Origin: a virus | IMG/VR virus record: IMGVR_UViG_3300034022_000278 | Coordinates: 1-64,000 of that record | DNA length: 64,000 nucleotides | Direction: 5' to 3' (one strand) | Part shown: piece after piece, positions 1 through 64,000 of the stretch | Layout of the letters: every line of letters begins with the position of its first letter | Numbering within the stretch: position 1 is the first letter of the stretch | Position numbers and translations under genes: made by a program | Notes under the pieces: model-generated | Told to the model about the DNA's origin: nothing | The model's database searches: none | Seen by the model: the letters and a program-made list of their open reading frames with translations, nothing else

Positions 1-152
1 ATCCAGTTCTGCGGCTCGTTACCATCCAAGATAGGATTAAAATAACTATCCTCGTCAAACAATTGACCTACCAATAAGTCTTTTTGTTCTACTGTTAAAA
101 GACCTACATAGATAGCCTTTTCTTCTGGTGTTAAATCTGATATTTTCATAAT

Positions 153-1778
153 TTATACGTTTCTTGAAAGTGTTGTTTGGAAAGTTTGTACTGCGGTGTA
201 ATAGTTAGCTGCTTCTGTGTCTGTAAGTCCGTCTCCAATAGATGAGAAAGCTTTCTCTCTTGATGAATATAAATCAGGGATTAAATTTCCTGTATTATAA
301 GATGAAATAAAAATATTGTTTGAATTTAAAGAAGTCGAAGGATGTGTATCACTCAGAATTTTAACACCATTTTTAAAAGTATTTTTTACACTTGCTCCCG
401 TTCTATTCCCTAAATGAAAACCAAAACTATTTACATTTGAAGCCTTAATTCCTGCACCATTATCGTTTAATGCTGCAGCTATTAAATCTCCAGAGATTCT
501 TGTTTGCATTAATAAATATGGACTTCCTCCACCTGAACCTGATGAACCTATTTCTACTGAGTTAGATACGATATTTGTTCTTGAATAAACACTTAAATGT
601 GTTGAATTTAAACTTAAAATTGAAGATGGGATTAAAAAAGTATTTGCATAAGCATTAACTCCATTCGGTGTACTTCCCGTACTTGAATGTACCCATCCTC
701 CATTGAAAACCAATCTAAATGCAGCGTCAGTATCCAAAGGATTACGAAGATTATATTTGTGCTGCGTGCTTGTTCCTCCAATAAATGGATAGATTGCTTT
801 CATCTTTGTCCATATTCCGTAGCCTTTTAAGTCAGTTACCAAAGTATTGACTGCATTTGCTTGAGTGACATTTTCTATTACGGCTGCATTCAAGAATGCT
901 TGTGCGTCAGAGTCTGCAACTATTGGCACGCCTACTTGGCGTAATAATTTTGTTTGGAAAGTTTGAACTGCTGTGTAGTAGTTAGCCGCTTCTGTATCTG
1001 TTAAGCCATCTCCAAATGATGAGAATGCACATTCTCTAATGGAATAGTAAATTGGAGAAGTTGCATTATTATAAGCACTAAGTGCATAAGGAACAACATT
1101 ACTATTTACTGATGTACTTGCTATTTCTGAAATTTTAGTTGAATTTTTCCATCCATTTAAAGTACCTACAACGTTTCTATTTGACATAAAAAGACCTAAA
1201 GAATTTGCAGATGCGCCTTGTAAAAAAGAACCGCCATTAAACGCCATATATGTTGTATTCCCATCTCTTGAACGGATATTAGAATTACTTGGGCTGTCAT
1301 CTACACCCATATCAATCATTACAGAACCATTAAAGTCTGTTCTTGAATAGTAACTCATATGCGCATTGTCTTTACTTGTCCAATTACCGCCTTTAAAAAA
1401 GGTATTCGCATAGGCATTTGTTCCATTCGGTTTTGCACCATTTACTGAATGCGTCCATCCACCATTAAATACTAATCTAAATGCACTATCACTATCAACT
1501 GGATTACGAAGATTGAATTTATGTTGAGCTGCCGTTCCTCCAACGAATGGATATAATGCTTTCATTTTAGTCCAAACACCATAGCTTTTAAGAGAAAGAA
1601 CCAAGTTATTTACAGCGTTTTGTTGTACAGGCTCTGTGATCGCAGCATTTGTAATAAACAACTGTGCGTCTGGATCAAATGCTGAGTAGCTCCATATAAG
1701 GGTGCTACCAATGTACACCCTATTTACTTGGGTACTACCAATCTTACAACTTACTATATTAGTTAGCCCTATCTTCAT
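153..1778 (-). CDS. Virion fibre/receptor-binding-like protein with two tandem ~255-aa repeats
   Basis: 541 aa. Two homologous halves (DPDAQLFITNAA...YYTAVQTFQTKL / DSDAQAFLNAA...YYTAVQTFQTTL). N-terminal KIGSTQVNRVYIGSTLIW motif. Lies in the structural block. Confidence 0.55.
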   Translation of the reverse strand: MKIGLTNIVSCKIGSTQVNRVYIGSTLIWSYSAFDPDAQLFITNAAITEPVQQNAVNNLVLSLKSYGVWTKMKALYPFVGGTAAQHKFNLRNPVDSDSAFRLVFNGGWTHSVNGAKPNGTNAYANTFFKGGNWTSKDNAHMSYYSRTDFNGSVMIDMGVDDSPSNSNIRSRDGNTTYMAFNGGSFLQGASANSLGLFMSNRNVVGTLNGWKNSTKISEIASTSVNSNVVPYALSAYNNATSPIYYSIRECAFSSFGDGLTDTEAANYYTAVQTFQTKLLRQVGVPIVADSDAQAFLNAAVIENVTQANAVNTLVTDLKGYGIWTKMKAIYPFIGGTSTQHKYNLRNPLDTDAAFRLVFNGGWVHSSTGSTPNGVNAYANTFLIPSSILSLNSTHLSVYSRTNIVSNSVEIGSSGSGGGSPYLLMQTRISGDLIAAALNDNGAGIKASNVNSFGFHLGNRTGASVKNTFKNGVKILSDTHPSTSLNSNNIFISSYNTGNLIPDLYSSREKAFSSIGDGLTDTEAANYYTAVQTFQTTLSRNV

Positions 1779-2065
1779 TATACAACGAAATAGATAGTTG
1801 TTGCAACTGGTGTAAGTGCAGCATACTCTGCTGCTGTTACAGCCGTTATAGCGTTGGTTGTGTATGTGGTGTTTACGTTCTTCAATATTGAAGTAGTAAA
1901 TCCATCACTAATTACTCCACCCGCATCCTTAAATCTTACTAGTTTATCAGCTTTATTATAAAAATAAGTTGAGTTAGCAACAGATGAAAAGTCAGCACTT
2001 GTATCTGTTACATGCGTATAATTAATTGCTATTGCTGGTGCTCCGATTACTGCTACTACTGCCAT
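1778..2065 (-). CDS. Small fibre-associated protein
   Basis: Ends in VTAAEYAALTPVATTIYFV, a motif typical of phage fibre tips. Stop overlaps the next start. Confidence 0.5.
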   Translation of the reverse strand: MAVVAVIGAPAIAINYTHVTDTSADFSSVANSTYFYNKADKLVRFKDAGGVISDGFTTSILKNVNTTYTTNAITAVTAAEYAALTPVATTIYFVV

Positions 2066-2066
2066 T

Positions 2067-2363
2067 TTATTTTAATTTAATAAGTTCTACAAATGCATCA
2101 AAATCTGCTTTCTGTTCTACCGTCATGTCTACATAGTCAAGTTCTGTGAATTCTTTAGGAATACTATTTTCAATTCCATAAAACTTCATGATTCTTGGGA
2201 TAGGATTGTAGATATTTACAGACAACAATTCTTGTGTGTCTGAAAATTCATTCATAAAGAAATCATACTCTGCTGTCAAAGGATAAATTTCCTTCTTGTT
2301 TTCTAATTCATCATAAGCATAGATTTCTAAGCCTATAATGTCAATCTTTGTAACTGATTCCAT
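2067..2363 (-). CDS. Hypothetical protein (possible fibre chaperone)
   Basis: 98-aa acidic ORF tightly packed after a beta-helix-like gene. Confidence 0.5.
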   Translation of the reverse strand: MESVTKIDIIGLEIYAYDELENKKEIYPLTAEYDFFMNEFSDTQELLSVNIYNPIPRIMKFYGIENSIPKEFTELDYVDMTVEQKADFDAFVELIKLK

Positions 2364-2376
2364 TTTTGTTTATTTA

Positions 2377-3564
2377 TTATAAGTAAATATTTCCTTGATT
2401 GTCTTCTGTATTCACAATTGCTTGGGTAAGATTTACATTAAATGCTGTACCTCCTTGATATGTATTTCCTCTCATAGAAATTGCTTGAGCAGTTCCTCCA
2501 TTGTTTAAATAAGGAGCAGTAGCATTAACTAATTTAAAAATACAATCTACAATAGTATCGGTAATAGATGCCGAAACACCTTGTATTCCATTACCGTTAA
2601 TATTATTCCAATTACATTCAATTGTTGAATTATATATTAAACTACCTGATGCTCCCAAAATTGCACAACTTGATGCTGATTTAAAAATACAATTATATGA
2701 AATTGATGATGATTTAAGCCAAGCTCCAGAACCAGAAGACGATATGCCCTGACAATTATACATTATTCCAACTGCATATAGACCTAATCCAGATGTAGAT
2801 ATTCCAATACATTGATTTAATTCTGTTCCAGCAGGATTAAATATTCCACTTTTAGTTGTTGATAGACCAGTTGAATTAAAACATTTACCACCACCCATGT
2901 TAATCCCATCTCCAGTAACCGATCTTCCAATAGAATTATATATATTTCCACTATCTATATAAATACCATCTGATCCACCAGTTGATACTGCAATACAATT
3001 GTATGTATTTCCTAGATTTGTATTATTTAAAGATCTTCCAGTTGCTTCTATATAACTGTTATATAAACTTCCTTCATTTCTTACACTTGCAAGTCCACTA
3101 CCAGATGCTGAAATACCCCATAAACTACCTCTATTATAAATACAACTTCCTGCATTTTTAAAAAAAGCACCACTACATTTTATTTGAGAAGATGTAGATT
3201 GAACTTTTAAACACAAATTAGTAATATCTGACATTAAAGAATATCCTATTCTAATAATTTTTATGTTGTAAATTTCACAACTTACTGCAACAGAATTATC
3301 AATAAAAGCATTGTAAAAATCTGTACAATTTAATGTATAAGTATGACCATTTCCATTGATATTTACACCAGTTTTTAATATTATCTCTATTGTTCCAGTC
3401 TCTACAACATCTGCAAACATTTCTATTACTTGTCCACTTACTGCTGCTGCCATAGCAAGGGTTAAGGTAGCATAGTATGTATATACTCCAGACGCATTAG
3501 ATATACCGAAGACTCCTGAAGCAGAGCCTCCACCTGATGATTTTATTTGAATTAGTGTACTCAT
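2377..3564 (-). CDS. Beta-helix-like fibre/spike protein
   Basis: Repeated G/S/N/C-rich units (YNCIAVSTGG, YNSIGRSVTG, FNSTGLSTT, YNCQGISSSG) typical of right-handed beta-helices. Confidence 0.55.
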   Translation of the reverse strand: MSTLIQIKSSGGGSASGVFGISNASGVYTYYATLTLAMAAAVSGQVIEMFADVVETGTIEIILKTGVNINGNGHTYTLNCTDFYNAFIDNSVAVSCEIYNIKIIRIGYSLMSDITNLCLKVQSTSSQIKCSGAFFKNAGSCIYNRGSLWGISASGSGLASVRNEGSLYNSYIEATGRSLNNTNLGNTYNCIAVSTGGSDGIYIDSGNIYNSIGRSVTGDGINMGGGKCFNSTGLSTTKSGIFNPAGTELNQCIGISTSGLGLYAVGIMYNCQGISSSGSGAWLKSSSISYNCIFKSASSCAILGASGSLIYNSTIECNWNNINGNGIQGVSASITDTIVDCIFKLVNATAPYLNNGGTAQAISMRGNTYQGGTAFNVNLTQAIVNTEDNQGNIYL

Positions 3565-3577
3565 TAGTATATTTTAT

Positions 3578-4834
3578 TTAGTAAATCTCTCGCCATTGTA
3601 ATGATGCTCCAGCAGTCGTTGCTGTTGCTCCTATATTAGTTGCTGCTATAATATAAATTTCTGAATCCGTAGAATCATAATTTTGTGAAATATAATTTTG
3701 TCTTGCATTTGATGCACTAGGATCTGAGTTTACAGCTCCGCTATTACCTACTGCTGCTGATACATATCCAGTAGCAAACACTAATCCGTCTGTGTAGGAA
3801 GTAGCATCTACACTTACTTCAACGCCTGAACGGGAATCTACAGATGTCCAAGTTGCTCCAGTTAAAAATGATATATTAGGTAATTTTACTACTTTATATA
3901 CAAGAGGTTCTTTTACTGAATATAAACTAAATTCTTGTAATCTTGCAAATAATCTATTTAAATAAGTTTGATAAGTGCTAGTTAATCTAATAGCAATTAT
4001 AGGTAATGTAGCTCCTGCTGCAATAGATCTTAATGTAGTATTCAATGCTGACCAATCTTGTCCTGCATCTGAATCTCCTGCTTCCGATATTACAGTAGAA
4101 CATATTTGATTAAAAGATCCTCCCGTTGTTACTCCAGTATTAAATATTTCACATCTTATGGGCAAATTAGGAGTTGCCATATAAGGTACAGAAATAGTAT
4201 TAGATGTCTTAAATTCGTGAGCAATAATATATTTACCATCAACTAAGAATCCACATCTAACTCTACCTAATCCTAACCAAGTAAAATCTATAAATAAAAA
4301 CTGTGTCTTTGTTATATCTAAATTATAACCTGAATCTCCAGTTCCATTGCATTTATCTACATTCCAATTTGCTTGTGTTATTTTAGAAGCATCACTCGGT
4401 GTACTACTTGTATTTGTTCTAACGCAAAAACTTAATATTCCTGCACCATTTTGTTCAAAGTAAATACCGTCTTTATCATCGTAATATCCCGTTCTCTTAG
4501 TTACATTAGTAACTGCTGCTTTAAAGCAAAAGGTTGAAAATATTAATTGACTTTTTCCAGGGATATAATTATGATAAATTTTTGTTTGATGTATTGCACT
4601 ACTTGTTACACTTGATGTAGTAGTTAATAAAGCTGATGATTGATTAGGATTAAAAGTAATAGTACCTCCACTAACAACTTTATCAAGAAAATTTATATTT
4701 AAACCGTAGACGTGTTTATAATCTCCTAATGTAAATGGTTGAGAAATTCTTTCTCTTCCAAATGCATCAGTGAGCATTGTAGTACCCGCAGTATCCTGTA
4801 GTCTTACTAATCCAGAAGTAATTGCAGTACTCAT
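3578..4834 (-). CDS. Putative virion structural protein
   Basis: 418 aa with DAFGRERIS, YIPGKSQ, DFTWLGLGRVRCG, PNLPIRCEI and a WRE C-terminus, resembling a widespread phage structural family. Confidence 0.55.
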   Translation of the reverse strand: MSTAITSGLVRLQDTAGTTMLTDAFGRERISQPFTLGDYKHVYGLNINFLDKVVSGGTITFNPNQSSALLTTTSSVTSSAIHQTKIYHNYIPGKSQLIFSTFCFKAAVTNVTKRTGYYDDKDGIYFEQNGAGILSFCVRTNTSSTPSDASKITQANWNVDKCNGTGDSGYNLDITKTQFLFIDFTWLGLGRVRCGFLVDGKYIIAHEFKTSNTISVPYMATPNLPIRCEIFNTGVTTGGSFNQICSTVISEAGDSDAGQDWSALNTTLRSIAAGATLPIIAIRLTSTYQTYLNRLFARLQEFSLYSVKEPLVYKVVKLPNISFLTGATWTSVDSRSGVEVSVDATSYTDGLVFATGYVSAAVGNSGAVNSDPSASNARQNYISQNYDSTDSEIYIIAATNIGATATTAGASLQWREIY

Positions 4835-4837
4835 TTA

Positions 4838-5179
4838 TTATACGTTATAAATGATAACTAACTCAGTTCCAGTGCCGTTATAAGCAATAGTTCCTGCTGC
4901 ATAGAAGTTGTTTAAAGCTCCAGCATCAAAGTTTAATGTTTCACCTGGCTTAATTGTACCGCCTAAGAATGTTCCATTTGCAAGTCCTACATTAGATACA
5001 GATATACTGTATACAATTGGAGCAATAGTTCCAGATGCAGTAACTCTGATTAATACTGGTACTCTAGTTGCACCTGTAGTACTTCCAATAGAATTCATTT
5101 TTACAAGTAACTCATTTTGACCAGTTACTTGTGCTTGTGTGTTATTATGGCCTACTATGGCTACATGTTTTTGTGACAT
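4838..5179 (-). CDS. Hypothetical virion protein
   Basis: 113-aa beta-rich ORF in the structural operon. Confidence 0.55.
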   Translation of the reverse strand: MSQKHVAIVGHNNTQAQVTGQNELLVKMNSIGSTTGATRVPVLIRVTASGTIAPIVYSISVSNVGLANGTFLGGTIKPGETLNFDAGALNNFYAAGTIAYNGTGTELVIIYNV

Positions 5180-5201
5180 AATAATTATTTTTAATGTTTT
5201 A

Positions 5202-5357
5202 TTATTTTCCTTTTAGAGCTTCTAACTCTTTGTACATAGTCAGCAATTCTGCTTCCTTTTGTGCAATTAACTCTTCTTGAGTAGGCTCATCTACTTCTAT
5301 AAATACAACCTCAACAAGGCCGTTTTCGTCATATATCTCGTTTCTAACTTGTGCCAT
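5202..5357 (-). CDS. Small coiled-coil protein (possible fibre assembly chaperone)
   Basis: Probable start MAQVRNEIYD at 5357, just after the upstream stop. The track's longer start overlaps the previous gene. Confidence 0.5.
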   Translation of the reverse strand: MAQVRNEIYDENGLVEVVFIEVDEPTQEELIAQKEAELLTMYKELEALKGK

Positions 5358-5368
5358 AATTTTATTAT

Positions 5369-6142
5369 TTATTCTTGTGGTTTTATCCAAATATTTGGTA
5401 CTATTCCTGTTTTATAAGTATTCCAATTAAATGTAGTGGGTGCAGTACCAATTGGGGTAGAAACCATTGAATATCCTACAGTAGGCGTTGGGCCAGAAGC
5501 AAAAGCAGTATTTAATGACATTAAGGCATCACTTGAAATTCCAGTAGTACTGATAGAGGCATTAGGTAAAACTCCTATCCAATATGTTATTCCTTTTAAG
5601 AACTGAAATGCAGTTGTAATTGTTTTTATACCTGTTGTAGAACAATCTATTTGCGCACTTTGATATAATTTTTGACTTGGTACACCCCCAGCATTTGAAT
5701 AAATTAATAATTCCATTAAACCTCCTACTGCAGCAGCGGTAATATTAATGTTTAATGATATTGTAAGAAAATCATTATTTGGCAAAAATGGATTTAAATC
5801 TACTCTACTTACAGAACCGTTGTATACACCCATTGAAGAAGCATTAATTGCTGCATTAAGTCCAAATGCCGAACCAACACCTCCATAATATGGATATATT
5901 CCTGCATTACCCTGCAATCCGCCACCACTTCCACCTGTTGCGTTAACTACAGGATTAGCAGGGTCAGTATTATTTACAGTTACGTTTGTACCCGCAACTA
6001 CAGATTGTACAACATTACCGCTAGTTTCAAGAGTTGTAATTATTCCAAGTGCATTTTTATAACACATTTTGCTAACATTCTTGTCAAAATATATTTCATC
6101 TAAATTTGCAGTTTGTGCGTCTTTAATTTTATACTCAGCCAT
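5369..6142 (-). CDS. Fibre/decoration protein
   Basis: VQSVVAGTNVTV shaft motif, GGSGGG linker and a C-terminal beta domain. Confidence 0.55.
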   Translation of the reverse strand: MAEYKIKDAQTANLDEIYFDKNVSKMCYKNALGIITTLETSGNVVQSVVAGTNVTVNNTDPANPVVNATGGSGGGLQGNAGIYPYYGGVGSAFGLNAAINASSMGVYNGSVSRVDLNPFLPNNDFLTISLNINITAAAVGGLMELLIYSNAGGVPSQKLYQSAQIDCSTTGIKTITTAFQFLKGITYWIGVLPNASISTTGISSDALMSLNTAFASGPTPTVGYSMVSTPIGTAPTTFNWNTYKTGIVPNIWIKPQE

Positions 6143-6144
6143 AA

Positions 6145-6390
6145 TTACGAATTTAATAAGTTTTTAATTTGTTGATATGTTAGAGTATTATATATAGTAG
6201 TATTACCTGCTATATCTCTTGTATCGTAACAATTTAATATTTCTAAAGCTCTACGCTTATTTTTTAATTTATCTAGTGTCTCGCAGCATGCATTTCCAAA
6301 TTGCAATTGCTGCATGTATTTAAATGTCTCTTTTCCAAACTCGCATTGTTTATCCCAAACTAATAACGAGTAATCATCGCACATTGCCAT
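6145..6390 (-). CDS. Small Cys-rich virion protein
   Basis: 81 aa with several Cys. Overlapping stop/start with the upstream gene. Confidence 0.55.
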   Translation of the reverse strand: MAMCDDYSLLVWDKQCEFGKETFKYMQQLQFGNACCETLDKLKNKRRALEILNCYDTRDIAGNTTIYNTLTYQQIKNLLNS

Positions 6391-7025
6391 TAGCTAATTT
6401 TATCAAGTATAAAAGTAGCATTTGATAAATATATCTTAGCTGAATCAGTTGATGTTCCTATAAGATTTATAGTATCTCCTGCAACTAAGGAAATATCTGA
6501 AAGTAAAAATGAAGTACTAAATCTAAAATTTTGTAAAAATGTGGAATAAAATATAGAAGTGTTATTAACATAAGTATCAAGTACTACTCCATTTTTATAA
6601 GCATTATATGTTAAAGACCCTCCTGTAAATAAAGAACTAATTTCAAAAGTTATTTTTGCTGAATAACTGATTCTATATAAAGCTGTTGCTGTTCCTACGG
6701 GTACTGTGTAACTAGTCCCTGTAATATCAGTTGAAGTGGGAGAAGTACCTACACTTCCCATACCTAACCTTTCTGTAGTATAAAATACTTGCTCGCAAGG
6801 ACAAACTCCAGCAGGACCTTGTGGACCTGTTGCGCCCGTAGCACCTGTTGCTCCGTTAGTACCATTAGTACCGTTTGCTCCATTTAGGTTTGGCGTAATA
6901 TAAGTTGTCCCGTCTGTGTATAAATAAGTGAAAGTTCCGTTACCATTAGAGGTAACACTTACTATTCCTTTTCCGTCATTTCCACTTAATAAAGTAATTC
7001 CTTGACAATCTTTACATCCACACAT
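6390..7025 (-). CDS. Collagen-repeat fibre protein
   Basis: GANGTNGTNGATGATGATGPQGPAG Gly-X-Y run and an N-terminal CGCKDC. Confidence 0.7.
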   Translation of the reverse strand: MCGCKDCQGITLLSGNDGKGIVSVTSNGNGTFTYLYTDGTTYITPNLNGANGTNGTNGATGATGATGPQGPAGVCPCEQVFYTTERLGMGSVGTSPTSTDITGTSYTVPVGTATALYRISYSAKITFEISSLFTGGSLTYNAYKNGVVLDTYVNNTSIFYSTFLQNFRFSTSFLLSDISLVAGDTINLIGTSTDSAKIYLSNATFILDKIS

Positions 7026-7036
7026 AATTCTTTATA

Positions 7037-7864
7037 TTAACATCCACCGCAGCCACAGCCACAGTCGACAACCGTTTGACAATAAGTACTAGCTGCAGTA
7101 AGAATAGCTTCTGCAGTATCAAAATCTCCGCATGCAAATGCAGATTGTATTCCGTAGATAAAAATTTCCATTTGATCTACTTGGTCTTTTAATTTTCTTA
7201 CAGTGATAGAATCACATGCATCGATTAAAGCAACAACAAGTCTATCTTTGCAATTACATACATTGCATAAGAATAGTTCATATTGTGTATCATTAGTATA
7301 TTCTGTTGTTGATGTTAATACAGAATAAACTACTTGATATATACCGTCAGGTTGCGACCATGTTTGGTCTACCAAAGCGGTAAAAGGAACTGGAGTAGGA
7401 TTTCCTATTTGTCCAGTGTATAAGTTAATAGTAGGATTTTTAAAAATAAACTGCTCTAAAACAGATACTCCCATTATAACAGTAGATAATACTGACTGAG
7501 AGATATTAACTTGGTAAGTTCCTCCGTTGTTAGCACCTGTACCTGTTATTAATGCTACTATCTTAGTACCTGGAGTTACTCCAATACCTGTTAGATATTG
7601 CCCTACAACGAAAGTACCTGATAAATGTGATACATCTGTAAAAGTAGTTCCTGAGATTGTTCCTGTGCCAAAAGCATTAACAGCTGGAGTATAAGTCCAA
7701 GGGTAAACATTTACAGTTGCTGATACTACAGCAGTTGTATCTATATTAGGAGTTCCCCATCCTGTAGGATTAGTAGTTAGGTTATAGGCATTAGTCTCTT
7801 CATATAAATTAACTAAGTTACATTTATTTCCAAGGGTAAGCGATATTTTAGGTACTAATGCCAT
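7037..7864 (-). CDS. Cys-rich virion (tail hub/collar-like) protein
   Basis: NPTGWGTPN motif and a C-terminal CGCGGC. Downstream of the capsid module. Confidence 0.5.
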   Translation of the reverse strand: MALVPKISLTLGNKCNLVNLYEETNAYNLTTNPTGWGTPNIDTTAVVSATVNVYPWTYTPAVNAFGTGTISGTTFTDVSHLSGTFVVGQYLTGIGVTPGTKIVALITGTGANNGGTYQVNISQSVLSTVIMGVSVLEQFIFKNPTINLYTGQIGNPTPVPFTALVDQTWSQPDGIYQVVYSVLTSTTEYTNDTQYELFLCNVCNCKDRLVVALIDACDSITVRKLKDQVDQMEIFIYGIQSAFACGDFDTAEAILTAASTYCQTVVDCGCGCGGC

Positions 7865-7877
7865 GTTTTAAAGTTTA

Positions 7878-7886
7878 TCAAAGATA
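7878..7886 (-). promoter_or_regulatory. Bacteroidetes sigma70-type -7 element (TATCTTTG)
   Basis: Minus strand reads TTATTATCTTTGATAAACTTTAAAACATG, matching the TAnnTTTG consensus just upstream of the 7864 start. Confidence 0.5.
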
Positions 7887-7907
7887 ATAAAAATTTATGT
7901 ATTTAAA

Positions 7908-7943
7908 TAATTAGGTTGTACTAGAAGTAATACAACCTAATTA
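7908..7943 (-). terminator. Putative intrinsic terminator hairpin
   Basis: Inverted repeat ATAATTAGGTTGTA...TACAACCTAATTAT between genes. Confidence 0.5.
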
Positions 7944-7952
7944 TAAATTTAT

Positions 7953-9086
7953 TTAGTAGTATTCAATAGCAAACTGAAACTTAACATTAGAAAGTGTTCC
8001 ATAATTTGCAACACTAGATAATGGTTCTATTTGTAAATTTAAATAACCTGTTGCCCATACATCCGCTAATAAGCCTGTGTTAGGGTTAATAGCTTGCGAT
8101 ATATATTTATCGCCTATAATATTTACTACTGTACCTCCTTGAGAACTAATACCTGCGGGTAATATCATTTCTCCGTAACGAGTTCCTGGATCTCCTATAT
8201 TAGTAGATACATACGTACCTACAGGAGTACCTGGTATAATGCTGTTAGTGTCCTGGTATCCAGTTAAATTTCCAGATGAAATATATCCACTATTAACTTC
8301 TAATCCTGTAGTAATATCATAAAGTGTAGTTCCTATAGAACCTGCTAATGTAAATGTTGATTTATTTAGTAAGTTAGTATATACTTTTATTTTTGCAATA
8401 CCTGTAGCATACGGATTAAATTTAAAGTATACTCCAGAAGCATTACTAAATACTAAAGGTTTATTTCTCCCATCTTCAGATTCAGAATAAGCACCAAAAG
8501 TTGTACCTCTATTTATATAGTTTGTGCTATTATAAATAGAATAAATAGGATTAGTTGCTAGAGTTCCTCCAGATACTAAACTAGGAATAGTAATAATATC
8601 AGATAAATATTGTGTAGTTGCGGGCGCGCTCCATGTCCAAGCTCCAGGTAGAGGATTCTCTATACAGTAAAATGTATAAGGTTTGCCGTCTGGTGGAACT
8701 GTTGCAGGAACATTAATAGCGTAGTTATTAATTCTTCCTCCTATGTTAGAAGGATATAAAGTAATAATACCGTCAGAATTATTTACTATGATTGTTGTAC
8801 GGCCAGTTTTAGGTTGAGGTAATTTAGCTGCGTAATTAGTTACAGTGACAGTTCTAAATACATTTACTCCGTAATTTAAAACTGCAGTAGTACTTGCACT
8901 AGTATTATTTGCAATTAAATTGTCATAAACATCAGTAAAATCTGGCGTACCAGTACTTTCTAAAGGTACAACAATTCCGTATCTGTTTTTGTATGCTACA
9001 ACATTATTTTCTATACTTTTAAAGATATCTACTTCTAGACCGTCTTCATTTTGTGCATCTCTATTATATTTTTTTTCAATGTTCAT
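7953..9086 (-). CDS. Fibre/decoration protein
   Basis: 377 aa, T/S/N-rich beta protein directly after the capsid operon. Confidence 0.5.
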   Translation of the reverse strand: MNIEKKYNRDAQNEDGLEVDIFKSIENNVVAYKNRYGIVVPLESTGTPDFTDVYDNLIANNTSASTTAVLNYGVNVFRTVTVTNYAAKLPQPKTGRTTIIVNNSDGIITLYPSNIGGRINNYAINVPATVPPDGKPYTFYCIENPLPGAWTWSAPATTQYLSDIITIPSLVSGGTLATNPIYSIYNSTNYINRGTTFGAYSESEDGRNKPLVFSNASGVYFKFNPYATGIAKIKVYTNLLNKSTFTLAGSIGTTLYDITTGLEVNSGYISSGNLTGYQDTNSIIPGTPVGTYVSTNIGDPGTRYGEMILPAGISSQGGTVVNIIGDKYISQAINPNTGLLADVWATGYLNLQIEPLSSVANYGTLSNVKFQFAIEYY

Positions 9087-9109
9087 TGTATAGAATATTT
9101 GTAATAATT

Positions 9110-9159
9110 AAAAATATAGTAGCCCACCACTCGACAGCAAAATTCCGTGGCAGGCTACT
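9110..9159 (-). terminator. Terminator-like hairpin ending the capsid operon, with a 16-nt loop containing UUUUGCUGUC
   Basis: Minus strand: AGTAGCCTGCCAC-ggaattttgctgtcga-GTGGTGGGCTACT followed by ATATTTTT. The G.U pairs work only in the minus sense. Confidence 0.65.
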
Positions 9160-9171
9160 GGGGTTGGAGAA

Positions 9172-10461
9172 TTACACCATATCAAAGTTAGCAGCTGTCA
9201 AACCTAAAGCTTGAACAAATGTTTCACCGTTGTTTGCAGTCACTGTATCCAATAAACCTAATGGAGAAGTAGAGTCAAGATTCAAATAAACGAAAACACT
9301 ACCTTTTCCACCGTCCATAGAAACAAGACCTGAAATTGATTCTTCCCAAGCAATACCCAAACAAGAGTAACGAGAAGATAATACTGTATTTGTTCCAATA
9401 CCTGGAATTTTTACAAATTGGTCTCTTGAAATAGCAGGAGTAGAAGTTTGTTGCATTTCTCCTTCAAATCCATAACCCATGTATTCATCCATTGCAACTT
9501 GTTGCCATGTACCATTACCGTTAAATGCTCCTACCATGTGAGATACTAATGTAGTAGTATCAGAGAAAGTTGCAGTAAAACGATTAGCATAGTAATCACG
9601 GAATTGATTTACATCAAATGGTGCCGCAACACCTGTGATAGCGATACCCCAGTTAGTAACTGCAGTCAATTTACCGTGAGTAGTAGCATAAGCAGTACCA
9701 GTTGCTAAAGCAGTTACAGTAGTTCCTTGGAAAGCAACAGTTAACGTAACTGTAGTTGTAGAAGGTACAGTAGCTACTTCATAAGTTGCTCCTGCAATAA
9801 ATACTAAGTCACCAATTGCTAAAGAGTGTGCTGCTGAGTAAGTCAACAATTTAGATTGGTTAGTAGCTGCCAAAGTTGTAGCTCCAATTGCTGCTGCAGT
9901 ACCATCAGATATTGCTTCAAATTTTACATAACCATTTGCAGGTTCTTGATTAGTGAAGTTTCTGATACCACTTTTCATTAACAAAATAGCTAATTCACGT
10001 TGAGTACCAGCAGCATCTGTACGAACAGGTCCAGCAAATAAACTCATTGGCTGAGAACGGTTAGCTGCATCATTATCACGCTTACGTAATTTGATCCAGA
10101 AATCAGTAAAATTAGCCGCAGGAAGAGATCCTGTTGTACCATTATAACCGATTACTGATCTTTGTTGAACTGCAGGTTTGTGACGAGAGATAGTAAATTT
10201 AACTTTACCTTTAGTCAAAACAGGAGACTTCAAAAAAGATTTAGAAGTTCCACGACCCTCAACTACGAAGAATTTATCTCCATCAGCTAATAGCGCATAT
10301 TCAGTATTACTAATTCGTTGCATTCCTGCATTTACTAATACTACAGCTCCTGAAGGTAAGTTAGCAGGAGTAACAACTGTACCCACTGTAGGCAAAGTAG
10401 AACTTGCAACTGTACCATCGTTCAGTAATACGCTGAACACGTTGTTTGCTTTTCTTAACAT
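9172..10461 (-). CDS. Auxiliary capsid/structural protein (crAss gene-73-like)
   Basis: 429 aa, A/T-rich. Third gene after the MCP, as in the crAss conserved gene order. Confidence 0.6.
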   Translation of the reverse strand: MLRKANNVFSVLLNDGTVASSTLPTVGTVVTPANLPSGAVVLVNAGMQRISNTEYALLADGDKFFVVEGRGTSKSFLKSPVLTKGKVKFTISRHKPAVQQRSVIGYNGTTGSLPAANFTDFWIKLRKRDNDAANRSQPMSLFAGPVRTDAAGTQRELAILLMKSGIRNFTNQEPANGYVKFEAISDGTAAAIGATTLAATNQSKLLTYSAAHSLAIGDLVFIAGATYEVATVPSTTTVTLTVAFQGTTVTALATGTAYATTHGKLTAVTNWGIAITGVAAPFDVNQFRDYYANRFTATFSDTTTLVSHMVGAFNGNGTWQQVAMDEYMGYGFEGEMQQTSTPAISRDQFVKIPGIGTNTVLSSRYSCLGIAWEESISGLVSMDGGKGSVFVYLNLDSTSPLGLLDTVTANNGETFVQALGLTAANFDMV

Positions 10462-10495
10462 TTCTGTTTGTTTTTAAATTAATATTATTATTTAT

Positions 10496-11260
10496 TTATT
10501 CTAGTTCCTTAAAAGGTTCTACTATTTGCATTTTTTGTTCTTTTACTCTTTGATACATTAAGTCCATTGCTATATCTATTATAACTATATGGGTAGATGT
10601 ATCTAACTCGCAATTTTGTTGATTAGCAGGAGTATCTCTATCTACTACAATTGCTTGTGGATTTTTAATATATCGCATGTGATATATGTTTATGTTAAAA
10701 GTACCATCTGTAAACAACTCATGTCGTTTAGCAGTTGCAGGAGCAGTAGGCGATATACCTGTTACCTGTCTGGAGAATTCCGATCTCCATATTCTAGCAT
10801 CTCCCGAGGATTTGTAGAAAGGTTTTTTATATTTGCTCCAACTGAATCTCTGCATCTCGTTGTGAGCAATCTGGACAACATATCCTACAATATTAGTTGT
10901 TGTTCCACATGTCATTTTATCTATAGTACATTCTTCGTATATAGTGTACATGTGGTCTAACGGTAAATCAAAGAACTTTCCTGTTACATCTGTGTTCACA
11001 ATTATTCCTGCTTGTGATGCAGAAGGGGTTAGGGCAGGAGCATCTTTGATAAGTGCTCCCAAACCTTGATCCCTAATTTCTGTTTCTTGAAAGCCTTTAC
11101 CCTTTCTATTATTTAATTCGTCAAAGTATTTTTTAACATATAACTGCTCAGCCTCTGTTAGTACAGAAGATAATTCAAAATCTTCATAACCAGGGGAACC
11201 AAAACTATCACTTCTGTCTAGTTTCAATTCTAATTCATCGGCCATTTGGTTTGCAGTCAT
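10496..11260 (-). CDS. Tail ring/tubular protein (crAss gene-74-like)
   Basis: SPGYEDFELSSVLTEAEQLYVK...GFQETE...YIKNP...CELDTSTHIVIIDIA pattern and gene position. Confidence 0.65.
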   Translation of the reverse strand: MTANQMADELELKLDRSDSFGSPGYEDFELSSVLTEAEQLYVKKYFDELNNRKGKGFQETEIRDQGLGALIKDAPALTPSASQAGIIVNTDVTGKFFDLPLDHMYTIYEECTIDKMTCGTTTNIVGYVVQIAHNEMQRFSWSKYKKPFYKSSGDARIWRSEFSRQVTGISPTAPATAKRHELFTDGTFNINIYHMRYIKNPQAIVVDRDTPANQQNCELDTSTHIVIIDIAMDLMYQRVKEQKMQIVEPFKELE

Positions 11261-11263
11261 ATC

Positions 11264-12202
11264 TTAATTTCTTTTTGCTAAATCAATTTTTGCTTTTACT
11301 CTCAATTTTACTTCTTGATTGTCAGGGTTAAGTAAGTAGTTAATAACATCAGTCATATCTCCTAACTCAGCACCATTATCAAGTGTGTATCTTTTTTCAC
11401 CTTTACGAATAACTGCACCAGCTTCTACAGCTTCTTGTACAAAGATTCTTTCAGCATATTGTGGATGGTTAACAATCTCTAAGAAATATGTAGGATTACT
11501 GTCTACAATATTTAATACTTCGTTCTTCAACCATTCGTCATTTGCTGTAGCAGGTATAGTTCTACCAAGAGATTTAATAAATCCTATTGTAGCTGTTTTA
11601 CTATTTGTAATTTCTGCGTACTTAACAAAAGCATTTGCTTTAACACTAGCTTCTTCTAATTTCTTAGTAGTTACCTTGCTTTCGTCTACAATCATAAACT
11701 CATAAGTAGCTTTTAATGTTCTATCATCATAAGATGGTGATATACGCATTTTATCAGCTAACAATATAAGATACTTTAACATATCTAAAGACTGATTAAG
11801 ATTTAATGTTGTACCTTCTTTTGTAAGTACTACACGTCCTCTTCTGTCTGTTCTCCAGAAGTTATCCTCTTGCTTAAGTGTTGGGTTTAAATCCACACCT
11901 AATTCTTTTTCAAAGAACTCTTTTTGAGTCATTCCGTTAGGAAAAGACTCCATGTATTTTTGAACTTTAACTCTCTTTTGGTCGTCCAAAATTACTTTTA
12001 CTCCGCCTCCCAAGTTTGCATTATTAAGCGGAACTTGAAAGCTTCGTTTTGTTTTATTGTACATGAAAGGATCTTTTTTGTTATCCTGTCCTTGTACTAA
12101 TAAGGTACTCCATTTCCCCGATGATTCTACTGGTTTTATAGCTACGATTCTATTTTGTAGAAAAGATCCATAAATTTGTTTTTCAATTTTTGCTGTTTCC
12201 AT
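11264..12202 (-). CDS. Conserved crAss gene-75-like protein
   Basis: Immediately downstream of the MCP. Contains NFW...LNLNQSLDMLKY...YLLNPDNQE motifs. Confidence 0.6.
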   Translation of the reverse strand: METAKIEKQIYGSFLQNRIVAIKPVESSGKWSTLLVQGQDNKKDPFMYNKTKRSFQVPLNNANLGGGVKVILDDQKRVKVQKYMESFPNGMTQKEFFEKELGVDLNPTLKQEDNFWRTDRRGRVVLTKEGTTLNLNQSLDMLKYLILLADKMRISPSYDDRTLKATYEFMIVDESKVTTKKLEEASVKANAFVKYAEITNSKTATIGFIKSLGRTIPATANDEWLKNEVLNIVDSNPTYFLEIVNHPQYAERIFVQEAVEAGAVIRKGEKRYTLDNGAELGDMTDVINYLLNPDNQEVKLRVKAKIDLAKRN

Positions 12203-12235
12203 TTTTGCTGTCTTAATTAATTCTCTTTATTAAAA

Positions 12236-12271
12236 ATGTCCCCTCGAGGCGTTCAACTCCGAGGGGATCAT
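12236..12271 (-). terminator. Hairpin after the MCP gene
   Basis: TCCCCTCG...CGAGGGGA inverted repeat followed by a T-run on the minus strand. Confidence 0.6.
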
Positions 12272-12283
12272 TTCCTATAGTTT

Positions 12284-13795
12284 TTATCTTTCTACTGAAA
12301 GACGTAAATCTACTACTTTTGTAGGATCTTCGATCATCAATCCACCCCACTTCTGGAAGTGTACTGAGTAACCGTCTACTGGAGAAGCTACCATCTTTGG
12401 TGAACCTTTACCTGCAGGAGAGAAAGGATCTCTCATACCTGGGATATACGCCCAGTTGTAATCTGGAACTCCTTTTGGCTTAACTCGGTAGATACCTGCA
12501 TTGTCGCCATAATCCAAAGCAAGGATTCTGTGTGATTCAACAAGACCTTTTCCATCTGGGTGACGTTGTGGGAAGTAAACATCATCATCGAAGAAATCAA
12601 CGATTTCAACTTTGATAACAACTCCGTTGTACCATTCGTACACGTTCCACTGTGGTTCCATTAAACCTTTAGTGTTATTACCACCTAAGTTACCTGCATC
12701 TGTGTTAGACATCAAGAATTTATCAGAAATTACTGTGAATTTTCCTGTTCCTGATTTAGCTTGGATTTGCTTAGAGATTTCAATAGCACCGAATTCTCCT
12801 GTTAACAAGTGAATTACACGCTTACCTCTTTCAATTTTACCAACACCCATATCTAACAACAATTCTAAATGCCAGTCAAGGTCATAAGAGTTATAGTAGT
12901 GAACATTAGATGGAGCAATTTGCTCGAAGAAACCTGCACCTGATTCGATAGCATATTTAGTCTTGTCATCTTTGTTTAAATACTTGTGATCAGCTGTCCA
13001 GTTTTTCTTACCGTACATCAACATACGAGCAAACATTTCTTCACACTGGTGATGAGCTACCATATCTTGGTAGTTAATCCAGATTGATTCTTGTTGACCT
13101 TTGTAGTTAAATCCAAACTCTAATGGTTCGTTTTTACCTTTGTTGATAGTATTACCTGCAACTTCATACTCCATACGCAATGTAGAAGGACGATTTTCCA
13201 TTCTCCAAGGAGATGTAAAATACGGCTTAGCACCTTGGTAAGATAGAGTAGATGGAGACAAAGAGTAAAATTTAGACCAACGACCTCCGATAGACAATTC
13301 CTCAGAAGGAACAGACTTAGTAGAGCTATCAGTTACTAATTCAACTTCAACTTTGTAACGAGAACCTGCGTCCATAGATTTTTTAACCAACAAGTGGTAA
13401 TCATCTACTTCTCCACGAAGTACGTTAGTTTCTTCAAACAACGGTTCGTCAAAGATTAAGTAAAAACGCTCTCCGTTAGCACCAACATTTGCTGGGAAAG
13501 TCCCTGCAGAAATAGTACGTCCGTCAATTGTTTCAGCATCTACTAGAGGAAGATTCTTGTCGTGTTGACCTTGCAACATCCAGTTATAGAAACCATTTTC
13601 TTGTTCCACCTCTTTAACAGGGAAACGATCTACGAATTCACGTAATTTACCTTGAAGGTTAGTTTTGTATATCTGTTTGATAACATTACTAATCAACTGT
13701 GGCTTTTGTTGATACAAAGCGTGGAAGTGGTTATCTGTAACCAATCCATTGTAATCTTTAGCTTCATACCTTTGTAATGGGAGTAATTGAGCCAT
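12284..13795 (-). CDS. Major capsid protein (crAss-like, HK97 fold)
   Basis: 503 aa following portal and scaffold. Motifs GAGFFEQI, LLTGEFG, PFS...MVASPVDGYSVH...GLMIEDPT. Confidence 0.85.
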   Translation of the reverse strand: MAQLLPLQRYEAKDYNGLVTDNHFHALYQQKPQLISNVIKQIYKTNLQGKLREFVDRFPVKEVEQENGFYNWMLQGQHDKNLPLVDAETIDGRTISAGTFPANVGANGERFYLIFDEPLFEETNVLRGEVDDYHLLVKKSMDAGSRYKVEVELVTDSSTKSVPSEELSIGGRWSKFYSLSPSTLSYQGAKPYFTSPWRMENRPSTLRMEYEVAGNTINKGKNEPLEFGFNYKGQQESIWINYQDMVAHHQCEEMFARMLMYGKKNWTADHKYLNKDDKTKYAIESGAGFFEQIAPSNVHYYNSYDLDWHLELLLDMGVGKIERGKRVIHLLTGEFGAIEISKQIQAKSGTGKFTVISDKFLMSNTDAGNLGGNNTKGLMEPQWNVYEWYNGVVIKVEIVDFFDDDVYFPQRHPDGKGLVESHRILALDYGDNAGIYRVKPKGVPDYNWAYIPGMRDPFSPAGKGSPKMVASPVDGYSVHFQKWGGLMIEDPTKVVDLRLSVER

Positions 13796-13830
13796 TTTTT
13801 TCTTTTGTTATTAATTGTTAGACGAATAAT

Positions 13831-15021
13831 TTATTTATTTCCCTTAGTTGCTCTTTCAAGCAAACTTAGTATTCCTTCTGTTTTTTGAGAAGTTTCCATA
13901 GAGGTATTTCTACCTACTCCTCTTTGCTCTTCAGCTGCTATAACTTTATCTAGTTCGTTAATAGCGGCAGTCTTAGCAACTGCTTTTAATTTAGCAATAT
14001 CTGGTTTAAACTTACCTTCTTTATCTAAATTAAATAATCCCATAGTATCGTAGTAGTTAATTAACATCTCAAACTCTACAGGGTTTCTTTGTTGTTTATA
14101 CATTAAACTATTAAACTCTTTCCCTGATTTAGGGTCCGTGTAAACTGGGTTTACTATATTGCTTTTTAATTTATCCTTAGCAATTTTATTAAGACTTAAA
14201 CCATCGATGAAAGATTCTCTTGTATCAATGTGTCCTAATAAATTCTCAAATGCATCTGTCTGTGCTTTTTGAGCTGCTTTAGTCTTTAGCTCTTTACTGC
14301 TTCTAGACTCCTGAATAACTGATTGCGCTTGTGTCTTTAGTTCAGGAATTGCTTTTAGTGCCTTTTCCTCTAATTTATTTACTGCTAACGCATCGTCTAT
14401 CGCTTCTAATGCATCTGCATCTGAGAAGTTTTTAGCTTTTAATTGTTCAAAGTAGATTTGTTTCTGCAAATTTTCATCTGCTTTAATATCTTCTACTCCA
14501 ACACTATCAAAGAACTCTAATCTCTGTGCCATAAGAATAGCATTGTCGGTATCATCAAATGCATCTTCGATTTCTAAAAATCTTTTCTTTGCAGACGACA
14601 TGCCTTTTTTCCAATTCTCTTCTTTGGCCTTAAAATTTGTTTCAACTGTTTTGCTTACTAAATCTTTAATAGAATCAAATGTTCCTGGCATCTCGTCTAA
14701 CTTTTCCATCTCTTCAACGGTTAAGACTCCTGCTGTAACAAGTTCTTTCATTAATGCTTTGTAAACTATCTCATTCTTGTTCTCGTTAGAACCTGAATCT
14801 TTTGTCTCTGTTGCTGCTACTTGTGTAGCTTTGCTTTCCCGTGTAGTAGTATCGTCTCCTTTTTCCGCTACTACAGGTGTTAATGTAAATTCTTCTGCTG
14901 AATCTTCTAAAGGTTCTCCGCCTTCATTTTTTGATTCTACTGCTGAATTTAGTTCTTCTGCCGACATTATTTGAAGTCCTTCAAACAAGTCATTGATATC
15001 TGCATCCATATTTGCTGTCAT
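13831..15021 (-). CDS. Capsid scaffold-like protein (crAss gene-77-like); true start may be the second ATG at 15009
   Basis: Acidic N-terminus and coiled-coil, located between portal and MCP. Confidence 0.7.
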   Translation of the reverse strand: MTANMDADINDLFEGLQIMSAEELNSAVESKNEGGEPLEDSAEEFTLTPVVAEKGDDTTTRESKATQVAATETKDSGSNENKNEIVYKALMKELVTAGVLTVEEMEKLDEMPGTFDSIKDLVSKTVETNFKAKEENWKKGMSSAKKRFLEIEDAFDDTDNAILMAQRLEFFDSVGVEDIKADENLQKQIYFEQLKAKNFSDADALEAIDDALAVNKLEEKALKAIPELKTQAQSVIQESRSSKELKTKAAQKAQTDAFENLLGHIDTRESFIDGLSLNKIAKDKLKSNIVNPVYTDPKSGKEFNSLMYKQQRNPVEFEMLINYYDTMGLFNLDKEGKFKPDIAKLKAVAKTAAINELDKVIAAEEQRGVGRNTSMETSQKTEGILSLLERATKGNK

Positions 15022-15098
15022 TAATTAGTTACAATATTAAAAAAATTTTTATACATAGTCTATAAATTATTTATGAATTCATCTATAGTCCTATAGCT

Positions 15099-17534
15099 TT
15101 ATTTAGTCTTAGGTTTGGCATTAATCGCTTGTTTTTGAATTTCCTCTCTAGCTTGATTGGCTCTTTGAGTCTCTGCAAGTTTCTCTTCTGCTATTCTAAC
15201 CTGATCTTGTTTATACTTTTCATCTACATCGGTACGTCTAATATCTAAATAATCATCTATACCGTTATTATCTGTATCTACTCTTGCCCCATCTGCTGCA
15301 TGTCGACTATTAGTATTATCTTCTTTCATGCCTGCAATCTGCAAGTTAGCTGCGATCTGTTCTCGTTTTATTGCTATCTCGTCATCGTGGAATTTAATCT
15401 CTACTTGACGTTGTGCATCTTTGTCTGCCATAAGAGCTTTAGTCTGCTCTTCTTGAGAAGCCATTTTCTTCTCTTCCATTTGCTGTCCTTCTTCTTTAAT
15501 TCTTCTTGCAGAATCTTCTAGTCTTCTAGCAACTTCTTGTACAGACTCTGATTGTGTAATAGCAATAAGATCCGATATAGTAGCTTGGCCATTTTGAATA
15601 GCTGCTTGAGATAACGCTCTTAAGTCGTCATATAATTGCGTATCGTTTGTAGAATTAGATACATGAACATCATATTCTGAAGCTACAAACTCGTCAAATT
15701 TAGTCACAATGTGTTGGCCCATATCGTCTAATAAGAACTGACCCTTTTTAGGATTTTTCTTATAAGCATATTTACAAGCCTCTAAGAATTTAGTAAGAAC
15801 TCTTTTACGGAAGTTAGCATCTATTGCAAACCATTTCTCAGTAATGTGTGAAGTCTGTGATACTTCCATTTCTACACTACCGTTAGATTGTCTATTACTT
15901 ATTTGGCCTTCTCTAGCTCCTGATACACCTGCAACTTTACCAAGAGTATTTTCTATGTCTAACATCAGATTAGTATACATACTAATTTCGTTAGGGTCGC
16001 CTACTTGTATTTGTTGTGCTGTTAATGTGTTAAATGCTCCTGCAGATTTACCTTGTGAAGGTCCTTTAAGAATCTCATTAGTTGGGTCTAACCATGCAAA
16101 CTTATTAATAGTTACATAGCGCATCCACTCTTTTGGATCCCAACCAGATGGCACCAGTGAAGAGTTCAGGGCAGTGAAAGACCCTTTGTATGTAGCAATA
16201 GCTAATTCTCTTTTGTAATATGATATATCGTAAGAGTATGTAAATGGTTTCATTATATCCATCAATGATTGTACTTTGTAATCATTGGTACTATTTACAC
16301 TTCCTACATACGGAGGAGTTCCTTTAGATTTATTTACTAAAGATTTAGAAGCATAAGGTACAGGGCGCATTACTGTGTAAACGTGGTCAGCAATTTTAGT
16401 ACCTTCCATCCATTCGTTTACCCATATCCATTTTACTGTTTCTCCTAATTCTTTTTTAGGTTTATAATCTTCAGGAACCCAATCCTTTTGTTCTTGTCCA
16501 TCTTGATCGAAGAATGTAAGTTCCCCTACCTTTCTTCTACTTCTCCAACATACTTTCAATACTCTTACGTTTCCGTAAGTATCAAAAGCTCCTGAGAAAG
16601 TTCTAGTTCCCATTTCATTTGGGTGAAAAATACTTAATGCTCCTTGCTCTCCATAATAATCATAAACAGATACGTCACGATTAAGTCCGATACCACCGCC
16701 TCCAGCGGAAGCATCAGTTTTTCCTCGTTCTAAGAAATCTATATCGTCCTCTGATAACTCTTCCCAATAGTCATCTACTATTTGTCCTACAGATTTATAT
16801 CCGTATTCAACAATAATATCTGCATCTTCAATATACATAGAGTTGCCTCCCATTGTATATAAGTTCATCGGGTTAACTCGTCGCATAACAGGGTTACCTC
16901 CTAATACTCCGCAATACATTATTTCTTCACCGCTCACTAGTAAATCCTCAAAAGTGCGCAAGAAAGTAAAATCAAAATCCCCTTCTTTGTATTCTTTTTT
17001 TAGTATTTTATTAGCTGTAATTTCAGCTACATCCTGGTATTCGTAAGTTTGATAATTCTGTAATTTCTGAAGTCTCTTTTGTATTTCTTCATCAGAAATT
17101 GAAGTAGTTTTAATAATGCCTGTTAACTCAGCTTTAATTTGCTCCATTAACTCAGCTTCTTTTCTCCCAATACCATCAGTATCGTTAGCTGATATATAAG
17201 CTTTAAATTCTTTTTTTCTTTTAGAGTATTCTCCTAATAGTAAATTAATTTTAGAATTCTCAATGCCCACATGCTGAAAAGATGCAGGTAAAGACTCGAG
17301 ATCCAGATTGTCTGGATTAATAAATTTTTCAAAATCCTTAACGTTGATTATATTAGCCCTTAAATTATAGTTAGCTTTTTTATTCTTAAAGTTAGAACGT
17401 AGGTTTACATCAGAAGTTAATAAATGCTCTGCAAAATCCATATTCTTTTTAAACCAATTGTCATCTTTTTTGGAATCAGGTAGCTTCTGTCTAGGGAAAC
17501 TAATATATCCTTGCATTTTAACTGGAGAACTCAT
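15099..17534 (-). CDS. Portal protein
   Basis: 811 aa directly after the terminase. FPRQKLP N-terminus, KINLLLGEY, WVNEWMEGTKI, GVSGAREG and a C-terminal coiled coil, typical of crAss portals. Confidence 0.85.
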   Translation of the reverse strand: MSSPVKMQGYISFPRQKLPDSKKDDNWFKKNMDFAEHLLTSDVNLRSNFKNKKANYNLRANIINVKDFEKFINPDNLDLESLPASFQHVGIENSKINLLLGEYSKRKKEFKAYISANDTDGIGRKEAELMEQIKAELTGIIKTTSISDEEIQKRLQKLQNYQTYEYQDVAEITANKILKKEYKEGDFDFTFLRTFEDLLVSGEEIMYCGVLGGNPVMRRVNPMNLYTMGGNSMYIEDADIIVEYGYKSVGQIVDDYWEELSEDDIDFLERGKTDASAGGGGIGLNRDVSVYDYYGEQGALSIFHPNEMGTRTFSGAFDTYGNVRVLKVCWRSRRKVGELTFFDQDGQEQKDWVPEDYKPKKELGETVKWIWVNEWMEGTKIADHVYTVMRPVPYASKSLVNKSKGTPPYVGSVNSTNDYKVQSLMDIMKPFTYSYDISYYKRELAIATYKGSFTALNSSLVPSGWDPKEWMRYVTINKFAWLDPTNEILKGPSQGKSAGAFNTLTAQQIQVGDPNEISMYTNLMLDIENTLGKVAGVSGAREGQISNRQSNGSVEMEVSQTSHITEKWFAIDANFRKRVLTKFLEACKYAYKKNPKKGQFLLDDMGQHIVTKFDEFVASEYDVHVSNSTNDTQLYDDLRALSQAAIQNGQATISDLIAITQSESVQEVARRLEDSARRIKEEGQQMEEKKMASQEEQTKALMADKDAQRQVEIKFHDDEIAIKREQIAANLQIAGMKEDNTNSRHAADGARVDTDNNGIDDYLDIRRTDVDEKYKQDQVRIAEEKLAETQRANQAREEIQKQAINAKPKTK

Positions 17535-17560
17535 AGTGATAATTTATTTAAGATACAAAT

Positions 17561-19738
17561 TTATGGATAAAAATTGGAATTAATAGTATTGATAGGTTTC
17601 TTTTTTAAAACACCCATCTTATCCCAATAGGGATTATCCATAAAACCTTTAATATCTTCTTTAAGTTTAACGTTCTCTTTGAACATTGTAGAGTCTAACC
17701 ACATTAGCATACCTAATGCAGAAACTCTGTCAAAGTTGCCACTAGGATTCCACATTACTAATTCTGTTATCATAGCAGGAGAATATAATGTCTCGTACAC
17801 TCTTGTCTCAGATTTCTCTGAGATTCTCTCTTGCAACCAAGACTTAATCATATTTCTTGCTTCAGCATTAACTGTACCAGATGCGTTAATACCTTTAGAA
17901 GTATTAGTTCCTGCTTTATAAGTATCTGTAGATCTTAATTGATAAGGAGTATCTGCAAGTAAGTAAGTACACTTATTTTGGTCAAAGTAATTGTAAAGAC
18001 CAATAAGGTTTTTCTCGTACATTCCTATTGCATTATAGTACAACAACATCTTACGGCATACTTCGTAGAAATCTTTTGCTTCCCCTGTACGTCCTGTATA
18101 CTCGGCAACTATTTGTCGAGTAAAACGATTCAATATAATTATAGACGGCAAGGAATCAGTAGTGGATTTATCTTTATCTACAACGTCGATTCCTGCGATG
18201 TGCACTCCTCTCGGCACTACACCTTCGTCATTCTTTTGGGGTTTTACCCACAATTCTATGCAACTTCTTTTGTCGTCATTGTTATTAAGTGGAAACTTTC
18301 TAATAGGTTGTGCATCTTGCTCTGTAAAAAACTCAGGTTCGTTGGCAGAGTTAAAAGATATGTGGCCTTTAAAAGATGCTTCTGTATATTTCTTATACTT
18401 ACCTCCCTCTACTTCAGCTAGTTGTTCTTTAAGTTGTAGCGTAGGGAAGAATGCTCCTTCTAGAACTAAGAATGCTTCACTCGGAACCATTGGTCCGTTG
18501 ATAATTTCTGTTTGATATACAGTCGGGTCGGGTGATTTTTTTGCAATAGACCGTCTGTATTCTATATTTACTCTTGCTAGCGCTTCATCTGTTTCTAGAT
18601 TAGGGCCTTTCTTAAATTCATTTTGTACTAATGAGTACGGCACAAAGTATCCTATCTTTCCTCTATGCTCAAATACATCATCAAATTCTACGCAGTTATA
18701 ATCTTGTGGATTTCTAAATATACTTTCTGCATATAATGCCGCTCTACCTGATACAAGCCCACCCGTTCCTAGGGCCCATATTACAAGGTTTTTCTTAGCC
18801 TTTGCTGCTTGGATAGCTTCAATAGCTCCCCAAGATTCCTTTATATTATACATGAAACCTACCTCATCTAGTGCTACTAAGTTGGCACGAGTACCATTGG
18901 CTGCTAGTGGATTATCTTTAAAGGTTCTGTGGTATAATTTAGATTTAGAAAGTGCTGCTGTAATATATTTGTTAGACTGTAGCGACCCTGTGTAGTTTGA
19001 GAATAGCGGTGCGGGGTATTCTTCATCGCCTATGGAAAATCCCCCAGGTAATAACTCAAATGCCGTCTTTACCTTAGCTACTAATGGTTCGGTGTATTTA
19101 GTATCAATTGCACCGATGATACTTTCTGACGAAGTATATTGTTTTAATTTTCTTCTTGATAAATAATCGTCGTAGTCTGTAGCTCCATCAAATAAAAAGT
19201 TATGGGCAACTATTGCTGAAGTAGAATAAGACTTACCCGACCCCCTTGCTTGTATAGACATAAAATGCTTTGCTGCATTTTTGTATAAAGGCTTACCTAA
19301 AGATTTACCGTGGTTTCTTCTTAAGTATTCTCTTGCGGGAACGTAAGTCATTTTCTGAGATTCTGCTTCAGTAATCCTTTTAAGGATGATTGAGATTGCC
19401 TTATCTGGTCCATATCTTCTATCGCATGTATAAACCTTGTCCCCTGTGAATCCTGAAAAGCCCCGACACTCGTCATAGATAAGAAATAATTCCCAATCTA
19501 TATCGCGCAAAAACGGCAGACCAAATGCTTGTGCTACAGACGTATCGTCTTCAAATTGTATATTGTGAAAGTTGATGTAATAGTATAGAGGGCCTGGCAT
19601 CCACTTGCCCCCGACCCAATAACCTTCTATGCACTTACGCTTTTCTTCTTTCCAAAAAGCAATACGTTCATAGTATTCTAATTCAGGATGATAATTAGGA
19701 ATATCTTTAAGTCTAAAATTAGAATTTTCTATTATCAT
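17561..19738 (-). CDS. terL: Terminase large subunit
   Basis: Walker A ARGSGKS, Walker B VALDEVG, motif III GTGG, and a nuclease region GIDVVD...NFDRVSA. Confidence 0.9.
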   Translation of the reverse strand: MIIENSNFRLKDIPNYHPELEYYERIAFWKEEKRKCIEGYWVGGKWMPGPLYYYINFHNIQFEDDTSVAQAFGLPFLRDIDWELFLIYDECRGFSGFTGDKVYTCDRRYGPDKAISIILKRITEAESQKMTYVPAREYLRRNHGKSLGKPLYKNAAKHFMSIQARGSGKSYSTSAIVAHNFLFDGATDYDDYLSRRKLKQYTSSESIIGAIDTKYTEPLVAKVKTAFELLPGGFSIGDEEYPAPLFSNYTGSLQSNKYITAALSKSKLYHRTFKDNPLAANGTRANLVALDEVGFMYNIKESWGAIEAIQAAKAKKNLVIWALGTGGLVSGRAALYAESIFRNPQDYNCVEFDDVFEHRGKIGYFVPYSLVQNEFKKGPNLETDEALARVNIEYRRSIAKKSPDPTVYQTEIINGPMVPSEAFLVLEGAFFPTLQLKEQLAEVEGGKYKKYTEASFKGHISFNSANEPEFFTEQDAQPIRKFPLNNNDDKRSCIELWVKPQKNDEGVVPRGVHIAGIDVVDKDKSTTDSLPSIIILNRFTRQIVAEYTGRTGEAKDFYEVCRKMLLYYNAIGMYEKNLIGLYNYFDQNKCTYLLADTPYQLRSTDTYKAGTNTSKGINASGTVNAEARNMIKSWLQERISEKSETRVYETLYSPAMITELVMWNPSGNFDRVSALGMLMWLDSTMFKENVKLKEDIKGFMDNPYWDKMGVLKKKPINTINSNFYP

Positions 19739-20256
19739 ATTTCTCCGCTATCTGATAGTGATGCAATAGACTTACCTTTTTTGGTAGTCTTCTCTTCTTC
19801 GTAATCTCTCTTAATTTTCTTATAATCCTCAAACATCTTAGGCGTGTTGCTCAACATCTTATCTAGTTTAACTAACTCGTCAGTGTCCCCTGCTTGAATA
19901 GCGTTTCTATAGAGATCCTTTAGGGAATTATCTCTGAGCACCATTATCTCACTCCAGTTTACTAATGATTTCTCTGCATCAGATAGTACTAGGTTCTTAA
20001 ATACGTCTATGATACTTTGTATGCTATCCCATTTAAATTTAGGGATTTTTATAAAGTCCTTAGATAATACTTCTAATTTATTTGGATAATGAAAGAATTT
20101 AGACTCAGGATTAAAAGCATAATTAACAGCCCACATTACTCTTGAGCTTTCTTCTTTGCCTTTAGATTTATCTTTATTATAAAACTGAGAAAACTCAGTC
20201 AGTAATAAATACTCTGAGTTTACTTCCCAATAATTATTATCATGAGCCGCTTTCAT
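19735..20256 (-). CDS. Conserved protein upstream of terminase (possible small terminase)
   Basis: Overlaps the terL start. Contains YNKDKSKGKEESSRVMWA. Confidence 0.5.
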   Translation of the reverse strand: MKAAHDNNYWEVNSEYLLLTEFSQFYNKDKSKGKEESSRVMWAVNYAFNPESKFFHYPNKLEVLSKDFIKIPKFKWDSIQSIIDVFKNLVLSDAEKSLVNWSEIMVLRDNSLKDLYRNAIQAGDTDELVKLDKMLSNTPKMFEDYKKIKRDYEEEKTTKKGKSIASLSDSGEI

Positions 20257-20437
20257 CCTTAATCTTTTTTAGCTTATTCCACAATTCTCCCATAGGAAGT
20301 GTGCAGGTAAACTGCATACCATTGCTGTAAATTGTTGAGGTTCCTATTTCTGACCCTTGTCCTATTGCTGTAATATCGTAGAAAGTCACAGGCGCAATAG
20401 TTTTATCTTCTTTAATTATTTCAAATGTTATGTTCAT
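20240..20437 (-). CDS. Hypothetical protein
   Basis: 65-aa ORF overlapping both neighbours. Confidence 0.5.
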   Translation of the reverse strand: MNITFEIIKEDKTIAPVTFYDITAIGQGSEIGTSTIYSNGMQFTCTLPMGELWNKLKKIKDESGS

Positions 20438-20690
20438 CTTTTTCTATTTTTAAATTTAAACAATGATTAGCATGTCTTATCTTTCTTTGATTAGGAATAA
20501 ATTTACCAAAATTATCTATATGGATTACTGGAAACTTTTCTTTATCATAAAGCTCGTCGCTCTTCTTGTCTATGTCGGCAATCACTTCAGCAATCTTACC
20601 ACCAAGTAAATTCCAAACTTCTTCTGCTTGTCCTATCTTTACTCCGTGGCGCATTGCTACTTCTAACAGTAATCTACGTTGTTCAATCAT
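20421..20690 (-). CDS. HU/IHF-like DNA-binding protein
   Basis: Helical N-terminus followed by VIHIDNFGKF, the HU/IHF beta-turn motif. Confidence 0.6.
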   Translation of the reverse strand: MIEQRRLLLEVAMRHGVKIGQAEEVWNLLGGKIAEVIADIDKKSDELYDKEKFPVIHIDNFGKFIPNQRKIRHANHCLNLKIEKDEHNI

Positions 20691-21300
20691 TAGGCGGTGC
20701 TATACTAAAATCAAAAGTTTCTTCCTCTAATACGGGGGCCTTAGAAGCATCAATGTCGTATTCAGAATTGACAACTGCTTTAGCATACTCCATTGCAGGG
20801 TCTTTTATATCTGCTCCCCAAATTGATTCTTCTACAAACTTTTGCTCCTCCTCGTTCTTATCCATAATAGCTTCATCTAATTCCTCTGTAAACTTCTTAG
20901 TAGTTGGAGGAATAGTAGTCATGATAAGATTTACTTCAAATTGGAATCCATCTTGGTCAGGCTTAAATTGCAGTTGTGGATGAATCATATTTTGATCATT
21001 TAATAACTGCGTGCCCATGAAAGATTTCTTAGTGCTCTTAAGTCTAGACAGGATAACATTAAATTGTTTCTCCTCTATGTTTAATACATCCCTAATTTCT
21101 TTACGCATATCAGTAGACAGAATAAACTTAGCTCTCTTATTGGGAGGAAGTGCTTCATACTCATTATTCAATTTAATGAGCTCTGCTAATACGTCCCTCT
21201 CTTGTGGCGTAAGATTGAGCATAAAATTCATAAAGGCTAGAATCTGGCGATATATCTTTCCTTCGTTAGTAGGAAGGGATATTACTTTTCTTTGCTTCAT
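20683..21300 (-). CDS. Winged-HTH-like protein with acidic tail
   Basis: LTPQERDVLAELI...EIRDVLNIEEKQFNVILSRLK pattern. Confidence 0.5.
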   Translation of the reverse strand: MKQRKVISLPTNEGKIYRQILAFMNFMLNLTPQERDVLAELIKLNNEYEALPPNKRAKFILSTDMRKEIRDVLNIEEKQFNVILSRLKSTKKSFMGTQLLNDQNMIHPQLQFKPDQDGFQFEVNLIMTTIPPTTKKFTEELDEAIMDKNEEEQKFVEESIWGADIKDPAMEYAKAVVNSEYDIDASKAPVLEEETFDFSIAPPND

Positions 21301-21649
21301 CGATAATTACTTTTTGTAAATCTACGTCTGTTGCTAGCATCTTAGCTACTTCATACCATGTGATTAATGCGCCTTGTGCTAGAGAGCCTAGTACATCTAG
21401 GATAACATGGTACTCCATATTCTTAGCATCTATGTTATCAGGTCGTAAGTATTTAAACTGCTGTATAGTTCTCTCACTGTACCCTGCTTCCTTAACAATG
21501 ATATCTACTGCCCAAGCATTTTCATTATCCTTCATAGGATAAGATGTGTACTTAAACTGCAGACCATCTGCTAAACATTTTTCTGTTGCTGTTAAAAAGC
21601 AAGTAGCTAGTACTGTCTTAATCTGCTTTAAATTCTCCGTTGTGCTCAT
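21266..21649 (-). CDS. Hypothetical protein
   Basis: 127-aa ORF in a packed operon. Confidence 0.55.
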   Translation of the reverse strand: MSTTENLKQIKTVLATCFLTATEKCLADGLQFKYTSYPMKDNENAWAVDIIVKEAGYSERTIQQFKYLRPDNIDAKNMEYHVILDVLGSLAQGALITWYEVAKMLATDVDLQKVIIDEAKKSNIPSY

Positions 21650-21824
21650 CGTTAATATTAATTTGTAAAATAAATTTAGTAGGGCCTATGTCGTTGCTGA
21701 TGCAAAAGGAAGCTTCAAATACTTTGTTATGCTTTAAGCAGAACTCTATAAAATCTTCTTCCAAGGCCTCTTCTCTTTTAAATAATCCTTGTAAATCACC
21801 AGATATAAATTCTCCAATTCTCAC
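21618..21824 (-). CDS. Hypothetical protein
   Basis: 68-aa ORF in a packed operon. Confidence 0.4.
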   Translation of the reverse strand: MRIGEFISGDLQGLFKREEALEEDFIEFCLKHNKVFEASFCISNDIGPTKFILQININDEHNGEFKAD

Positions 21825-21834
21825 CCCAGTAACC

Positions 21835-22140
21835 TTACAATGAAAAGATTTCTAGATTTAATCTATATCTTCCCCTTGTTTCTGCTGTCCGTATTAAGTC
21901 CCGCTCTTTTAGAGAAGCTAAATGCTTATCCAAAGTGGGAGGAGATATTCCTAACTTATTCATGATGGCAAGTTTATTTTGTTTATCTGCGTACCATAGA
22001 TTCTTTTCAAAATCTAATTGACGCATGATATAGAATAATACATGGAAGGTTCTATCGTTTGATTTTAATAATACGCTTTCCTTTGTATCTAAATACACTG
22101 CTACCATTTTTCTATTTTTATTATCTCTGTACTTATACAT
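21835..22140 (-). CDS. Winged-HTH DNA-binding protein (RepL/MarR-like)
   Basis: IMNKLGISPPTLDKHLASLKERDLI...RGRYRLN. Probable ATG at 22140, directly after the TATATTTGCA promoter element. Confidence 0.65.
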   Translation of the reverse strand: MYKYRDNKNRKMVAVYLDTKESVLLKSNDRTFHVLFYIMRQLDFEKNLWYADKQNKLAIMNKLGISPPTLDKHLASLKERDLIRTAETRGRYRLNLEIFSL

Positions 22141-22156
22141 TGCAAATATACATAAT

Positions 22157-22227
22157 TGATAGTACAAATATCATAATAATATAGATACTATCCAAATTTG
22201 ATAGTATAAATATACAAATAAGATAGT
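22157..22227. promoter_or_regulatory. Cluster of (T)GATAGT motifs upstream of the HTH gene
   Basis: Copies at 22157, 22187 (inverted), 22199 and 22221. Confidence 0.45.
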
Positions 22228-23030
22228 TAAATTATTGGATTTAGTATTTGGTGCTCTATCATTTTGAGGTACGTGCGGTTACTTACAGGGTAATTAGTTT
22301 GGCATTTGTGCTCTTTACATTGCAAGTAATATCTTCTTACTCCCATTGCAGTAGTGTAGCATTTAGTAACCCTTGGGTGTAGACTTCCACATTCTGGGCA
22401 AGCAAAGTTATCATTGCCGTAAAGTTTGCCGTAGTTAAACTGTGTCTTAGCGTAAGGTCTTAATTTTTGATACACTCGCTCTAAAAGTCTAACATCCTCA
22501 TCGCAGTATTTAACCATATCGTTAAGTGCATCTTCAGATTTCTCTTGGCATATTCTGTCCCACAATGTGTAATCAGTAGATATCTTCTGTCCTACTCCTA
22601 AGTATTTTCCTAGTTCATCTAGTTTATTAGAAGCAAAACTAAATTGTGACTTAGCTATTTTAAGAGTATCTATAGTTTCATATCTAGGGTTCATGTGTAG
22701 CCCGTGGAGGATGGCTCTTGTGCGTAACCATTTTAAATCAAATCTATCTCCGTTATGTGCTACTATTTGATTGGCTTTATTAAGCTCCTTGACAAAGTCC
22801 TGTATTAGAGTTTTGTCACACTGAGCATCATCCCATCTAAGATTATGAACTTCTTCCTCACCTTCCCACTTCCATGATATGCAGATTACAGAAGGGTACT
22901 TAATAATCTGATGTGGTTGGATAGAAAGATTATATCCTAATCTCCAAGCACTAACTATGAAATAAGAAACCTCTATATCATAGAACATTCTCTTTCTAAC
23001 GCTTTTAGTTTTACTTTTATTTTTGCTCAT
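22227..23030 (-). CDS. DnaQ/RNase H-like 3'-5' exonuclease with C-terminal zinc ribbon
   Basis: FYDIE, HNGDRFD, YCDED exonuclease motifs and CPECG...QC-C. Confidence 0.8.
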   Translation of the reverse strand: MSKNKSKTKSVRKRMFYDIEVSYFIVSAWRLGYNLSIQPHQIIKYPSVICISWKWEGEEEVHNLRWDDAQCDKTLIQDFVKELNKANQIVAHNGDRFDLKWLRTRAILHGLHMNPRYETIDTLKIAKSQFSFASNKLDELGKYLGVGQKISTDYTLWDRICQEKSEDALNDMVKYCDEDVRLLERVYQKLRPYAKTQFNYGKLYGNDNFACPECGSLHPRVTKCYTTAMGVRRYYLQCKEHKCQTNYPVSNRTYLKMIEHQILNPII

Positions 23031-23151
23031 ACTGTGCTTGTTTTTAACTTGTTCGTAAAGTTATGTAATAATTCAATATGATGAAGGAATAGTAGGCTAA
23101 TAATAATGTAAATATTATTAGGAATTTTGAATTATTATAGTTATGGGACGT

Positions 23152-23241
23152 ACTATCATGTAAGTGGTAGTCCAACTATCAGTGCTTGTTAGGTTATTAC
23201 TATCACTCTGATGGTAGTAAGAGCCTACCAATTATGGTAGT
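23152..23241. repeat. Palindromic ACTATCA-n4-6-TGGTAGT repeats in the divergent intergenic region
   Basis: Pairs at 23152-23171, 23199-23218 and 23224-23241, plus a half-site at 23175. Confidence 0.6.
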
Positions 23242-23423
23242 AGAAAATTGTAACTAATTGTTATATAGTATTTTATGATTTTAGACTAATGTATAGGTAA
23301 ACCTACACAGTAGGTGCACTTGTACGAATGTATAAATGTAGCGCTGTTTAGCCACTTACCTTTAGATTATTTATAATTTTTTTTTTATATTTTTTTTGAT
23401 GCCATCAGTATATTATTATTGGG

Positions 23424-23485
23424 TGTGTGGTATCGGGAGTGGTTATTATTTATTTAGGATTGCTGTATGGTATCGCAAGTGGTTA
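23424..23485 (+). repeat. 22-nt direct repeat x2, period 40
   Basis: TGTGTGGTATCGGGAGTGGTTA / TGTATGGTATCGCAAGTGGTTA (19/22 identical). Confidence 0.6.
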
Positions 23486-23557
23486 CCACCTTAAACCAGA
23501 ACCCCTACTAAATTTGGGCGGGGGAAACACCCCCCCTATAACTCGTAACTCATAAAA

Positions 23558-23881
23558 ATGTCAACTATGAAATTAAATTTAGCAATTCTCGGTAACCTTG
23601 TTAAGGTATACGGAGCGCCATTATACGGAGCGACATCCGTTGAAGACGCAGGTACTATTGGTGCTAGCGAATACACGGTTATCGACAACAATACACTTAT
23701 GGTGATTGCAGACGGTAACACGATGTATTTCCCTATTCGACGTAGCGTTGTCGATGCGGGATTCACGGATGACCGTGTGTTCACAATCGGCATCTTCGAG
23801 GCCGAGCGTGACGCAAGCGGGGAGCGTGACGGCATTGCTTGGTCAGTGACCAAGGGTGCACGCAAGGTATTTGCGTATTAA
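23558..23881 (+). CDS. First gene of the plus-strand block, hypothetical, GC-rich
   Basis: 107 aa with A-rich leader (CATAAAAATG), followed by a terminator hairpin. Confidence 0.65.
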   Translation: MSTMKLNLAILGNLVKVYGAPLYGATSVEDAGTIGASEYTVIDNNTLMVIADGNTMYFPIRRSVVDAGFTDDRVFTIGIFEAERDASGERDGIAWSVTKGARKVFAY

Positions 23882-23910
23882 GGAACGGGTGCGCAAGCAC
23901 CTTTCCTTTA
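23880..23910 (+). terminator. Hairpin after the first early gene
   Basis: AAGGAACGGGTGC-GCAA-GCACCTTTCCTT with a GNRA loop. Confidence 0.6.
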
Positions 23911-24177
23911 TGCCTTAAACTTGTCATAGAACCATCGTCGAGCACTACGTGAGTGTGCTTGTTTAGTTACTTAACTCATTAATACTCAGAGATATGTGTG
24001 TAGTTAATGGTGTGGTTACTAAGCCATCATGGCTAAGAAACCCTAACTCTTAAAGAGTTGATATGCCATATCCTTTAATAAGGGTATGGCTTAATTTAAT
24101 TAATTGTAGTAGAATAGTAAGTCCATTAAGTTGGTGATACACCAGCAACATTATGTTGTGTAACTACTACAATTAAT

Positions 24178-24275
24178 TACTCTCATCCAAGCAGGAGAAG
24201 TTCTTCCACTTAGAGAAGAATATGACAAGCACTTTGAAATAGTAAGTGCCAAGGGTTGCAACCTTGTGAGAGTAC
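24178..24275 (+). ncRNA. Putative structured ncRNA (multi-stem junction)
   Basis: Closing stem TACTCTCA/TGAGAGTA encloses hairpins TTCTTC/GAAGAA, GCACTT/AAGTGC and CAAGG/CCTTG. Confidence 0.45.
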
Positions 24276-24301
24276 TATTTATTAACATTTAAATTAAAGA
24301 A

Positions 24302-24511
24302 ATGTATTCACAGAAAAATATTACGAATCAAAGGTTCACTGTAAGATTTTGTGCTGTTGCAAATTATTTAGGATTTAAAAAGATTGGATCTTTTGAAAAA
24401 CTCCTTAATCAAATGCAGCCAAACAATAAAATTACATTTGGACCTAGTCATGTCCGAGTATGTAGATTACTCGCAGAAATAAATGACTTTAAAAAATATG
24501 AAGCTGAATAA
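24302..24511 (+). CDS. Hypothetical early protein
   Basis: 69 aa with an A-rich leader. Confidence 0.5.
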   Translation: MYSQKNITNQRFTVRFCAVANYLGFKKIGSFEKLLNQMQPNNKITFGPSHVRVCRLLAEINDFKKYEAE

Positions 24512-24532
24512 TAGTAAGCTTCATATTTGTAA

Positions 24533-24658
24533 TGCACCATTCTCACTTCCCAAAGAATGAGCAGTTGTAATCTAAGTAAGACAGATAGCCTAGGAGTGAT
24601 GCCTAGTGAAACCCTGATAGTTCAAACGTAGAGAGATTACAACTGAGTGCAGAGGGGT
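24533..24658 (+). ncRNA. Putative structured ncRNA with pseudoknot
   Basis: Stems GCAC/GTGC, CATTCT/AGAATG and AGTTGTAATCT/AGATTACAACT. Loop CTTCCC could pair with the 3' GAGGGG. Confidence 0.45.
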
Positions 24659-24840
24659 AATACATTACAGTTGTAGTAAACTATGGGTTGAAATGTCCTG
24701 GGTAGGTAAGTAGTACATGGCACATTATAGCTGTGTTGCATATATCCTTTTTATAAGGCTCAGTCCCAAAATGTGCTATATAATACTAGTTTACTGCAAC
24801 TGTTTTGTATTTATTTAACTTATACTTAAAAATTTAATTT

Positions 24841-24987
24841 ATGATGTTTGAAGATGCACAAGATATGTTTATGTTATACAGCATATCACCTGAATTAACG
24901 TGTACTTGTGATGAAGTTCATGAATGTCAACAATGTTGGGAAGAAAGAAAAGCTGACAGAGATGTAGCTGCTATTGAACCAATTTAA
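24841..24987 (+). CDS. 48-aa putative Zn-binding microprotein (not in ORF track)
   Basis: MMFEDAQDMFMLYSISPELTCTCDEVHECQQCWEERKADRDVAAIEPI, with CxC-x3-HxCxxC. Confidence 0.5.
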   Translation: MMFEDAQDMFMLYSISPELTCTCDEVHECQQCWEERKADRDVAAIEPI

Positions 24988-25214
24988 GAAATATATGTCA
25001 GTGTGGGTGATTCCTGTAACAGCTGGCTAAATACATGCATCTGAAATAATGATGTATTGTCGCTATCTACTAGCTATAAAAAAGACTAATCATCTTAGTA
25101 GAAAAGCATCGCCTTAAACTTAGTAATAAGAGAGGAAAGACTACCAACACAGTAAGATGCACGCATAAGCTTTTAATAGTTTGCTTATGTATTTTTAAAC
25201 TTAAACTTAAACTT

Positions 25215-25367
25215 ATGAAAAGAAAGAATTTAGCGCATATATTTACAGGAATGTTTACTATATGTTTGTTATTAGGAGCAATCCTGATGATTGGTGGTAA
25301 TCACCTAGGAGATTTAATAGTAATATCTTCAGCTATAGGAGCAACAGCTACCTTTGCAATATCTTAA
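25215..25367 (+). CDS. 50-aa two-TM membrane microprotein (not in track)
   Basis: MKRKNLAHIFTGMFTICLLLGAILMIGGNHLGDLIVISSAIGATATFAIS, with an AT-rich leader. Confidence 0.5.
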   Translation: MKRKNLAHIFTGMFTICLLLGAILMIGGNHLGDLIVISSAIGATATFAIS

Positions 25368-25658
25368 TTAAAATTGAGCAGCAGATAATCTTATACTGTA
25401 ATGCTCAATAGACTTTATAAGTCAGTAGAATCCTCTTGTTATAGCTTAATCAAGAGGATTCTTTAAAGATATCACAATGAAACATCTAATAAATCAAAGT
25501 TATGAAACAAATATTAGTAGGCAATTATTGGATAAATGTAAATGATTTAACATATAGTTATTCAAAATATCCAAAAAGAATCTTAGTAAAATATTAAATA
25601 AAAGATTAATTTAGTAAATAGAACTTGTAGTTCTGGGTAATAATTTAAAAAGCACATT

Positions 25659-25913
25659 ATGGACTTTGAAAACGATTACATATATAGACTTGAGCTTGTC
25701 TTCGATGAAGATGATGTATTAGTCTATAATATTATCTCACCTGATGATGATGAGGTAATTAAAAACATTGAGGATGATCTATATTCTAAGTATTTACACA
25801 AAGAATCAGATAGATCTAAGTATAAATTTACCAAGCTTTGGACTTTTGAAGCTGGTATAAAGATAGCGGTAATAGCTAATACAGCTATTAACCGAAAGTA
25901 TGCATTAAACTAA
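25659..25913 (+). CDS. Hypothetical acidic protein
   Basis: 84-aa ORF. Confidence 0.55.
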   Translation: MDFENDYIYRLELVFDEDDVLVYNIISPDDDEVIKNIEDDLYSKYLHKESDRSKYKFTKLWTFEAGIKIAVIANTAINRKYALN

Positions 25914-25977
25914 GGATGCCACAGGACTAAACATTGATAAGCCTGTTTAAAAATTGGATGTACGTAGAAATACGTAA

Positions 25978-26056
25978 TATATTGTTGCCTTGAGAAAGCA
26001 AGACTAAAAACATGTAGAGACATAAACAGTCCTACACAATATAAATGAGTTCTCAG
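25978..26056 (+). ncRNA. Pseudoknotted RNA motif, copy 1
   Basis: TATATTGT/ACAATATA stem, TTGC-CTTGAGAAA-GCAA hairpin, and a 3' GAGTTCTCAG complementary to the loop. Confidence 0.55.
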
Positions 26057-26407
26057 CAAATAGTTAATGTGTCACAGTCTATATATAATGTATAGAATAC
26101 CTCTTACTATATGACCCTATTCTTGTATAATACAAGTCAAAGGGTGCTAAAAGTAATTAGTAATTCATAGGTAAGTTCTTGGTGGAAGAAGCGTGTTCCA
26201 CTATCTTTTTTTAATTAAATAGAGTGAAATCTATTTATTTACTGCGATAAACAGTTCTTTATTTTACCAGTAATGGTTGTTAGCACCGTCAAGAAAATAC
26301 AACCAAATTACATTTTATGTACATGCTCGTGTATGTGAAAAGACTTTATAAGTCTGTGTTTTAGAGCAAAATCTATAAATTATTTATCTTTAAAAAACAA
26401 AATTATT

Positions 26408-26920
26408 ATGAAAAAAGTAACATTAGTATCAGCAAAAGGAGTAAAAGGAAACAAAGTGCAATTAACGTTTTCTCAAATTGTAGAAACGGGTAAAGCACCA
26501 ACAGGTCTATTAGGCATCTTGAATGCAAGTGATGAAAGATTTAATCAGTCTAAGCCTCGTTTGGCTTGGTTGACTGCACAGCCTGCAGATGTAAAGCTTC
26601 AATTTGGTCTAGATGTTTCTGGATTAGCTGAAGGAGAAGAGTTAGAAATTGATATGGTTGATCCTAAAATTACGGGAGATGATCGTTCTTTGAATCTTCA
26701 AATTACAGAAACTACAAAAGGTAGTGACTATGATGTTGCAAACTTTGAAACTCGTGCTAAAAGAGCAGGTAAAGATGGTGAATTCATTATGAGCAATGGT
26801 ATGTATATCTATGTCAACACTACTGTTGTTGTAGGTGAGCCAAAGCACACTTTGATTGCAGACACAACTCGTCAAGCTGTTACAGGTAGTTCAGCAATTG
26901 CTGACGCATTAGGTATTTAA
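26408..26920 (+). CDS. Conserved early protein, unknown function
   Basis: 170 aa with a strong A-rich leader and its own terminator. Confidence 0.75.
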   Translation: MKKVTLVSAKGVKGNKVQLTFSQIVETGKAPTGLLGILNASDERFNQSKPRLAWLTAQPADVKLQFGLDVSGLAEGEELEIDMVDPKITGDDRSLNLQITETTKGSDYDVANFETRAKRAGKDGEFIMSNGMYIYVNTTVVVGEPKHTLIADTTRQAVTGSSAIADALGI

Positions 26921-26930
26921 TATCTGAAGC

Positions 26931-26967
26931 AAAGGGGGAATAGTAAATCTATTCTCCCTTTTATTTT
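26931..26967 (+). terminator. Intrinsic terminator
   Basis: AAAGGGGGAATAG-taaat-CTATTCTCCCTTT plus T-run. Confidence 0.7.
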
Positions 26968-26988
26968 AATTACCTAAATAATCCCATC

Positions 26989-27252
26989 ATGCAAGAAACA
27001 AAACCAAGAGTAATTATTACTGAATTGGGAGTATACTTACGAGCAATAGAGCTTGAGTATAAGCCTAAAAATAATGAGCATAGAGCTCAATTAATAACTG
27101 ATAACTTTCCTGTGCTGTGTCTTGAAGAAGACATTGAAGAATATGAGGAAATGTGCTATTATAGTAGCTTAGCAGAGAGCCAAGACTACGATTTAATAGG
27201 TAAAAGAGACAATTATTGTAGACAATTAGGAAGATCAAATCCTTTTTATTAA
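26989..27252 (+). CDS. Hypothetical protein
   Basis: 87-aa ORF. Confidence 0.55.
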   Translation: MQETKPRVIITELGVYLRAIELEYKPKNNEHRAQLITDNFPVLCLEEDIEEYEEMCYYSSLAESQDYDLIGKRDNYCRQLGRSNPFY

Positions 27253-27271
27253 ACATTTAAATATTAGGAAT

Positions 27272-27529
27272 ATGACAACACATTTAAGAGTATCAACTTA
27301 CTATAATGATGAACATCCTCAAAGGATGATGAAAAGATTAGGTATTACCTATCAGCATTCAACACCACAAAGTATGGGTGACCAATGGTGGTTCTGGAAT
27401 TGTGAAAATGTACCTGACCCTTTACCTGAGCATACTAGCATTTTGGAATGCAACGACCCTATGGAAATGATTGGTTGGGGACTATCAAAAGAGGACGCTG
27501 AAAAAATACGTGATTACACTTTGTTATAA
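27272..27529 (+). CDS. Hypothetical protein
   Basis: 85 aa containing HPQ...LGITYQHSTPQSMGDQWWFWNC. Confidence 0.6.
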   Translation: MTTHLRVSTYYNDEHPQRMMKRLGITYQHSTPQSMGDQWWFWNCENVPDPLPEHTSILECNDPMEMIGWGLSKEDAEKIRDYTLL

Positions 27530-27806
27530 TTAAAATTAATGAACTGTGAGTACCGATAATCCGCCAAATACATAATTATTTTATAGTTTTGGCACAGTAT
27601 AAAATTACCCCGCTAGAAGTAAACAAATAATAAATGCCGCACCTCTTGCGAGTGCTTAATGGATGACTTAACATCTACGGTAAATTGTTAGAATCCATAT
27701 CAAGGTGGAGTTGTTTGTGGAAGGATATAAATAGAAATAATCCCGTCCTAGACGGTGTAAATACTAAACTACTATATTCAGCAACTTGGGCTGACAGGGT
27801 ATGTTA

Positions 27807-27926
27807 TTGTGTTGTTCCCTTGAGAAAGGAGCACGAGCTATAATTCATCAGCTATTGAAGAAGGTACATCGGAATAATGGTGTAGAGATTATATGCTGGT
27901 TTGTAACAACACAGAGGAGTTCTTAA
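27807..27926 (+). ncRNA. Pseudoknotted RNA motif, copy 2
   Basis: TGTGTTGTT/AACAACACA stem, TTCC-CTTGAGAAA-GGAG hairpin and a 3' GAGTTCTTAA. Confidence 0.55.
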
Positions 27927-27935
27927 CCTCAACAT

Positions 27936-28011
27936 AGTGAGGTGGCGTAATGAGGCGAGGTTGCCGAGTCCTATATGGTTGCTTTACGGTTCGAGTCCGC
28001 CCTCACTGCCA
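27936..28011 (+). tRNA. Atypical tRNA-like element (no assignable anticodon)
   Basis: Acceptor AGTGAGG/CCTCACT plus G-CCA. T-loop GGTTCGAGTCC. D and anticodon arms are irregular. Confidence 0.55.
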
Positions 28012-28174
28012 TTAGCCCTCTGCCTAGCGCTGGGTATGGATCGAAGATAGGGATAGCCTCTTGAACGTTAGTTAGAATGTTTCGGCATTCTTTAATCAAT
28101 GCGCACTACGCCTTCCGAATCGTGTGTCGGCACAGTTTGTACGTTCTGGGGATAATACAAAGACGTACATTTTT

Positions 28175-28248
28175 AGTCAGGTGGTGTATTTGGTAAACAC
28201 AACTAGTTTTTAGGAGGATAGCAGGTTCGATTCCTGTCCTGGCTACTA
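28175..28248 (+). tRNA. Atypical tRNA-like element with shortened anticodon arm
   Basis: Acceptor AGTCAGG/CCTGGCT, D stem GTGT/ACAC, T arm GCAGG-TTCGATT-CCTGT. Anticodon arm is only CTA-GTTTT-TAG. Confidence 0.6.
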
Positions 28249-28260
28249 AAATTAAATGTT

Positions 28261-28362
28261 ATGAAAAATGAAAACTGGTGGAATGGTTTCCTAGTGGGAA
28301 TTATTATCGGAGGTGTGATTGGAATAATTATACTTGATTTAGTTCAACGAGGAATACTGTAA
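28261..28362 (+). CDS. 33-aa single-TM microprotein (not in track)
   Basis: MKNENWWNGFLVGIIIGGVIGIIILDLVQRGIL, located between tRNA-like elements. Confidence 0.45.
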   Translation: MKNENWWNGFLVGIIIGGVIGIIILDLVQRGIL

Positions 28363-28369
28363 AGAAAAT

Positions 28370-28526
28370 AGTCAGGTGGCGGAAATATGAGAGACGCAAG
28401 AGGTAGAGTTTGGTCTGTAACAGGGATAACTGGTGAGGACACATCTAACAATTTCACGGAGGGTCTAAAAAAGTGAAAGCGGAAAACCTAAGTTACGTGC
28501 AGGGGCAGTTCCTGTCCTGACTACTA
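28370..28526 (+). ncRNA. tRNA-scaffold RNA with ~90-nt insert replacing the anticodon arm
   Basis: Acceptor AGTCAGG/CCTGACT, D stem GCG/CGC, T stem GCAGG/CCTGT with an altered loop GGCAGTT. Confidence 0.55.
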
Positions 28527-28633
28527 ATTAAATTAAATAACAATGGAATATCTTATAATTGCAATTGTAGTATTTGCAGCATTTATTTTAAGTGAAGTAA
28601 ATCACTAATTATTAACCATCTAAAACAAAAGTT

Positions 28634-29182
28634 ATGAATTATAAATTTAATGAAGAGAAACTATCCTTTGAGGTATATACAAAGAATTATTTAAATGTAA
28701 TTCTAATTGTATTATTTACTGCATTAGTATCAGTTAGTGCTACATTATTAGTACAAACAAAAAAGTTAGATAGAATTAAATATGTAACTGAAGAAACAAG
28801 AATGTTGGTAATTCAACAAGAAAATGCGTTTAGTGAAGAAAAATTGAGAGAATATATTATTGGACTTAATGTAAAGTTTCCTCACATAGTATTTGCTCAA
28901 GCTAAGTTAGAATCAGGTTATTTTAAGTCAACTATTTTTAGAGAAAATAATAACTTATTCGGTATGAAGATAGCAACTAGAAGACCTACTACTAACAAAG
29001 GTGAAAACAGAGGGCATGCTGCATTTGATTCATGGAAAGAGTCTGTTGTAGATTATGCATTCTATCAAGCTAGATACTTAGGGGATATTAGGACAGAGGC
29101 AGAGTATATACAATATCTTAAAGCTAACTATGCTGAAGATCCAAAGTATATAGAAAAAGTAATTAAATTAAGTAGAAAATGA
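28634..29182 (+). CDS. Membrane-anchored glucosaminidase (GH73-like peptidoglycan hydrolase)
   Basis: N-terminal TM segment. Motifs AQAKLESG, NNLFGMK, FDSWKESVVDY, YAEDPKY. Confidence 0.75.
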   Translation: MNYKFNEEKLSFEVYTKNYLNVILIVLFTALVSVSATLLVQTKKLDRIKYVTEETRMLVIQQENAFSEEKLREYIIGLNVKFPHIVFAQAKLESGYFKSTIFRENNNLFGMKIATRRPTTNKGENRGHAAFDSWKESVVDYAFYQARYLGDIRTEAEYIQYLKANYAEDPKYIEKVIKLSRK

Positions 29183-31080
29183 GCCATACAAGAGTAAAAA
29201 CAACTTATAGTATAGAAGGATCATGGGGCAGTACTGAGACTAAAACTTTGTATTGCCACCATAACCATAGCTGTGATGTAACTACATTTTATGATGAAGA
29301 TGGTGACGTAACATCTATGTCATTTGCGGACTGGGAGTCAGGTCATGACTTATGGGACGCTATGCAGAAGTTATGGTTTCCATTTAAGGATGAATGGGGA
29401 GAAGAATTAAAAGATGGTGTAGAGCATTACTTTATACCACCTTGGGAAAATAAAACTAAATAATTATGACAAATAAAAACATTGATAAAGCAATAATGCA
29501 TTGTTATAGGGAGTTGTTTGCAAATGCAACTCCCGCAGCATCATTTGATGAGCTATTAAAGAACTCTACAGTAAATGAAAGAGGGCAAAGAGAAATACCT
29601 TTTATGGACTATGAAATAGAAGAGTCTGTCTTTGATGAAATAGTAGAAGATACTACTAAGCTTTATAAAATCAAACACAAGATTTTTAAGCAATCATTTA
29701 AAAATACAATATTATTTGGATGTAGTCCTAAATTTAAAAAATAAAAAGATGGAAGGAACATTAGTTAAAAAAGGTAAAAAATGGATTGTTAAGTATACTG
29801 AAGATGGTAACTTATTAGAAATGGAAGTTGATTCTTATCAAGCTGATGCTCTTAATGCATCTAAAAACAACCATAAAGTCGTATTTGAACAAATATGGAT
29901 TAAAGAAAAGAAATGGATAGCATTAATATCATTTAAAACTATTTAACATGAACAGCAAGACAATTACAATAGAGTTAGAAAACGTTCAACTAAATGTTGG
30001 ATATTACTTTACTGCAGCGTATGAATCTGATGAACAAGAGTTAGAAAATATGCATTTAGAATTAATTCACACTGTATCTGGAGATGATATAACTGAATTA
30101 TTACATCATTATGATGAGAAGATTAGAGAAATAATCTATGAGCAATTAAATCATTTAAATAATTAAAAGATGGAAGCAAAATTAATTAAAACAAAAGTTG
30201 GATATCATCTTTGGTTAAATCCTGAAACAAAAGAACAACAACATATTGCCTCAGACTGTGAAATAGTAAGTGATAATGGGGCAGATTTAAGAAAGTATAA
30301 ACTATCCCTCAAAAACTGTCAAGTAATTGAACGTGGTTATGATTTGGATGAGTTGGTTAAAGAACAATATCCTATTGATGAACCATCATTTAAAAGAGGG
30401 TTTAAATTATCACTTGAGGTAAATTCTGATAAAAGATTTACTTTAGAAGATATGATTAAATGTTTTAACGCTTCTATAGATGAAGGGTGGGTACGAGCAG
30501 ATTTTTACATTCAATCACTACAACAAACTGAATGGGATGTTGAGATAGTTATGGAAGATTCAATTGGAATTGGAGATAAGTACACTCCAAATACTAAACC
30601 AAAGTTAGATGCAGATGGTTGCATTATATTAAAACGTAAGATATGAAACAAAGAATAGCAGACTGGTTATTTAACTTTTGGTATAACAATCATACTCATC
30701 ATTGGGTTGCATTTGACCCAAATAGTTTAAGAGAAAAATGTAGATATTGTAAAGTAATTAAAACATAAGATATGGAACAAGAACTAAACTTAAATTGTTT
30801 TGATTGTAATAAATCATTACAAGATTGTGCTTGTATGGAAGATACAATTGATATGAAACAAGAAACACTAGAAGAAGTTGCATTAAGATTATACCCTGAA
30901 GAATGGAATTGGAGAGAAAAACGAATATTCAAAGAAGGCGCTAAATGGCAAGCAGAAAGAATGTATAGTGAGGAAGATATAAAAAATGCATTCCTTGAAG
31001 GTTGGGAGTTAAGAGATGGAGAATTAACTTTCCGTAAAGCTAAGAATAAATGGTTTAAACAATTTAAAAAAAATAGCTAA
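29179..31080 (+). CDS. Run of small hypothetical genes (29179-29463, 29466-29744, ~29749-29946, 29948-30166, 30170-30646, 30643-30768, 30772-31080)
   Basis: Tightly packed or overlapping ORFs with AT-rich leaders. 30772-31080 carries the KQETLEE...GAKWQAERMYSEED...QFKK motif. Confidence 0.6.
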
Positions 31081-31144
31081 GATATTAACCAAAACCATCA
31101 TAAATAGTAATAAATAGCTATTATAATGGCTAAAACAAACAATT

Positions 31145-31522
31145 ATGATTACAATTTTTAGAAATGGATATGTACTTTTATTAAGTTACAGTCCTTGCGA
31201 AGTCTTTACTTATTTTAATGTAAAAGAAATGCATGGCTTATCTTACATAGAATGTGATGCTTATGCAAATACAAAAGATAGTGCTTATATAGCAGGGTGG
31301 AGTAACTTTGTGCCTAAAGAATTTGGTGAATATACAAATGATAATCCAAGATATGTATTTATAAACTTGTCGAGGTGTGGTACAGACATTGAAACATTTG
31401 GATTGATTATGCATGAGTTAATGCATCAGTCTTTTCACATGCATAAAGATGAAGAGGACATAATCACATGGGCTGAGTTAGAGTCCTATGAAGTATTTAA
31501 ACTTGTAAAAGAAAACTTATGA
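31145..31522 (+). CDS. Small zincin-like protein
   Basis: HELMH motif followed by EE. Confidence 0.55.
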   Translation: MITIFRNGYVLLLSYSPCEVFTYFNVKEMHGLSYIECDAYANTKDSAYIAGWSNFVPKEFGEYTNDNPRYVFINLSRCGTDIETFGLIMHELMHQSFHMHKDEEDIITWAELESYEVFKLVKENL

Positions 31523-31686
31523 CAGCAGTAGAATGGTTAGTTGAGCAAATTAAACAGAATGTACATAATTCATTTGAAGAATTTGAATTGTTAATTGAAC
31601 AAGCAAAACAAATGGAAAAGCAGCAGATAAAAGAAGCATACCTAAGAGGCATTAAGAATTATGACCCAACCTTTAAATCAGAATAA
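31519..31686 (+). CDS. MTAVE-family small protein, paralog 1 (not in track)
   Basis: MTAVEWLVEQ...AKQMEKQQIKEAY...TFKSE. Confidence 0.65.
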   Translation: MTAVEWLVEQIKQNVHNSFEEFELLIEQAKQMEKQQIKEAYLRGIKNYDPTFKSE

Positions 31687-31687
31687 G

Positions 31688-31876
31688 ATGACAGCAGTAG
31701 AAACACTATTAGACTGGCTTGGTAAGAATCATTACTATATTGGAAATGACTTATTAGAAAAAGTTGAAGAACTTAAGGAAGTGGAGAAGCAACAGATAAT
31801 AGATGCGTATGAAACGAGCCATATATCAATGATGACAAGTGAGCAATATTATAATGAAACTTTTAAATCAGAATAA
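31688..31876 (+). CDS. MTAVE-family small protein, paralog 2
   Basis: MTAVETLLDW...EVEKQQIIDAY...ETFKSE. True start is at 31688. Confidence 0.65.
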   Translation: MTAVETLLDWLGKNHYYIGNDLLEKVEELKEVEKQQIIDAYETSHISMMTSEQYYNETFKSE

Positions 31877-31877
31877 T

Positions 31878-32534
31878 ATGGAGTTTGTATTAGGATTTGC
31901 AATAGGTGGGTTAAGCATGTTGATTTGGTTTAAGCTAACCTTAATTCAATGGAGAAAAGAACTTGAAGAGTTGAAAGACTTTGACACTTGGAAAGAATGG
32001 AAAAATAAAACAGAATAACTATGAAAAAATCAGATGAAAAAAGATTGCAGGCAGCTATTGAAGATATACTTTGGATGGCAGCAAGGTACGCACATGGAAG
32101 ACACACTTACGCACCATCTATGGTCCGATATTCAGTAGGAGTATTTAAAGATGTATTTCCAAACTTTAATATAAAACAAGACCATGTTATTGAGCCGTCA
32201 ACGGATATGTATTTTAGAAGTGATTATTTAGACGATATTTTTAATCATAAAATAGAATAATATGGAACAAGAAAATATTCCCTTAACTGAAGAATTACTC
32301 TTGAGTTTTGGATTTGAAAAAATAGTATACAATTCAGATGAAACTGGTTTTGGGGTAGACTATAAGTTAAAACATAAGGACTTCTTATTGGTATATTGCG
32401 ATGACTTCTCAATATGTATTATGGGACATGAAGATGATGTAGGTATAGCACCTGACATAGAATTATTTAGATATGTACATCAGTTACAGAATCTGTATTT
32501 TATACTATCAGGAGAACAATTAAAAACAAAATAA
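31878..32534 (+). CDS. Three small hypothetical genes (31878-32018, 32021-32260, 32262-32534)
   Basis: Spaced 1-2 nt apart. The third carries the IPLTEELL..FGF...YVHQLQNLYF motif. Confidence 0.6.
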
Positions 32535-32540
32535 CACAAA

Positions 32541-33026
32541 GTGTGTTACACAAAATGTAGAATTATGAAGAAAACAGAAAAAGTAATGTACATAGGTAAC
32601 GGCTTTGGATCGTTACTATGGGGAACATGGTATAATCTTATCAAAGAGTATGACAATGATTATTTAGTATTTGATGAGTATGGCAATGAGGCTGCAATCC
32701 CAAAGAAAGACTTTGCGGATAGAGATATTGAATCTAATGTAATAGCAGAGCAAGAATTAATAGCAAAACAAAGAGCAAGGAGTTATATGATGTTGAAAGA
32801 TGGATATAGACTTAAAGAAGAAGCTCAAGATGTTGTTCAAAAAGATGTTCATTATGATAATAGTAACGGTAGCTTATACTTATTTGCTCAACAACATGAA
32901 CTTAATGCTTGGGAATTTGATATCATAAAAAGAGTGGTTAGATGTAGAGAAAAAGGATACTTTCATGAGGATTTAGCTAAGACCATAAGAGTTATTGAAC
33001 TTTATTTAAAAGAACATAAATTATGA
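32541..33026 (+). CDS. DUF3310/SaV-like domain protein
   Basis: C-terminal HYD...AWEFDIIKRVVRCREKG..EDLAK..VIELY pattern. Confidence 0.55.
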   Translation: MCYTKCRIMKKTEKVMYIGNGFGSLLWGTWYNLIKEYDNDYLVFDEYGNEAAIPKKDFADRDIESNVIAEQELIAKQRARSYMMLKDGYRLKEEAQDVVQKDVHYDNSNGSLYLFAQQHELNAWEFDIIKRVVRCREKGYFHEDLAKTIRVIELYLKEHKL

Positions 33027-34765
33027 CACCAAAAGAAAAAGCATTTGAGTTAGTAGAAAAGTATACAAATGTAAGATGGGATATTGACCCTGATACTGCA
33101 AAACAATGCGCCCGAATTGCAATAGATGAAATATTAGGCTATATGGGTGCGGATAGAGGTACTGAGTTTTGGCAGGAAGTTAAATCCGAAATCGAAAAGT
33201 TATGAAAGGAATAAAAGAACAGACTATAGCTTTAATAGATGAGTTTGAAGGTTTACGTAGTCCTAAGATGTCAGATTATTCAAACATAGAATATCCAACA
33301 GCAGAATTATGCGCACTTGTTGTAGTTAAGTATATACTAAAAGCACTAGATCCAGAAGATTATATTGCAAGAGATTATTGGTTAGAAATTGAAAATGAAT
33401 TAAAAGAAGAAGAATGAAAAAGTTATTATTATTAGTAGTATTAGCATTAGTAATGCTATCCTGCAAGAAAGAAGTGTGTAACTGCGGTGTTATACAAAGT
33501 GATAGTGTCTATGACTATTCAGTAGTTATAAGAAACAGTTGTTCTAAGAACAACAAAACATTCTACCTTAGTGAAGGAGATTGGATGAATGCTCATCCTG
33601 GAGATAATTATTGTATTACTAATGTAGATTCTTGGTAATTATGAAAAAGTTATTATTAATAGTGGTTTTACTGTTTAGTATAAACAGTTTTTCTCAAAGT
33701 ATTATAAAGGCATCTGCTGCACAAATAGGATACTGGAATACAAATACAGATAAATATGACTGGAAAGCTACTGTAAAAACTACTATCACATTTACAATAC
33801 AAAATGGATATATGTTTAGTACAGATAAAAACAATTCTGTATATGAGATAGTTTCATTAGAAAGTACTAATGGTACAGAAGGAGTGTGGAATGCAACAGA
33901 TGATGTTGGAGATGACTGTAGTATTATATTAAAATATAATGCTGATGAACCAAATATACTTGCAATAGTTTATGATAACTTTTGTGTTAGATATTATTTT
34001 GAATAGTATAAATTTATTAAAATAAAGTATGAAATTATATGATGTACCTAGATATTCTAGAGTAAAGGTTGAAGGTTTAGAAGTATTTGCTAAACCTGTA
34101 GGTGAATTTAACTTTTTATATGTAGATGGAATGTATTCTACATGTAAAGATGATAATGGAGAATTATTTCATCTAATGGCTGATACAGAAGTAGAGTTAG
34201 TGTGTTCCATGAAGGAACATGATTTAAAATCTTTAAATAGTTAAACATGGCATTAATAGTAATCAGTATACTCTGCATTTTAATTTGTGGAGTTATTTTA
34301 ATTGGCTTTGCAAAAAGCATCTATGACGATTTAGATAAAAATGAATCTTAATTAAAAATTATGAAAGCAGAAATAATAAAAAATGGAACTCTTCAGATTG
34401 TTTTAACACCTGAAGACGATTTAGACAGAGCAGCATTAGCTATGATGTCTAAAAGCGGAGGTATAGAATCTACTATTATAGATTCACAAACTCAAGTATT
34501 AAATAAAATAATCCACGAGGGATTAATTATAAGCACAAAGAGTGTAGTAAATAATCAGTAAACAAAAATCAAAAACATGAACAAATTATTTAAAATTGTA
34601 GAAGTAAACGGTAAATTTATCGTGATGGTTAGTACTAAAAATCCTATTTGGAAATTTTGGGCTAAACAAACTTATGAAATAGCTATTCAAAAGAATGGCA
34701 GTCGTTGTGTGTATGATCGTTTGCGTTTTGCAAAGACATATATTACTTTACAGGGCAAAATTTAA
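33023..34765 (+). CDS. Run of small genes (33023-33205, 33202-33417, lipoprotein-like 33414-33638, secreted 33641-34006, 34029-34244, TM 34247-34351, 34361-34561, 34577-34765)
   Basis: Overlapping starts and stops. MKKLLL...MLSC lipobox-like signal and MKKLLL...SFSQ signal peptide. Confidence 0.6.
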
Positions 34766-34774
34766 TATTCTTTA

Positions 34775-36784
34775 ATGATTTATTTAGTAACTAATCAGCA
34801 GTCGTTATTTACGGCTGCTGGTTATTCTATGGCTACTGTTGAAGAATCCCTAAAGTATCTAGAGACACTAGATGTAATAGGTTTTGATACAGAAACTAGA
34901 GGAATGGACCCATTCACAAAAGATTTACTAAGTATGCAATTAGGCGATGAACAACGTCAATATGTAGTAGATTGTTTAACTGTTAGCCCAGTGCTGTATA
35001 AAGACTTGTTAGAACGTAAAGTTTTAATAATGCATAATGCTAAGTTTGACCTTAGATTCTTGCTGTATTATGGTATTGTATCTACTAAGATATTTGATAC
35101 TTTCTTAGTAGAAAGAATTCTAACAACAGGTTTAGATACAGTAAGAAGATCTCTAGATGCAGTAGTATATAGATATTGTAAAATAGAATTAGATAAGACT
35201 ATACGAGGTAATATTCATAGAGAAGGTTTATCTACAAGAGTTATTAAATATGCTGCTGATGATGTTAAGTATTTACATCAAGTTAAAAGAAAGCAAGAAG
35301 TAGCTCTTGAGAATAATTTCCTAACAAGAACTGCTTCTTTAGATAATGAATTCGTAGTATGCTTGGCATATATCGAGTTTTGTGGTATGTATATGAATCC
35401 TACAGATTGGAGAAGTAAATGCGATGATGATTTAAAAGATTTATTAGCGGTACAAGAAACTTTGGATAATTTTATTCTAGATAATTCTGCTACTTATTCT
35501 AAATTTATTGATAATCAATTATCTCTATTTGCTTCTGGTATTAAATGTAAACTTAATTGGGCATCGTCTAAGCAAGTTATTCCGTTTATGCAATCTTTGG
35601 GTGTAGACACATTGACTAAGGACAAAGAAACAGGCTTGATGAAAGATTCTATAGACAAGAAAGTTTTAGGCCCGCAAAAGAAAAAGCATCCTATTATTTC
35701 TACATATATAGAGTATACTGAATCGCAGAAAGAAGTTAGTACTTACGGTGAAAACTGGTTTAATTATATTAATAGTGCAACTGGAAGAGTGCATACTAAT
35801 TATAATCAAATTATGAACACTGGCAGACTATCTAGTGGTCAAAAGGGCATGCCTAAGAAAGGAATAGCTCAAATGCCTAACATGCAGAATATACCAAGTG
35901 ATAATAGAACTAGAGGCTGCTTTCAAGCAGAGAAAGGTAATATGTTAGTAGTAAGTGATTATGCAGGTCAAGAGCAAATAGTATTAGCCAACAAGTCCTT
36001 AGATAAGGATTTACTTGAGTTTTATGCTAAAGGTCTTGGGGACATGCATAGTTTTATAGCATCGAAGATATTTCCAGAATTAGGAGATTTAAGTCTAGAT
36101 GAAATAAAAGATAATCATAAAGGTAAAAGACAGATTGCTAAGGGTGCAGGTTTTGCTATTAATTATGGCGGAACAGGAATGACTATTGCGCAGAATCTAA
36201 ATATATCTATGACTGAAGGTGAGGAAGTTTATAAAGCTTACTTTAAAGCATTTCCTGGATTAGCTAATTATTTCAAAGTAGAAAAGAAAAGAGCATTAGA
36301 ATTAGGTTATATTCAATTTAATAATATAAGCGGTAGAAAATGTTTTATTCCTTTCTTTGAGGAGTTTAAGAAACTTCACGGTGAGATATACGAAACAGAT
36401 GGATTTTGGGATGATTATAAGTTAGAAAAGAGTAAAAACTCTCATACTTTCCTTAATTATTTTAAACCTAAAGTACGAGAATACTTTATGAAAAAGGGAG
36501 ATATCGAAAGAATGTCTTTAAATTATCCTGTGCAAGGTAGTAGCGCAGACATTACTAAATTAGCTGGTATCTATTTCTTTAGATATTTGGTAGAGAAAGA
36601 TTTAGTATTTAAAGTAAAACTACCTAATGTAGTTCACGATGAATGGTTAGTAGAGTGTCCAGAAGAGATGGCACAAGATATGGCGGATGTCCTACAAGAT
36701 TGTATGGAAAAAGCAGGTGAAGTATTCTGTAAGACAGTAAAGTTGAAAGCAGAACCGATGATAACTAAAACTTGGAAACATTAA
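34775..36784 (+). CDS. polA: DNA polymerase family A with 3'-5' exonuclease
   Basis: Exonuclease motifs FDTET, HNAKFD, YAADD. Polymerase motifs SDYAGQE, RQIAKGAGFAINYG, VHDEW. Confidence 0.95.
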   Translation: MIYLVTNQQSLFTAAGYSMATVEESLKYLETLDVIGFDTETRGMDPFTKDLLSMQLGDEQRQYVVDCLTVSPVLYKDLLERKVLIMHNAKFDLRFLLYYGIVSTKIFDTFLVERILTTGLDTVRRSLDAVVYRYCKIELDKTIRGNIHREGLSTRVIKYAADDVKYLHQVKRKQEVALENNFLTRTASLDNEFVVCLAYIEFCGMYMNPTDWRSKCDDDLKDLLAVQETLDNFILDNSATYSKFIDNQLSLFASGIKCKLNWASSKQVIPFMQSLGVDTLTKDKETGLMKDSIDKKVLGPQKKKHPIISTYIEYTESQKEVSTYGENWFNYINSATGRVHTNYNQIMNTGRLSSGQKGMPKKGIAQMPNMQNIPSDNRTRGCFQAEKGNMLVVSDYAGQEQIVLANKSLDKDLLEFYAKGLGDMHSFIASKIFPELGDLSLDEIKDNHKGKRQIAKGAGFAINYGGTGMTIAQNLNISMTEGEEVYKAYFKAFPGLANYFKVEKKRALELGYIQFNNISGRKCFIPFFEEFKKLHGEIYETDGFWDDYKLEKSKNSHTFLNYFKPKVREYFMKKGDIERMSLNYPVQGSSADITKLAGIYFFRYLVEKDLVFKVKLPNVVHDEWLVECPEEMAQDMADVLQDCMEKAGEVFCKTVKLKAEPMITKTWKH

Positions 36785-36785
36785 G

Positions 36786-37259
36786 ATGAAAAAAGGTAGA
36801 ATTGCTAAAGTACAAAAAATTTCTTTTGAAGATAGATTATTAAAATTAAAAGAAGAATTAATTCTATTAGATAGTATTGCGCATTTACATAATTATTTTA
36901 AACATTGCAAATTGCATAAGAATAGTTATATAGTAGAATTGCGTAGAATAGTGGCATTAGAATTAATAGTTAAAGGAATTTCTTATTCAGAAATTGGTAG
37001 AATATTATCTAGAGATCATAGTAGCATACTTAGTTTACTACATTTAGATAGTCATACTAGTGTGCATTTAGAAGTTAAGGCTAATTATCTTGAATGGATA
37101 GAAAAAGGTTTATATCCTATTACTTATACAAAGAGAGTACCTTCTGCAGATCATAAGGACGGTTGGAAGAGTATAGTTATGTATGAATTAAAAGAATTAA
37201 AAGATGACGAAAAGGGAAAAAATACAAAAAGAAGCTACTTTAGAGGCAGTAAAGAATAA
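36786..37259 (+). CDS. DnaA-C-terminal-like HTH protein
   Basis: SYSEIGRILSRDHSSILSLL resembles the DnaA domain IV signature. Confidence 0.6.
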   Translation: MKKGRIAKVQKISFEDRLLKLKEELILLDSIAHLHNYFKHCKLHKNSYIVELRRIVALELIVKGISYSEIGRILSRDHSSILSLLHLDSHTSVHLEVKANYLEWIEKGLYPITYTKRVPSADHKDGWKSIVMYELKELKDDEKGKNTKRSYFRGSKE

Positions 37260-38292
37260 ATTCAATGGTATTCTTTTTGTTAGTCCCAGGGTAGGTAAAT
37301 GCAAAATAACGATTGATGCTTTAAATACTGTGGATAAGGCAATTAAGGTGTTAATTGTGGCACCTCAATTGTCTATTTTAGAGGATTGGAAGGTAGAAAT
37401 TGTTAAATGGAATCTTGTAGATAACATTGATGTAGAATATGTTTGGAGCAATAGTTTGAAGAAAATAAATGCTGGTGCTTATCATCTAATTATTGCTGAT
37501 GAGTGTCATAGTTATAATCTAAAGGTACTTGCACAATTGCGTCTACATCAAATAAAAGGTAGTAGAATTTTAGGATTAACTGGAACTTTAACACAACAAG
37601 ATGAGTTTAATTTAAATAATATTCTTACCTTAGCTCCCTTCTTCACATATACTTTCGAGCAAGCTATCAAGGACAAAATTATTGCAGATTATGAAATAAT
37701 TTGTGTCGCTGTAGATTTGGATAATACTGAAAAATATGTATTAGGAGGGTCAGAGGCCGCGCCTTTTTATCAAACAGAGAAAGATGCTTATAATTATTGG
37801 GATACTGCTTATAAAACGGCTGTACACAAGGGTAGGTACAAAAATCTAAGATTCTTAATGTCTAAAAGAACAGGAATTATTTATAATTCTAAAGCTAAAT
37901 TAGATGCTACTGTAGGAATAGTAGGTTCGATAAAAGGTAGGTGCTTGATATTTACAGGTAGGCAAGAAATTGCCAATCAAATAGGCGATGGATGCTTTCA
38001 CAGTAAAGCTGATAAGTCTTCTTTAGAAGATTTTAAAACTGGCAAGATTAATAAATTATCTGTTATTTCTATGATTTCTATGGGCATTACTATTCCTAAT
38101 TTAAAGATAGCAGTGTTCAATCAATTGAAAAGTGTAGAGAGTCTTTGTATTCAGCAAACAATGCGTGCTATGAATCTTCAAGGTAAATCTAAAGCCAAGA
38201 TATATATACTATATCTTAAAGGCACTCAAGACGAAGTATGGATGAATTCTGCATTACAAGGATTTGAAAAAACTAAAATTAAATGGATATGA
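37204..38292 (+). CDS. Superfamily 2 helicase
   Basis: SPRVGKC, IADECH, GLTGT, SMGITIP, QQTMR. Confidence 0.85.
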   Translation: MTKREKIQKEATLEAVKNKFNGILFVSPRVGKCKITIDALNTVDKAIKVLIVAPQLSILEDWKVEIVKWNLVDNIDVEYVWSNSLKKINAGAYHLIIADECHSYNLKVLAQLRLHQIKGSRILGLTGTLTQQDEFNLNNILTLAPFFTYTFEQAIKDKIIADYEIICVAVDLDNTEKYVLGGSEAAPFYQTEKDAYNYWDTAYKTAVHKGRYKNLRFLMSKRTGIIYNSKAKLDATVGIVGSIKGRCLIFTGRQEIANQIGDGCFHSKADKSSLEDFKTGKINKLSVISMISMGITIPNLKIAVFNQLKSVESLCIQQTMRAMNLQGKSKAKIYILYLKGTQDEVWMNSALQGFEKTKIKWI

Positions 38293-38603
38293 AATTTGAT
38301 AGTATTAACGAATGGTCTAGGTCTATAAAAGATAGATTAGACATTGCAGTAGAAGACGATAAACTGTTACAATTAACAGAAATGGTACTTAATAAAAAAA
38401 TAAAGTATGATTTTATGGGATTTGTAACTTTTGATGAGCCTAGATTTGATCTTATAACTGCTTTAGAAATAGATATAATAGCAGATGAAATAGAATTAGC
38501 AGTATTGCGAGAAGAAATATTTCTATCTAAATTTAATTGCTATGATGTTGAAGAATTGTTAGATAAATTAATATATGGGTATGAAGATAGAGCTTACAAT
38601 TGA
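38283..38603 (+). CDS. Hypothetical protein
   Basis: 106-aa acidic ORF overlapping its neighbours. Confidence 0.55.
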   Translation: MDMKFDSINEWSRSIKDRLDIAVEDDKLLQLTEMVLNKKIKYDFMGFVTFDEPRFDLITALEIDIIADEIELAVLREEIFLSKFNCYDVEELLDKLIYGYEDRAYN

Positions 38604-39153
38604 GAAAATGGTTGAAAAGCAATTATTACCTAATCAGGTAATATTATTGTTGTTAATGTATAACCAAAAGTTTAATGAGATTAAGAGTTTATTCGGTATA
38701 AAGGAAGCAATTATTATTAGAGATAGTTTAGTAGGTACTCCGTACATATTAAATACTACAGGTAGCAATATAAAATTCATGGAAACTCTTATTAGCAGAG
38801 AAAATGTTGCAGATTTATTGGGAATTAAAACGGATGCTAATATTAATTTCTGGGAATTTTATAATTGTTATCCTGTAAAAGTTGGCTCTAGAGTATTGCG
38901 CGCATCGGGCCCTACTTCACAGTTAGCATTAAAGCATGAGAAGAAATATCTAATGCGTGTTAAAACTAATGAGAGCCATCTTAAGGCTATAGCAAGTATT
39001 AGTGCTTATGTGGCTAAACAGAAGTCTAGTGGTAAGTTAGAATTTTTGCAGAATATGGAAACTGTATTAAACAACAGTTCTTGGGAACAATGGGAAGTAT
39101 TTATTCAAGAAAGCGGAAAGGAGGAAGAGGAGTGGAATAGCACAACTATTTAA
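38575..39153 (+). CDS. Replisome organiser/helicase loader-like protein
   Basis: FWEFYNCYPVK...LQNMETVLNNSSWE, directly upstream of DnaB. Confidence 0.55.
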   Translation: MGMKIELTIEKMVEKQLLPNQVILLLLMYNQKFNEIKSLFGIKEAIIIRDSLVGTPYILNTTGSNIKFMETLISRENVADLLGIKTDANINFWEFYNCYPVKVGSRVLRASGPTSQLALKHEKKYLMRVKTNESHLKAIASISAYVAKQKSSGKLEFLQNMETVLNNSSWEQWEVFIQESGKEEEEWNSTTI

Positions 39154-39172
39154 ATTTAAACAAATAAAAATT

Positions 39173-40246
39173 ATGGCAAAAATAAAATATTGGGATAAAC
39201 TCAAGGAAGAGATTGCCAGGGGTAAGTTAGGATTAAACACGGGTATTCCCTTTAGTGGATTTACTACTCTTAGTAAGCATATTAAGAATATTCAACAAGG
39301 TAGATATGATCTAATCTTTGCAGGTACTTCTATCGGTAAAACTGCATTTGTAAATAGTACCTATGTTTATGGTGCTATAGAATATCTTCAGAATAATCCT
39401 GGGTATGTGCACGATTTAGAGATTATCTACTATTCTTTAGAGATTCCTCCGCAAGATCAGATTGCTAAGCATATTGCTTCTTTAATCTGGAAGAACCATG
39501 GGATACTAACTTCTATTGATGAAATTAAATCTAAGGGTGACATGGAAATATCACCTCAAGTAGAGTTGTTAATAGGGGAATATGAGGTAAAAATGAATGA
39601 GATTCAGGATAAGTATCTATTTTATAGAAGTAATTTAAATCCTGATTTCTTATATAAAGACCTAATGGGGTATGCTGAAAAAAGAGGTACAGTAATACGT
39701 GATGACAATGATTTTATCATTGATTATGTTCCTAATAATCCTTCTTTAATTACCTTAATAATTATTGATCATATTGGTTTAGTAGATCTTGGTAAATACT
39801 CTAGTTTAAAAGAAGCTATTGACAAAATCTCTAAGACCTTAGTGTTCTTTAGGAATAAATTTAACTTTAGTCCAGTAGTAATATCTCAAATAAATAGGGG
39901 CTCTGAACAAATGGACAGAAGAGATGGAGATAGTTGGATGCCAATGCTCAGCGATATTAAAAATACAGGCAATGTAGCAGAGGATTCAAATACTATTATA
40001 GGTCTAGCAAGTCCTTTTTATTTAGGAGTAGAGAAATGCCTTGGATATGACATCGGTAAATTTAGGGATAGATATAGGTTAGCTAAGATTCTGAAAAATC
40101 GGGATGGACAAGCACAACTAAATATTAGCTTCCTGTTTATTGGCGAGTATGGGGGATATTATCAATTACCCAAAGCGGACGAATTAAACGGAAAGCCTGA
40201 AGAGCTTAAAAAGATTGATGAATATTATAAAAACAAGAACTTATGA
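39173..40246 (+). CDS. dnaB: DnaB-like replicative helicase
   Basis: AGTSIGKT, YSLE, IIIDH, ISQINR, SDIKNTGNVAEDS, KNRDG. Confidence 0.9.
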   Translation: MAKIKYWDKLKEEIARGKLGLNTGIPFSGFTTLSKHIKNIQQGRYDLIFAGTSIGKTAFVNSTYVYGAIEYLQNNPGYVHDLEIIYYSLEIPPQDQIAKHIASLIWKNHGILTSIDEIKSKGDMEISPQVELLIGEYEVKMNEIQDKYLFYRSNLNPDFLYKDLMGYAEKRGTVIRDDNDFIIDYVPNNPSLITLIIIDHIGLVDLGKYSSLKEAIDKISKTLVFFRNKFNFSPVVISQINRGSEQMDRRDGDSWMPMLSDIKNTGNVAEDSNTIIGLASPFYLGVEKCLGYDIGKFRDRYRLAKILKNRDGQAQLNISFLFIGEYGGYYQLPKADELNGKPEELKKIDEYYKNKNL

Positions 40247-40539
40247 TAAAAGACAAGTATATTTGGGTAAAAGCTAAGTTAACTGCTCATCCAGCTTTAC
40301 GAGATTCTAATGAGAGGTTGTATTATAACTATCTACAAGAGATAGGGTACGATATTAATAAGCCAACTAAAGAGTTTCTAAAAGATATGGAGAAAAGAGT
40401 TATACCTTATATGGATTCTTTTGGGAGAGCTTCTCGTAAAGTACAAGAGGAACATCCTCATCTAAGAGGCGCTACTTGGCAGAAAAGAAAGACAGTAAAA
40501 GAGGCAGAAATACGCCAAGAAATTAGGGATTTAACTTAA
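40243..40539 (+). CDS. Hypothetical protein
   Basis: 98 aa containing PALRDSNERL...RASRKVQEEHPHLRG. Confidence 0.6.
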   Translation: MIKDKYIWVKAKLTAHPALRDSNERLYYNYLQEIGYDINKPTKEFLKDMEKRVIPYMDSFGRASRKVQEEHPHLRGATWQKRKTVKEAEIRQEIRDLT

Positions 40540-40585
40540 AAATCCTTATCTTTAATAAAGTAAACAATCTAAAAATCAACAATTT

Positions 40586-41260
40586 ATGGGTCAACTCGTG
40601 TTTGTCGTTGGAAAAAGCGGCACAGGAAAATCTACCTCATTACGGAACCTAAATCCAGAGGAAACAATTATCATTAATACGGATCAAAAAGCGCTTCCGT
40701 TTAAACAATTTAACTTAAAGTACAATGAAGAGAATGACAATTATGTCAAGACTTCTGATGTGCAAGTAGTAATTGGTACCTTAAAGCGGGCACATGGTAA
40801 TAAAAAAATCAAAACTGTTATCATCGACACATGGAGTCGTATAATGACAGATGCAGTAATGAATCCTTCTTTTCGAGCAGAAAAAGGTTTTGATAAGTAT
40901 GGCAAATTTGCCGCTAATCAATATGACTTAATTAATATCATTAATGATAAATTAAGAGAAGATATCATTGTATATTTATTTGCTCATCCAGAAACTCACT
41001 ATGATGATGGTGGTTTCTCTACAGAAAGAATCGGTGTACAAGGTAAAATGCTAGAAAGATTCGTTCCTGAAAGCTTTAGTTCTATTGTGTTTTATGCAGA
41101 AATTGTAAAGACACCTGGGGCACCAAATCGTCACGTATTTAGAACCTTAAATTCTGGTACAGATACGTGCAAAACTCCTATTGAAATGTTTGAAGAAGCT
41201 CTAGTAGATAATGATCTAGTAGAGGTAAACGCAGTCATAAGAGAATATTATTCAATTTAA
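40586..41260 (+). CDS. AAA-type ATPase (Sak4/AAA_24-like)
   Basis: GKSGTGKS, VIIDT, FAH, CKTP..MFE. Confidence 0.8.
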   Translation: MGQLVFVVGKSGTGKSTSLRNLNPEETIIINTDQKALPFKQFNLKYNEENDNYVKTSDVQVVIGTLKRAHGNKKIKTVIIDTWSRIMTDAVMNPSFRAEKGFDKYGKFAANQYDLINIINDKLREDIIVYLFAHPETHYDDGGFSTERIGVQGKMLERFVPESFSSIVFYAEIVKTPGAPNRHVFRTLNSGTDTCKTPIEMFEEALVDNDLVEVNAVIREYYSI

Positions 41261-41285
41261 TAAATAACCAATAAAAAGTAAAACA

Positions 41286-41909
41286 ATGCAAGATTTAATT
41301 TGGGACGCAGTTCCGACACAGAGAAAGAAGAAAGAAGAGTCTTTCTCATTACCAACAATGACAATGTCTGCAATCGCTAAAGTAGGAGCAGGTAGAAAGT
41401 TTAGTTTTAATAAAGCAGCGCAAGGTTCTTTAGGAATCGAAGGGGGAGAAAGAGTTTCTTTCGGTTTTACAGCTGATGGTGCACAAATCTTTATTCGTAA
41501 AGTATTTGGAGAAATCGAAGGATTCGGTTTAACTCAATCATGTACTATTAGTGATAAGAAAACTTACGAGTTTATTGCTAAAAGATTAGGATTAAATACT
41601 GAAGTAGAGAATCATTTTGATGTTCTTCCTTTAGCAGGATATTCTGAATTAGTTCTTAGAACAGCAGTTGCTGAAGAAGTGATGGAGTTTAATACTGTAG
41701 ATTTAGGTGAAGTATCTGACGAAGAAGACATGGATGCTGATCTATCTACTATTCCTGGAACACCTGAAGGAGGAGCTCTTTACGAAATGGCAGACCACAC
41801 TATGGAAGTAGAAGATGCTTTAGTAGAAGAGACTATCGAAGATGAAGTCGATGAAATGCTTGAACTTGAAGAAGACGAAGAAGAGAACGACGAAGAAGGA
41901 GTTTGGTAA
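41286..41909 (+). CDS. Hypothetical protein with long acidic tail
   Basis: E/D-rich C-terminus ending in W. Confidence 0.65.
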   Translation: MQDLIWDAVPTQRKKKEESFSLPTMTMSAIAKVGAGRKFSFNKAAQGSLGIEGGERVSFGFTADGAQIFIRKVFGEIEGFGLTQSCTISDKKTYEFIAKRLGLNTEVENHFDVLPLAGYSELVLRTAVAEEVMEFNTVDLGEVSDEEDMDADLSTIPGTPEGGALYEMADHTMEVEDALVEETIEDEVDEMLELEEDEEENDEEGVW

Positions 41910-41957
41910 GAAGTAATTAAGTAAGTAAATAATTAACAATTTTAAATAATAAACAAT

Positions 41958-42554
41958 ATGATCAATTTAAATGACGCATCATTTGATGCAGCAGAAGGTA
42001 AAGCAATTTTCAATGGCGGAAATGCAGGTGTAGCAGAAAATGTTATGATGACAGTAGAGAAGAAAAAGGCTGATGATAAGCCTAATTCTCCTGATTACAA
42101 GTTATCATTTACCGATGCAAATGGTGGAACTTGTAACACAAGTTTTTGGTATGTAGAAAAAGCTACAGATTACTCTACAGTTGCTGAGCTAATCCAAAAG
42201 CAAGGTAAAGTTCTTAAGCATGTTATCCATGCAATTTATGGAGATGCTTACCAATTTCCTACAGGATTTAACAGCGCTAAAGAATTGTTAGACGGTTGTA
42301 TGCAACTTATCCGTACTGGATTAGGTACAGGTCTTAAATTCCGAGTATTTGCTAATTACGGTTCTACTCAAGGAATTAAGGATTATATTCAGCCAAGAAG
42401 TTGGGTGCCTTTCTTGGAGCCAATGTCTGTTGCTATCGCTGATACTCGCCTAAAAGCAGGTAATATCGATGCAATGGCACGTATTCAAAAAGATTCATTT
42501 GTTGCTAGCGGAACTGCTAATGCAAATGATATTGTCGCTGGAGACGAGTGGTGA
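41958..42554 (+). CDS. Putative single-stranded DNA-binding protein
   Basis: Located between the ATPase and primase, with an acidic aromatic C-terminus (GDEW). Confidence 0.6.
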   Translation: MINLNDASFDAAEGKAIFNGGNAGVAENVMMTVEKKKADDKPNSPDYKLSFTDANGGTCNTSFWYVEKATDYSTVAELIQKQGKVLKHVIHAIYGDAYQFPTGFNSAKELLDGCMQLIRTGLGTGLKFRVFANYGSTQGIKDYIQPRSWVPFLEPMSVAIADTRLKAGNIDAMARIQKDSFVASGTANANDIVAGDEW

Positions 42555-42575
42555 GAAAAAAATAATTAATTTTAC

Positions 42576-42608
42576 TGAGGGGGACACTAATGTCCTCCTC
42601 ATTTTTTT
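42576..42608 (+). terminator. Intrinsic terminator
   Basis: TGAGGGGGACA-ctaa-TGTCCTCCTCA plus TTTTTTT. Confidence 0.75.
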
Positions 42609-43613
42609 ATGAAAGAAATCAATCTAAATTCAATAGTATTTAATAGTCAGATTACGAGAGAGGACATTCTTAAGCATGTTACGCAAGAAGAAATCTATTC
42701 GTTCTATTTGGGAGAAGATATTACACATTTAGGAATATTTCACAGTCCTTTACGGGAAGATAATATTCCATCGTTTGCTTTGTATTTTCACAAGGTAAAT
42801 AGAAACATTCTAATGTTTTATGACTTTGCCACAAAAGATTGTGGTGACTTTGTAGTATTAGTTATGAGAATGTTTAATGTTGATTATCCTGAAGCTTTAA
42901 AGAAAATTACTTTTGATTTAGGACTATCCAATTTTAGTGTAGATCTTACTAAGCAAGTGATATCTTATACAAGAATTATTCATAAGGATAAAATTAAATT
43001 GGGAATTAAAACAAGACCCTGGAATTATAGAGATAAAGAATTTTGGAATTCTTTTGGTATTTGTAAAGCTACATTATTAAAATTTAATGTACATCCTATT
43101 AGTTATGTGTTTTATAACGACACTGCCGTTAAGGCCCACGAACAAGCCTATGCTTATGTGGAAATAAAAGATAATAGAGTAAGTTATAAAATCTATCAAC
43201 CAACAGAGATTAAAATTAAAAAATGGATTAATAATGCAGATTATTCTGTACACCAAGGTTATACACAATTGCCTAAATCTGGTGATATGTTAATTATTAC
43301 TAAGTCTTTAAAAGATGTTATGAGTATTCACGATTGTTTAGATATACCTGCTATAGGCCTACAATCTGAGAGTGTAATGATGAAAGATTCAGTAATGGAT
43401 GAATATAAATCTAGATTTAAAAAAGTAATTTGTCTATTTGACAATGATGAAGCAGGTAAGAAATTATCTAAGAGCTTCACAGAAAAGTATGATATTCCAT
43501 ATTTCTTTGTGCCTGAAATGCCTAAAGTTACAGACTTCAGTGATTTAGTTAGAGTAGTAGGTAAGCAAGGAGCTGTGGATATTGTAAAATTAAAAATTAA
43601 GAAGTATGAATAG
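42609..43613 (+). CDS. DNA primase (TOPRIM)
   Basis: SPLREDNIPSF, IITKSLKDVM, LFDNDEAG, VTDFSD. Confidence 0.85.
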   Translation: MKEINLNSIVFNSQITREDILKHVTQEEIYSFYLGEDITHLGIFHSPLREDNIPSFALYFHKVNRNILMFYDFATKDCGDFVVLVMRMFNVDYPEALKKITFDLGLSNFSVDLTKQVISYTRIIHKDKIKLGIKTRPWNYRDKEFWNSFGICKATLLKFNVHPISYVFYNDTAVKAHEQAYAYVEIKDNRVSYKIYQPTEIKIKKWINNADYSVHQGYTQLPKSGDMLIITKSLKDVMSIHDCLDIPAIGLQSESVMMKDSVMDEYKSRFKKVICLFDNDEAGKKLSKSFTEKYDIPYFFVPEMPKVTDFSDLVRVVGKQGAVDIVKLKIKKYE

Positions 43614-43660
43614 AGCGGACACATTAAGTAAAACTAGTAAAGATTTAATGATGAAAGAGC
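43606..43660 (+). pseudogene. Remnant original 5' end of the vWA-metallopeptidase gene
   Basis: Encodes MNRADTLSKTSKDLMMKE, homologous to MNIQTKADSLAQTSKHLMLSE at 44492. Its ATG overlaps the primase stop. Confidence 0.75.
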
Positions 43661-44469
43661 AACGATTTAAATTTGTCGTACTTTCTATCTAAATAATAAT
43701 TAGCATCATTGTAAAGGTAATCAGATATTTTAATTAAATTTTGTTTACCTTGATATGTTAAAACATGTAATTGAGTAATCTTACAATTTTTAGGATTATA
43801 TAATTTAGTTTTATTAAGGTAAAGTTCTTTTATTAAAATACTTTGCACTTTACTTAAAAAATCAAAAGGACCTAACATACTAAAAAGATAATCTTTGTTT
43901 ATATTATTAGTATAAATACAACCGTCTCCATCAAAATACCCTCTTATAAAATGATGGTATAAATTTTCGGAAATAGTTGTAGGAAAAGTTAGCGTAGTGC
44001 CTTTATTGGGGTAAAGTCCATGAGGCAAAAGATCTTGTATAAGGTTAGGAGCAGTAATAGAAAGTTTCCACTGTTGCTGTCGATTTCCTAATTTTTTAAC
44101 AGAAAGAATAGGTCCTGTATAATTTAACACATCTTTAAATTTTACAAGAATTGGTTTATCTTTTTCTTGTAAACTTATAGATAATACTTTTTTAGTTACA
44201 TTACCATCTGCATATAACAGCCCTAAAAAATAAGCTTTTTCCTCAGTATTAATTATACTAAAAAAATCTTGATTGTGGGAATACTTAGTAGAAGATTGGG
44301 ATAATGTTCTTATTTGAGTATTAGATTTTTTAATAATTGAATAAATAGTTTGAGGAGTACAATTACATAATTTTGCTATTACATAACAAGATTTGCCCGA
44401 AATATAGGAATCTATAATTTCTAATTTTGTCATAGGTAATTTGTACCCTTTATTCTGTTTTATAACCAT
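43645..44469 (-). mobile_element. Free-standing LAGLIDADG homing endonuclease, antisense to the operon
   Basis: KAYFLGLLYADGN and HHFIRGYFDGDG motifs, N-terminal HTH, and TATATTTG promoter element at 44474-44481. Confidence 0.85.
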
Positions 44470-44491
44470 AGTACAAATATAATATTATAAT

Positions 44492-46792
44492 ATGAATATA
44501 CAAACCAAAGCTGATAGTTTAGCACAAACTTCCAAGCATCTTATGCTTTCCGAGCCCTATTACGGGTTCTTTCTCATTTTATTAAATAAATTATGGTACA
44601 CAAAAGTACCCACGGCTGGCGTTGGTAAACAAGGAATAAATTATCAGCTAGTCATTAATCCTACTTTTTGGGAAGAGTTATCGGAAGACCATAGATTAGG
44701 CCTTCTAAAACATGAGCTCAATTAGGGCTCCTTATACAGTAATGTATATGTAAAATGTCTTAAATTGACGGGGACCCCCTAAAGTTTTATCTACTAAGCA
44801 TGCACCGTGAGGTAGTATGTGGCTGACTTAATTACTCAGGTATAGTAAAAAAGATAAAAATGTCCGAATGGGAAATCCGCAGCCAAATTTCTTGGTTATA
44901 TGATTTATTTTTGGTATATTGCAGTATAAATACTTACATATATGAAAACAGAAATAGAACAAAAAGTAATTGATTATTATATTACTGATAAGTTATCAGG
45001 TAAAAAGATTGCGAGTTTATTACAAATAAATGTAAAAACAGTTTTTGCAATTTTAAAAAGAAATAATGTAAAATCAAGGACTTTGTCTGAATCAACAATG
45101 AAATACACTTGTCAAGATGATTTTTTTAATGTTATAAACACAGAAAAGAAAGCATATTGGCTAGGAGTACTATTTGCTGATGGTAATATTACAAAAAAAG
45201 CAAGTAAATCGGGACAAATTATTTTTTCATCAAAAGATAAAGAATGGGTAGAACTATTTTTATTAGATGTTGGCTCAAATAATTCCCCCAATTGTGAATA
45301 TCATAAATTATTTAAAAAATATATATGGAAAGCTCAGATAACTTCTGCGCAAATGTATGATGATTTAAATAACTTAGGATGTACACCAGCTAAAACTAAA
45401 ACAATTAGAGTGCCTATATTAAATGATGCATTAATGCACCACTTTATTAGAGGATATTTTGATGGTGATGGTACAGTTGGTGTTTATAAAAATCTAAAAA
45501 ATAATGATTGGAAAATTATAAAGTCAGGTTTTTGTTCGGGCTCACAAGAATTTATTATTGACGTATTAAGTATATTACCAGTAAAAAATAAAACTATTAA
45601 ACATAGTAAAGAATGTTATATTACACAACATTCCTTGCAAGACACTTTTAATCTATTTGGTTACATGTATAAAGATTGTACTACATGTTTAGAAAGAAAG
45701 AGACAAGTTTTTATTAATTACTTAGACACATATAAACCAAGAAAGAGGTTCAACGACTACAATAGACCATCCTAATAAGGATGAAGGTATAGTCTGATCT
45801 CATGTGAAAGCATGAGTTAACAAAAATGTTTGCATATTGCTTTTGGTCACTTAAGTGCTGTATTTAAATTTAGTGATAGAAAATTAGCTAATATAGCTAT
45901 GGATATGGAGATTAATCAATATATTATTCCTGAATGGTTACCTAAAGGAGGCATTGATATTGACAAATATCCAGAATTAAATTTAGACAGAAAAGCAGGT
46001 TGTAGATATTACTATGACAAGCTTAAGCAAGCTAAGGATAAAAAAGATCAAACTGGTACTAGTGGCAGCGATGCATTTGATAGACTGTGCGATCAAATGG
46101 ACGGTGACGGTGAAGGCCTACCTGACCATAGCACATGGGACGAGTTCGAAGATTTATCTGAGGCAGAACAAAAGCTAATAGAAAAGCAAACGCAAAGACT
46201 CTTAGGCACTGCTAAAGAACAGACTTTAAAGAAGCAAGGTAATGTTCCTAATGAGATGAATGATCTAATTCAATTAGATGTAATATTACCCCCAAAATTT
46301 GATTGGAAGGGATATATTAGAAGGTTTACTGGAATTAGCACAAAGGTGTTTACTAAGAAGATACGCAGAAAAGAGAATAAAAGATACGAAGGTAATCCTG
46401 GTCTTAAAATTAAAATGAGACAAAAGATGCTATTAGCTATCGATACCTCTGGATCTGTTAGTACTCAAGAGCTTGGAGAATTTATGAATGAAATATATCA
46501 TATTTACAAAGCAGGTGTAGAAATTACTATTGTTCAATGTGATACTGAAATTCACAGTATTGAAGATTACAAAGGCAAGTTTGAATTAAAAATATCTGGT
46601 AGAGGTGGGACAGAATTTGACCCCGTATTAGATTATTTTGAAAAAAATACACAATTTACTAGTTTAATATATTTCACTGATGGTGAATGTTATACTAATA
46701 AAAAGCCTTCAAAGAAAGTATTATGGGTATTGTCTGAACAATCAACTATGAATGAAGCCCTTCCTGGGAAAGTAATAAAATTAGAACTTTAA
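44492..46792 (+). CDS. Metallopeptidase-vWA protein (DUF2201-like), spliced: exons 44492-44718 and 45829-46792, 396 aa
   Basis: Splicing restores KHELLHIAFGH (HEXXH). Also ANIAMDMEINQ, MIDAS AIDTSGS, GRGGTEF, FTDG. Confidence 0.85.
44719..45828 (+). mobile_element. Group I intron containing a LAGLIDADG ORF
   Basis: P1 GAGCU/GGCUC with U.G at 44718. Q AATCCGCAGC at 44874, R GTTCAACGACTA at 45748, S GAAGGTATAGTC at 45783. P9 CTCATG/CATGAG and terminal G at 45828. Confidence 0.9.
44942..45775 (+). CDS. Intron-encoded LAGLIDADG homing endonuclease
   Basis: KAYWLGVLFADGN and HHFIRGYFDGDG. Looped out by TTTCTTGGTT(44888)/AACCAAGAAA(45735). Confidence 0.9.
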   Translation: MKTEIEQKVIDYYITDKLSGKKIASLLQINVKTVFAILKRNNVKSRTLSESTMKYTCQDDFFNVINTEKKAYWLGVLFADGNITKKASKSGQIIFSSKDKEWVELFLLDVGSNNSPNCEYHKLFKKYIWKAQITSAQMYDDLNNLGCTPAKTKTIRVPILNDALMHHFIRGYFDGDGTVGVYKNLKNNDWKIIKSGFCSGSQEFIIDVLSILPVKNKTIKHSKECYITQHSLQDTFNLFGYMYKDCTTCLERKRQVFINYLDTYKPRKRFNDYNRPS

Positions 46793-46802
46793 AAAATTAA
46801 AT

Positions 46803-47972
46803 ATGAGTCAAGTAAAATTAAATGTAGATGAGTTAAAATCATTTATCAAGCATATTGTGCATAATAATCAGGTTATCCAAACTCAAGGTAAAGTGCCTGT
46901 TACTATTAACGTAGTGGGTGATGCTGGTCTAGGAAAAACTTCTGCAATATTGCAGTCGGGTTCTGAATTAGGCCTAGAAGTAGTTAAATTAAATCTATCA
47001 CAATTAGAAGAATTAGGTGATTTAATTGGTTTTCCAGTTAAAGAATATAAAGTTAAGAATGCAGAAGGTAAAACTTTATGGATTACTGAGCAAGAGATTG
47101 CTACTGCAGGTGAGAAAGGCTATAGAGTTGTAGATAAAAGAATGACACATGCCGCACCAGAATGGATTCAGGGTAAAGGTGAGGGTGGATTCTTATTATT
47201 AGATGATTTCTCAAGAGCTGACCATAGATTTCAGCAAGCTGTAATGGAAATATGTGACCGTCAAGAGTATATTTCTTGGAAATTGCCTAAGAACTGGCAC
47301 GTTATCCTTTCTTCTAATCCTGACAATGGTGATTACAATGTAACTTCATTGGATGTTGCGCAGCAAACTAGATTTATTTCTGTTGAGCTAAAGTATGATG
47401 TTAATGTATGGGCTAAATGGGCAGAAAATGTAGGAATAGATGGTAGATGTATCAACTTTATGTTGATGAATCCTGAATTAGTAACTCAAAGAGTTAATCC
47501 AAGATCTGTAACTACATTCTTTAACTCTATTAGTTCTATCCAAAAGTTTGATGATGAGTTACCAATGATTCAAATGATTGGTGAAGGTTCCGTTGGAACA
47601 GACTTTAGTTCTATGTTTACTATGTTTATCAATAATAAGTTAGATAAAATTATAAGCCCTGAAGATATCTTAACAAAAGATGCAGGTTATGTATTTGGCT
47701 CTTTAAAAGATATGATTGGTGAAGGTGATGAGTTTAGAGCAGATATCTCAAGTGTAGTAGCTACTAGAATTATTAATTATTCTATAACTAAAGCTGCAAC
47801 CAGCAGCATTGCCGACCCTATAATTCAAAGATTAGTGGCTATAACTACCGATTGTGAGTCTTTCACAGACGATTTGAAGTATTATATCATTAAGGAGCTG
47901 TTAAACGGTAATAAGCCTAAATTTAGTAAAATAATGTTAAACGCAAAGGTCGCTAATATGGCCATAAAATAA
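46803..47972 (+). CDS. MoxR-like AAA+ ATPase
   Basis: GDAGLGKT, LLLDDFSR, SSNP, DVAQQTRF, NPRS. Adjacent to the vWA gene. Confidence 0.85.
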   Translation: MSQVKLNVDELKSFIKHIVHNNQVIQTQGKVPVTINVVGDAGLGKTSAILQSGSELGLEVVKLNLSQLEELGDLIGFPVKEYKVKNAEGKTLWITEQEIATAGEKGYRVVDKRMTHAAPEWIQGKGEGGFLLLDDFSRADHRFQQAVMEICDRQEYISWKLPKNWHVILSSNPDNGDYNVTSLDVAQQTRFISVELKYDVNVWAKWAENVGIDGRCINFMLMNPELVTQRVNPRSVTTFFNSISSIQKFDDELPMIQMIGEGSVGTDFSSMFTMFINNKLDKIISPEDILTKDAGYVFGSLKDMIGEGDEFRADISSVVATRIINYSITKAATSSIADPIIQRLVAITTDCESFTDDLKYYIIKELLNGNKPKFSKIMLNAKVANMAIK

Positions 47973-47977
47973 AGATT

Positions 47978-49150
47978 ATGAAAAATATTTTAGTATTTAG
48001 TACAGAAGGTTCAGAAATAAATCCTGACAACAGCATTAAAAGATTGTATTTAGATGTAGAGACAATTATTGTTGTAGATAACGAGGAGCAAGAAAACTTT
48101 GGAAATCATTCTGGTGCAGATTATACTCCTAAAATAGGCGATAAATTATATTTTATGCCTAATGTAAATATTCCTAGAGTTAAGTTAAAAAATCTTATTT
48201 TAGATTATAATATCAAAGTAGTTAAGAATATAGAAGATGCTACAGCAATATTTGCTAATAGACATTCTTTAAGTAAGATGGTAAATTCTAGAGGATTTTA
48301 CACTTTACCTGTTGAAAACTTTAAAAATTGTTATGAGATTCTTAAAGTTGCTTTAGATTTGAGAGAAAAAACTGCAATCGAAACAGCTTTAGAATTTTAT
48401 ACTGAAGATATTGTATTTTTAAATTGGGAGTCTTTAAGTATAATTACTAATGGAGATTTGCAAATTTATAAAAATAGTATAATTAACGAAGGCACTTTAG
48501 CGTATTCAAAGAGAAGTTCTGTTCATATACAAACTATTTCTCCTGGTGATGCTAGGATTCTTAAGGATATAGAAGGCAAATCTATTTACAGCGATGGTAG
48601 TTTAGTTTCTAACTTAAATGGAGACGACGCTGTGTTGATAGATGCAGTAGTTTATGAGCAGTTAGCACAAATGTTTAAAAGTAGCGATTTAGATAACACC
48701 GTAATTGCAATGGAGATTATGGCAAATAGTAAGTATAAGGAAAGTTTACTTTATATTCACTTGCTATTTAAAGAACATTATAATGCAATTGCAGAAAGTC
48801 ATACTAAAAATCACGTTAATTTCAAAGCATTATTGTCTTATTTAGGCAAAGATAATTACTCATTAGAAAGTAAATTAGATACTATTGTAGATAGTTTAAT
48901 TCTTAAAGGAGTATTAACTGAAGATATGTTAAATATTCTAATGACTAAGTATTCTCAACAAATAGTAAATCACGGAAGTTCTAGATATTTCAGAGTTAAA
49001 AGTGTTACTGCAATTGATCAAGTTTTACAGATTGTCAATAGCAATTACAATTACACTACAATGCCTGATTTTATTCCAATAGTAATAGCGGAAGAAACAG
49101 TAATAGAGGATATTCCTGCTATTAGCGAATCGGACCTTCAATGGTTATAA
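47978..49150 (+). CDS. Partner protein of the vWA/MoxR module (possible BRCT-like N-terminus)
   Basis: KLYFMPNVNIPRVKLK...IKVVKNIEDATAIF and helical FKSSDLDNTVIAMEIMAN. Confidence 0.55.
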   Translation: MKNILVFSTEGSEINPDNSIKRLYLDVETIIVVDNEEQENFGNHSGADYTPKIGDKLYFMPNVNIPRVKLKNLILDYNIKVVKNIEDATAIFANRHSLSKMVNSRGFYTLPVENFKNCYEILKVALDLREKTAIETALEFYTEDIVFLNWESLSIITNGDLQIYKNSIINEGTLAYSKRSSVHIQTISPGDARILKDIEGKSIYSDGSLVSNLNGDDAVLIDAVVYEQLAQMFKSSDLDNTVIAMEIMANSKYKESLLYIHLLFKEHYNAIAESHTKNHVNFKALLSYLGKDNYSLESKLDTIVDSLILKGVLTEDMLNILMTKYSQQIVNHGSSRYFRVKSVTAIDQVLQIVNSNYNYTTMPDFIPIVIAEETVIEDIPAISESDLQWL

Positions 49151-49160
49151 AAACACAAAT

Positions 49161-49691
49161 ATGGTTAGTGAACTTAAATTAGAGTTCCCAGAATTTATTA
49201 CGCATATACCACAAAATAAGAAAGTATGGGTTAAAATTGGTTATAATAAAATCCATGCATCCGTGCATTTTTCAACAAGAGCCGCCTTAGTTGCGGCTAT
49301 GCACGGTTATATAGAAAAACATATTCCAGAAAATTTAACAATACAAGGCCCAGTAGAAACTCGTCTTACGGTGTATGCTCCAATAAATTTTGGGGGAATG
49401 AAAATGATCATCGACAAGGTCACGGGAAAAAGAAAAGTAAGTTGGAAACCTGCTGCAGCGGACTATGAACCAAATTGGGATATAGGAAACTTAGCATTAA
49501 TTTGGCTTAAGTGCTTAGATGATGTATTAATCAAGAAAGGAATTATTCCTGAAGATAATATTAAACATTTAAGAAAAACTAGTTACGAATTCATCCCTGT
49601 ATTAAATTTTAAAGATAGAAAGTTAGTGTATGAAATTAAGACACTAGAATTAACTCTTGAAGATTTAGTACGAGGATTAATAAAAAAATAA
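49161..49691 (+). CDS. RusA-like Holliday junction resolvase
   Basis: WDIGNL...KCLDDVLIKKGIIPEDN resembles the RusA catalytic pattern. Confidence 0.6.
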   Translation: MVSELKLEFPEFITHIPQNKKVWVKIGYNKIHASVHFSTRAALVAAMHGYIEKHIPENLTIQGPVETRLTVYAPINFGGMKMIIDKVTGKRKVSWKPAAADYEPNWDIGNLALIWLKCLDDVLIKKGIIPEDNIKHLRKTSYEFIPVLNFKDRKLVYEIKTLELTLEDLVRGLIKK

Positions 49692-49693
49692 AT

Positions 49694-50707
49694 ATGGAGT
49701 ATAGAGATATTAAAAAGTTGAATCAAAGTATCCTTAAAAAGATACTTACAAGTCCTAAAGAATATCTAAAAGCAAAAGAAAAACAAGAAAATGGGGAGCA
49801 GTCTATCGCTCCTCATTTTGTGTTTGGCAGTGTTGTAGATATAATGTTGGTAGGATCTAAGGATGAGTTTGAGGAGAAGTTTGTTAAAATACCTGATGAA
49901 TCTAAGTGCAGTGAAGCGGTAAAGGCTATCGTAGATGGAGTTTTTGCAGAGATGGCAGCATTAGGAGGAACTGTAAGTGTAGATAGAAATGTAATTCTTA
50001 AACATTGCAACAATGTAGGTTATTATAATAATTGGAAAGATGATACTAGAATAGATAAAATTCTAGTAGACGGTAAAGATTATTTTGAGCTGTTAAAGAC
50101 TACTCAAGGCAAGACTACTATTACAGAAACTGAGTATGCTAAAGCGCTTAGTTGCGTAATGGCTCTTAAATCTGATGAATTTACTAGACCTTACGTAGAC
50201 AAAAAACACGACAAAAATGTAGAATTCTGGGATAAATTTATTATAGAATTTAGCTACAAAGGTTTTGAACTAAAGGGTGAATTAGATAGAGTTTGTATAA
50301 ATCACACTAAAAAAACTATAACTCCAATTGACTTTAAAACTACAGGAAAACCTATTACAGGATTTGAATATGAGTTTTTTAATTATCGTTACGATTTCCA
50401 AGCTGCAGTATATTATTGGGGATTAACACAAGATTCTAAAATTAAAGAATTAATGGAACAAGGTTATACTGTAACAGATTTCTTATATATTGTTGTTGAG
50501 ACTAATCTGACAAACGATCCGATGATATTTAGTGTTGATACAGATGCACTAGGAATAGGATTCTACGGAGGAACTTTAAGTAGCGGTAAAAAAATGGAAG
50601 GATTTAAAGATGCTTTGGAAAGACTACAGTATTGTTTAGATAACAATGCTTGGAAGTTCCCAATGGAGTATTATAAAAATGGAGGCAAACTAAATATTAA
50701 GATATGA
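49694..50707 (+). CDS. PD-(D/E)xK nuclease (RecB/Cas4-like)
   Basis: LKGELDRV...PIDFKTT...YRYDFQAAVY. Confidence 0.8.
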   Translation: MEYRDIKKLNQSILKKILTSPKEYLKAKEKQENGEQSIAPHFVFGSVVDIMLVGSKDEFEEKFVKIPDESKCSEAVKAIVDGVFAEMAALGGTVSVDRNVILKHCNNVGYYNNWKDDTRIDKILVDGKDYFELLKTTQGKTTITETEYAKALSCVMALKSDEFTRPYVDKKHDKNVEFWDKFIIEFSYKGFELKGELDRVCINHTKKTITPIDFKTTGKPITGFEYEFFNYRYDFQAAVYYWGLTQDSKIKELMEQGYTVTDFLYIVVETNLTNDPMIFSVDTDALGIGFYGGTLSSGKKMEGFKDALERLQYCLDNNAWKFPMEYYKNGGKLNIKI

Positions 50708-51321
50708 GTTTAGTTAAATATACTAAGACTTCTACCTTTTTGTTTCCATTATTAGAAATTCCTAAAGCACTATTTACTTGCAATGTTAAAACTATTTTAG
50801 GTAAACAAATGTTTACTCTAAGATTTATAAACTCTTATTTATTTGATGAGAACGTTGCTTTGTATAGAGAAAATTGTATATTTTTATTGATTAAGAATTA
50901 CCGAGATGTAGATTTTGAAACATTTTACACCACAATGCGAGCATTTCCTAATTATAGGGATTCCTATGAGAAGAATAATTATCTTATTATGGTGTATGCA
51001 GTGTCCGAAGAGATGTTACCTGATTATACTTTAATATTAAATGGCAAATATTCAGAGATAAGTGCTGCTGCTAAGAAATTAATTCTTAGTAATCACTTCT
51101 TTTCTGGTAAAGCATTTACGCTACCGTTGATATTAAATAAATCTGAGTCTCTAAAAGATAGTTGGGAAGATAGATTATCTTCTCCTACAGCTCCTGCGTA
51201 TTTATATGACCAAGAAGTTTGGCCAATTATAGATAGAGATGTGGAAAAATTAGACAATAATATGCTTAAAGAATTTGCTTATACTGATAGCAAACTAGAG
51301 CCAAGTGGGGAATTTAATTAA
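50704..51321 (+). CDS. Conserved hypothetical protein
   Basis: TKTSTFLFPLL...GKYSEIS pattern; overlaps the nuclease stop. Confidence 0.6.
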   Translation: MSLVKYTKTSTFLFPLLEIPKALFTCNVKTILGKQMFTLRFINSYLFDENVALYRENCIFLLIKNYRDVDFETFYTTMRAFPNYRDSYEKNNYLIMVYAVSEEMLPDYTLILNGKYSEISAAAKKLILSNHFFSGKAFTLPLILNKSESLKDSWEDRLSSPTAPAYLYDQEVWPIIDRDVEKLDNNMLKEFAYTDSKLEPSGEFN

Positions 51322-51357
51322 GAGTTCCCCTCTTGATTAATCACTAAAACAATTAAC

Positions 51358-52041
51358 ATGTTAGGCAAACAATATTGGATAGAACAATTGGGAGAAAAAT
51401 GGGCACTAAATCTTAAGGGTGTACTAAATACTCCTTATATGGAAAAGTTAATAAATTATATCAACATTGAGTATGCCCTAAAAACAATATACCCTTCCAA
51501 CCTTACTACTATTTTTAATACTTTTAAGGAGTGTTCTTGGGATGATGTAAAAGTAGTAATCATAGGAAAGGAGCCTGGTTTTAATGTAGGTATTTTCCCT
51601 GAGTTACATTCGGATAGTTATATAGATAGTATCCACAATGGGTCTCTGTATAATATAGCAAGATGTGTAGAGCGAGAATATTATAATGGGTTAAATCTAG
51701 ATTTTGATCTTTCTTTGTCCTCATGGAATAAGCAAGGTGTGCTGTTTTTAAACAAGGCCTTGACAGTGCGGAGTGGTGAATCAGGGTCCCATTTAGCGCC
51801 TTGGAAAAAGTTTCACGATGCAGTAATAGCATCTATAGTAGAATATAAACCAGGAACTATTTTCTTTTTATGGGGAGAAGAGGCACAAGAGCATGCAGAT
51901 AAATTAAACAATCAACATGTCTTTAGTTGGGAATGCCCACACGTTGCTTCTATAGAAAGGAGAGATTGGAAATGTCCTAATTTTAAACAAGCAGATAAAT
52001 TAATGATAAGCTTATATGGAGAAAATCAAATTCAATGGTAG
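51358..52041 (+). CDS. Uracil-DNA glycosylase-like protein (family 1, degenerate motifs)
   Basis: VKVVIIG, LSSWNKQGVLFLNKALTVRSGESGSH..W, FLWGEEAQ. Lacks canonical GQDPY and HPSP. Confidence 0.8.
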   Translation: MLGKQYWIEQLGEKWALNLKGVLNTPYMEKLINYINIEYALKTIYPSNLTTIFNTFKECSWDDVKVVIIGKEPGFNVGIFPELHSDSYIDSIHNGSLYNIARCVEREYYNGLNLDFDLSLSSWNKQGVLFLNKALTVRSGESGSHLAPWKKFHDAVIASIVEYKPGTIFFLWGEEAQEHADKLNNQHVFSWECPHVASIERRDWKCPNFKQADKLMISLYGENQIQW

Positions 52042-53085
52042 CTATGCTAGGCACTATGCGGGCAAAGTTAAATTAGAATTTACAATAGACCAATTGTTTA
52101 AAATAGTTAATGCTGCTATTAACGGCACTACTATTATGCAATTATCTCTGCAATATAAAACTTCTCGTAGAGTAATATTAGACATTCAGCGATTGTACTA
52201 CAGCACTAGGGGCACTTTTAAGAGTGTATCTTATAAGATACATCGATTAGGTAACAAAGACGTAGAGTATTACTCAGAAGAAGAATTAATAGCAGGAATT
52301 CCTAATTATAAATGGGAAGATTTAGGGGTAGAAGAACAACAATTTTATTTAGAATACGGTAGGAAAGAAAAGAAAAATAAAAAAAACTAATCAAAAATGT
52401 TTGAAGTAGGTACAAAAGTAGTATGTATAGATGATTCTATTAAGCCTGGACAAGAAAGTTTTGTAGCAAAAGCTTACAAGAATTGGGTCAAAGTTGATAC
52501 TGTTTATACAATTAGAGGAATCTTTAATAATAAAGATATTGTTACAGGAATTTTATTAAAAGAAGTAGTTAACGGGCCCATTTACATACATCTTATTGAT
52601 GACTGGTCCGAGCCTATGTTTGCTACTACTCGTTTTCGAGAACTAGGTTATGATGAGTTAGAAGAAACGGAAGAAGATGCAGAAACAATATTAGAAAGTA
52701 TCGATATTGGAGAGTTAATGTTAAACTAGATTAAATTAAAAACATGATGGAAGGAATGACTGACGAAGTCAAAACTTATGTAATAATGCTTTCAGCATTT
52801 CAAGTAGTACTAGATTGCCAATTGGAGCTAAAAGGTACTATTTATGAGCAAGACAAGAAAATTACTCAAAAAGTCAGAGAAGCAGTAAATGTATTAAATC
52901 TTAGCAATGCCAAGAATAGAAATAGAATTTGGGCCGCAGATGAAATACAAGCTATGACAATGACTAGGTCTATTTCTAGAATAGCTGAATTAATAGCTAA
53001 ATCTGATGGAGTAGGGTTATCCGTGATAGATAATTTACTACAAGAGGGTATGGATTTTTCTAAGTATAAATTAGTAGAATTATAA
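52016..53085 (+). CDS. Three hypothetical genes (52016-52390, 52397-52729, 52744-53085)
   Basis: Packed ORFs at the end of the plus-strand block. Confidence 0.6.
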
Positions 53086-53087
53086 AA

Positions 53088-53117
53088 AAAAGCAGTGATT
53101 TAATTATCACTGCTTTT
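53088..53117. terminator. Bidirectional terminator between convergent blocks
   Basis: AAAAGCAGTGAT-ttaatt-ATCACTGCTTTT. Confidence 0.8.
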
Positions 53118-53120
53118 CTA

Positions 53121-56100
53121 TTATTCTATAGTTCTTTGTCCTGTTCGATATAATCTTATTGCTTGAGCTCCTATAGGAAGCGCTTCGCCTAAGTGTACTA
53201 AGAACTTACTGTTACCTTTAAAAGGACCTCCTTCAAAGATATCATCGTCATCTTTATCATTTAAATAACCTCCTACATCACCTACTAAACTGTTAACATC
53301 TTCTACTAATGCCGCCATTGGCACAGCAGTTTTAGTTAACTTTTCAAACTCCAAAGGATTAGTATAAAAGCCAATATCTGTACGGAGTCTTATAGTTTGA
53401 TTAAGTAGGAAATTAGTTATAATTTGATCTTCTTCATCGTCATCGCCTGCCATTGCTTTAAGAAACAATGCTATACCCATAAGAGTCATCATTATGTATA
53501 ACTCAGTCATATTTTTACGAATATTAGCTGCATCCGTATCATCAAATCTTTCACCAAATTGGGTTTTCTTAAACATTAACTTTCTTGCTAATTGTTTAAG
53601 AGTAAATAAAGTATCAGACACTGCGTTCTCGTTAGTCTGCATACCAAAAAATTTACCCCCCAGATAGCCAATACCTGCGCCTAAAGCAGTACCTACTCCT
53701 GGCAAAAACATAGTACCAACTGCAGCACCTGTAGTTAATAGTTGTCCTTTAGTATAACTTTTATATCGACCTTTACGTATATAAGGTTCATCTAATCCAT
53801 AAGATAATGCGTAATCTACTTTTTCTGATTCAAATCTATTAGCAAATCCTTCAAACATCCAAGTTCTAAATTGAGAAAGAGCTCTACCGCCTATAGTAGA
53901 TTTTACTTGAAGGGCATTATTGTAATCCCCATGGTTCATCTCGATTACTCTTTTGATTTTCTGAACCATTTTGGTCTCATCGATATCTGTAGTAAAACCA
54001 GGTTTTAATGTTCCACTTTCAATATCATAAGCATCCCACATAGTAACAACTTCACCGTCGGGACCTGTAGCAGGAAACTGTGGAGAATTATCAGGTTTCT
54101 TAGACATCATTACTGCAATCATTACTGGAGCATAATTTAAATACTCGGAACGTTCCTGCAAACTAAAAGGCCCAAATCTTTTTAACTTAGACATTGAAGA
54201 TTTTTGAGACATGTCAAACATTTCTTTATTAGAAGTTTGAAGTAAATCCCATTTATCCATTAATGTTCTAATTTTAACACCATTACTATTTACACCTTCC
54301 CAAGCATTAAAAGATAAGTTCTTTCCTATTGAGTTAGTAGTAAGTAAATAAGCTTTTCTTAAATCTGTTGCTGAGTATTCTCTACCATCAGCTCCTTGTA
54401 CCATATTAGAAATTACCCCAAAACCAATATTAGAACTGGCAGAGAAAAAGTTCCACCCTAAGCCTTTTAAAGTCATATACTTTAACACAGTATCACCTAC
54501 TCCAGATAAAGTTCTAAAACCACCCAAAGAATCAATTTGACCTTGTAGGAAGTCTTTGGAATCTTGATCAGTTTCGGTTGCTAATAAAGCTTCTAATTCT
54601 TTTTTTCTAGTTTCTTCTGCTTTAGTATATAATTTAGTTTTAGAAACTCCTTCAACTTTTCTACCGCCTATTCCATAAAAAGTAGAATCCATGAAAAAAT
54701 CCCACGCAGATTTTAAATTATCTAAACCCTCTTTAGTAAGAGGTTTACCATTTTCATCAAATTGAGATTGCCCTGCTTTATTTGTTACTAATTCTTTACG
54801 ACTTTTAAAAGCTTGCTCAAGTAGTTTAATTTGGGGCTCTATAATAGATTTATGCTTGTAAGCTAAAATATTAAGAGAATATGCCTTAAGTATTTTAGTT
54901 ACATCCCAAGATTTTTCTTTAGATATAGCATCTTTAGCTTCTCTATTAAATCTTAGATTATCTTCATTTGTAGCAGCTTTACCAGTTTCCTGTTTATGCT
55001 GTATTTGCATCTGCTTTACTAACTCTCTAACTTTTACAGCAGTATCTTCAATAAATTGTATTTGAATATTTTTTTCTATATTACCTGTTAAAGGATCTAC
55101 ATCGGAATATACAGTAGTAGCTAAATCGGTAGTAGTTTGCAGTTGCTTCATTTTATCCCAAAAAGGAATAATACCCATCATTATACCTTTCTCCTGGAAA
55201 GTATCCATTAAACTTTTTTGAATAGTAGGCAATACACCTACGCCCATTAAAGCTTTCTTTTGTTCAGGGAGAGTATATCTTAAAGTATTTAAAGTTTCCA
55301 TCATATAATTATGGTAATTATATAATGCATCGTCTGCTTCTATTTTAGCATAGTTTTTATCGTACCATTTAGTAGGACCATTTACAGTTTCTTTACGAGG
55401 AACTTGTACAATATATTCCCTAATTCCTTTAGGAGAATAAAAAGAATCCGCTCCTTTTTTTCTAGAAACAGGGTTTTCAGCCATATCCATGCCCCAATAA
55501 GGTGAATATTCTTTTAACCAATTTTCAAATAAAGTATCTTTTTCATCTTGAGATAAATTAGGCTCCATTTGCATGCTTTCGTAAATAGCTTTTCTACGAA
55601 TCTTAAACTGCTCTATTTTATTTTCTACTCTTTTAATATAATACTCGTAACCTTTTTCTCCTAATTGAGATTTTAATTCTGCGATATGTTTTTGTTTAGA
55701 ACCTTCATTATAAGAAACTCTTTTATAGATAAATTCTGCGGGAGTACTTTCATCTTCTTGTAAACTATCCTCAAATAGAATACGAGGGTCAAAAGAAATA
55801 GTATTTTTATTAGTCCAATCAAAATATGCTTTAATGCCATTAGCATTTTTAGTTAATTTTTTTGTTTTAGGATCTCTTGACCAAAAAGCTTTTTTCATTA
55901 ACTCATTACGTACTTCAAAAAATTCAGATGAAAATCTATTTACAGTTCTACCTGTTTCTTTACCATCCTCTGTTAATTGTTTTAATATATCAAAATTACC
56001 GCCTGATTTTTTTAGAAATTCCTTAGTTAAATTGTCTAATTTTTTCCACATTTCTGAAGCCTCTTGCTGTGCTCGCATGTTTGCAGCTTCTACTGCAGAA

Positions 56101-57155
56101 AATCCTGCTTGTAATATTGCATCATCGTGGCGACTTAAGTTAAGAGTATTAGTCGCAATCTTATTTACATCTCTAATATTTTGAAAAATCTGTTCTTGCG
56201 TTAATTTACCGTCTGTATATTGACGTACAAATTCTGTAACATGATTATTCTTAATAGTTGTTAAATCACTTTGCAAGTCTTGTGCTTGGGCTGCTAATGC
56301 TCTAAATTTAGAACGTATTTCTGGAGTATTAAATTCATCTGAATCTAAAAAAATATGTTGATTAGCTTCCGTAGAAAAATCTCCAGCTCTTAACCAAAGA
56401 TCAATAATACGTTGAGCATAATAAGTATCATCAGCGCTTACTGCTGGATTTCTTAATAATTCTTCTACTTCTTTTAATTCACTTTTACCAAAATTTTCTA
56501 TATCTTCAAAAGCTTTAATATTATTAGCTAATAATACTCTTTCTTCTGATTGTTCTAAACTCTGAATTAGTTTCTCTAATTTTTGTAAAGTAGTTCTTAA
56601 CTCTGCAGGATCTTTTATATTAGCAAGATTTTGACGCTGTTTAATAATTTCTGTATTAATCTTATCTTTTCTTAATCTTTCTACAGAAATAACTTGATTT
56701 TCTGCATTAGCAATTAATTCGTCTGTAGAGGATAATCCATTACGTTCTGATGTAATAGTTCCTGGATACATATAATTAAATGCAGAGCTATCAAAATCAT
56801 TAACAACAAATACAGGATCTCCTTTAGCAGCATTTCTTTGTCTTTGCTTTTCAACATTAACTGGAAGATAATTATACTTCATAGTTAATTCAAAAGTATT
56901 TCCCCATAAATTTTTATAAGTAAAATAGTGGGAAGTACCATTTTGTTGGTTGTACTTCCTAATTCTAGCAGCAACTCCTGCAAAATTTTCTACTTTAGAT
57001 TCAAATTTAATTGCTTTTTTTATCTCAGTAATACTTTTTACATCAGGCATTTTGTAACCATTTGCTGCAAATGCCATATTTGCTAATGTGTCTCCTGTTT
57101 GCTTAACAAGGTCTTTCCATTCTTTAGTATTCTTATTCGGACACGCTAACGCCAT
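53121..57155 (-). CDS. Large virion cargo/ejection protein
   Basis: 1344 aa, largely helical, downstream of the vRNAP. Glycine-zipper TM GAAVGTMFLPGVGTALGAGIG. Confidence 0.7.
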   Translation of the reverse strand: MALACPNKNTKEWKDLVKQTGDTLANMAFAANGYKMPDVKSITEIKKAIKFESKVENFAGVAARIRKYNQQNGTSHYFTYKNLWGNTFELTMKYNYLPVNVEKQRQRNAAKGDPVFVVNDFDSSAFNYMYPGTITSERNGLSSTDELIANAENQVISVERLRKDKINTEIIKQRQNLANIKDPAELRTTLQKLEKLIQSLEQSEERVLLANNIKAFEDIENFGKSELKEVEELLRNPAVSADDTYYAQRIIDLWLRAGDFSTEANQHIFLDSDEFNTPEIRSKFRALAAQAQDLQSDLTTIKNNHVTEFVRQYTDGKLTQEQIFQNIRDVNKIATNTLNLSRHDDAILQAGFSAVEAANMRAQQEASEMWKKLDNLTKEFLKKSGGNFDILKQLTEDGKETGRTVNRFSSEFFEVRNELMKKAFWSRDPKTKKLTKNANGIKAYFDWTNKNTISFDPRILFEDSLQEDESTPAEFIYKRVSYNEGSKQKHIAELKSQLGEKGYEYYIKRVENKIEQFKIRRKAIYESMQMEPNLSQDEKDTLFENWLKEYSPYWGMDMAENPVSRKKGADSFYSPKGIREYIVQVPRKETVNGPTKWYDKNYAKIEADDALYNYHNYMMETLNTLRYTLPEQKKALMGVGVLPTIQKSLMDTFQEKGIMMGIIPFWDKMKQLQTTTDLATTVYSDVDPLTGNIEKNIQIQFIEDTAVKVRELVKQMQIQHKQETGKAATNEDNLRFNREAKDAISKEKSWDVTKILKAYSLNILAYKHKSIIEPQIKLLEQAFKSRKELVTNKAGQSQFDENGKPLTKEGLDNLKSAWDFFMDSTFYGIGGRKVEGVSKTKLYTKAEETRKKELEALLATETDQDSKDFLQGQIDSLGGFRTLSGVGDTVLKYMTLKGLGWNFFSASSNIGFGVISNMVQGADGREYSATDLRKAYLLTTNSIGKNLSFNAWEGVNSNGVKIRTLMDKWDLLQTSNKEMFDMSQKSSMSKLKRFGPFSLQERSEYLNYAPVMIAVMMSKKPDNSPQFPATGPDGEVVTMWDAYDIESGTLKPGFTTDIDETKMVQKIKRVIEMNHGDYNNALQVKSTIGGRALSQFRTWMFEGFANRFESEKVDYALSYGLDEPYIRKGRYKSYTKGQLLTTGAAVGTMFLPGVGTALGAGIGYLGGKFFGMQTNENAVSDTLFTLKQLARKLMFKKTQFGERFDDTDAANIRKNMTELYIMMTLMGIALFLKAMAGDDDEEDQIITNFLLNQTIRLRTDIGFYTNPLEFEKLTKTAVPMAALVEDVNSLVGDVGGYLNDKDDDDIFEGGPFKGNSKFLVHLGEALPIGAQAIRLYRTGQRTIE

Positions 57156-57161
57156 AATGTT

Positions 57162-60100
57162 TTATTTACCACAAATTAACAAATAATTTTTGAATTCTTC
57201 ACTGTCAAAAGTAAAGTCGCCAAGTAACTCATTTTCACCCATCATTTTTTGATAAGCATCCCAGTCATCGTCACTTGGTCTATTTTCATTTCTATTGCCT
57301 TCATCCTCACCGTAAGAAGAAGTTGGTATAGTGCTGTAATCTATTCCTAAATTTCCTAAGACAGATAAGTTAAGACCTGTAGGCGCTTCTACTTTTCCTG
57401 TGTTTTTATTAGAAACCATTACTAGTTTAGTAGTAGGTCTAGAAACTGCTACGTATAAAGATTGATTCTTAGCTTTATTACTTCCTGCATTAGAAGATCC
57501 CATAATATTATCCTCCATTACATATACATTAGTATAAGTAGATCCTTGAGCTTTATGGGAAGTTAATGCATAGCCGTATTCTAAATTTCCAAATTTAGCT
57601 TGTAAAGCGTAAGCCAATTGTCTGTCAGTATTCCACAATTGTTTTAAAGTTGCAGCATATTCTTCTTTGCTAGATTCTGCTATTATAGGAATTTTAACAG
57701 GATTACCATTTTGAGAAACAATTTTTCCTGCATCATCCTTAAGAGTAAGCAAATCTACATCAAATTTATAATTTTTATTTCTAGTACCTTTTGCTCCAGA
57801 ATAAACATTAACATTTACTAAGTACTCTGGACTAAATTCTGAAGATACTACTACCATATCTTCACTATTAAAGAATACTATATCTACCTCTTCTTTTCCT
57901 TGATTAGGATTGTAAGAATCATAAGCTGTTAATATTTCTCCTGGAATAAATTTCTCAGTAGTTGCTCTATCTCCAAATAATTTAGTTCTTACTTTTCTAT
58001 TAAGATTTTTAACACTTTGGCCACTACTATGATTTTGATTGTTAAATGTTACTATTTTAGCAAAATTAACATCTCCTTTAGCTTGCTGTACATCTTCAAC
58101 AAATTGAGTTAAAGCTGTATCTTCACTTTTTTCCCAAGTTATAGAAGAACCACTTACTGCGTCGTACATATCTACTCTATCTACAGAAGTAATTGGATTA
58201 GCTACCCTAGAAGTATTGTTTTCAGCATTAGCTGCTATCTTAGTTCCTATACCAATAATAGGAGAAGTAGCTGCTTGACGCATTTTTTCTGTTAAAGTAT
58301 AACTATTTTTTAATCCAAAAACATCACTATCTTTTTCTTGACCAACTGGAGGCAATTGAGCTCTATCGCCCATAAAAATAACTTTAGCTCCTTGAGATAC
58401 CCATTTCTTAATTTCACTTAGTAATTCATCGGATACCATAGAACTTTCATCTATAACGATAATTTGTCCATTTTTAATAGGAACTCTTCCTTTATCTCTA
58501 GCAAAAGTATCTGGTTCAAATTTACCCGTACTTTCGTCAAGTTTAATAGCTAAAGCAGAAGCAAGAGTTCTGATATCAGCATTTATGCCTTTTAAAGATT
58601 TTGCTAATACTTTTTTAGCTTTATGAGAAGGAGCAATTGCTAAAATTCTTTTATCTCCTACTTGAGATAGTATCTGCTTAATAATAGTAGTCTTACCTGT
58701 TCCTCCTTTACCTTCTAATAAAAATGCTTTTTCATCCGAATTTAAGAATTCTTTAAGTTTATTAATAGCAATAGTTTGTCCTGCATTAGCAAATACTCCT
58801 GGGAATATTTCGTACTTAGTATTTACTGGAGCTTGTTGTTGAGTAGATAATTGAGTACTTCTTAATTGTTCTACTACTTCAGCTAATGCTGTAGGATGCA
58901 TTCCTTGACCTCTAGCAGCAGACTTACCTGCATATAACAAAATAGCACTGTCTAGTTTACCTTGGTTAATTTGATCAAGTATCCATTTACGTTGTTCTTG
59001 ATTTCCTGCAAAATCTTCTGCTTCACCGCTTTCATCTAACCAAGTAGCGTATCCTGTAAGTAGCCAATCTTTATAAGCTTGTACAGCTGTTTGTATAGTA
59101 GGTACTTTTCTAGTATTGCCGTAACCAGCTTCACTAAAAGGATTGCCAAAATGTTCATTCTTGTTAGCTACTTCTGTACGCATGGTATTAACTCCTTCTG
59201 GAGTATAGATAGGTCTAGTTTTTAAATCTCCTGACCATTCTCTTGATGTATCTATTGTAGGTTTAACACTAGTTGGTTTTGTAGCTACAAATTCTTTAAA
59301 TCCTTTTATATCTTTAGCCGATCCTAATGCAAGAGTTTGTTCTGCACTTCTAACTAGTATTTGATCTTCTATTCCTCCTAATGGATCTGTAATATTAGTA
59401 CCTATAATACCGTCACCTTCTTTATTAGTTTCTGTTTCAGTATAATTAACTCCATCTAAAACTGTAGGATTTTCTAAGTTAACTATAGCAGCTATACTTT
59501 GTAATTTAGTTGCAGCACCTGGTTCATATTGTTCTCTATTAAATTGATCCCAACTTGCATATCTAGATGCAGTAGTTAAATCACTAAAATAAATTCTATC
59601 ATTTTGTGGAGTCAATTGCTCGATAACATTAGGAGCAGCTGTACCGTGATATAGAATATTTTTTACTTTACTGTTAGGAAATACTCCATCAAGATATTGA
59701 GAATATTCTTCCTGAGTTCCTATTTTAGCTAGTTCAGGATTAGCTTTAAATAATTCTGCTACTCCTTCTTTAATATTAATAGATGGTTGAGTAGTATTTT
59801 TAAATATATTACTATACATATCAGCTTCTGATATTCCGTCTTTAGCTAGTTTTCCTGATATTACTGCATATAATAAATTAGGTATTTGTTCTTTAAAAGT
59901 TGTTCCTACAAAAACATCTTTTCCTCTTAATCCTTCTTTTATAAGAGTCTTAGCTTCTTCCCCAAAAGAAATCCTATCTTTTATACTACTTTCTTCCTGT
60001 ACTAATAATTGAATAGTTTTAAACTCACTTACTAATTGTAATTCATTATTTTTATCGTTAATCCAATTAGGTATAACAGAGTTTACAAAGTTTTTAATAT

Positions 60101-63100
60101 TTTCTGATAAAGTATTTATAGTAGATGGTTGTATAGTAGGCACTCCTTGTGTATTAGGTTTATTTTTTAATGCATCATATTTCTTTTGACCAGTTTTAGC
60201 ATTCATTGCTTTTAAAATACCATTTCCTTGAGCATATTCTGCTTTAAGTACTTTGCCATTACCGTCTACTTGGAACTTATAACTATTGCCGAATTCAAAG
60301 AATTCTTTAGTGTCTATATTGTTTTCCTTAAGAGTTTCTTGATTAGCTTGAATTAAATCCATTGTACTTTTAACAGTACTAGCTAATGCAGAACCTGGTT
60401 TAATATCTAGCCCTAAAGCATTAAGTAAATCTGCTAATAATTCTTTTAATTGTTCCCAAATAGATATTCCTGCTTCATCAGTAATACTATTTAAATGTTC
60501 TTGAAAACCTATATCTGTAAGAGCCATTGTGACAAACTCTTCTAATTTAATAGCACCGTAGTATTTACTTAGATACTCAGGTAGATTTTTTGTATCAGGA
60601 CTAAATACTGTAGATCTGCCTTCTTTAAAATTTGTATATAATCGTTGAAATTCTTTTAATCCTTCATCACCTTCTTTAGCTATTAATTGATTAATATATA
60701 ATTTTTGAAGAGACTCTAATTTTTGTATAGCATCAATTGTTTTAGCAGAAAGCCCATCAATATTACCCGATTGGTATGCTTTAATACTAGCAGCAGTGAA
60801 AGTATGAATTAACTCATGCGCAGCTACTACAGCTAAACCATTAGCATCTTGATTTCTTGGATGATTTAAGTTTATATTTAAAGTTCCTGTAGATGCGCTG
60901 TAAGATCCTCTACTAGTAGTTTTATTATAAGTAACATTAAAGTTTTCAGGTAATTGCAATCCTCTAATTATTTGTAATAATTGACGATTAAGAGTAGATA
61001 CTCCTTCAGCTGTTTCTATATTATTTAATAAATCATCAAGAGCTTCTGCAGTACCTGCTAAGTTTCTAGATATTCCTAAATCTGCAATAGTATCCTTTTT
61101 AGCAGTATTATTTACTACGTTAATTTTAAATTCTTTTGACGGAGTAACTGGTACACCAGATATTGTATAACCAGGAGCTCCTTGTTGAGGTAGTGGAGAA
61201 GTGACTACATTTTTAATTTCAGCAGGCATTGCATTTCTAGCCTGAGAATTATAACCTACAAATCCGTAACTACCCGATAAAACAGGAATTCTACGATAAA
61301 CTCTATCTACACTATCAAATTCGTATAAAGCATATTTAGAAGGTAACTTAGTATCATAAATGCTTAAGAAATGCGTTTGTGTTAATGTAGGCTCTCCTGT
61401 ATTAGGGTCAGTAACTTCTACAAAGTTATCTTTTAATGCTTCTTCATTTAACGTAAAGCTTCCTTCAGGAGATGCTACTATATTTCCTTTTAAATTACTT
61501 AAACTAACTGTTTTAGTTTTATCAGGATTATTTTGTAAATATTGTCTAGTAAATGCAGAAGGTTGTGAATAAATAGGACCATCCTCTGCTACGTTTCCGT
61601 AGAAAGTATTTACAAAGTCAAACGGTACTCCTTGTAAGTATTCACCAAATCCTAATGATTTTAAATATGCAGTAGGAACAAATTTCAAATATTGCTTAGA
61701 ACCTTGTTTACCTCCTTCAAGGAAAGCTGCTGCTACAAGTTCTTGTGCCAACATACGACTAGTATAGTCAATGCCGTTAAACCTTCCTACAGAGAAGTTT
61801 TTGCTTAGTAAGTAATTAAATCCATCGTAGATATTTCTTTCGTCGAAATTCTCTCCTGCAGCTGCTTCAAAGTTAATTCTAGAAATAGTACCGTTTTTGT
61901 TAATATCAAAAGAAAGTTTGTTAAGGAATCCATTCTTTTGAAACCAAGGGTTGGTAGATAACCCATTTAAAATAGTAGCCAAACTATCATTTTTAGGCTT
62001 AGTAGCAGTTTTCTTAGAATCAATAAATAATCTTCTTCTTTCTACGTCTGGGTTTTCTCCAAATAGATTAGTATTAGTATTGGCATATAAATAAGAACGC
62101 ATTTCATTAAATACTTCTCCTTGAGTTTCTACTAATTTAGACATACTCATAGAAGCCCCTTTAGGCAAATGTGTTCTTACTTCAGATATAATTGTTTTAA
62201 ATCCTACATTTTTATATGGAAAATACTCATTAAAAATTTGATCGGCAAACATCGTACCGTAGTAAGAAGCATATCCGTTAATAGTAGTAGGATCAGCAAG
62301 TTTACCTTCTGAATATTCCCCCAGTAATTTTTGCGCATTAAATATTTGTAAATAAGGTAATCTTTGTATTTGTTCTACTTTACTTTCAGTCTCTAGTAAA
62401 GATTTAGGAATACCACTAGACTCAGTATTAATAGTAGACTGTAGTACCTTAATATTTTTACCAATTTCTGTTAAATTTTGGAATTTCTCTAATAATGCTA
62501 ATTGCTCTAAATTAAAATCAGGCGTATTATCCTTCGGATCAATAGTTAAACTCTTATTTTTAATATTATTTATTAAATCCTCACCAGATTTAGAAGACAT
62601 TTGTTCTAATATACTAGGATTTAATTCTTGATAAGTTCCTTTAGGGTCGTATTTTGCAGCTAATGCTGTAAAAATATCTTTCTCTGCATTTGGATTATAA
62701 GAAGTTAGAGAAGATCGTGCATCTCTTAATTTATCCACATATTCCCAGATAATCTCTTGAGTTATTAATCCTACTATTTCTTTTTCTTCAAACCCTAATA
62801 ATGTTAGGGCCCGAATTACATCAAAAGTTTCATCATTAATATTTAATTTATCTAATATCTGTGCTTTTTCGTTATCCACAGCTGTAGATTGTAGAGCTCT
62901 AATAATAGTAGACTTAAATTTCAAAGATTCTTTCTCTTTATCCGTTAATTCTCTTTTCTCTGCTTTAGCTTTATTTATAAGATTCTGAGATTTTAATGTG
63001 TATTTACCTGATATATCTCCTTTAGATTCTACTTCACCAAATGTAGCTAATGGTAAATTATTTTCTAGTAACTCTGCAGTTGTAGGAACTCTAGGGTCTA

Positions 63101-64000
63101 AGAATGTTCCAAATAAAGCTTCTCTAGTTTCTTCTGTTAGATTTTCAAGAGTAATTTCCTTACCCTGTGCGGTAGCATTAAAAGTAGAATCTAGTGAAAA
63201 AGACCCTACTCCATTTTTACCAGCAGTAGCATTGATAAATTTAGTACGTTGGTAGCTATCGGATAGGATAATAGGTAAGGCTTTATCAGCATTTCTACTG
63301 TTATTAATTTCTGAGGCCAAACCTTCAAATTCTCCAAAGGAGTCTAATGCCATTATAGAATTGATAATTTCAGGATTAGAACTTTTCATTATTCTAAGGT
63401 GAATATCTATAATATTATTTTGTCTAGAAGCTTTGTATGATCTTTTAAGTATTGAAATAGTTTCAAAAGTATTATTTAAAGCATCAGCAAGATCTTTGTT
63501 AGATTCTTTAGATAATATCTCTGCAATAACTTCTGAAGCTTTTTTAGCATTCTCACTAACTATTTCTTCACCTGCTTCATTAAGATTAATTTTTTCCTCA
63601 ATATAAGCATCTATTGCTTTTCTATCTTCTTTGTTTAAATTTAATTGCTCTTTTAGGTCTTCTAAATGCTGCGTTTGAATTTTTAAAGATGCAGCAATTT
63701 TCTTTTTATCCGACATAAAACCTGTTTGGATTTTACCGTCTTTATAAAAATGGTTGTACATATAGGTGTACAATTTATCGACATCAAAATCCGATCCCAT
63801 CTGCTTAGTGAAATCCCTCGGTGCTAGCATTAAATCTCCCGAAGCTTCTGGTAAGAAGCCTACTATTTCTACAGCTGCCATAGAGTTACGCTCCTGTGTA
63901 GGAATACGGAAACCAAATAATTGTAATAGTTTTTCTGGAAGTTTAGTTGTATCTAGCAACATTCTTCCATCTTCTCCTTTTATAGTAAATTCTTTTAATG
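57162..64000 (-). CDS. Giant virion RNA polymerase polyprotein (5'-truncated by the window edge) with zincin, ART-like, DUF4326-like and SF1B helicase domains
   Basis: RIPTQ and GSDFDVDK catalytic motif (~63777-63791), HELIH (~60804-60818), LYHGT, FGNPF, then GKGGTGKT/IDESSM/GDRAQLPPV/HKAQGSTY/YVAVSR. The frame stays open to 64000. Confidence 0.85.
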   Translation of the reverse strand, partial: LKEFTIKGEDGRMLLDTTKLPEKLLQLFGFRIPTQERNSMAAVEIVGFLPEASGDLMLAPRDFTKQMGSDFDVDKLYTYMYNHFYKDGKIQTGFMSDKKKIAASLKIQTQHLEDLKEQLNLNKEDRKAIDAYIEEKINLNEAGEEIVSENAKKASEVIAEILSKESNKDLADALNNTFETISILKRSYKASRQNNIIDIHLRIMKSSNPEIINSIMALDSFGEFEGLASEINNSRNADKALPIILSDSYQRTKFINATAGKNGVGSFSLDSTFNATAQGKEITLENLTEETREALFGTFLDPRVPTTAELLENNLPLATFGEVESKGDISGKYTLKSQNLINKAKAEKRELTDKEKESLKFKSTIIRALQSTAVDNEKAQILDKLNINDETFDVIRALTLLGFEEKEIVGLITQEIIWEYVDKLRDARSSLTSYNPNAEKDIFTALAAKYDPKGTYQELNPSILEQMSSKSGEDLINNIKNKSLTIDPKDNTPDFNLEQLALLEKFQNLTEIGKNIKVLQSTINTESSGIPKSLLETESKVEQIQRLPYLQIFNAQKLLGEYSEGKLADPTTINGYASYYGTMFADQIFNEYFPYKNVGFKTIISEVRTHLPKGASMSMSKLVETQGEVFNEMRSYLYANTNTNLFGENPDVERRRLFIDSKKTATKPKNDSLATILNGLSTNPWFQKNGFLNKLSFDINKNGTISRINFEAAAGENFDERNIYDGFNYLLSKNFSVGRFNGIDYTSRMLAQELVAAAFLEGGKQGSKQYLKFVPTAYLKSLGFGEYLQGVPFDFVNTFYGNVAEDGPIYSQPSAFTRQYLQNNPDKTKTVSLSNLKGNIVASPEGSFTLNEEALKDNFVEVTDPNTGEPTLTQTHFLSIYDTKLPSKYALYEFDSVDRVYRRIPVLSGSYGFVGYNSQARNAMPAEIKNVVTSPLPQQGAPGYTISGVPVTPSKEFKINVVNNTAKKDTIADLGISRNLAGTAEALDDLLNNIETAEGVSTLNRQLLQIIRGLQLPENFNVTYNKTTSRGSYSASTGTLNINLNHPRNQDANGLAVVAAHELIHTFTAASIKAYQSGNIDGLSAKTIDAIQKLESLQKLYINQLIAKEGDEGLKEFQRLYTNFKEGRSTVFSPDTKNLPEYLSKYYGAIKLEEFVTMALTDIGFQEHLNSITDEAGISIWEQLKELLADLLNALGLDIKPGSALASTVKSTMDLIQANQETLKENNIDTKEFFEFGNSYKFQVDGNGKVLKAEYAQGNGILKAMNAKTGQKKYDALKNKPNTQGVPTIQPSTINTLSENIKNFVNSVIPNWINDKNNELQLVSEFKTIQLLVQEESSIKDRISFGEEAKTLIKEGLRGKDVFVGTTFKEQIPNLLYAVISGKLAKDGISEADMYSNIFKNTTQPSINIKEGVAELFKANPELAKIGTQEEYSQYLDGVFPNSKVKNILYHGTAAPNVIEQLTPQNDRIYFSDLTTASRYASWDQFNREQYEPGAATKLQSIAAIVNLENPTVLDGVNYTETETNKEGDGIIGTNITDPLGGIEDQILVRSAEQTLALGSAKDIKGFKEFVATKPTSVKPTIDTSREWSGDLKTRPIYTPEGVNTMRTEVANKNEHFGNPFSEAGYGNTRKVPTIQTAVQAYKDWLLTGYATWLDESGEAEDFAGNQEQRKWILDQINQGKLDSAILLYAGKSAARGQGMHPTALAEVVEQLRSTQLSTQQQAPVNTKYEIFPGVFANAGQTIAINKLKEFLNSDEKAFLLEGKGGTGKTTIIKQILSQVGDKRILAIAPSHKAKKVLAKSLKGINADIRTLASALAIKLDESTGKFEPDTFARDKGRVPIKNGQIIVIDESSMVSDELLSEIKKWVSQGAKVIFMGDRAQLPPVGQEKDSDVFGLKNSYTLTEKMRQAATSPIIGIGTKIAANAENNTSRVANPITSVDRVDMYDAVSGSSITWEKSEDTALTQFVEDVQQAKGDVNFAKIVTFNNQNHSSGQSVKNLNRKVRTKLFGDRATTEKFIPGEILTAYDSYNPNQGKEEVDIVFFNSEDMVVVSSEFSPEYLVNVNVYSGAKGTRNKNYKFDVDLLTLKDDAGKIVSQNGNPVKIPIIAESSKEEYAATLKQLWNTDRQLAYALQAKFGNLEYGYALTSHKAQGSTYTNVYVMEDNIMGSSNAGSNKAKNQSLYVAVSRPTTKLVMVSNKNTGKVEAPTGLNLSVLGNLGIDYSTIPTSSYGEDEGNRNENRPSDDDWDAYQKMMGENELLGDFTFDSEEFKNYLLICGK

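Follow-up and report, generated by a model that had tools for sequence, protein, structure and literature searches.

Complementarity between a terminator loop and two start regions of its own capsid operon suggests a 3'-end RNA regulator in crAss-like phages

Based on the sequence comparisons reported here, we suggest that the 3' end of a phage capsid operon probably, though by no means certainly, functions as an RNA regulator of two upstream genes in the same transcription unit. The apical loop of the hairpin that closes this operon contains TTTTGCTGTC, which is complementary to GACAGCAAA(A) directly upstream of two start codons, that of the scaffold gene and that of the gene following the major capsid protein (MCP) gene. 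Conservation and covariation between loop and starts support, at the level of sequence, that a loop-to-start RNA interaction is under selection, acting in cis or as a 3'-UTR-derived sRNA as proposed in an earlier sequence-only reading.

Results

The window is a stretch of 64,000 nucleotides, positions 1 to 64,000 of IMG/VR record IMGVR_UViG_3300034022_000278. The source phages are a group of uncultured crAss-like phages. The genes and neighbouring elements considered here are:

15028-15042, minus strand: block TTTTAATATTGTAAC, near-invariant in 63 aligned rows
13831-15009, minus strand: scaffold-position gene, an ORF of 392 aa counted from the conserved ATG, with a name that reflects its location between the portal and MCP genes
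12284-13795, minus strand: MCP gene (phrog_11589, E 9e-65)
12232-12266, minus strand: post-MCP terminator, hairpin 12266-12240 and T-run 12236-12232, with a stem that covaries in relatives
11264-12202, minus strand: 312-aa post-MCP gene (phrog_16383), previously called gene-75-like
10496-11260, minus strand: tail ring protein 3/4 gene (Pfam PF25710, E 9e-22)
9172-10461, minus strand: 429-aa gene, an ORF that closes the transcription unit, with both seeds described below in its 3' UTR

Neither the scaffold-position gene nor the 429-aa gene has a match in Pfam or PHROG, and the homologues of the 312-aa gene found in crAss genomes carry the annotation double-stranded DNA binding domain protein. 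Relatives lack the first scaffold ATG (15021) and, therefore, the ATG at 15009 is the real start. The TTTTAATATTGTAAC block is likely a Bacteroidota-type -7 promoter box of the scaffold-MCP transcript, a reading based on TAnnTTTG, which we take to be the consensus; TTAATTTTGTAAAC-like boxes are present at the corresponding place in other clades. If so, the leader would measure about 20 nt, with the target word of the scaffold start close to its 5' end. By reading of the relatives' alignment, no conserved TAnnTTTG box is present between the MCP terminator and the post-MCP ATG, and the post-MCP gene is probably reached by read-through.

The elements involved in the complementarity are:

9167-9174, minus strand: second seed E1' TAATTCTC, overlapping the stop codon 9174-9172, single-stranded and upstream of the hairpin
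9118-9159, minus strand: predicted hairpin of the intrinsic-terminator type (5' arm 9159-9147, loop 9146-9131, 3' arm 9130-9118)
9133-9142, minus strand: loop seed E2' TTTTGCTGTC, with the core GCTGTC at 9138-9133, always in the predicted loop
9110-9117, minus strand: T-run ATATTTTT, adjoining the 3' side of the stem; ACTAT(A/T)TTTT in relatives
12218-12225, minus strand: leader element E1 GAGAATTA, complementary to E1' at the operon stop codon
12203-12212, minus strand: target E2 GACAGCAAAA, adjoining the ATG (12202-12200) of the post-MCP gene
12187-12196, minus strand: partial second copy ACAGCAAAAA, in codons 3-6 of the post-MCP gene
15011-15019, minus strand: target E2 GACAGCAAA, before the conserved scaffold start codon (15009-15007)

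The hairpin downstream of the 429-aa gene begins 12 nt past the stop codon, and its 13-bp stem contains eight G-C pairs and is followed by the T-run, as in an intrinsic terminator. Two of the pairs are G.T and form in the minus sense only, which places the hairpin in the gene-sense RNA, in agreement with the sequence-only reading. The predicted fold has an energy of -24.1 kcal/mol (z -3.1), and among 42 aligned relatives 8 of the 13 stem pairs show compensatory changes on both sides. The apical loop (GGAATTTTGCTGTCGA) is 16 nt long in the window and 7-47 nt among relatives compared to 3-8 nt in a typical terminator, and a consensus terminator scan that allowed loops of 3-8 nt did not list this hairpin. 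A search with the Rfam covariance models of both strands of 8800-15300 gave no match at E<=1. The 3' UTR is much more conserved than the neighbouring coding C-terminus of the 429-aa gene. No conserved promoter for a 3' fragment was found; TAACTTTG, 9 nt before the stop codon, is present in the window but is not kept in relatives.

In every fold, the seed is in the apical loop and the targets are in the ribosome-binding window, at -20 to +20 of the ATG or covering it, as described for loop-presented antisense regulators of the c4 and RNAIII type. The loop has a perfect 10-nt complement at 12203-12212 (duplex -14.6 kcal/mol) and a 9-nt complement at the scaffold start (-13.8 kcal/mol), while shuffled loops give -6.2 and -7.2 kcal/mol. 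Both target regions are accessible, with folds of -1.6 and -1.8 kcal/mol. At the scaffold start, GACAGCAAAT occupies 15019-15010, upstream of the second ATG (15009). Upon re-reading of the sequence, the coordinates given earlier for the hairpin (9118-9159) and the start sites (12203-12212, 12187-12196 and 15010-15019) were all correct. AATTAA had been noted before both start sites; this is the case in the window, where the scaffold site has an additional T, and does not extend to the relatives, in which the corresponding sequence is A/T-rich only.

The loop 9-mer is found four times in the window compared to 0.53 expected, and none of 100 shuffles reaches this count. With four places in 88 kb, the motif is not frequent elsewhere. 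It is, however, not confined to the hairpin and the two starts, as had been claimed, because a fourth copy is present at 15479-15487 on the minus strand inside the portal gene. This copy is the sole extra one in the whole 88,042-nt record, is shared by one of 31 relatives and looks like a chance occurrence. Among all 16-mers of the window, 3.5% (start window of 15) to 4.3% (start window of 20) are complementary over at least 9 nt to the start regions of two or more genes, and 26% equal the loop in the number of 9-mer complements anywhere in the window, while none of 3000 shuffled loops matches both starts equally well in the window genome. A single genome alone is only suggestive, and it is the comparison with relatives that decides. 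For seven genomes, the shuffled-loop P for both targets was 0/3000, 3e-4, 0.012, 0.33, 0.048, 0.005 and 0.0013. In five of the seven, the match at the weaker target is not equalled at any other gene start; one other start equals it in L189 and seven do so in L141.

Among relatives, GCTGTC is unchanged in 45/45 hairpins and in 42/42 aligned rows, while loop length and flanks vary. GACAGC is present at the scaffold start in all 63 relatives of the first set and in 51 of 53 distinct relatives (absent in two), and within -40 to +27 of the post-MCP start in 68 of 73 (absent in five). In 48 of these 73, a copy lies just past the post-MCP ATG, and 28 have both copies. Over relatives of 81-100% MCP identity, the loop word and both start words are co-conserved, and in 31 loci of at least 15 kb the hairpin loop and the two starts are the only places conserved in every locus. 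Two more distant lineages, L127 (64% MCP identity) and L198 (about 50%), have the same loop word on unrelated stems and retain both start words, with a complementarity of 6 nt only. The complementarity is absent in two related clades (L164, L165, L172) and in Cellulophaga phage phi14:2 despite the same gene order.

In four sub-branches of a clade at about 56% MCP identity, the loop contains (G/T)TCTGCC and both start codons GGCAGA. Both sides are replaced jointly in this clade and complementarity is kept; the co-conservation anticipated in the sequence-only reading is, thus, borne out among close relatives and extends to a joint switch in a distant clade. In a matrix of loops versus starts for nine chosen genomes, the mean complement is 7.8 nt within a class and 1.1 nt between classes for the scaffold gene, and 7.0 versus 0.4 nt for the post-MCP gene, i.e. 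the matrices are block-diagonal. A further compensatory change is found within the clade, with GTCTGCC/GGCAGAC in L141 and L144 versus TTCTGCCAT/ATGGCAGAA in L194. The target in this clade spans the ATG and codons 2-3 (Met-Ala-Asp/Glu), and coding constraint, therefore, accounts for part of its conservation. At the L141 post-MCP gene, for which the shuffled-loop P is 0.33, there are six Watson-Crick pairs (eight with G.T). Because the core words are invariant within a class, the compensatory evidence for the loop pair amounts to one or two switch events plus flanks with weak effects (permutation p 0.04 and 0.10, kinship ignored).

The second complementary pair, E1/E1', varies more. E1' is conserved though the last 15 codons just upstream vary strongly. 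The best E1/E1' word has 16 forms among relatives, about 15 of them of at least 6 nt, and the distinct word pairs include GGAGAATTTA, TGGAGAAAAA, AGAGAGAAAA, CGAGAGAAAAA and TTGGGAGA. In 46 genomes, the mean complement is 7.78 nt within a genome and 6.49 nt across genomes (permutation p<5e-5, kinship ignored), and in 17 type representatives it is 7.82 versus 5.97 nt (p<5e-5, kinship ignored). Compensatory change of seed and target is, thus, found for GCTGTC/GACAGC versus TCTGCC/GGCAGA and for E1/E1', with kinship ignored in both comparisons. The scaffold start of L137, which lacks GACAGC, carries an 8-nt complement to E1' instead. E1 is absent in L014 and L015.

Discussion

We suggest a model in which the 3' end of the portal-scaffold-MCP-ring-protein unit would offer two single-stranded seeds, E1', a C/T-rich word over the stop codon of the last gene, and E2' in the large apical loop of the terminator. 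The partners of E2' would be the translation-initiation regions of the scaffold and post-MCP genes, and that of E1' a purine-rich leader word of the post-MCP gene. As would be expected if the host is of the Bacteroidota type and does not use Shine-Dalgarno sequences, the two target regions are rich in A and lack structure, and for this reason a duplex of 8-11 bp within -20 to +20 of the AUG would most likely prevent the 30S subunit from binding. As a consequence, both proteins would be turned down after the distal end of the operon is transcribed. From complementarity, conservation and covariation we infer physical pairing and repression, either in cis on read-through transcripts or in trans by a stable 3' fragment protected by the hairpin. 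In line with a 3'-UTR-derived sRNA, the terminator is shared with the mRNA and a conserved seed is complementary to the targets. Because E1 and E2 have the same 5'-to-3' order as their partners, the two pairings could not form a single continuous helix; by a geometric argument, they may both form at once. The effect on translation would presumably serve capsid stoichiometry.

It is unlikely, but deserves consideration, that the pairing is real and serves mRNA fate, i.e. that a contact between leader and 3' UTR closes a read-through mRNA or directs its processing, in which case stability or the ratio of transcript isoforms would change. The complementary words of the post-MCP gene are in the leader and the 3' UTR of one putative read-through mRNA, and the MCP terminator just upstream implies several isoforms. 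However, the target tracks the start codon (-20 to +20) and covers the ATG in the distant clade; such placement is a prediction of start-site occlusion, while end-to-end protection does not require it. Moreover, about 5.9 kb separate the scaffold target from the hairpin, and L137 is the one case in which this target has an E1 partner.

We consider it very improbable that a phage or host protein recognizes the words as sites in double-stranded DNA, present in both orientations, an alternative raised in the sequence-only reading. One word on opposite strands would fit an orientation-free DNA site, and the scaffold copy is 12 nt downstream of the conserved promoter-like box. By contrast, the antisense copy is in the apical loop of an RNA hairpin in every lineage despite unrelated stems, the L127 post-MCP copy overlaps the ATG in a 12-nt intergenic gap without a promoter, E1/E1' covaries independently, and G.T is the only pairing available to one core position and some extensions. 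The sites are also 3-6 kb apart, non-palindromic and tied to start codons rather than promoters, unlike operators.

Equally improbable is a loop that is the operator of an RNA-binding protein and only incidentally complementary to the starts. RNA hairpins bound by proteins typically combine a conserved loop with a variable stem, and some E. coli sRNA terminator loops act "likely without base-pairing", in the wording of PMC11979758. Such an operator would leave unexplained the exact complement kept at two start regions, the joint switch of both sides in another clade and the covariation of E1/E1'. Finally, chance together with shared ancestry and coding constraint is hardly credible and already disfavoured. 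In its favour, this A/T-rich genome abounds in short complements, the words ACAGCA and GGCAGA double as codons for Thr-Ala and Ala-Asp/Glu close to N-termini, and in other clades the ring-protein genes begin ATGACAGC, but the neighbouring sequence has strongly diverged, the loop/start matrices separate by class, the shuffled-loop P is low in six of seven genomes and the same two genes are matched in every lineage.

Returning to the proposed 3'-end regulator, we speculate, with considerable doubt, that it is a two-seed trans-acting RNA in which the seeds define specificity classes (GCTGTC/GACAGC and TCTGCC/GGCAGA, and a third that may be AGCTCT/AGAGCT) and which could also serve in interference or incompatibility between phages. 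These classes would have arisen repeatedly or turned over across the environmental Crassvirales radiation, and the RNA would hit any co-infecting relative with a common seed, as c4 does for P1 and P7.

In Rfam and the literature searched, we found no earlier description of this hairpin/start-site system, no post-transcriptional regulator of Crassvirales and no paper with both "Crassvirales" and "sRNA"; in a 2023 review of Crassvirales the words promoter, UTR, hairpin and non-coding are absent. Little is known about how protein ratios are set during assembly in phages of Shine-Dalgarno-poor Bacteroidota. If true, our model would extend 3'-end-derived regulators and terminator-loop seeds to morphogenesis operons of DNA phages, and would provide a rule, a terminator loop complementary to start sites of its own operon, by which any phage genome could be searched. 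The hypothesis is open to mutational test, and the relatives in effect supply compensatory mutants.

Several known systems share parts of this design. In phage lambda, sib is a downstream RNA element that controls an upstream gene on one transcript via RNase III cleavage and decay, while start-site pairing is proposed here. In MS2 and Qbeta, long-distance pairing hides a start site, but these are RNA genomes with kilobase-scale folding rather than the operon mRNA of a DNA phage. Hairpin loops in the 3' domain of Staphylococcus aureus RNAIII, including that of the terminator, block initiation on several mRNAs by pairing with their ribosome-binding sites. RNAIII is a long RNA in its own right, with C-rich loops directed against Shine-Dalgarno sequences, whereas the seed described here is in the operon's own 3' UTR and its targets lack Shine-Dalgarno sequences.

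The seeds of known 3'-end sRNAs are usually single-stranded, upstream of the terminator and dependent on Hfq or ProQ; to our knowledge, the likely Bacteroidota hosts lack Hfq. In the present case, the terminator loop itself contains one of the seeds, and the targets belong to the same operon. The operon end resembles the class of sRNAs from mRNA 3' ends (reviewed in PMC9438474) in having a terminator common with a coding mRNA and a conserved seed against translation-initiation regions. The terminator loops of the E. coli sRNAs SdsR, RseX and ArrS, which act on fepA, illustrate that an RNA can regulate through the loop of its intrinsic terminator; in PMC11979758, the target structure is far upstream in a long 5' UTR. 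In contrast to that mechanism, the loop described here matches start regions by perfect complementarity, and loop and starts covary.

The c4 RNA of phages P1 and P7 uses two short complementary segments, one over a ribosome-binding site, and the specificity of P1 and P7 arises from covarying changes. According to PMC8198154, c4, icd and ant1/2 form one operon (immI), and full repression of ant requires C4 antisense RNA. Our model is similar in that a phage RNA in the operon of its targets would block expression by short complementarity. However, c4 is excised from the leader, at the 5' end of its operon, while the RNA proposed here is a 3' UTR with its terminator; host phylum, sequence and structure are unrelated, and the target of c4 is an antirepressor, while the targets here are morphogenesis genes.

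Operon and relatives

In the structural operon of this crAss-like phage, the 3' end carries two words, predicted to be single-stranded, whose complements lie in the translation-initiation regions of two genes further upstream. Comparison with relatives shows that this relation has been maintained and re-made in divergence. The source record is linear with a length of 88,042 nt and a G+C content of 32.6%, and the window is its first 64 kb. PHROG and Pfam scans place the crAss-like structural module in the minus-strand block from 153 to 23030.

Genes of the structural module
17561-19738, minus strand: large terminase (PHROG and Pfam scans)
15099-17534, minus strand: portal (PHROG and Pfam scans)
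13831-15009, minus strand: scaffold-position gene, here the scaffold gene (no PHROG or Pfam function)
12284-13795, minus strand: major capsid protein, MCP (PHROG and Pfam scans)
11264-12202, minus strand: 312-aa gene, the gene after the MCP
10496-11260, minus strand: tail ring protein 3/4 gene (PF25710)
9172-10461, minus strand: 429-aa gene, last of the unit (no PHROG or Pfam function)

The PHROG and Pfam scans assigned a function to none of the scaffold gene, the 429-aa gene and a 377-aa gene. Megablast of 9000-15200 against GenBank phages gave no matches, and because the best named MCPs are only ~30% identical to that of the window, the phage has no annotated close relative; many relatives are present in IMG/VR. 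Gene leaders in the window are A-rich and without a Shine-Dalgarno sequence, and several genes are preceded by promoter-like boxes of the type TAnnTTTG, which we take to be the Bacteroidota promoter consensus. Both features would fit a Bacteroidota host. The block TTTTAATATTGTAAC (15028-15042, minus strand), ~20 nt 5' of the scaffold ATG, is near-invariant in the window and in the IMG/VR relative loci L001-L080, and other clades carry TTAATTTTGTAAAC-like boxes at the equivalent place; it probably serves as a -7 promoter element of the Bacteroidota type. The sequence AA(A/G)CTATAGGA is present in exactly two copies (12273-12283 and 15089-15099, minus strand), at the MCP and portal stop codons, and both copies precede a covarying hairpin. 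As an enriched motif after these stop codons it was rejected, there being no enrichment with one mismatch allowed. Elsewhere in the window, the interval 53121-63962 (minus strand) contains two ORFs of exceptional length (1344 aa and >2266 aa), the second of which overruns the ORF caller's start; together they presumably represent the virion RNA polymerase block of crAss-type phages.

A terminator loop complementary to two start sites

Read in the minus sense, the hairpin at 9159-9118 has a 13-bp stem with two G.T pairs, followed by ATATTTTT, and its 16-nt loop (9146-9131) includes TTTTGCTGTC. The complement of the loop, GACAGCAAAA, is located at 12212-12203 with its last base adjoining the ATG of the 312-aa gene, a partial copy of the target at 12196-12187 lies within codons 3-6 of the same gene, and GACAGCAAA is located at 15019-15011, upstream of the second ATG of the scaffold ORF. 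The first ATG of this ORF (15021) is seen only in the window and a few relatives. Because the TAATG of the window is replaced by TAAC or TAAA in relatives, 15009 is the true scaffold start and should be annotated as such.

The sequence-only reading had claimed complementarity between the terminator loop and the start regions of two genes lying upstream; the hairpin, the loop and the complementary words are all where it placed them. Its statement that the 9-mer occurs only at these positions did not hold, as an exact count finds a fourth copy at 15479-15487 (minus strand). This is the sole additional copy of GACAGCAAA in the 88-kb record and lies inside the portal gene with an in-frame ATG immediately 3' of it. 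Present in only 1/31 relatives, it is probably due to chance and was rejected as an internal start or third target. On the plus strand, a 55-aa ORF of the opposite-strand module begins ATGACAGCAG (31519-31530), with the target word at the start codon.

The 9-mer, a motif picked after being seen, occurs 4 times vs 0.53 expected. The genome is A/T-rich, and 3.5-4.3% of its 16-mers find complements of 9 nt or longer in the start regions of two or more genes. A more telling control is to shuffle the loop itself: none of 3000 shuffled loops matched both starts equally well. The duplex energies are -14.6 and -13.8 kcal/mol vs about -6 to -7 for shuffled loops, and the target regions are nearly unstructured (-1.6 and -1.8 kcal/mol). 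In the window genome alone, the complementarity exceeds chance only moderately.

Conservation among relatives

The first set of relatives comprised the best 80 of 160 MCP matches in IMG/VR (90-100% protein identity), from which the hairpin region was recovered for 44, the after-MCP region for 77, the scaffold region for 62 and all three for 33. GCTGTC, the core of the loop word, is kept in 45/45 hairpins including that of the window (38 distinct sequences), and GACAGC, the core of the target word, lies at most 10 nt upstream of an ATG in 63/63 scaffold regions. Of the 43 distinct hairpin regions, 42 were aligned (L127 has an unalignable stem and was omitted); the alignment predicts 13 pairs, 8 of them with two-sided pair-preserving changes, and its six GCTGTC columns are invariant. 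Loop length and flanks differ among relatives (e.g. ACGCTGTCTA and TAGCTGTCT). Beside the conserved 3' UTR, the 429-aa gene finishes with 15 codons (9172-9220 in the window, minus strand) that are hypervariable among close relatives, with several unrelated endings.

Wider sets consisted of further loci fetched by MCP homologues of falling identity. At an MCP identity of at least 80%, GACAGC is found 6-12 nt upstream of the ATG in 51 of 53 distinct scaffold starts, the exceptions being L100, with AACAGCAAA, and L137. For the gene after the MCP, it is found between -40 and +27 in 68 of 73 distinct starts at the same identity, with an upstream copy in 48, a downstream copy in 48, both in 28 and neither in 5; four of these last five have CAGCA-type remnants. 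Placement was surveyed across 31 distinct loci with a length of 15 kb or more. Sense-strand GACAGC is present at the scaffold start in 31/31, and 44 occurrences fall at the start of the gene after the MCP. Sense-strand GCTGTC lies 3' of the last gene in 31/31; in two of these, ORF calling assigned it one gene further. The sole other recurrent site is internal to the MCP gene (12/31 loci).

Unrelated stems and two seed classes

In L127 (MCP identity 64%), the terminator stem is wholly different and the 7-nt loop reads AGCTGTC. Its sense-strand GACAGC is confined to two sites, the scaffold start and a position overlapping the start codon of the gene after the MCP (ATGACAGC); this start codon lies within a 12-nt intergenic gap. 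In the metagenome locus L198, from the branch near P0098 (~50% identity), the stem is again unrelated and encloses the loop GGCTGTCA; the leader of its gene after the MCP contains GACAGC, and ATGACAG is present at the scaffold start. A clade at ~56% MCP identity, with sub-branches L141, L144, L189 and L194, has large-loop terminators after the homologous gene (about 430-480 aa). Here, the loops have (G/T)TCTGCC in place of GCTGTC, and both target genes start ATGGCAGA(C/A), or ATGGCA/ATGGCAGG.

Longest perfect complement to the loop in the ~56% clade
L144: scaffold start, 9 nt; gene after the MCP, 7 nt
L189: scaffold start, 10 nt (CGATGGCAGA); gene after the MCP, 8 nt
L194: scaffold start, 9 nt (ATGGCAGAA); gene after the MCP, 9 nt (ATGGCAGAA)
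L141: scaffold start, 8 nt; gene after the MCP, 6 nt (8 nt with one G.T)

Directly 3' of GGCAGA, L141/L144 have C and L194 has A; in the loop, the corresponding difference is G vs T. A loop-vs-start matrix of 9 genomes, picked to represent sub-branches out of about 200 loci, is block-diagonal for the two classes (GCTGTC/GACAGC vs TCTGCC/GGCAGA): for the scaffold gene, complementarity is 7.78 nt within the same class (n=41) vs 1.10 nt with the other class (n=40, maximum 6), and for the gene after the MCP 7.02 nt vs 0.40 nt (maximum 4). Two other comparisons, of complementarity across clades (11 genomes) and of shuffled loops (7 genomes), likewise used genomes picked from about 200 loci. In a midpoint-rooted MCP tree, the two seed classes are not sister groups, and they may have arisen by seed turnover or by independent origin.

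Ring-protein genes of several clades (L150 9813-9836; L141 about 9477; window 11260, minus strand) start ATGAC(A/T)GC(A/T)AA(C/T)GA(A/G)ATGGC(A/G)GAC, which encodes Met-Thr-Ala-Asn-Glu-Met-Ala-Asp. The ring-protein coding sequence of L150 contains both class words, GACAGCAAA and GGCAGAC.

A second complementary pair

TAATTCTC (9174-9167), over the stop codon of the 429-aa gene, is complementary to GAGAATTA (12225-12218) in the leader of the gene after the MCP. These two words, referred to as E1' and E1, respectively, change jointly in relatives, in the pairs listed here and in others.

Jointly changed word pairs
TAAATTCTCC with GGAGAATTTA: L034, L040, L096
TTTTTCTCCA with TGGAGAAAAA: L122
TTTTCTCTCT with AGAGAGAAAA: L083
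TTTTTCTCTCG with CGAGAGAAAAA: L137
TCTCCCAA with TTGGGAGA: L100
TTTTCTCTT with AAGAGAAAA: L140
TCTTTCTCTC with GAGAGAAAGA: L183

With phylogeny ignored, the mean complement over 46 distinct genome pairs is 7.78 nt for self vs 6.49 for other genomes (0/20,000 permutations), where L069, L089 and L092, scored 0 with the anchor matched at the TAG stop codon, were retained and lower the self mean. With one representative per type (17 types), and phylogeny again ignored, the values are 7.82 vs 5.97 (0/20,000 permutations). The leader word E1 is lost in L014 and L015. In L137, GACAGC is absent at both starts while the loop still has GCTGTC; in place of GACAGC, the starts have complements of 8 nt and 11 nt to the C/T-rich word near the stop codon, and at the scaffold start GAGAGAAA, immediately 5' of the ATG, is complementary to E1'. 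Because the scaffold start of this locus matches E1', the stop-codon-proximal word behaves as a second seed.

On the 3' UTR, E1' and the loop word stand in the same 5'-to-3' order as their complements on the target RNA. Pairing would thus give a helix next to the stem and another within the loop, and not a single continuous duplex. Because this order is the same on both sides and not mirrored, we rejected an inverted duplication of a cassette and terminal inverted repeats.

Distribution of the pattern

Not all Crassvirales show loop-to-start complementarity. Cellulophaga phage phi14:2 shares the gene order, but its terminator has a small loop and complementarity is limited to A/T runs. In Clade C (L164, L165 and L172), the terminator has a 27-31 bp stem with a tetraloop, and a complement was not found. 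In Clade D (L148, L150 and L154), the interval separating two 3'-UTR hairpins contains (T/A)GCTCTAGCTCTTTT, matched by (A)AGAGC(T/A) just 5' of the scaffold ATG with complements of 6-10 nt, and a T/A vs A/T difference sets L148 apart from L150. This is a possible third seed/target pair, which we regard as a lead and not a finding because only three loci have both regions.

The element matched no Rfam family. A sigma-70 and terminator consensus scan, with a loop limit of 8 nt, missed the hairpin, and sigma-70 is the wrong promoter type for this host group.

A model for start-site regulation

Co-conservation and compensatory change in relatives support a loop-to-start interaction. The sequence-only reading had offered inverted protein-binding sites as an alternative; RNA is favored over recognition of duplex DNA because one word is held in a loop, variation is G.T-tolerant, two independent pairs covary and the target positions track the ATG. 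An independent sRNA with a conserved internal promoter was rejected, as the window has TAACTTTG before the stop codon and relatives do not keep this sequence.

In the RNA-pairing model, the partner words would pair as RNA, and pairing at -20 to +20 of the ATG would block initiation on A-rich leaders without a Shine-Dalgarno sequence. The 3' end would be made solely by transcripts that run past the terminators located 3' of portal and MCP. Its accumulation would therefore signal completion of the distal part of the unit, with feedback on the two target genes. Action could be in cis or in trans, the evidence being compatible with either, and the hairpin should protect a ~65-nt 3' fragment. Such regulation of start sites is a plausible mechanism, predicted from comparative evidence.

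RNAIII, lambda sib and the long-range pairings of MS2 provide parallels to this model. In the open-access texts that were searched, we found no description of such a regulator in Crassvirales. Similar logic is seen in the operon-encoded P1 c4 antisense RNA (PMC8198154), in 3'-end-derived sRNAs (PMC9438474) and in regulatory terminator loops (PMC11979758). The element described here would be a two-seed regulator, embedded in the terminator at an operon's 3' end and acting on the start sites of that same operon.

Follow-up and report, generated by a model that had tools for sequence, protein, structure and literature searches.

Three tRNA-like elements beside a phage endolysin-like gene as apparent members of a large family of non-decoding RNAs built on a tRNA-Leu frame

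The window, i.e., the whole stretch of DNA that was analysed, comprises 64,000 nt at positions 1 to 64,000 of the IMG/VR virus record IMGVR_UViG_3300034022_000278. Three tRNA-like elements of the plus strand (E1, E2 and E3) are located here upstream of a glucosaminidase-domain, endolysin-like gene (28634..29182, plus strand; PF01832, E 1.5e-19), which served as the anchor in the search for syntenic loci. The stretch of the three elements is a peak of G+C content (0.43-0.475), with most other 200-nt segments between 24 and 32 kb at roughly 0.3, and no ORF of at least 60 aa lies within the peak. Two short plus-strand ORFs, translated by eye, are found next to the elements: one of 33 aa with a hydrophobic core (28261..28362), which starts 15 nt past A73 of E2, and a hydrophobic one of 21 aa (28543..28608), which starts 19 nt past A73 of E3. 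Between 27300 and 28800, a sigma-70 promoter scan remained at shuffle level (7 vs 5.8) with a consensus that may not suit Bacteroidota, and no plus-strand terminator was found.

All three elements possess 7-bp acceptor stems and T arms, and a usable anticodon arm is found in none of them; E1-E3 thus lack decoding anatomy. In E1 (27936..28011, plus strand), which belongs to a subtype recognised by the motif GUAAUGAGG, AGTGAGG (27936-27942) pairs with CCTCACT (28001-28007), followed by G73 (28008) and a CCA encoded in the DNA (28009-28011). Its T loop is TTCGAGT, the D arm is replaced by an elongated hairpin with a GG tip and tandem G.A, and the anticodon arm is absent. E2 (28175..28245, plus strand) is a minimal family member with complete D and T arms. 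Its acceptor is AGTCAGG/CCTGGCT with one G-U pair, followed by A73 and CTA, the D arm is GTGT/ACAC with GG in the loop, A14 and T15, and the T arm is GCAGG-TTCGATT-CCTGT. The minimum free energy (MFE) fold is a cloverleaf with an anticodon arm reduced to CTA-GTTTT-TAG (3 bp, 5-nt loop), and the core is only about 20 nt. E3 (28370..28523, plus strand) is a long member of an "elbow-variant" subtype, with the acceptor AGTCAGG/CCTGACT, the same T stem as E2 (GCAGG/CCTGT), and A73 followed by CTA. Its T loop, GGCAGTT, is not canonical, its D region is GGCGGAAATATGAGAGACGC with no GG in the loop, and the core that separates this region from the T arm is about 100 nt long, with three predicted hairpins. 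The single-sequence fold z values of the window elements are weak (-0.06 to -0.67).

This anatomy agrees with the preliminary description of the window, which had reported shared acceptor strands and T-arm stems at 27936, 28175 and 28370, anticodon regions that are irregular, shortened or replaced by an insert of ~90 nt, the GGCAGTT T loop of the third copy and the A-CTA ends of two copies (E2 and E3). The same description regarded the elements as three paralogous scaffolds. The scaffold is indeed common to them, but each copy falls into its own conserved subtype.

Two further plus-strand modules, neither of them tRNA-like, abut the elements. Module X (27807..27935) is a conserved RNA-like module with an invariant, recurrent frame and a variable middle, and its 3' end coincides exactly with the 5' end of E1. 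The frame was found in at least 15 loci, and in three of them (L011, L145 and L165) the match stops precisely where a family element begins. As both halves of the frame are invariant, covariation provides no test of its structure. Module Y (28014..28174), a conserved RNA-like spacer between E1 and E2 that recurs in homologous loci, has conserved ends, a variable middle and a hairpin plus U5 directly before E2. The same order, i.e., an E1-type element, Y and the next tRNA-like element, exists in L214 (41 nt at 97.6% and 61 nt at 80% identity to Y), and partial matches are found in L218 and L115. The fold of Y as a single sequence is no better than that of shuffles (z +0.36). As for antisense targets, no match longer than 12 nt to the window cores, X or Y was found on either strand of the 88-kb genome.

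With default settings, ARAGORN called no tRNA in the window or in the 88-kb (88,042-base) genome. At 90-95% of the thresholds only two calls appeared in the 88,042 bases, namely E1 and E2, and their labels, "Arg(cct)" and "Lys(ttt)", depend on mismatched stems (the "Arg(cct)" arm of E1 has two G-U pairs and an A.A mismatch). The Rfam tRNA model RF00005 scored E2 at 39.9 bits (gathering score 29) with a collapsed anticodon loop, and did not report E1 and E3 even at E<=10. A covariance model built from family relatives (R1) gave 55.1 bits for E2 (E 2.7e-11) and 33.7 bits for E1 (E 3.6e-6), picked up E3 only as fragments and had no further match in the genome below E 0.4. In one test R1 placed matches with the family acceptor at 38 bits or more and ARAGORN-called tRNAs at 32 bits or less. 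In a larger test, ARAGORN-called tRNA-Leu genes reached 45 bits, so that the score of E1 does not set it apart from true tRNAs; it counts as a member on account of its subtype relatives. In E3, the acceptor, the T stem and A73-C74 are present by eye and the T loop deviates; it is assigned to the family by an acceptor identical at 7/7 positions, the T stem in common and a 20-nt D-region identity to the homolog L250:853-972.

The view of the preliminary description that these are not ordinary tRNAs is therefore supported, as default ARAGORN makes no call, the relaxed calls depend on mismatched stems and the homologs of E1 lack a fixed loop; RF00005 does accept E2, with its loop collapsed. Its proposal of tRNA-derived structured RNAs that do not decode is likewise supported, since a standard anticodon is lacking and homologs carry compensatory changes. 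An intron-containing tRNA was considered and rejected: there was no Rfam intron match, no consistent exon junction among the copies and no RtcB or RNA ligase in the record, and the cores are too short and varied for group I introns, which are about 200 nt or more. A tmRNA was rejected as well, as ARAGORN found none in the window or genome and the Rfam permuted-tmRNA model gave 12 bits (gathering score 47).

As judged from the sequences compared, E1-E3 are members of a large phage-borne family of apparently non-decoding RNAs. The main pattern scan of IMG/VR, for which the T arm and the 3' strand of the acceptor served as anchors, listed at least 120 DNA stretches; the near-uniformity of those two parts is thus partly built in, and unanchored samples are more varied. 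At least 223 copies were extracted, 215 of them unique (212 without three reverse-strand artefacts), from 137 loci with up to eight copies per locus, and R1 gave 195 matches at E<=1e-4 in 870 kb. The frame consists of U at -1, AGUCAGG, a tRNA-Leu D arm, a variable core, a T arm and CCUGACU-A-C. The elements range from 58 to 258 nt, with a median core of 54 nt, and their ends are regular (T at -1 in 171/215, A73 in 207/215, C74 in 210/215, then an A-rich stretch). Over all fetched loci, 41 of 339 ARAGORN calls had the family acceptor; their "anticodons" are scattered, often with A34 first.

The family members are squeezed between ORFs: the previous stop is within 40 nt of the element in 44% of the cases (16% for random positions) and the next start in 48% (29%). 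The genes near the elements yielded no recurrent RNA-related partner; terminase and DUF932 formed the best clusters (16/140 loci), and HNH and T5orf172 genes are nearby in 7/140 and 9/140 loci, respectively. When a typical member was compared by blastn with 50,697 GenBank phage records, 105 matched, none at 80% query cover or more, and the matches are T arms of ordinary tRNAs. No earlier description of the family was found in Rfam 15 or in the literature searched, the coverage of which was limited.

The subtypes of the window elements have their own relatives. At least 119 IMG/VR stretches carry the motif of E1, combined with acceptor stems that are fully paired and of many different sequences. 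One homolog, L185:103-175(-), is almost identical to E1 and has C-G at pair 4:69 instead of G-C. The "anticodon" region varies from 5 to about 50 nt among nine homologs with no fixed loop. For E3, the homolog L250:853-972 (= L251:85-204) has the same D region, a GGCAGGT T loop and an unrelated core, with two double changes in the T stem and a G-C to U-A change at acceptor pair 6:67. The T loop of L162 is GGCAGTA, and L328 keeps the D region of E3 with another acceptor and another non-canonical T loop. Alignable relatives of the E2 and E3 cores were not found in 80 IMG/VR and 80 metagenome loci around the endolysin gene.

The body of the family is derived from a host (Bacteroidota) tRNA-Leu. 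In the tRNA-Leu(CAA) of Bacteroidota metagenome-assembled genomes (MAGs), the 19-nt D arm and the T arm (GCAGG-TTCGATT-CCTGT) are those of the family and the acceptor differs; E2 has the identical T arm. Host tRNA-Leu genes also share the A-C-A-A-A trailer. Among 130 unique IMG/VR sequences with the exact 18-nt D arm, 78 have a family-type acceptor, and 23 of the other 52 are tRNA-Leu according to ARAGORN. The phage acceptor itself was not found in host tRNAs: AGTCAGG and CCTGACTA, 55-85 nt apart, were matched at 15 places, not one of them tRNA-like, in 12 of the 401 Bacteroidota genomes searched, and a reversed control pattern matched at least as many of the genomes. Mimicry of one host tRNA acceptor stem thus found no support in these 401 genomes. 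In a search for a host chromosomal origin, the 20 contig stretches obtained are all from MAGs, mostly with Bacteroidota titles, and none is from an isolate genome.

In the family alignment, the scaffold stems are 99.5% paired and 9 of the 12 pairs show double changes (shuffle mean 1.0; 0/500). The alignment of the E1 subtype (A3, 22 pairs) is also 99.5% paired, with seven pairs changed on both sides and a covariation score of 0.275 vs 0.151 (0/500 shuffles). In motif-anchored samples the acceptor stems are very diverse yet fully paired. As for the cores, 15 pairs of elements have alignable ones; core identity is 77-97%, and in 12 of the 15 both 200-nt flanks are at 60.5% or less by the same measure. 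Compensatory stem swaps occur within cores, e.g., between L092 and L128, and the mean fold z of the cores is -0.60 (n=185, p=4e-12). Most cores have no detectable relative, and only 13 small clusters were formed among 196 cores, a pattern that weak constraint would also give at the divergence of these phages. A shared core motif was not found (GTGAG is present in only 14/190 cores). Taken together, the comparison shows the scaffold and several cores to be under apparent selection for RNA fold.

These observations could be explained by a mechanism which we regard as about evenly balanced between right and wrong. The family would be a chassis from host tRNA-Leu that recruits RNase P, RNase Z and CCA addition, thereby releasing stable small RNAs with exchangeable cores and cutting the surrounding transcript. 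The chassis would comprise the D arm, the T arm, U8, usually U48, A73 and the C-A-rich trailer of host tRNA-Leu, joined to a phage-specific acceptor stem, most often AGUCAGG/CCUGACU, with the anticodon and variable arms swapped for a core that differs from copy to copy. The elements would be transcribed inside a plus-strand polycistronic transcript, in which host enzymes may take the tRNA-like top half for a pre-tRNA. RNase P would cut between U-1 and A+1, RNase Z after A73, and CCA addition would follow. The cuts would free a nuclease-resistant small RNA with the core domain as its exchangeable functional cargo, and the same cuts would release modules X and Y and the mRNAs of the small ORFs. 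In E2, with its core of about 20 nt, this cargo would be nearly empty. No CCA-adding enzyme, RtcB, RNA ligase or peptidyl-tRNA hydrolase (Pth) gene was found in the 88-kb record, which is estimated to be 67% complete, and thus processing would fall to the host. Processing, stability and core activity are all putative. Among the three functional ideas of the preliminary description, that of a carrier for processing seems to fit best, because U at -1 and the A73-C trailer are like those of host tRNA genes and because non-tRNA modules abut the elements.

The elements could instead be pure processing marks ("tRNA punctuation"), in which the top half directs RNase P and RNase Z to separate the small ORFs and ncRNA modules of a polycistronic early transcript and the core is a tolerated spacer that need only fold clear of it. 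This is unlikely in our judgement, even if the conserved parts (acceptor/T minihelix, D/T elbow, U-1 and trailer) are features that these nucleases are known to recognise, the elements are wedged between ORFs as in the window after E2 and E3, E2 is almost coreless and most cores lack a detectable relative. A mere spacer does not account for alignable cores that remain 77-97% identical, with compensatory changes, where the flanks cannot be aligned, or for cores grown well past the ancestral arms (elements of up to about 190 nt and more); moreover, the tRNA-Leu-specific D arm is retained, though cleavage by RNase P and RNase Z does not depend on its sequence. Alternatively, after CCA addition, the RNAs might be charged or bound by the host leucyl-tRNA synthetase (LeuRS). 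They would then serve as a sink or sensor-jammer, with LeuRS, EF-Tu or leucine as the target, or would donate activated leucine. The reported identity set of E. coli LeuRS combines A73, A14/A15, G18G19 and U48 with a canonical T loop that allows the D/T tertiary pairing (PMC9976931). The family mostly keeps these features (A73 as above, A14A15 in 164/215, G18G19, U48 in 169/215 and a canonical T loop in 208/212), and its T stem is that of host tRNA-Leu. However, two of the three window copies fail the set: E1 has G73, a listed antideterminant for E. coli LeuRS, and E3 has neither GG in the D loop nor a T loop of the canonical kind. In addition, A73 is present in only 53/76 of the E1 subtype, the rules are those of E. 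coli and not of Bacteroidota, and a charged non-decoding RNA has no evident use, all of which makes this explanation improbable. The probability is just as low that the elements act as decoys or sponges which absorb tRNA-binding factors while staying out of translation, be these factors host defences directed at tRNA (anticodon nucleases or toxins that modify tRNA ends) or others. They are tRNA mimics without decoding capacity in several copies per phage, and the loop of E2 keeps UUUU where the closest canonical-looking member examined, L125:13031-13101(-), reads by eye as tRNA-Lys(UUU), tRNA-Lys being a classic target of anticodon nucleases. Against this, anticodon nucleases read an anticodon loop that is here missing or unrelated, a decoy has no need of a diverse structured core, and a defence or anti-defence gene context was not seen in 140 loci.

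Selfish mobile cassettes, i.e., tRNA-derived units spread among phages by recombination via their constant ends or with homing endonucleases and of little benefit to the phage, would account for the presence of one element together with its core between unrelated flanks, for the completely different upstream region of a relative whose endolysin is 96% identical, and for the recurrence of HNH and T5orf172 genes nearby. Neither a target-site duplication nor a transposase was detected, though, and the compensatory changes in acceptor, T and core helices point to selection on an RNA fold which a DNA parasite would not need; mobility is also compatible with usefulness, and we find this explanation highly improbable. 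Barely credible is the decay of tRNA pseudogenes left from a tRNA cluster. The relatives L040-L042 do carry real arrays of 16 tRNAs beside the same endolysin gene and E2 resembles a tRNA with a small deletion in its anticodon arm, but the architecture of E1 recurs in more than a hundred stretches as noted, the D region and GGCAG-type T loop of E3 return in L250/L251 and L162, and the scaffold stems are almost completely paired. Random decay, which the preliminary description had named as the alternative, was not what the homologs displayed: the odd features recur in other phages, conserved with compensatory changes, which argues that the window copies are not decaying pseudogenes.

Several known systems resemble the family in part. 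RNAC (species 1 RNA) and RNAD of phage T4 are small stable RNAs of the T4 tRNA cluster, reported to be of unknown role (PMC3014915). They are likewise phage-encoded and in a tRNA region. The rnaC sequence (139 nt) ends in a canonical T arm, CCGGG-UUCGAAU-CCCGG, and in its MFE fold a short stem closes the ends around a structured middle; Rfam gave no tRNA match for it, the best being tRNA-Sec (17.5 bits, E 0.76). In contrast to the family, the T4 RNAs are single copies with no constant frame and no tRNA-Leu D arm, in a phage of another host phylum. A tmRNA also has a tRNA-like acceptor and T arm around a large inserted domain, and relatives carry ARAGORN tmRNAs beside the endolysin gene, in L029/L034 just upstream of it (five calls, four tag-peptide types). 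The window elements differ from it in the absence of a tag frame, the low Rfam score and a full D stem. Furthermore, G3-U70 is the alanine mark, and pair 3:70 of the window elements is of the U-A or U-G type.

In engineered "tRNA scaffolds", the rationale is reportedly that the cell processes and stabilises the chimera. As in the family, the anticodon arm of a tRNA is there replaced by an arbitrary RNA (PMC3753655). Those constructs are man-made, whereas in the family the design would be natural, tRNA-Leu-based, multi-copy and diversified across phages, with a putative benefit in stability. Some of the bacterial YrlA (Y RNA-like) RNAs are phage-encoded; in these RNAs the two ends pair into the Ro-binding stem and a loop closes the acceptor-like arm, unlike in the family, where it is the acceptor stem into which the 5' and 3' ends pair. 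The resemblance is that of an ncRNA with a tRNA-like module (PMC4201824). No Rfam Y-RNA match was found in the window. In mitochondrial tRNA punctuation, the tRNA-miRNA (TMER) units of MHV68 and the 3'ETS-leuZ sRNA, tRNA folds are RNase P/Z signals that free neighbouring RNAs. These belong to other organisms and polymerases, and to our knowledge a constant tRNA-Leu chassis whose internal domains can be exchanged is found in none of the three. Finally, an IMG/VR survey reported five tRNA-like candidate RNAs in viral contigs that overlap ARAGORN tRNA calls only sometimes (PMC10690425). Family members are also only sometimes called by ARAGORN; the parts of that report consulted describe no common scaffold, tRNA-Leu origin or variable core.

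Genes of this kind, rejected by gene finders or labelled "undetermined", are usually dismissed as pseudogenes, and here they appear as a coherent family under selection, which among viral sequences with the same D arm outnumbers genuine tRNA-Leu (78 vs 23 of the 130). A covariance model of the family would improve phage annotation, and its members are something definite to look for when the small RNAs of Flavobacterium and Chitinophaga phage systems are sequenced. Should only the scaffold be functional, it would be the first tRNA-punctuation system in phages known to us. If, on the other hand, the reading as chassis and cargo is right, the family would supply hundreds of natural structured RNA domains and a natural design for RNA expression in Bacteroidota. 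Tentatively, and with more doubt than confidence, freshwater Bacteroidota phages may keep and exchange a large repertoire of small RNAs on the tRNA-Leu chassis, made abundant and stable by host maturation and perhaps charging; the cores might be aptamer-like effectors in phage-host or phage-phage conflict and the constant ends might double as recombination arms in cassette exchange. On this tentative view, the family would be nature's version of the laboratory tRNA-scaffold trick, and its RNAs would make up a new class of viral effectors. A host-derived chassis carrying exchangeable cargo, if real, would provide phages with a general route to stable small RNAs from polycistronic transcripts via the tRNA enzymes of the host.

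Three tRNA-shaped elements without a usable anticodon arm lie on the plus strand, E1 (27936-28011), E2 (28175-28245) and E3 (28370-28523), and all the features assigned to them in the preliminary description are present in the sequence. E1 pairs perfectly over its 7-bp acceptor stem, has the T loop TTCGAGT, and carries G73 followed by an encoded CCA. The acceptor stem, D arm and T arm of E2 are of textbook form, but its anticodon arm consists of 3 bp and a 5-nt loop; the minimum-energy fold of E2 is this same cloverleaf. In E3, the acceptor and T stems are as in E2, the T loop is GGCAGTT, the D loop lacks GG and about 100 nt are found where the anticodon and variable arms would be. Both E2 and E3 end in A-C-T-A. 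With default settings, ARAGORN calls no tRNA in the window or in the whole 88-kb record. At 90-95% of its thresholds only two calls appear in the 88 kb: E1 is labeled Arg(cct) and E2 Lys(ttt), each with mismatches in the anticodon stem, and U33 is missing from the E2 call. At 80-85% the output (7 and 34 calls) is largely noise. These results bear out the earlier claim that the elements are not ordinary tRNAs. The Rfam tRNA model reports E2 alone (39.9 bits vs. a gathering score of 29), with the anticodon loop collapsed in the alignment, and an Rfam search of 27500-29000 at E ≤ 10 gave nothing significant besides E2.

The parent IMG/VR phage record comprises 88,042 bases, with an estimated completeness of 67%, and the window covers its bases 1-64000. 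Head, portal and terminase genes are located on the minus strand at 12-20 kb, and a series of small ORFs on the plus strand from 24 kb on. The interval 27530-28634 lacks ORFs of at least 60 aa, and its G+C rises to 0.43-0.475, whereas most other 200-nt windows between 24 and 32 kb have about 0.3. The glucosaminidase-domain (PF01832) endolysin gene follows at 28634-29182 (+). Two hydrophobic ORFs, of 33 aa (28261-28362, starting 15 nt after E2) and 21 aa (28543-28608, starting 19 nt after E3), alternate with the tRNA-like elements just 5′ of this gene and might encode lysis-cassette membrane peptides. No CCA-adding enzyme, RtcB, RNA ligase or peptidyl-tRNA hydrolase is encoded in this 67% complete record.

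Comparison of relatives indicates a rapid turnover of the DNA upstream of the endolysin gene. In the metagenome contig L247, the endolysin protein is 96% identical from residue 10 and the upstream DNA is unrelated to the window; DNA identity starts only within the gene (window about 28675), thus placing a recombination breakpoint at its 5′ end, adjoining the RNA island. Relatives with 72-79% identical endolysins carry different combinations of tRNA-like elements.

Eighty syntenic loci were fetched from IMG/VR via the neighboring glucosaminidase-domain gene. In loci L009 and L011, the Rfam tRNA model matches elements that share their acceptor stem with E2 and E3 and have regular D and T arms, with 23-62 additional nt at the anticodon-arm position. 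When IMG/VR was scanned with a 25-nt pattern (T arm, 3′ acceptor strand and A-C), at least 120 stretches matched. From all loci, at least 223 family copies were collected, 215 of them unique and 212 once three reverse-strand artefacts were removed. Among the matches listed, 87 of 137 loci carry one copy, 33 two, nine three, three four, four five and one eight, and the 5th, 50th and 95th percentiles of element length are 70, 103 and 158 nt. The family frame reads T(-1), AGUCAGG, UG, a D arm (most commonly GCGG-AAU(U)GGUA-GACGC) and a variable core, followed by U48, ACAGG/UUCGAAU/CCUGU, CCUGACU, A73, C and an A-rich stretch. The pre-tRNA-type positions are T(-1) in 171/215, A73 in 207/215 and C74 in 210/215, with T at position 48 in 169/215 and A14A15 in 164/215 (among the matches listed). 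Family elements are tightly set between ORFs: the preceding stop is at most 40 nt away in 44% (16% for random positions) and the following start in 48% (29%).

A covariance model, R1, was trained on 61 short family members, and the search of phage metagenomes proposed earlier found constant stems with variable cores in many loci. With R1, E2 reaches 55.1 bits and E1 33.7 bits, and nothing in the rest of the genome falls below E 0.4. In one hit set, family-acceptor hits score at least 38 bits and ARAGORN-called tRNAs at most 32 bits; in the pattern-fetched loci, ARAGORN-called tRNA-Leu genes reach 45 bits, and since the ranges overlap, the score of E1 alone cannot tell it from a true tRNA. Over 870 kb of pattern-fetched loci, R1 gave 195 hits at E ≤ 1e-4 (among the matches listed). 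Across all fetched loci, default ARAGORN called only 41 family-acceptor elements (among the matches listed), labeled Cys, Glu, Ser, Lys, Pro, Val, Leu, Tyr, Ile, Gly or undetermined. A at position 34, as is expected of forced fits, is frequent among these 41. The remaining 298 ARAGORN calls there amount to an ordinary phage tRNA set. A few family members may still decode, since L125:13031-13101(-) reads by eye as a canonical tRNA-Lys(UUU).

The scaffold can be traced to tRNA-Leu. In the species-genome collection, the 25-nt pattern matched 20 stretches, all in MAG contigs and none in isolate genomes; the contig titles are mostly Bacteroidota (Chitinophagia, Sediminibacterium, Flavobacterium, Cytophagales, and Saprospirales). 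Host tRNA-Leu genes are among the weaker R1 hits in five of those MAGs, and six short R1-hit regions fetched from MAGs comprise four tRNA-Leu, one tRNA-Arg and one tRNA-Ser. The MAG tRNA-Leu(CAA) genes have a 19-nt D arm identical to the family consensus, the T arm given for E2 and E3 (GCAGG-TTCGATT-CCTGT, the T loop of E3 itself being GGCAGTT), a 3′ end A-C-A-A-A, and an acceptor stem, GCCCAGA/TCTGGGC, unlike that of the family. Therefore, the scaffold combines the body of a Bacteroidota tRNA-Leu with a new acceptor stem. The family acceptor stem was found on no tRNA-like sequence in 401 Bacteroidota genomes, where the pattern matched 12 genomes and a reversed control pattern matched at a comparable level. 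An acceptor-independent scan for the exact 18-nt D arm gave 130 unique sequences: 78 have a family-type acceptor, 23 of the other 52 are ARAGORN tRNA-Leu, and the rest are mostly nondecoding derivatives with different but fully paired acceptor stems.

In the model-fitted alignment of the best 150 hits, a sample biased toward the consensus, 12 scaffold pairs are 99.5% paired (27-44% in slid controls), and in nine of them both sides have changed in at least one sequence (vs. a mean of 1.0 in shuffles, with 0/500 reaching nine). The three elements had been described as paralogous scaffolds; the common scaffold holds, but each window copy has its own conserved subtype. The E1 subtype is marked by GUAAUGAGG, a hairpin, CCRARUCC, a variable stretch and GGUUGC. 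Across nine aligned members, 22 pairs are 99.5% paired (slid controls 18-55%), seven pairs have both sides changed vs. 3.0 in shuffles (2/500), and the covariation score is 0.275 vs. 0.151 (0/500 shuffles). In one reading of the fold, positions 10-12 form a three-pair helix with the final three bases of GGUUGC (pair 12:89 being C-G in seven and U-A in two of the nine); this helix would surround a long hairpin, which contains a tandem G.A step and is tipped by a conserved GG, and a second stem closing the variable insert. An almost identical element, L185:103-175(-), has C-G at acceptor pair 4:69, which is G-C in E1. The internal motif alone was found in at least 119 IMG/VR stretches. Among the matches listed, 30 of 76 unique parsed copies have AGUCAGG/CCUGACU and the remainder some 30 other acceptor stems, with 6 or 7/7 positions paired as the parse itself required; A73 occurs in 53/76 and the median length is 79 nt.

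The D region of E3 recurs letter-for-letter in L250:853-972 and L251:85-204. These elements have the acceptor AGUCAUG/CAUGACU, a double change at pair 6:67, and the T stem GAAUG/CAUUC, with two double changes relative to E3; their T loop is GGCAGGU and their core is unrelated. L162 has a T loop GGCAGUA with a D loop lacking GG, and L328 carries the D region of E3 with another acceptor stem and another non-canonical T loop. Family-wide, a non-canonical T loop is associated with a GG-less D loop (2×2 table [[192,16],[1,3]], Fisher p = 0.002, among the matches listed). The recurrence of these features with compensatory changes indicates that the apparent defects of E3 are a conserved alternative elbow and not decay.

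The variable cores form just 13 small similarity clusters among 196 cores of at least 20 nt (among the matches listed), with no common motif found. Their folds are modestly stabler than shuffles (mean z -0.60, n = 185, p = 4e-12), and alignable pairs show compensatory stem changes: for instance, three consecutive pairs of one core hairpin differ between L092 and L128, and the core closing stem covaries in L147, L177 and L112. Fifteen alignable core pairs are 77-97% identical, whereas both 200-nt flanks are at most 60.5% (same measure) in 12/15 and often below 35%; the conserved or moving unit is therefore the whole element including its core. Several members, among them L194:3737-3917, L160:4212-4391, L152 and L106:484-642, carry the added sequence within the D loop instead of the anticodon region, bounded by GGCGGAAU and GGUAGACGC. 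Some cores (L115:3721-3808, L174, L181 and L106) include a further hairpin that resembles a T arm and has a UUCGA loop.

E1 is adjoined by two further conserved modules. Module X (27807-27935), directly 5′ of E1 and absent from Rfam, is built from constant ends around a variable stretch of about 25-90 nt, with a 7-nt strand and a CCUU-GAGA-AAGG hairpin at the 5′ side, and the complementary 7-nt strand with a GAGGA/UCCUC hairpin at the 3′ side. As this frame is invariant, it shows no covariation, and its structure is a putative one. The frame is present in at least 15 loci of other phages (e.g., L011:6012-6119, L104:2010-2103, L165:4579-4668, L142:381-480, L133:330-460, L145:12228-12356, and L108:3341-3434(-)), and in L011, L145 and L165 its end is the exact 5′ end of a tRNA-like element. 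Module Y (28014-28174), between E1 and E2, recurs in L214 (about 1540-1690, minus strand) and, as partial matches, in L218 and L115. Compared with L214, its 5′ 41 nt are 97.6% and its 3′ 61 nt 80% identical, with an unrelated middle; it ends in a hairpin and U5 immediately before the next tRNA-like element, and L214 keeps the window order of E1-type element, Y and next element.

Upstream of X, about 120 nt (27687-27808) are 90-91% identical in L112 (about 2205-2320, minus strand) and L250 (635-758), with a relative in L132; this candidate coding or RNA stretch overlaps a 52-aa TTG-start ORF (27685-27843). Another tRNA-like element of about 150 nt, with acceptor GGCUCUA/UAGAGCC and a T arm, occurs in L250 (about 1060-1215), L251 (about 290-450) and L255 (about 235-400), with an encoded A-CCA in the first two and a separate conserved module on its 5′ side, all just upstream of an endolysin homolog. 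In L029 and L034, ARAGORN calls a 456-nt tmRNA (3277-3732, tag ending ...ILGVAA) immediately 5′ of the endolysin homolog, and the 5′ motif of X is found at 3105-3127. Other parts of the fetched loci contain three more tmRNA calls, with different tags.

The features that host enzymes recognize in a pre-tRNA are U-1, the acceptor/T minihelix, the D/T elbow and the A73-C trailer, the last being common to the family and host tRNA genes. The constant parts are what these host enzymes read and the variable parts what they ignore, and excision by RNase P and RNase Z is therefore proposed. The elements would be cut from a polycistronic transcript and would receive CCA to become stable small RNAs, and the same cuts would separate X, Y and the small-ORF mRNAs. 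Judged from sequence, the core may be a functional cargo; this reading is favored, at about an even chance, because whole elements and cores are conserved in unrelated flanks and the cores covary. The same preservation stands against the rather improbable reading in which only the cutting matters and the core has no function of its own. Several observations speak against a cargo role: for most cores no relative could be detected, E2 is nearly coreless, the cores of the window elements have no match above 12 nt to either strand of their own genome, and no recurring partner gene was found near the elements.

Charging by LeuRS is unlikely to be the explanation, though possible for many members, since the conserved positions of the family match the identity set of E. 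coli LeuRS, and tRNA-Leu without anticodon and variable arms is reportedly still charged by LeuRS (PMC9976931); E1, with G73, and E3, without an elbow, fail that set. A decoy role is a weaker reading and similarly unlikely, and a selfish cassette is slightly less probable still. That the elements are decaying pseudogenes is very improbable: random decay had been named as an alternative, and instead the scaffold and E1-subtype stems covary and the peculiarities of E3 recur elsewhere.

The nearest phage precedent, by analogy, would be T4 RNAC and RNAD, small RNAs from the T4 tRNA region with no role assigned (PMC3014915). Like the family, T4 rnaC has a canonical T arm at its 3′ end; a short stem joins both ends around a structured middle in its MFE fold, and the Rfam tRNA model does not match it. 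tmRNA, YrlA, the laboratory tRNA scaffold and tRNA punctuation have part of the logic in common, but membership tests assigned the elements to none of them. A 2023 IMG/VR survey presents five tRNA-like candidates with inconsistent ARAGORN calls (PMC10690425), and some of these, as presented there, may be subtypes of this family. Tenacibaculum phage pT24 (L223), a cultured phage of Bacteroidota, has two annotated 79-nt "tRNA-Undet" genes (record 192032-192477) with normal acceptor, D and T arms and a longer hairpin replacing the anticodon arm; the phenomenon is the same, but the acceptor stem is unlike that of the family. In the crAss-like phage cr4_1 (L222, record about 67841-67940), an unannotated tRNA-like element has a UUCGAAU T arm and the 3′ strand CUUACU-A-CAAG, for which a candidate 5′ strand lies about 85 nt upstream; a loop of 9 nt is found at the anticodon-loop place. 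Apart from the tRNA model hit to E2, no Rfam 15 family matches the elements studied here, and the literature search found no description of a tRNA-Leu-chassis phage RNA family. As far as that search reaches, these RNAs are an undescribed variety of tRNA-like noncoding RNA, and the cr4_1 element suggests, from its sequence, that the family has cousins in human-gut crAss-like phages.

Follow-up and report, generated by a model that had tools for sequence, protein, structure and literature searches.

How a homing endonuclease gene can settle inside the reading frame of a conserved gene of a lake-water phage and leave a working gene behind is the question raised by this locus, which lies in a 64,000-nt stretch of viral DNA (the window, meaning the whole stretch that was analysed). 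Homing endonuclease genes are generally held to spare their target gene by residing in an intron or intein or in a gap between genes. There is no gap at this target because the upstream gene overlaps the target's start codon: the native ATG (43606) of a DUF2201/vWA gene sits within the final codons and stop of an ORF for a DNA primase (42609–43613, plus strand; Pfam Toprim_2, E 1e-5; PHROG 12622 DNA primase, E 7e-56), an overlap that was given in the original prediction, made from the sequence alone, and is upheld by the ORF list. We consider it quite probable that 895 nt at codon 18/19 of this gene represent a homing cassette, in which an antisense LAGLIDADG gene is combined with 20 substitute codons and, between them, a divergent start region with a fixed length of 22 nt.

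A clean insertion and a displaced gene start

The empty allele is provided by contig L001, which is ∼99% identical to the window over 40250–44715. Compared per 100 nt, identity amounts to 96–100% over 40269–44663, and exactly 895 nt are absent from L001. In the blastn comparison the similarity breaks after 43660, directly behind the letters GAGC where the break had been predicted, and resumes at 44552. These four letters are common to both edges, and the insertion (43661–44555) can also be drawn as 43657–44551; the right flank after 44551 shows one mismatch to L001 in 164 nt. Relative to a near-identical empty allele this is a clean insertion, and its content is an intact antisense LAGLIDADG gene, a 22-nt spacer and the 20 substitute codons.

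The native gene start was displaced and survives as a dead stub (43606–43660, plus strand) of 18 codons plus 1 nt. The likeness is not due to chance, since all 55 nt match positions 4350–4404 of L001, where these codons open an intact gene. The stub frame stays open into the antisense endonuclease sequence and ends, as anticipated, at 43692, so that the ORF 43606–43692 encodes MNRADTLSKTSKDLMMKE followed by QRFKFVVLSI. The gene is read from a new in-frame ATG without any splicing, in agreement with the proposed insertion at codon ∼18–19, and native codons 1–18 are displaced. A test set beforehand was that relatives without the endonuclease gene would be contiguous at this position, and both L001 and L063 indeed read primase stop/ATG-MNRADTLSKTSKDLMMKEPYYG uninterrupted. 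The pattern named in advance as speaking against the prediction, an MNIQTK-type start in relatives free of the endonuclease, occurs in a single contig (L005/L065) among 111 distinct endonuclease-free alleles.

Presence or absence of the cassette at this fixed site varies among near-identical genomes. Besides L001, there are the empty-site pairs L149/L107 and L155/L132, in which the right edge is found at the window's distance of 60 nt past the new ATG. The empty joint from 43656 to 44552, with 895 nt skipped and 4 nt shared, also occurs in contigs of two runs from other water samples (X5 and X6), the shorter side of the supporting contigs being 27 nt, under the 30-nt caution line of the tool. 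Run X5 also contains contigs from the interior of the endonuclease gene with zero differences from the window. Gaps in the contig coverage of X4–X6 do not indicate that the respective parts are absent.

The endonuclease gene, the spacer and the substitute start

The free-standing LAGLIDADG homing endonuclease gene (43645–44469, minus strand) encodes 274 aa with an N-terminal HTH. Pfam assigns the ORF to LAGLIDADG_3 (E 9.2e-9, two stretches) and HTH_28, PHROG to 4645 endonuclease (E 1.8e-58), and among solved structures PDB 2dch is closest in sequence (E 1.8e-6). Two LAGLIDADG-type motifs with their acidic residues, LGLLYADG and FIRGYFDGDG, lie in one chain, as is characteristic of LAGLIDADG homing endonucleases, and show little or no variation across 20 relatives. 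The last five codons ((L)LFHH) and the stop at 43645 are borrowed from the antisense of the stub, which confirms a further part of the original prediction, while the native C-terminus of the family reads ...RK[YH]DKFxSI. The nearest other endonuclease is 75% identical, and no donor was found; the relatives P0009–P0026 share 54–67% identity, L248 being the 58% relative. An alignment-based scan of IMG/VR for intermediate relatives re-found 9 known contigs, its 71 other loci being at most 42% identical, and near the 28%-identical relatives L156 and L157 there is no vWA gene. Purifying selection acts on the endonuclease gene (dN/dS 0.04–0.27), and all 10 ORFs examined are intact.

The two divergent start codons are separated by the 22-nt spacer (44470–44491), the centre of a near-invariant block of ∼43 nt. 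Spacer identity is 21–22 of 22 nt in 13 of 14 IMG/VR loci (19/22 in L149), although the endonuclease genes diverge at dS 0.6–1.2. This conservation suggests that the spacer holds the start signals of the two genes and may act as promoter. A sigma-70 promoter scan returned 13 sites compared to 8.4 ± 2.9 in shuffles and was not above the shuffles. The Bacteroidota-type motif TAnnTTTG is located 4 nt 5' of the endonuclease ATG and precedes 7 of 54 long ORFs, compared to a background of 3.6%, an occurrence that is too weak as evidence.

The substitute segment (44492–44551, plus strand) comprises the 20 codons MNIQTKADSLAQTSKHLMLS, is in frame with the remainder of the gene and is unlike L001 up to 44551; the ORF 44492–44725 reads MNIQTKADSLAQTSKHLMLSEPYYGFF.... 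It belongs to a class linked to the endonuclease gene (MN..NK..SLA..SK.LML[non-K]E). The second start at 44492 and its diverged N-terminus were correctly predicted; in addition, the real gene into which it leads is broken again after 44718. The working exon 1 of the DUF2201_N/vWA (zincin-like) gene (44492–44718, plus strand; Pfam DUF2201_N at residues 7–76, E 0.0024, below the curated cut-off) joins exon 2 (45829–46792, plus strand; Pfam DUF2201, E 7.8e-18, and DUF2201_N, E 5e-5) directly in L001. In the window a second, separate insert of 1110 nt lies between them, inside the HExxH codons (44719–45828, plus strand). It carries a LAGLIDADG ORF (44942–45775), is absent from L001, shows joints in X5 and X6, and is a probable intron. 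Rfam gave no match over 43000–47000 at E ≤ 1, and therefore neither the cassette nor the downstream insert holds a catalogued ribozyme.

None of the 15 distinct cassette alleles has Lys in front of Glu, compared to a non-Lys residue in 15 of 111 cassette-free alleles (Fisher P 1.5e-11). The difference supports a homing cassette; the 15 non-Lys alleles that are free of it count against. We propose that the enzyme would cut at the junction, in native sequence around ...ATG-(A/T)TG-AAA-GAG-CCC-TAT-TAC..., and that the new allele would be resistant. The break would be repaired from a cassette-bearing co-infecting genome, with the gene body as putative right arm; on the left, either the stub and the upstream gene would act as arm or the ends would be joined through short homology. 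Immunity of the carrier would result from the splitting of the site, the re-spelling of its left half and the replacement of the Lys codon in every case, and the two genes would take their start signals from the conserved block.

Recurrence in diverged phages and alternative origins

The module recurs in diverged phages and was found in 14 IMG/VR and 5 JGI metagenome contigs. At all 14 IMG/VR loci the endonuclease gene (71–74% identical) diverges from the vWA start across the 22-nt spacer, and each has both the long substitute N-terminus and a native-type stub. A context-free DNA pattern for the enzyme N-terminus retrieved the 5 metagenome contigs, all adjoining a vWA start; the stub is present in the 3 with a readable left side, including L248. 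A dead native-type stub thus follows the endonuclease gene in 17 of 17 readable contigs, which bears out the proposed mobile unit of endonuclease gene, spacer and substitute N-terminal codons. Native peptides can still be read from the stubs, whose sequences agree with those of sampled native alleles at 40–59 nt of 51–62. Left junctions fall into 5 types among the carriers, one of them lacking 21 nt of the target, and therefore the insertion is not always precise; in L150–L155 the stub has lost codons 10–17.

Two observations speak for mobility, the distribution of the carriers and the pair L143/L144. On the exon-2 tree of the host gene the carriers require at least 5 changes, all forced by starred branches, in which gains and losses are indistinguishable. 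Between L143 and L144 the endonuclease gene is 99% identical, compared to 82% for the exon-1 remainder, 81% for the stub zone and 63% for the left flank. The near-identical tract comprises endonuclease gene and spacer; since the substitute codons are just 90% identical, transfer of the N-terminal segment is not complete in every case. Named phages offered no empty-site comparison because searches of GenBank phages were nearly empty: megablast with 42609–46792 gave a 47-nt match to Staphylococcus phage Machias and nothing else, tblastn with exon 1 no match, and tblastn with exon 2 only relatives below 30% identity.

The alternative that survives best is the fossil of one old accident, and we regard it as unlikely. 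A single event of illegitimate recombination would have brought in a free-standing endonuclease gene along with the gene start of a neighbour, followed by vertical inheritance, ordinary phage shuffling and many losses; the substitute N-terminus would be incidental flank, and the enzyme would drive nothing now. The heterogeneous left junctions would fit such a history, as would the substitute-type N-terminus without endonuclease gene in L005, a tree count that cannot separate gains from losses, and a window endonuclease that diverges about as much as the host gene (73–75% nt identity compared to 65–74% for the exon-1 remainder). However, the cassette is absent in a 99%-identical genome whose live gene start is matched by the stub at every position. 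An old dead stub would also be expected to have decayed at dS ∼1, whereas ATG, frame and native residues are kept in 17/17 readable stubs. Moreover, the endonuclease ORFs are intact under purifying selection, and those of L143 and L144 are far closer to each other than their flanks.

A self-splicing intron or intein-like element, with the stub as exon 1 and an irrelevant second N-terminus, is highly improbable. LAGLIDADG genes mostly reside in introns or inteins, and the probable intron lies 165 nt downstream in the same gene. Against this reading, the substitute segment opens with an ATG, continues in frame and has retained the conserved residues of the family in 15/15 distinct alleles. A group I intron was rejected because Rfam gave no match at E ≤ 1, the frame is restored by the new ATG and splicing could not rebuild the protein from the short L150–L155 stubs; an intein is impossible since the ORF is antisense and is not translated with the host protein. 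A mis-joined metagenomic contig has a practically negligible chance of being the explanation: the window stems from an uncultured 88-kb virus record, but the identical endonuclease protein is present on 4 contigs, all sampled words of the stretch occur in three runs, possibly the source sample, and the same architecture was assembled independently in 19 other contigs.

Relation to known homing elements and implications

As a homing cassette, the phage element has its closest known analogue in the mobile endonuclease ORFs (mORFs) of fungal mitochondria, and is their mirror image at the 5' end. The original claim of an unprecedented strategy was therefore too strong, as mORFs do likewise at gene 3' ends (PMC3630166). 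They carry a foreign gene C-terminus and create hybrid genes. In both systems a coding sequence is invaded by an endonuclease ORF that brings along a diverged, foreign version of the gene end, no splicing is involved, and the displaced native end remains as an unused copy that groups with close relatives (PMC3630166). In the phage the native copy groups with L001 (55/55 nt) and the inserted copy elsewhere, with L005 (53/60 nt) in the cassette-linked class. The mORFs replace the 3' end and have the ORF downstream, in the same orientation and often in frame (PMC3630166). The phage cassette replaces the 5' end, in a phage instead of an organelle, and its ORF is antisense and upstream of the replaced N-terminus, neither downstream of a replaced C-terminus nor co-oriented and in phase with it. 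Unlike mORFs, it would have to bring a start codon and start signals, for which the near-invariant 43-nt block is the candidate.

The Seg and Mob free-standing endonucleases of T-even phages, known for 'intronless homing', are likewise encoded outside any intron or intein (PMC2988022); the cassette has no Rfam match and its gene is antisense to the host gene. Seg and Mob genes are inherited preferentially with flanking DNA, and their carriers are protected by sequence differences in the site (PMC2988022), features that the phage cassette may share. They are GIY-YIG or HNH genes between genes, cutting remote from the insertion site (PMC2988022), whereas the cassette has a LAGLIDADG gene inside a reading frame and a sharp common right edge; if the donor was L005-like (first difference from the window at 44584), any co-converted right flank would measure at most ∼32 nt. 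The mobE insertion in Aeh1 nrdA and mobA in T4 gene 60 split phage genes (PMC2988022). Like the cassette, they are free-standing endonuclease genes lodged in a conserved coding sequence of a phage that remains functional. Those insertions leave two reassembling polypeptides (PMC2988022), while the cassette splits nothing, the first 18 codons being discarded and replaced. With intron- and intein-borne LAGLIDADG endonucleases it shares the enzyme family, the two LAGLIDADG-type motifs and a fixed site in a conserved protein-coding motif region; unlike them it has no surrounding ribozyme or intein and avoids the cost to the host gene by DNA replacement instead of splicing. No phage precedent was found in the open-access literature searched, part of which was covered by title.

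We tentatively suggest a wider reading, which is possible but somewhat doubtful as a whole: an autonomous phage 'gene-start replacement' homing element, in which a LAGLIDADG gene, a re-spelled gene start and a fixed start region that works in both directions and may be leaderless form one unit. A single recoded Lys codon would be the immunity determinant, and the element would be spreading now in lake phage populations; its co-evolution with one target codon would extend to enzymes of no more than 58% identity. It may stand for a general, undescribed class of phage mobile elements that swap the ends of conserved genes.

Where no gap exists, the element creates its own, in that 18 codons are discarded and substitutes with putative fresh start signals are supplied. 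The system comes with built-in controls, namely a 99%-identity empty allele and some 15 different carrier alleles, among which five types of junction occur, and with a predicted target of ∼25 bp containing one always-recoded codon; both alleles seem to coexist in some samples. Therefore, cleavage, immunity and spread are directly testable. The cassette also explains why annotated phage genomes contain short ORFs of orphan type and unusual allele classes at the N-terminus, and its enzyme family would be a source of new long-site nucleases whose target can be read from genomes.

The cassette and its empty allele

The stop of the primase gene (42609–43613, plus strand) overlaps an ATG at 43606, and the frame opened by this ATG ends at 43692 after 28 codons, which encode MNRADTLSKTSKDLMMKE and then 10 unrelated residues. 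Antisense to it lies a LAGLIDADG endonuclease gene (43645–44469, minus strand), the 274-aa product of which has an N-terminal helix-turn-helix (Pfam HTH_28), two LAGLIDADG-type stretches (Pfam LAGLIDADG_3, E 9.2e-9) and a match to PHROG 4645 'endonuclease' (E 1.8e-58). The DUF2201/vWA frame (MNIQTKADSLAQTSKHLMLSEPYYGFF...) starts at ATG 44492, 22 bases past the endonuclease start codon. Its product matches the N-terminal part of DUF2201_N (Pfam), and past a second interruption the match resumes in 45829–46792 (DUF2201 vWA-like, E 7.8e-18). All coordinates of the original prediction proved correct. Here, the cassette comprises the endonuclease gene, the 22-nt spacer and 20 substitute codons, carriers are alleles containing it, and the stub is the displaced native start (43606–43660). 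The native C-terminus of the endonuclease family is ...RK[YH]DKFxSI; the window enzyme retains KFKS, followed by LLFHH and a stop supplied by the stub. At the right edge of the cassette (44552–44569), GAGCCC-TATTAC-GGGTTC forms an imperfect inverted repeat flagged by a terminator-like scan.

The primase as query on IMG/VR returned 64 loci. Relatives without the endonuclease had been predicted to pass directly from the primase stop into the ATG start, and this was found in L001, a 4.8-kb contig with 96–100% identity to the window in each 100-nt step of 40269–44663, which reads primase stop/ATG-MNRADTLSKTSKDLMMKEPYYGFFLILLNKLWYTKV... uninterrupted as far as HELLHIAFGH. By blastn, L001 13–4404 aligns to window 39272–43660 and 4401–4564 to 44552–44715; therefore, the window contains an 895-nt insertion with GAGC at either edge. 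The stub is identical to L001 at 55/55 positions, and only 1 mismatch in 164 nt occurs to the right of the insert. Left of ∼40269, inside a helicase-like gene (39173–40246), identity to L001 drops from ∼99% to 61–85% (window 39272–40268), a sharp mosaic boundary.

Two further carriers were compared to cassette-free relatives of 85–93% identity. The insert of L149 relative to L107 is ∼892 nt with 8 nt common to both edges; in L155 versus L132 the likeness restarts at the same place, with 21 nt of the native start absent. The right edge is common to the three comparisons, 60 nt past the new ATG and at the EPYYG Glu codon. Left junctions are of five types among carriers: after GAGC (window), GAGCC(TTA) (L149), TTGAAA (L142–L148, L249), TTAAA (L248) or codon 9 (L150–L155, L252).

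Recurrence and constraint of the module

Scanning IMG/VR with the endonuclease protein revealed 16 loci, 14 at 71–74% identity and two at 28%, the latter with no vWA gene nearby. All 14 closer loci share divergent endonuclease and vWA starts separated by a 22-nt spacer, a longer vWA N-terminus of the type 'MN..NK..SLA..SK.LML[S/A/T/V/L]EPYYG', and an in-frame native-type stub past the endonuclease 3' end, antisense to the last endonuclease codons. The stub peptides are MDKVQSLSKASKDLMLK, MDKQQSLSKTGKELMLK, MKNREDSLAKTSKDLMLKEP or the 9-codon MDKVQSLSK/MDRQQSLSK. In these phages the primase is ∼30% identical and 2–3 kb off, with a different small gene directly upstream. An exact spacer pattern recovered the same 14 contigs. 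Searching for the first 12 enzyme residues with a degenerate, context-free pattern yielded 5 contigs from JGI metagenomes, some of which may duplicate IMG/VR contigs, with the vWA start adjoining in 5/5; the stub is present in all three with a readable left side, and the other two run off the contig end. The most distant carrier, L248 (enzyme 58% identical, native C-terminus ...KFFSV), matches the spacer at 18/22 nt with 8 extra nt and has the stub MNNKTDELAKASKDLML and the substitute start ...KTDQLAKASKDLMLREPFYG. Its two N-terminal copies encode nearly the same peptide, yet differ at most synonymous positions.

In L005 (7004–8341), four small genes separate primase and vWA gene. The vWA start MSNMNTQNKADSLARTSKNLMLSE, directly after the upstream gene, is of cassette type (MSNMNTQNK...LMLSE), no endonuclease gene is found there, and the sequence preceding the second ATG of the vWA gene is similar to the end of the 22-nt spacer. 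L005 may be a former carrier that lost the endonuclease gene, or may represent the lineage from which the substitute start came.

All ten endonuclease ORFs compared are intact, with pairwise dN/dS of 0.04–0.27 and dS up to 1.3. Against that dS background, a block of ∼43 nt that begins at endonuclease codon 6, includes the spacer and extends to ATGAAT is near-invariant, which points to strong constraint, most simply by putative start signals of both genes; a sigma-70 consensus scan neither favours nor rules out such signals in the block. For the vWA 5' end, 168 hits were reduced to 126 distinct alleles by merging duplicates and removing 3 hits whose upstream sequence fell short of the required 250 nt. 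The residue preceding Glu is not Lys in 15/15 carriers, but Lys in 96 of the 111 non-carriers (Fisher P 1.5e-11), the codons being ATG-(A/T)TG-AAA-GAG-CCC in native alleles and ATG-CTT-NNN-GAG-CCC in carriers.

Probable movement and a putative mechanism

By a quick maximum-likelihood reconstruction for exon 2 (123 distinct rows; rows without one HSP across residues 30–250 excluded), the 12 carrier rows require at least 5 changes in a mosaic gene, gains and losses being indistinguishable, each forced by branches with SH-aLRT of at least 95. The carriers L143 and L144 have endonuclease genes of 99% and spacers of 100% identity, compared to 90% in the substitute codons, 82% in the remainder of exon 1, 81% in the stub zone and 63% in the left flank; thus, the endonuclease tract is far younger than the sequence around it. 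From this pair it is also evident that the substitute codons do not always move as one piece with the tract. The stubs still encode native peptides, and 40–59 of their 51–62 nt match sampled native alleles, a likeness not readily explained if they were old, dead sequence at dS near 1. Logan contigs of runs X5 (lake) and X6 (estuary) show a joint from 43656 to 44552 that omits 895 nt and in which 4 letters fit either side; its shorter side is just 27 nt, and contigs give no allele frequencies. The left X5 contig has zero differences from window 43000–43656, and other X5 contigs cover portions of the endonuclease interior, likewise free of differences.

The native primase-stop/vWA-start overlap leaves zero intergenic room. 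We propose that the enzyme cuts the native gene near codons 15–21. The right end of the break would pair with the carrier's gene body by homology; the left end would either pair in this way with the stub of the carrier and the gene upstream of it or be joined via a few common bases, so that repair would copy endonuclease gene, spacer and substitute codons into the recipient. The carrier would then hold only two half-sites: in one, endonuclease sequence adjoins the native left half; in the other, the native right half follows a left half that is re-spelled. LAGLIDADG enzymes recognize sites of ∼20 bp and leave 4-nt 3' overhangs, and on these properties both half-sites should escape cutting. Low identity between the two N-terminal copies would further hinder a deletion through their recombination.

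Neighbourhood and relation to known systems

The HExxH codons of the vWA gene are interrupted by a second insert, of 1110 nt (44719–45828), with a LAGLIDADG ORF (44942–45775) that shares 42% identity with the first endonuclease. This insert is missing from L001, skipped by X5 and X6 contigs, and without Rfam matches at E≤1; at this position, L063/L066 have an ORF-less version of ∼290 nt. In Staphylococcus phage Machias, a three-piece RNA polymerase beta gene matches window 44728–44774 at 91.5%. Directly right of this insert, 45826–46027 is 92–96% identical to L001 versus ∼99% on the left, and could be its co-conversion tract. Additional LAGLIDADG ORFs occur at exon-2 codon 25/26 (L144, L150, L151, L008, L251) and codon 260/261 (L142), so at least four sites of the vWA gene are occupied by endonucleases among the relatives. 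Small ORFs of 63–131 aa between primase and vWA gene in L008, L009, L015, L017, L010 and L018 (past the primase stop) make the junction a hot spot for extra genes. In L019 and L021 the vWA match starts directly after the primase match in another frame, with no ATG before residue ∼28; a non-ATG start or a frameshift may be present. PHROG 1314 and many RefSeq records label the DUF2201/vWA zincin-like protein (45830–46792) 'HNH endonuclease'. By Pfam it has no HNH domain, and the label may derive from endonuclease-interrupted members.

Mobile ORFs of fungal mitochondria enter atp6, atp9, cox2 and nad3 and bring along a foreign copy of the C-terminus, by which the native one is displaced; the displaced copy clusters with close relatives, the foreign one elsewhere, and an Allomyces atp6 case is cited (PMC3630166). 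The T-even Seg and Mob genes are free-standing, undergo intronless homing with cleavage away from the insertion site, and some split genes into two polypeptides (PMC2988022). The window cassette is alike in type to the fungal elements (mORF-like), but differs by acting at the 5' end, its antisense orientation, its own start region and its occurrence in phages. A phage endonuclease cassette with a substitute N-terminus was not found described in full-text literature, a search with most subscription journals outside its reach. The original observation is confirmed, and its reading as a mobile endonuclease unit that replaces the 5' end of its target gene is supported in architecture and mobility, the biochemistry of the enzyme being putative; the case comes with unusually complete comparative controls.
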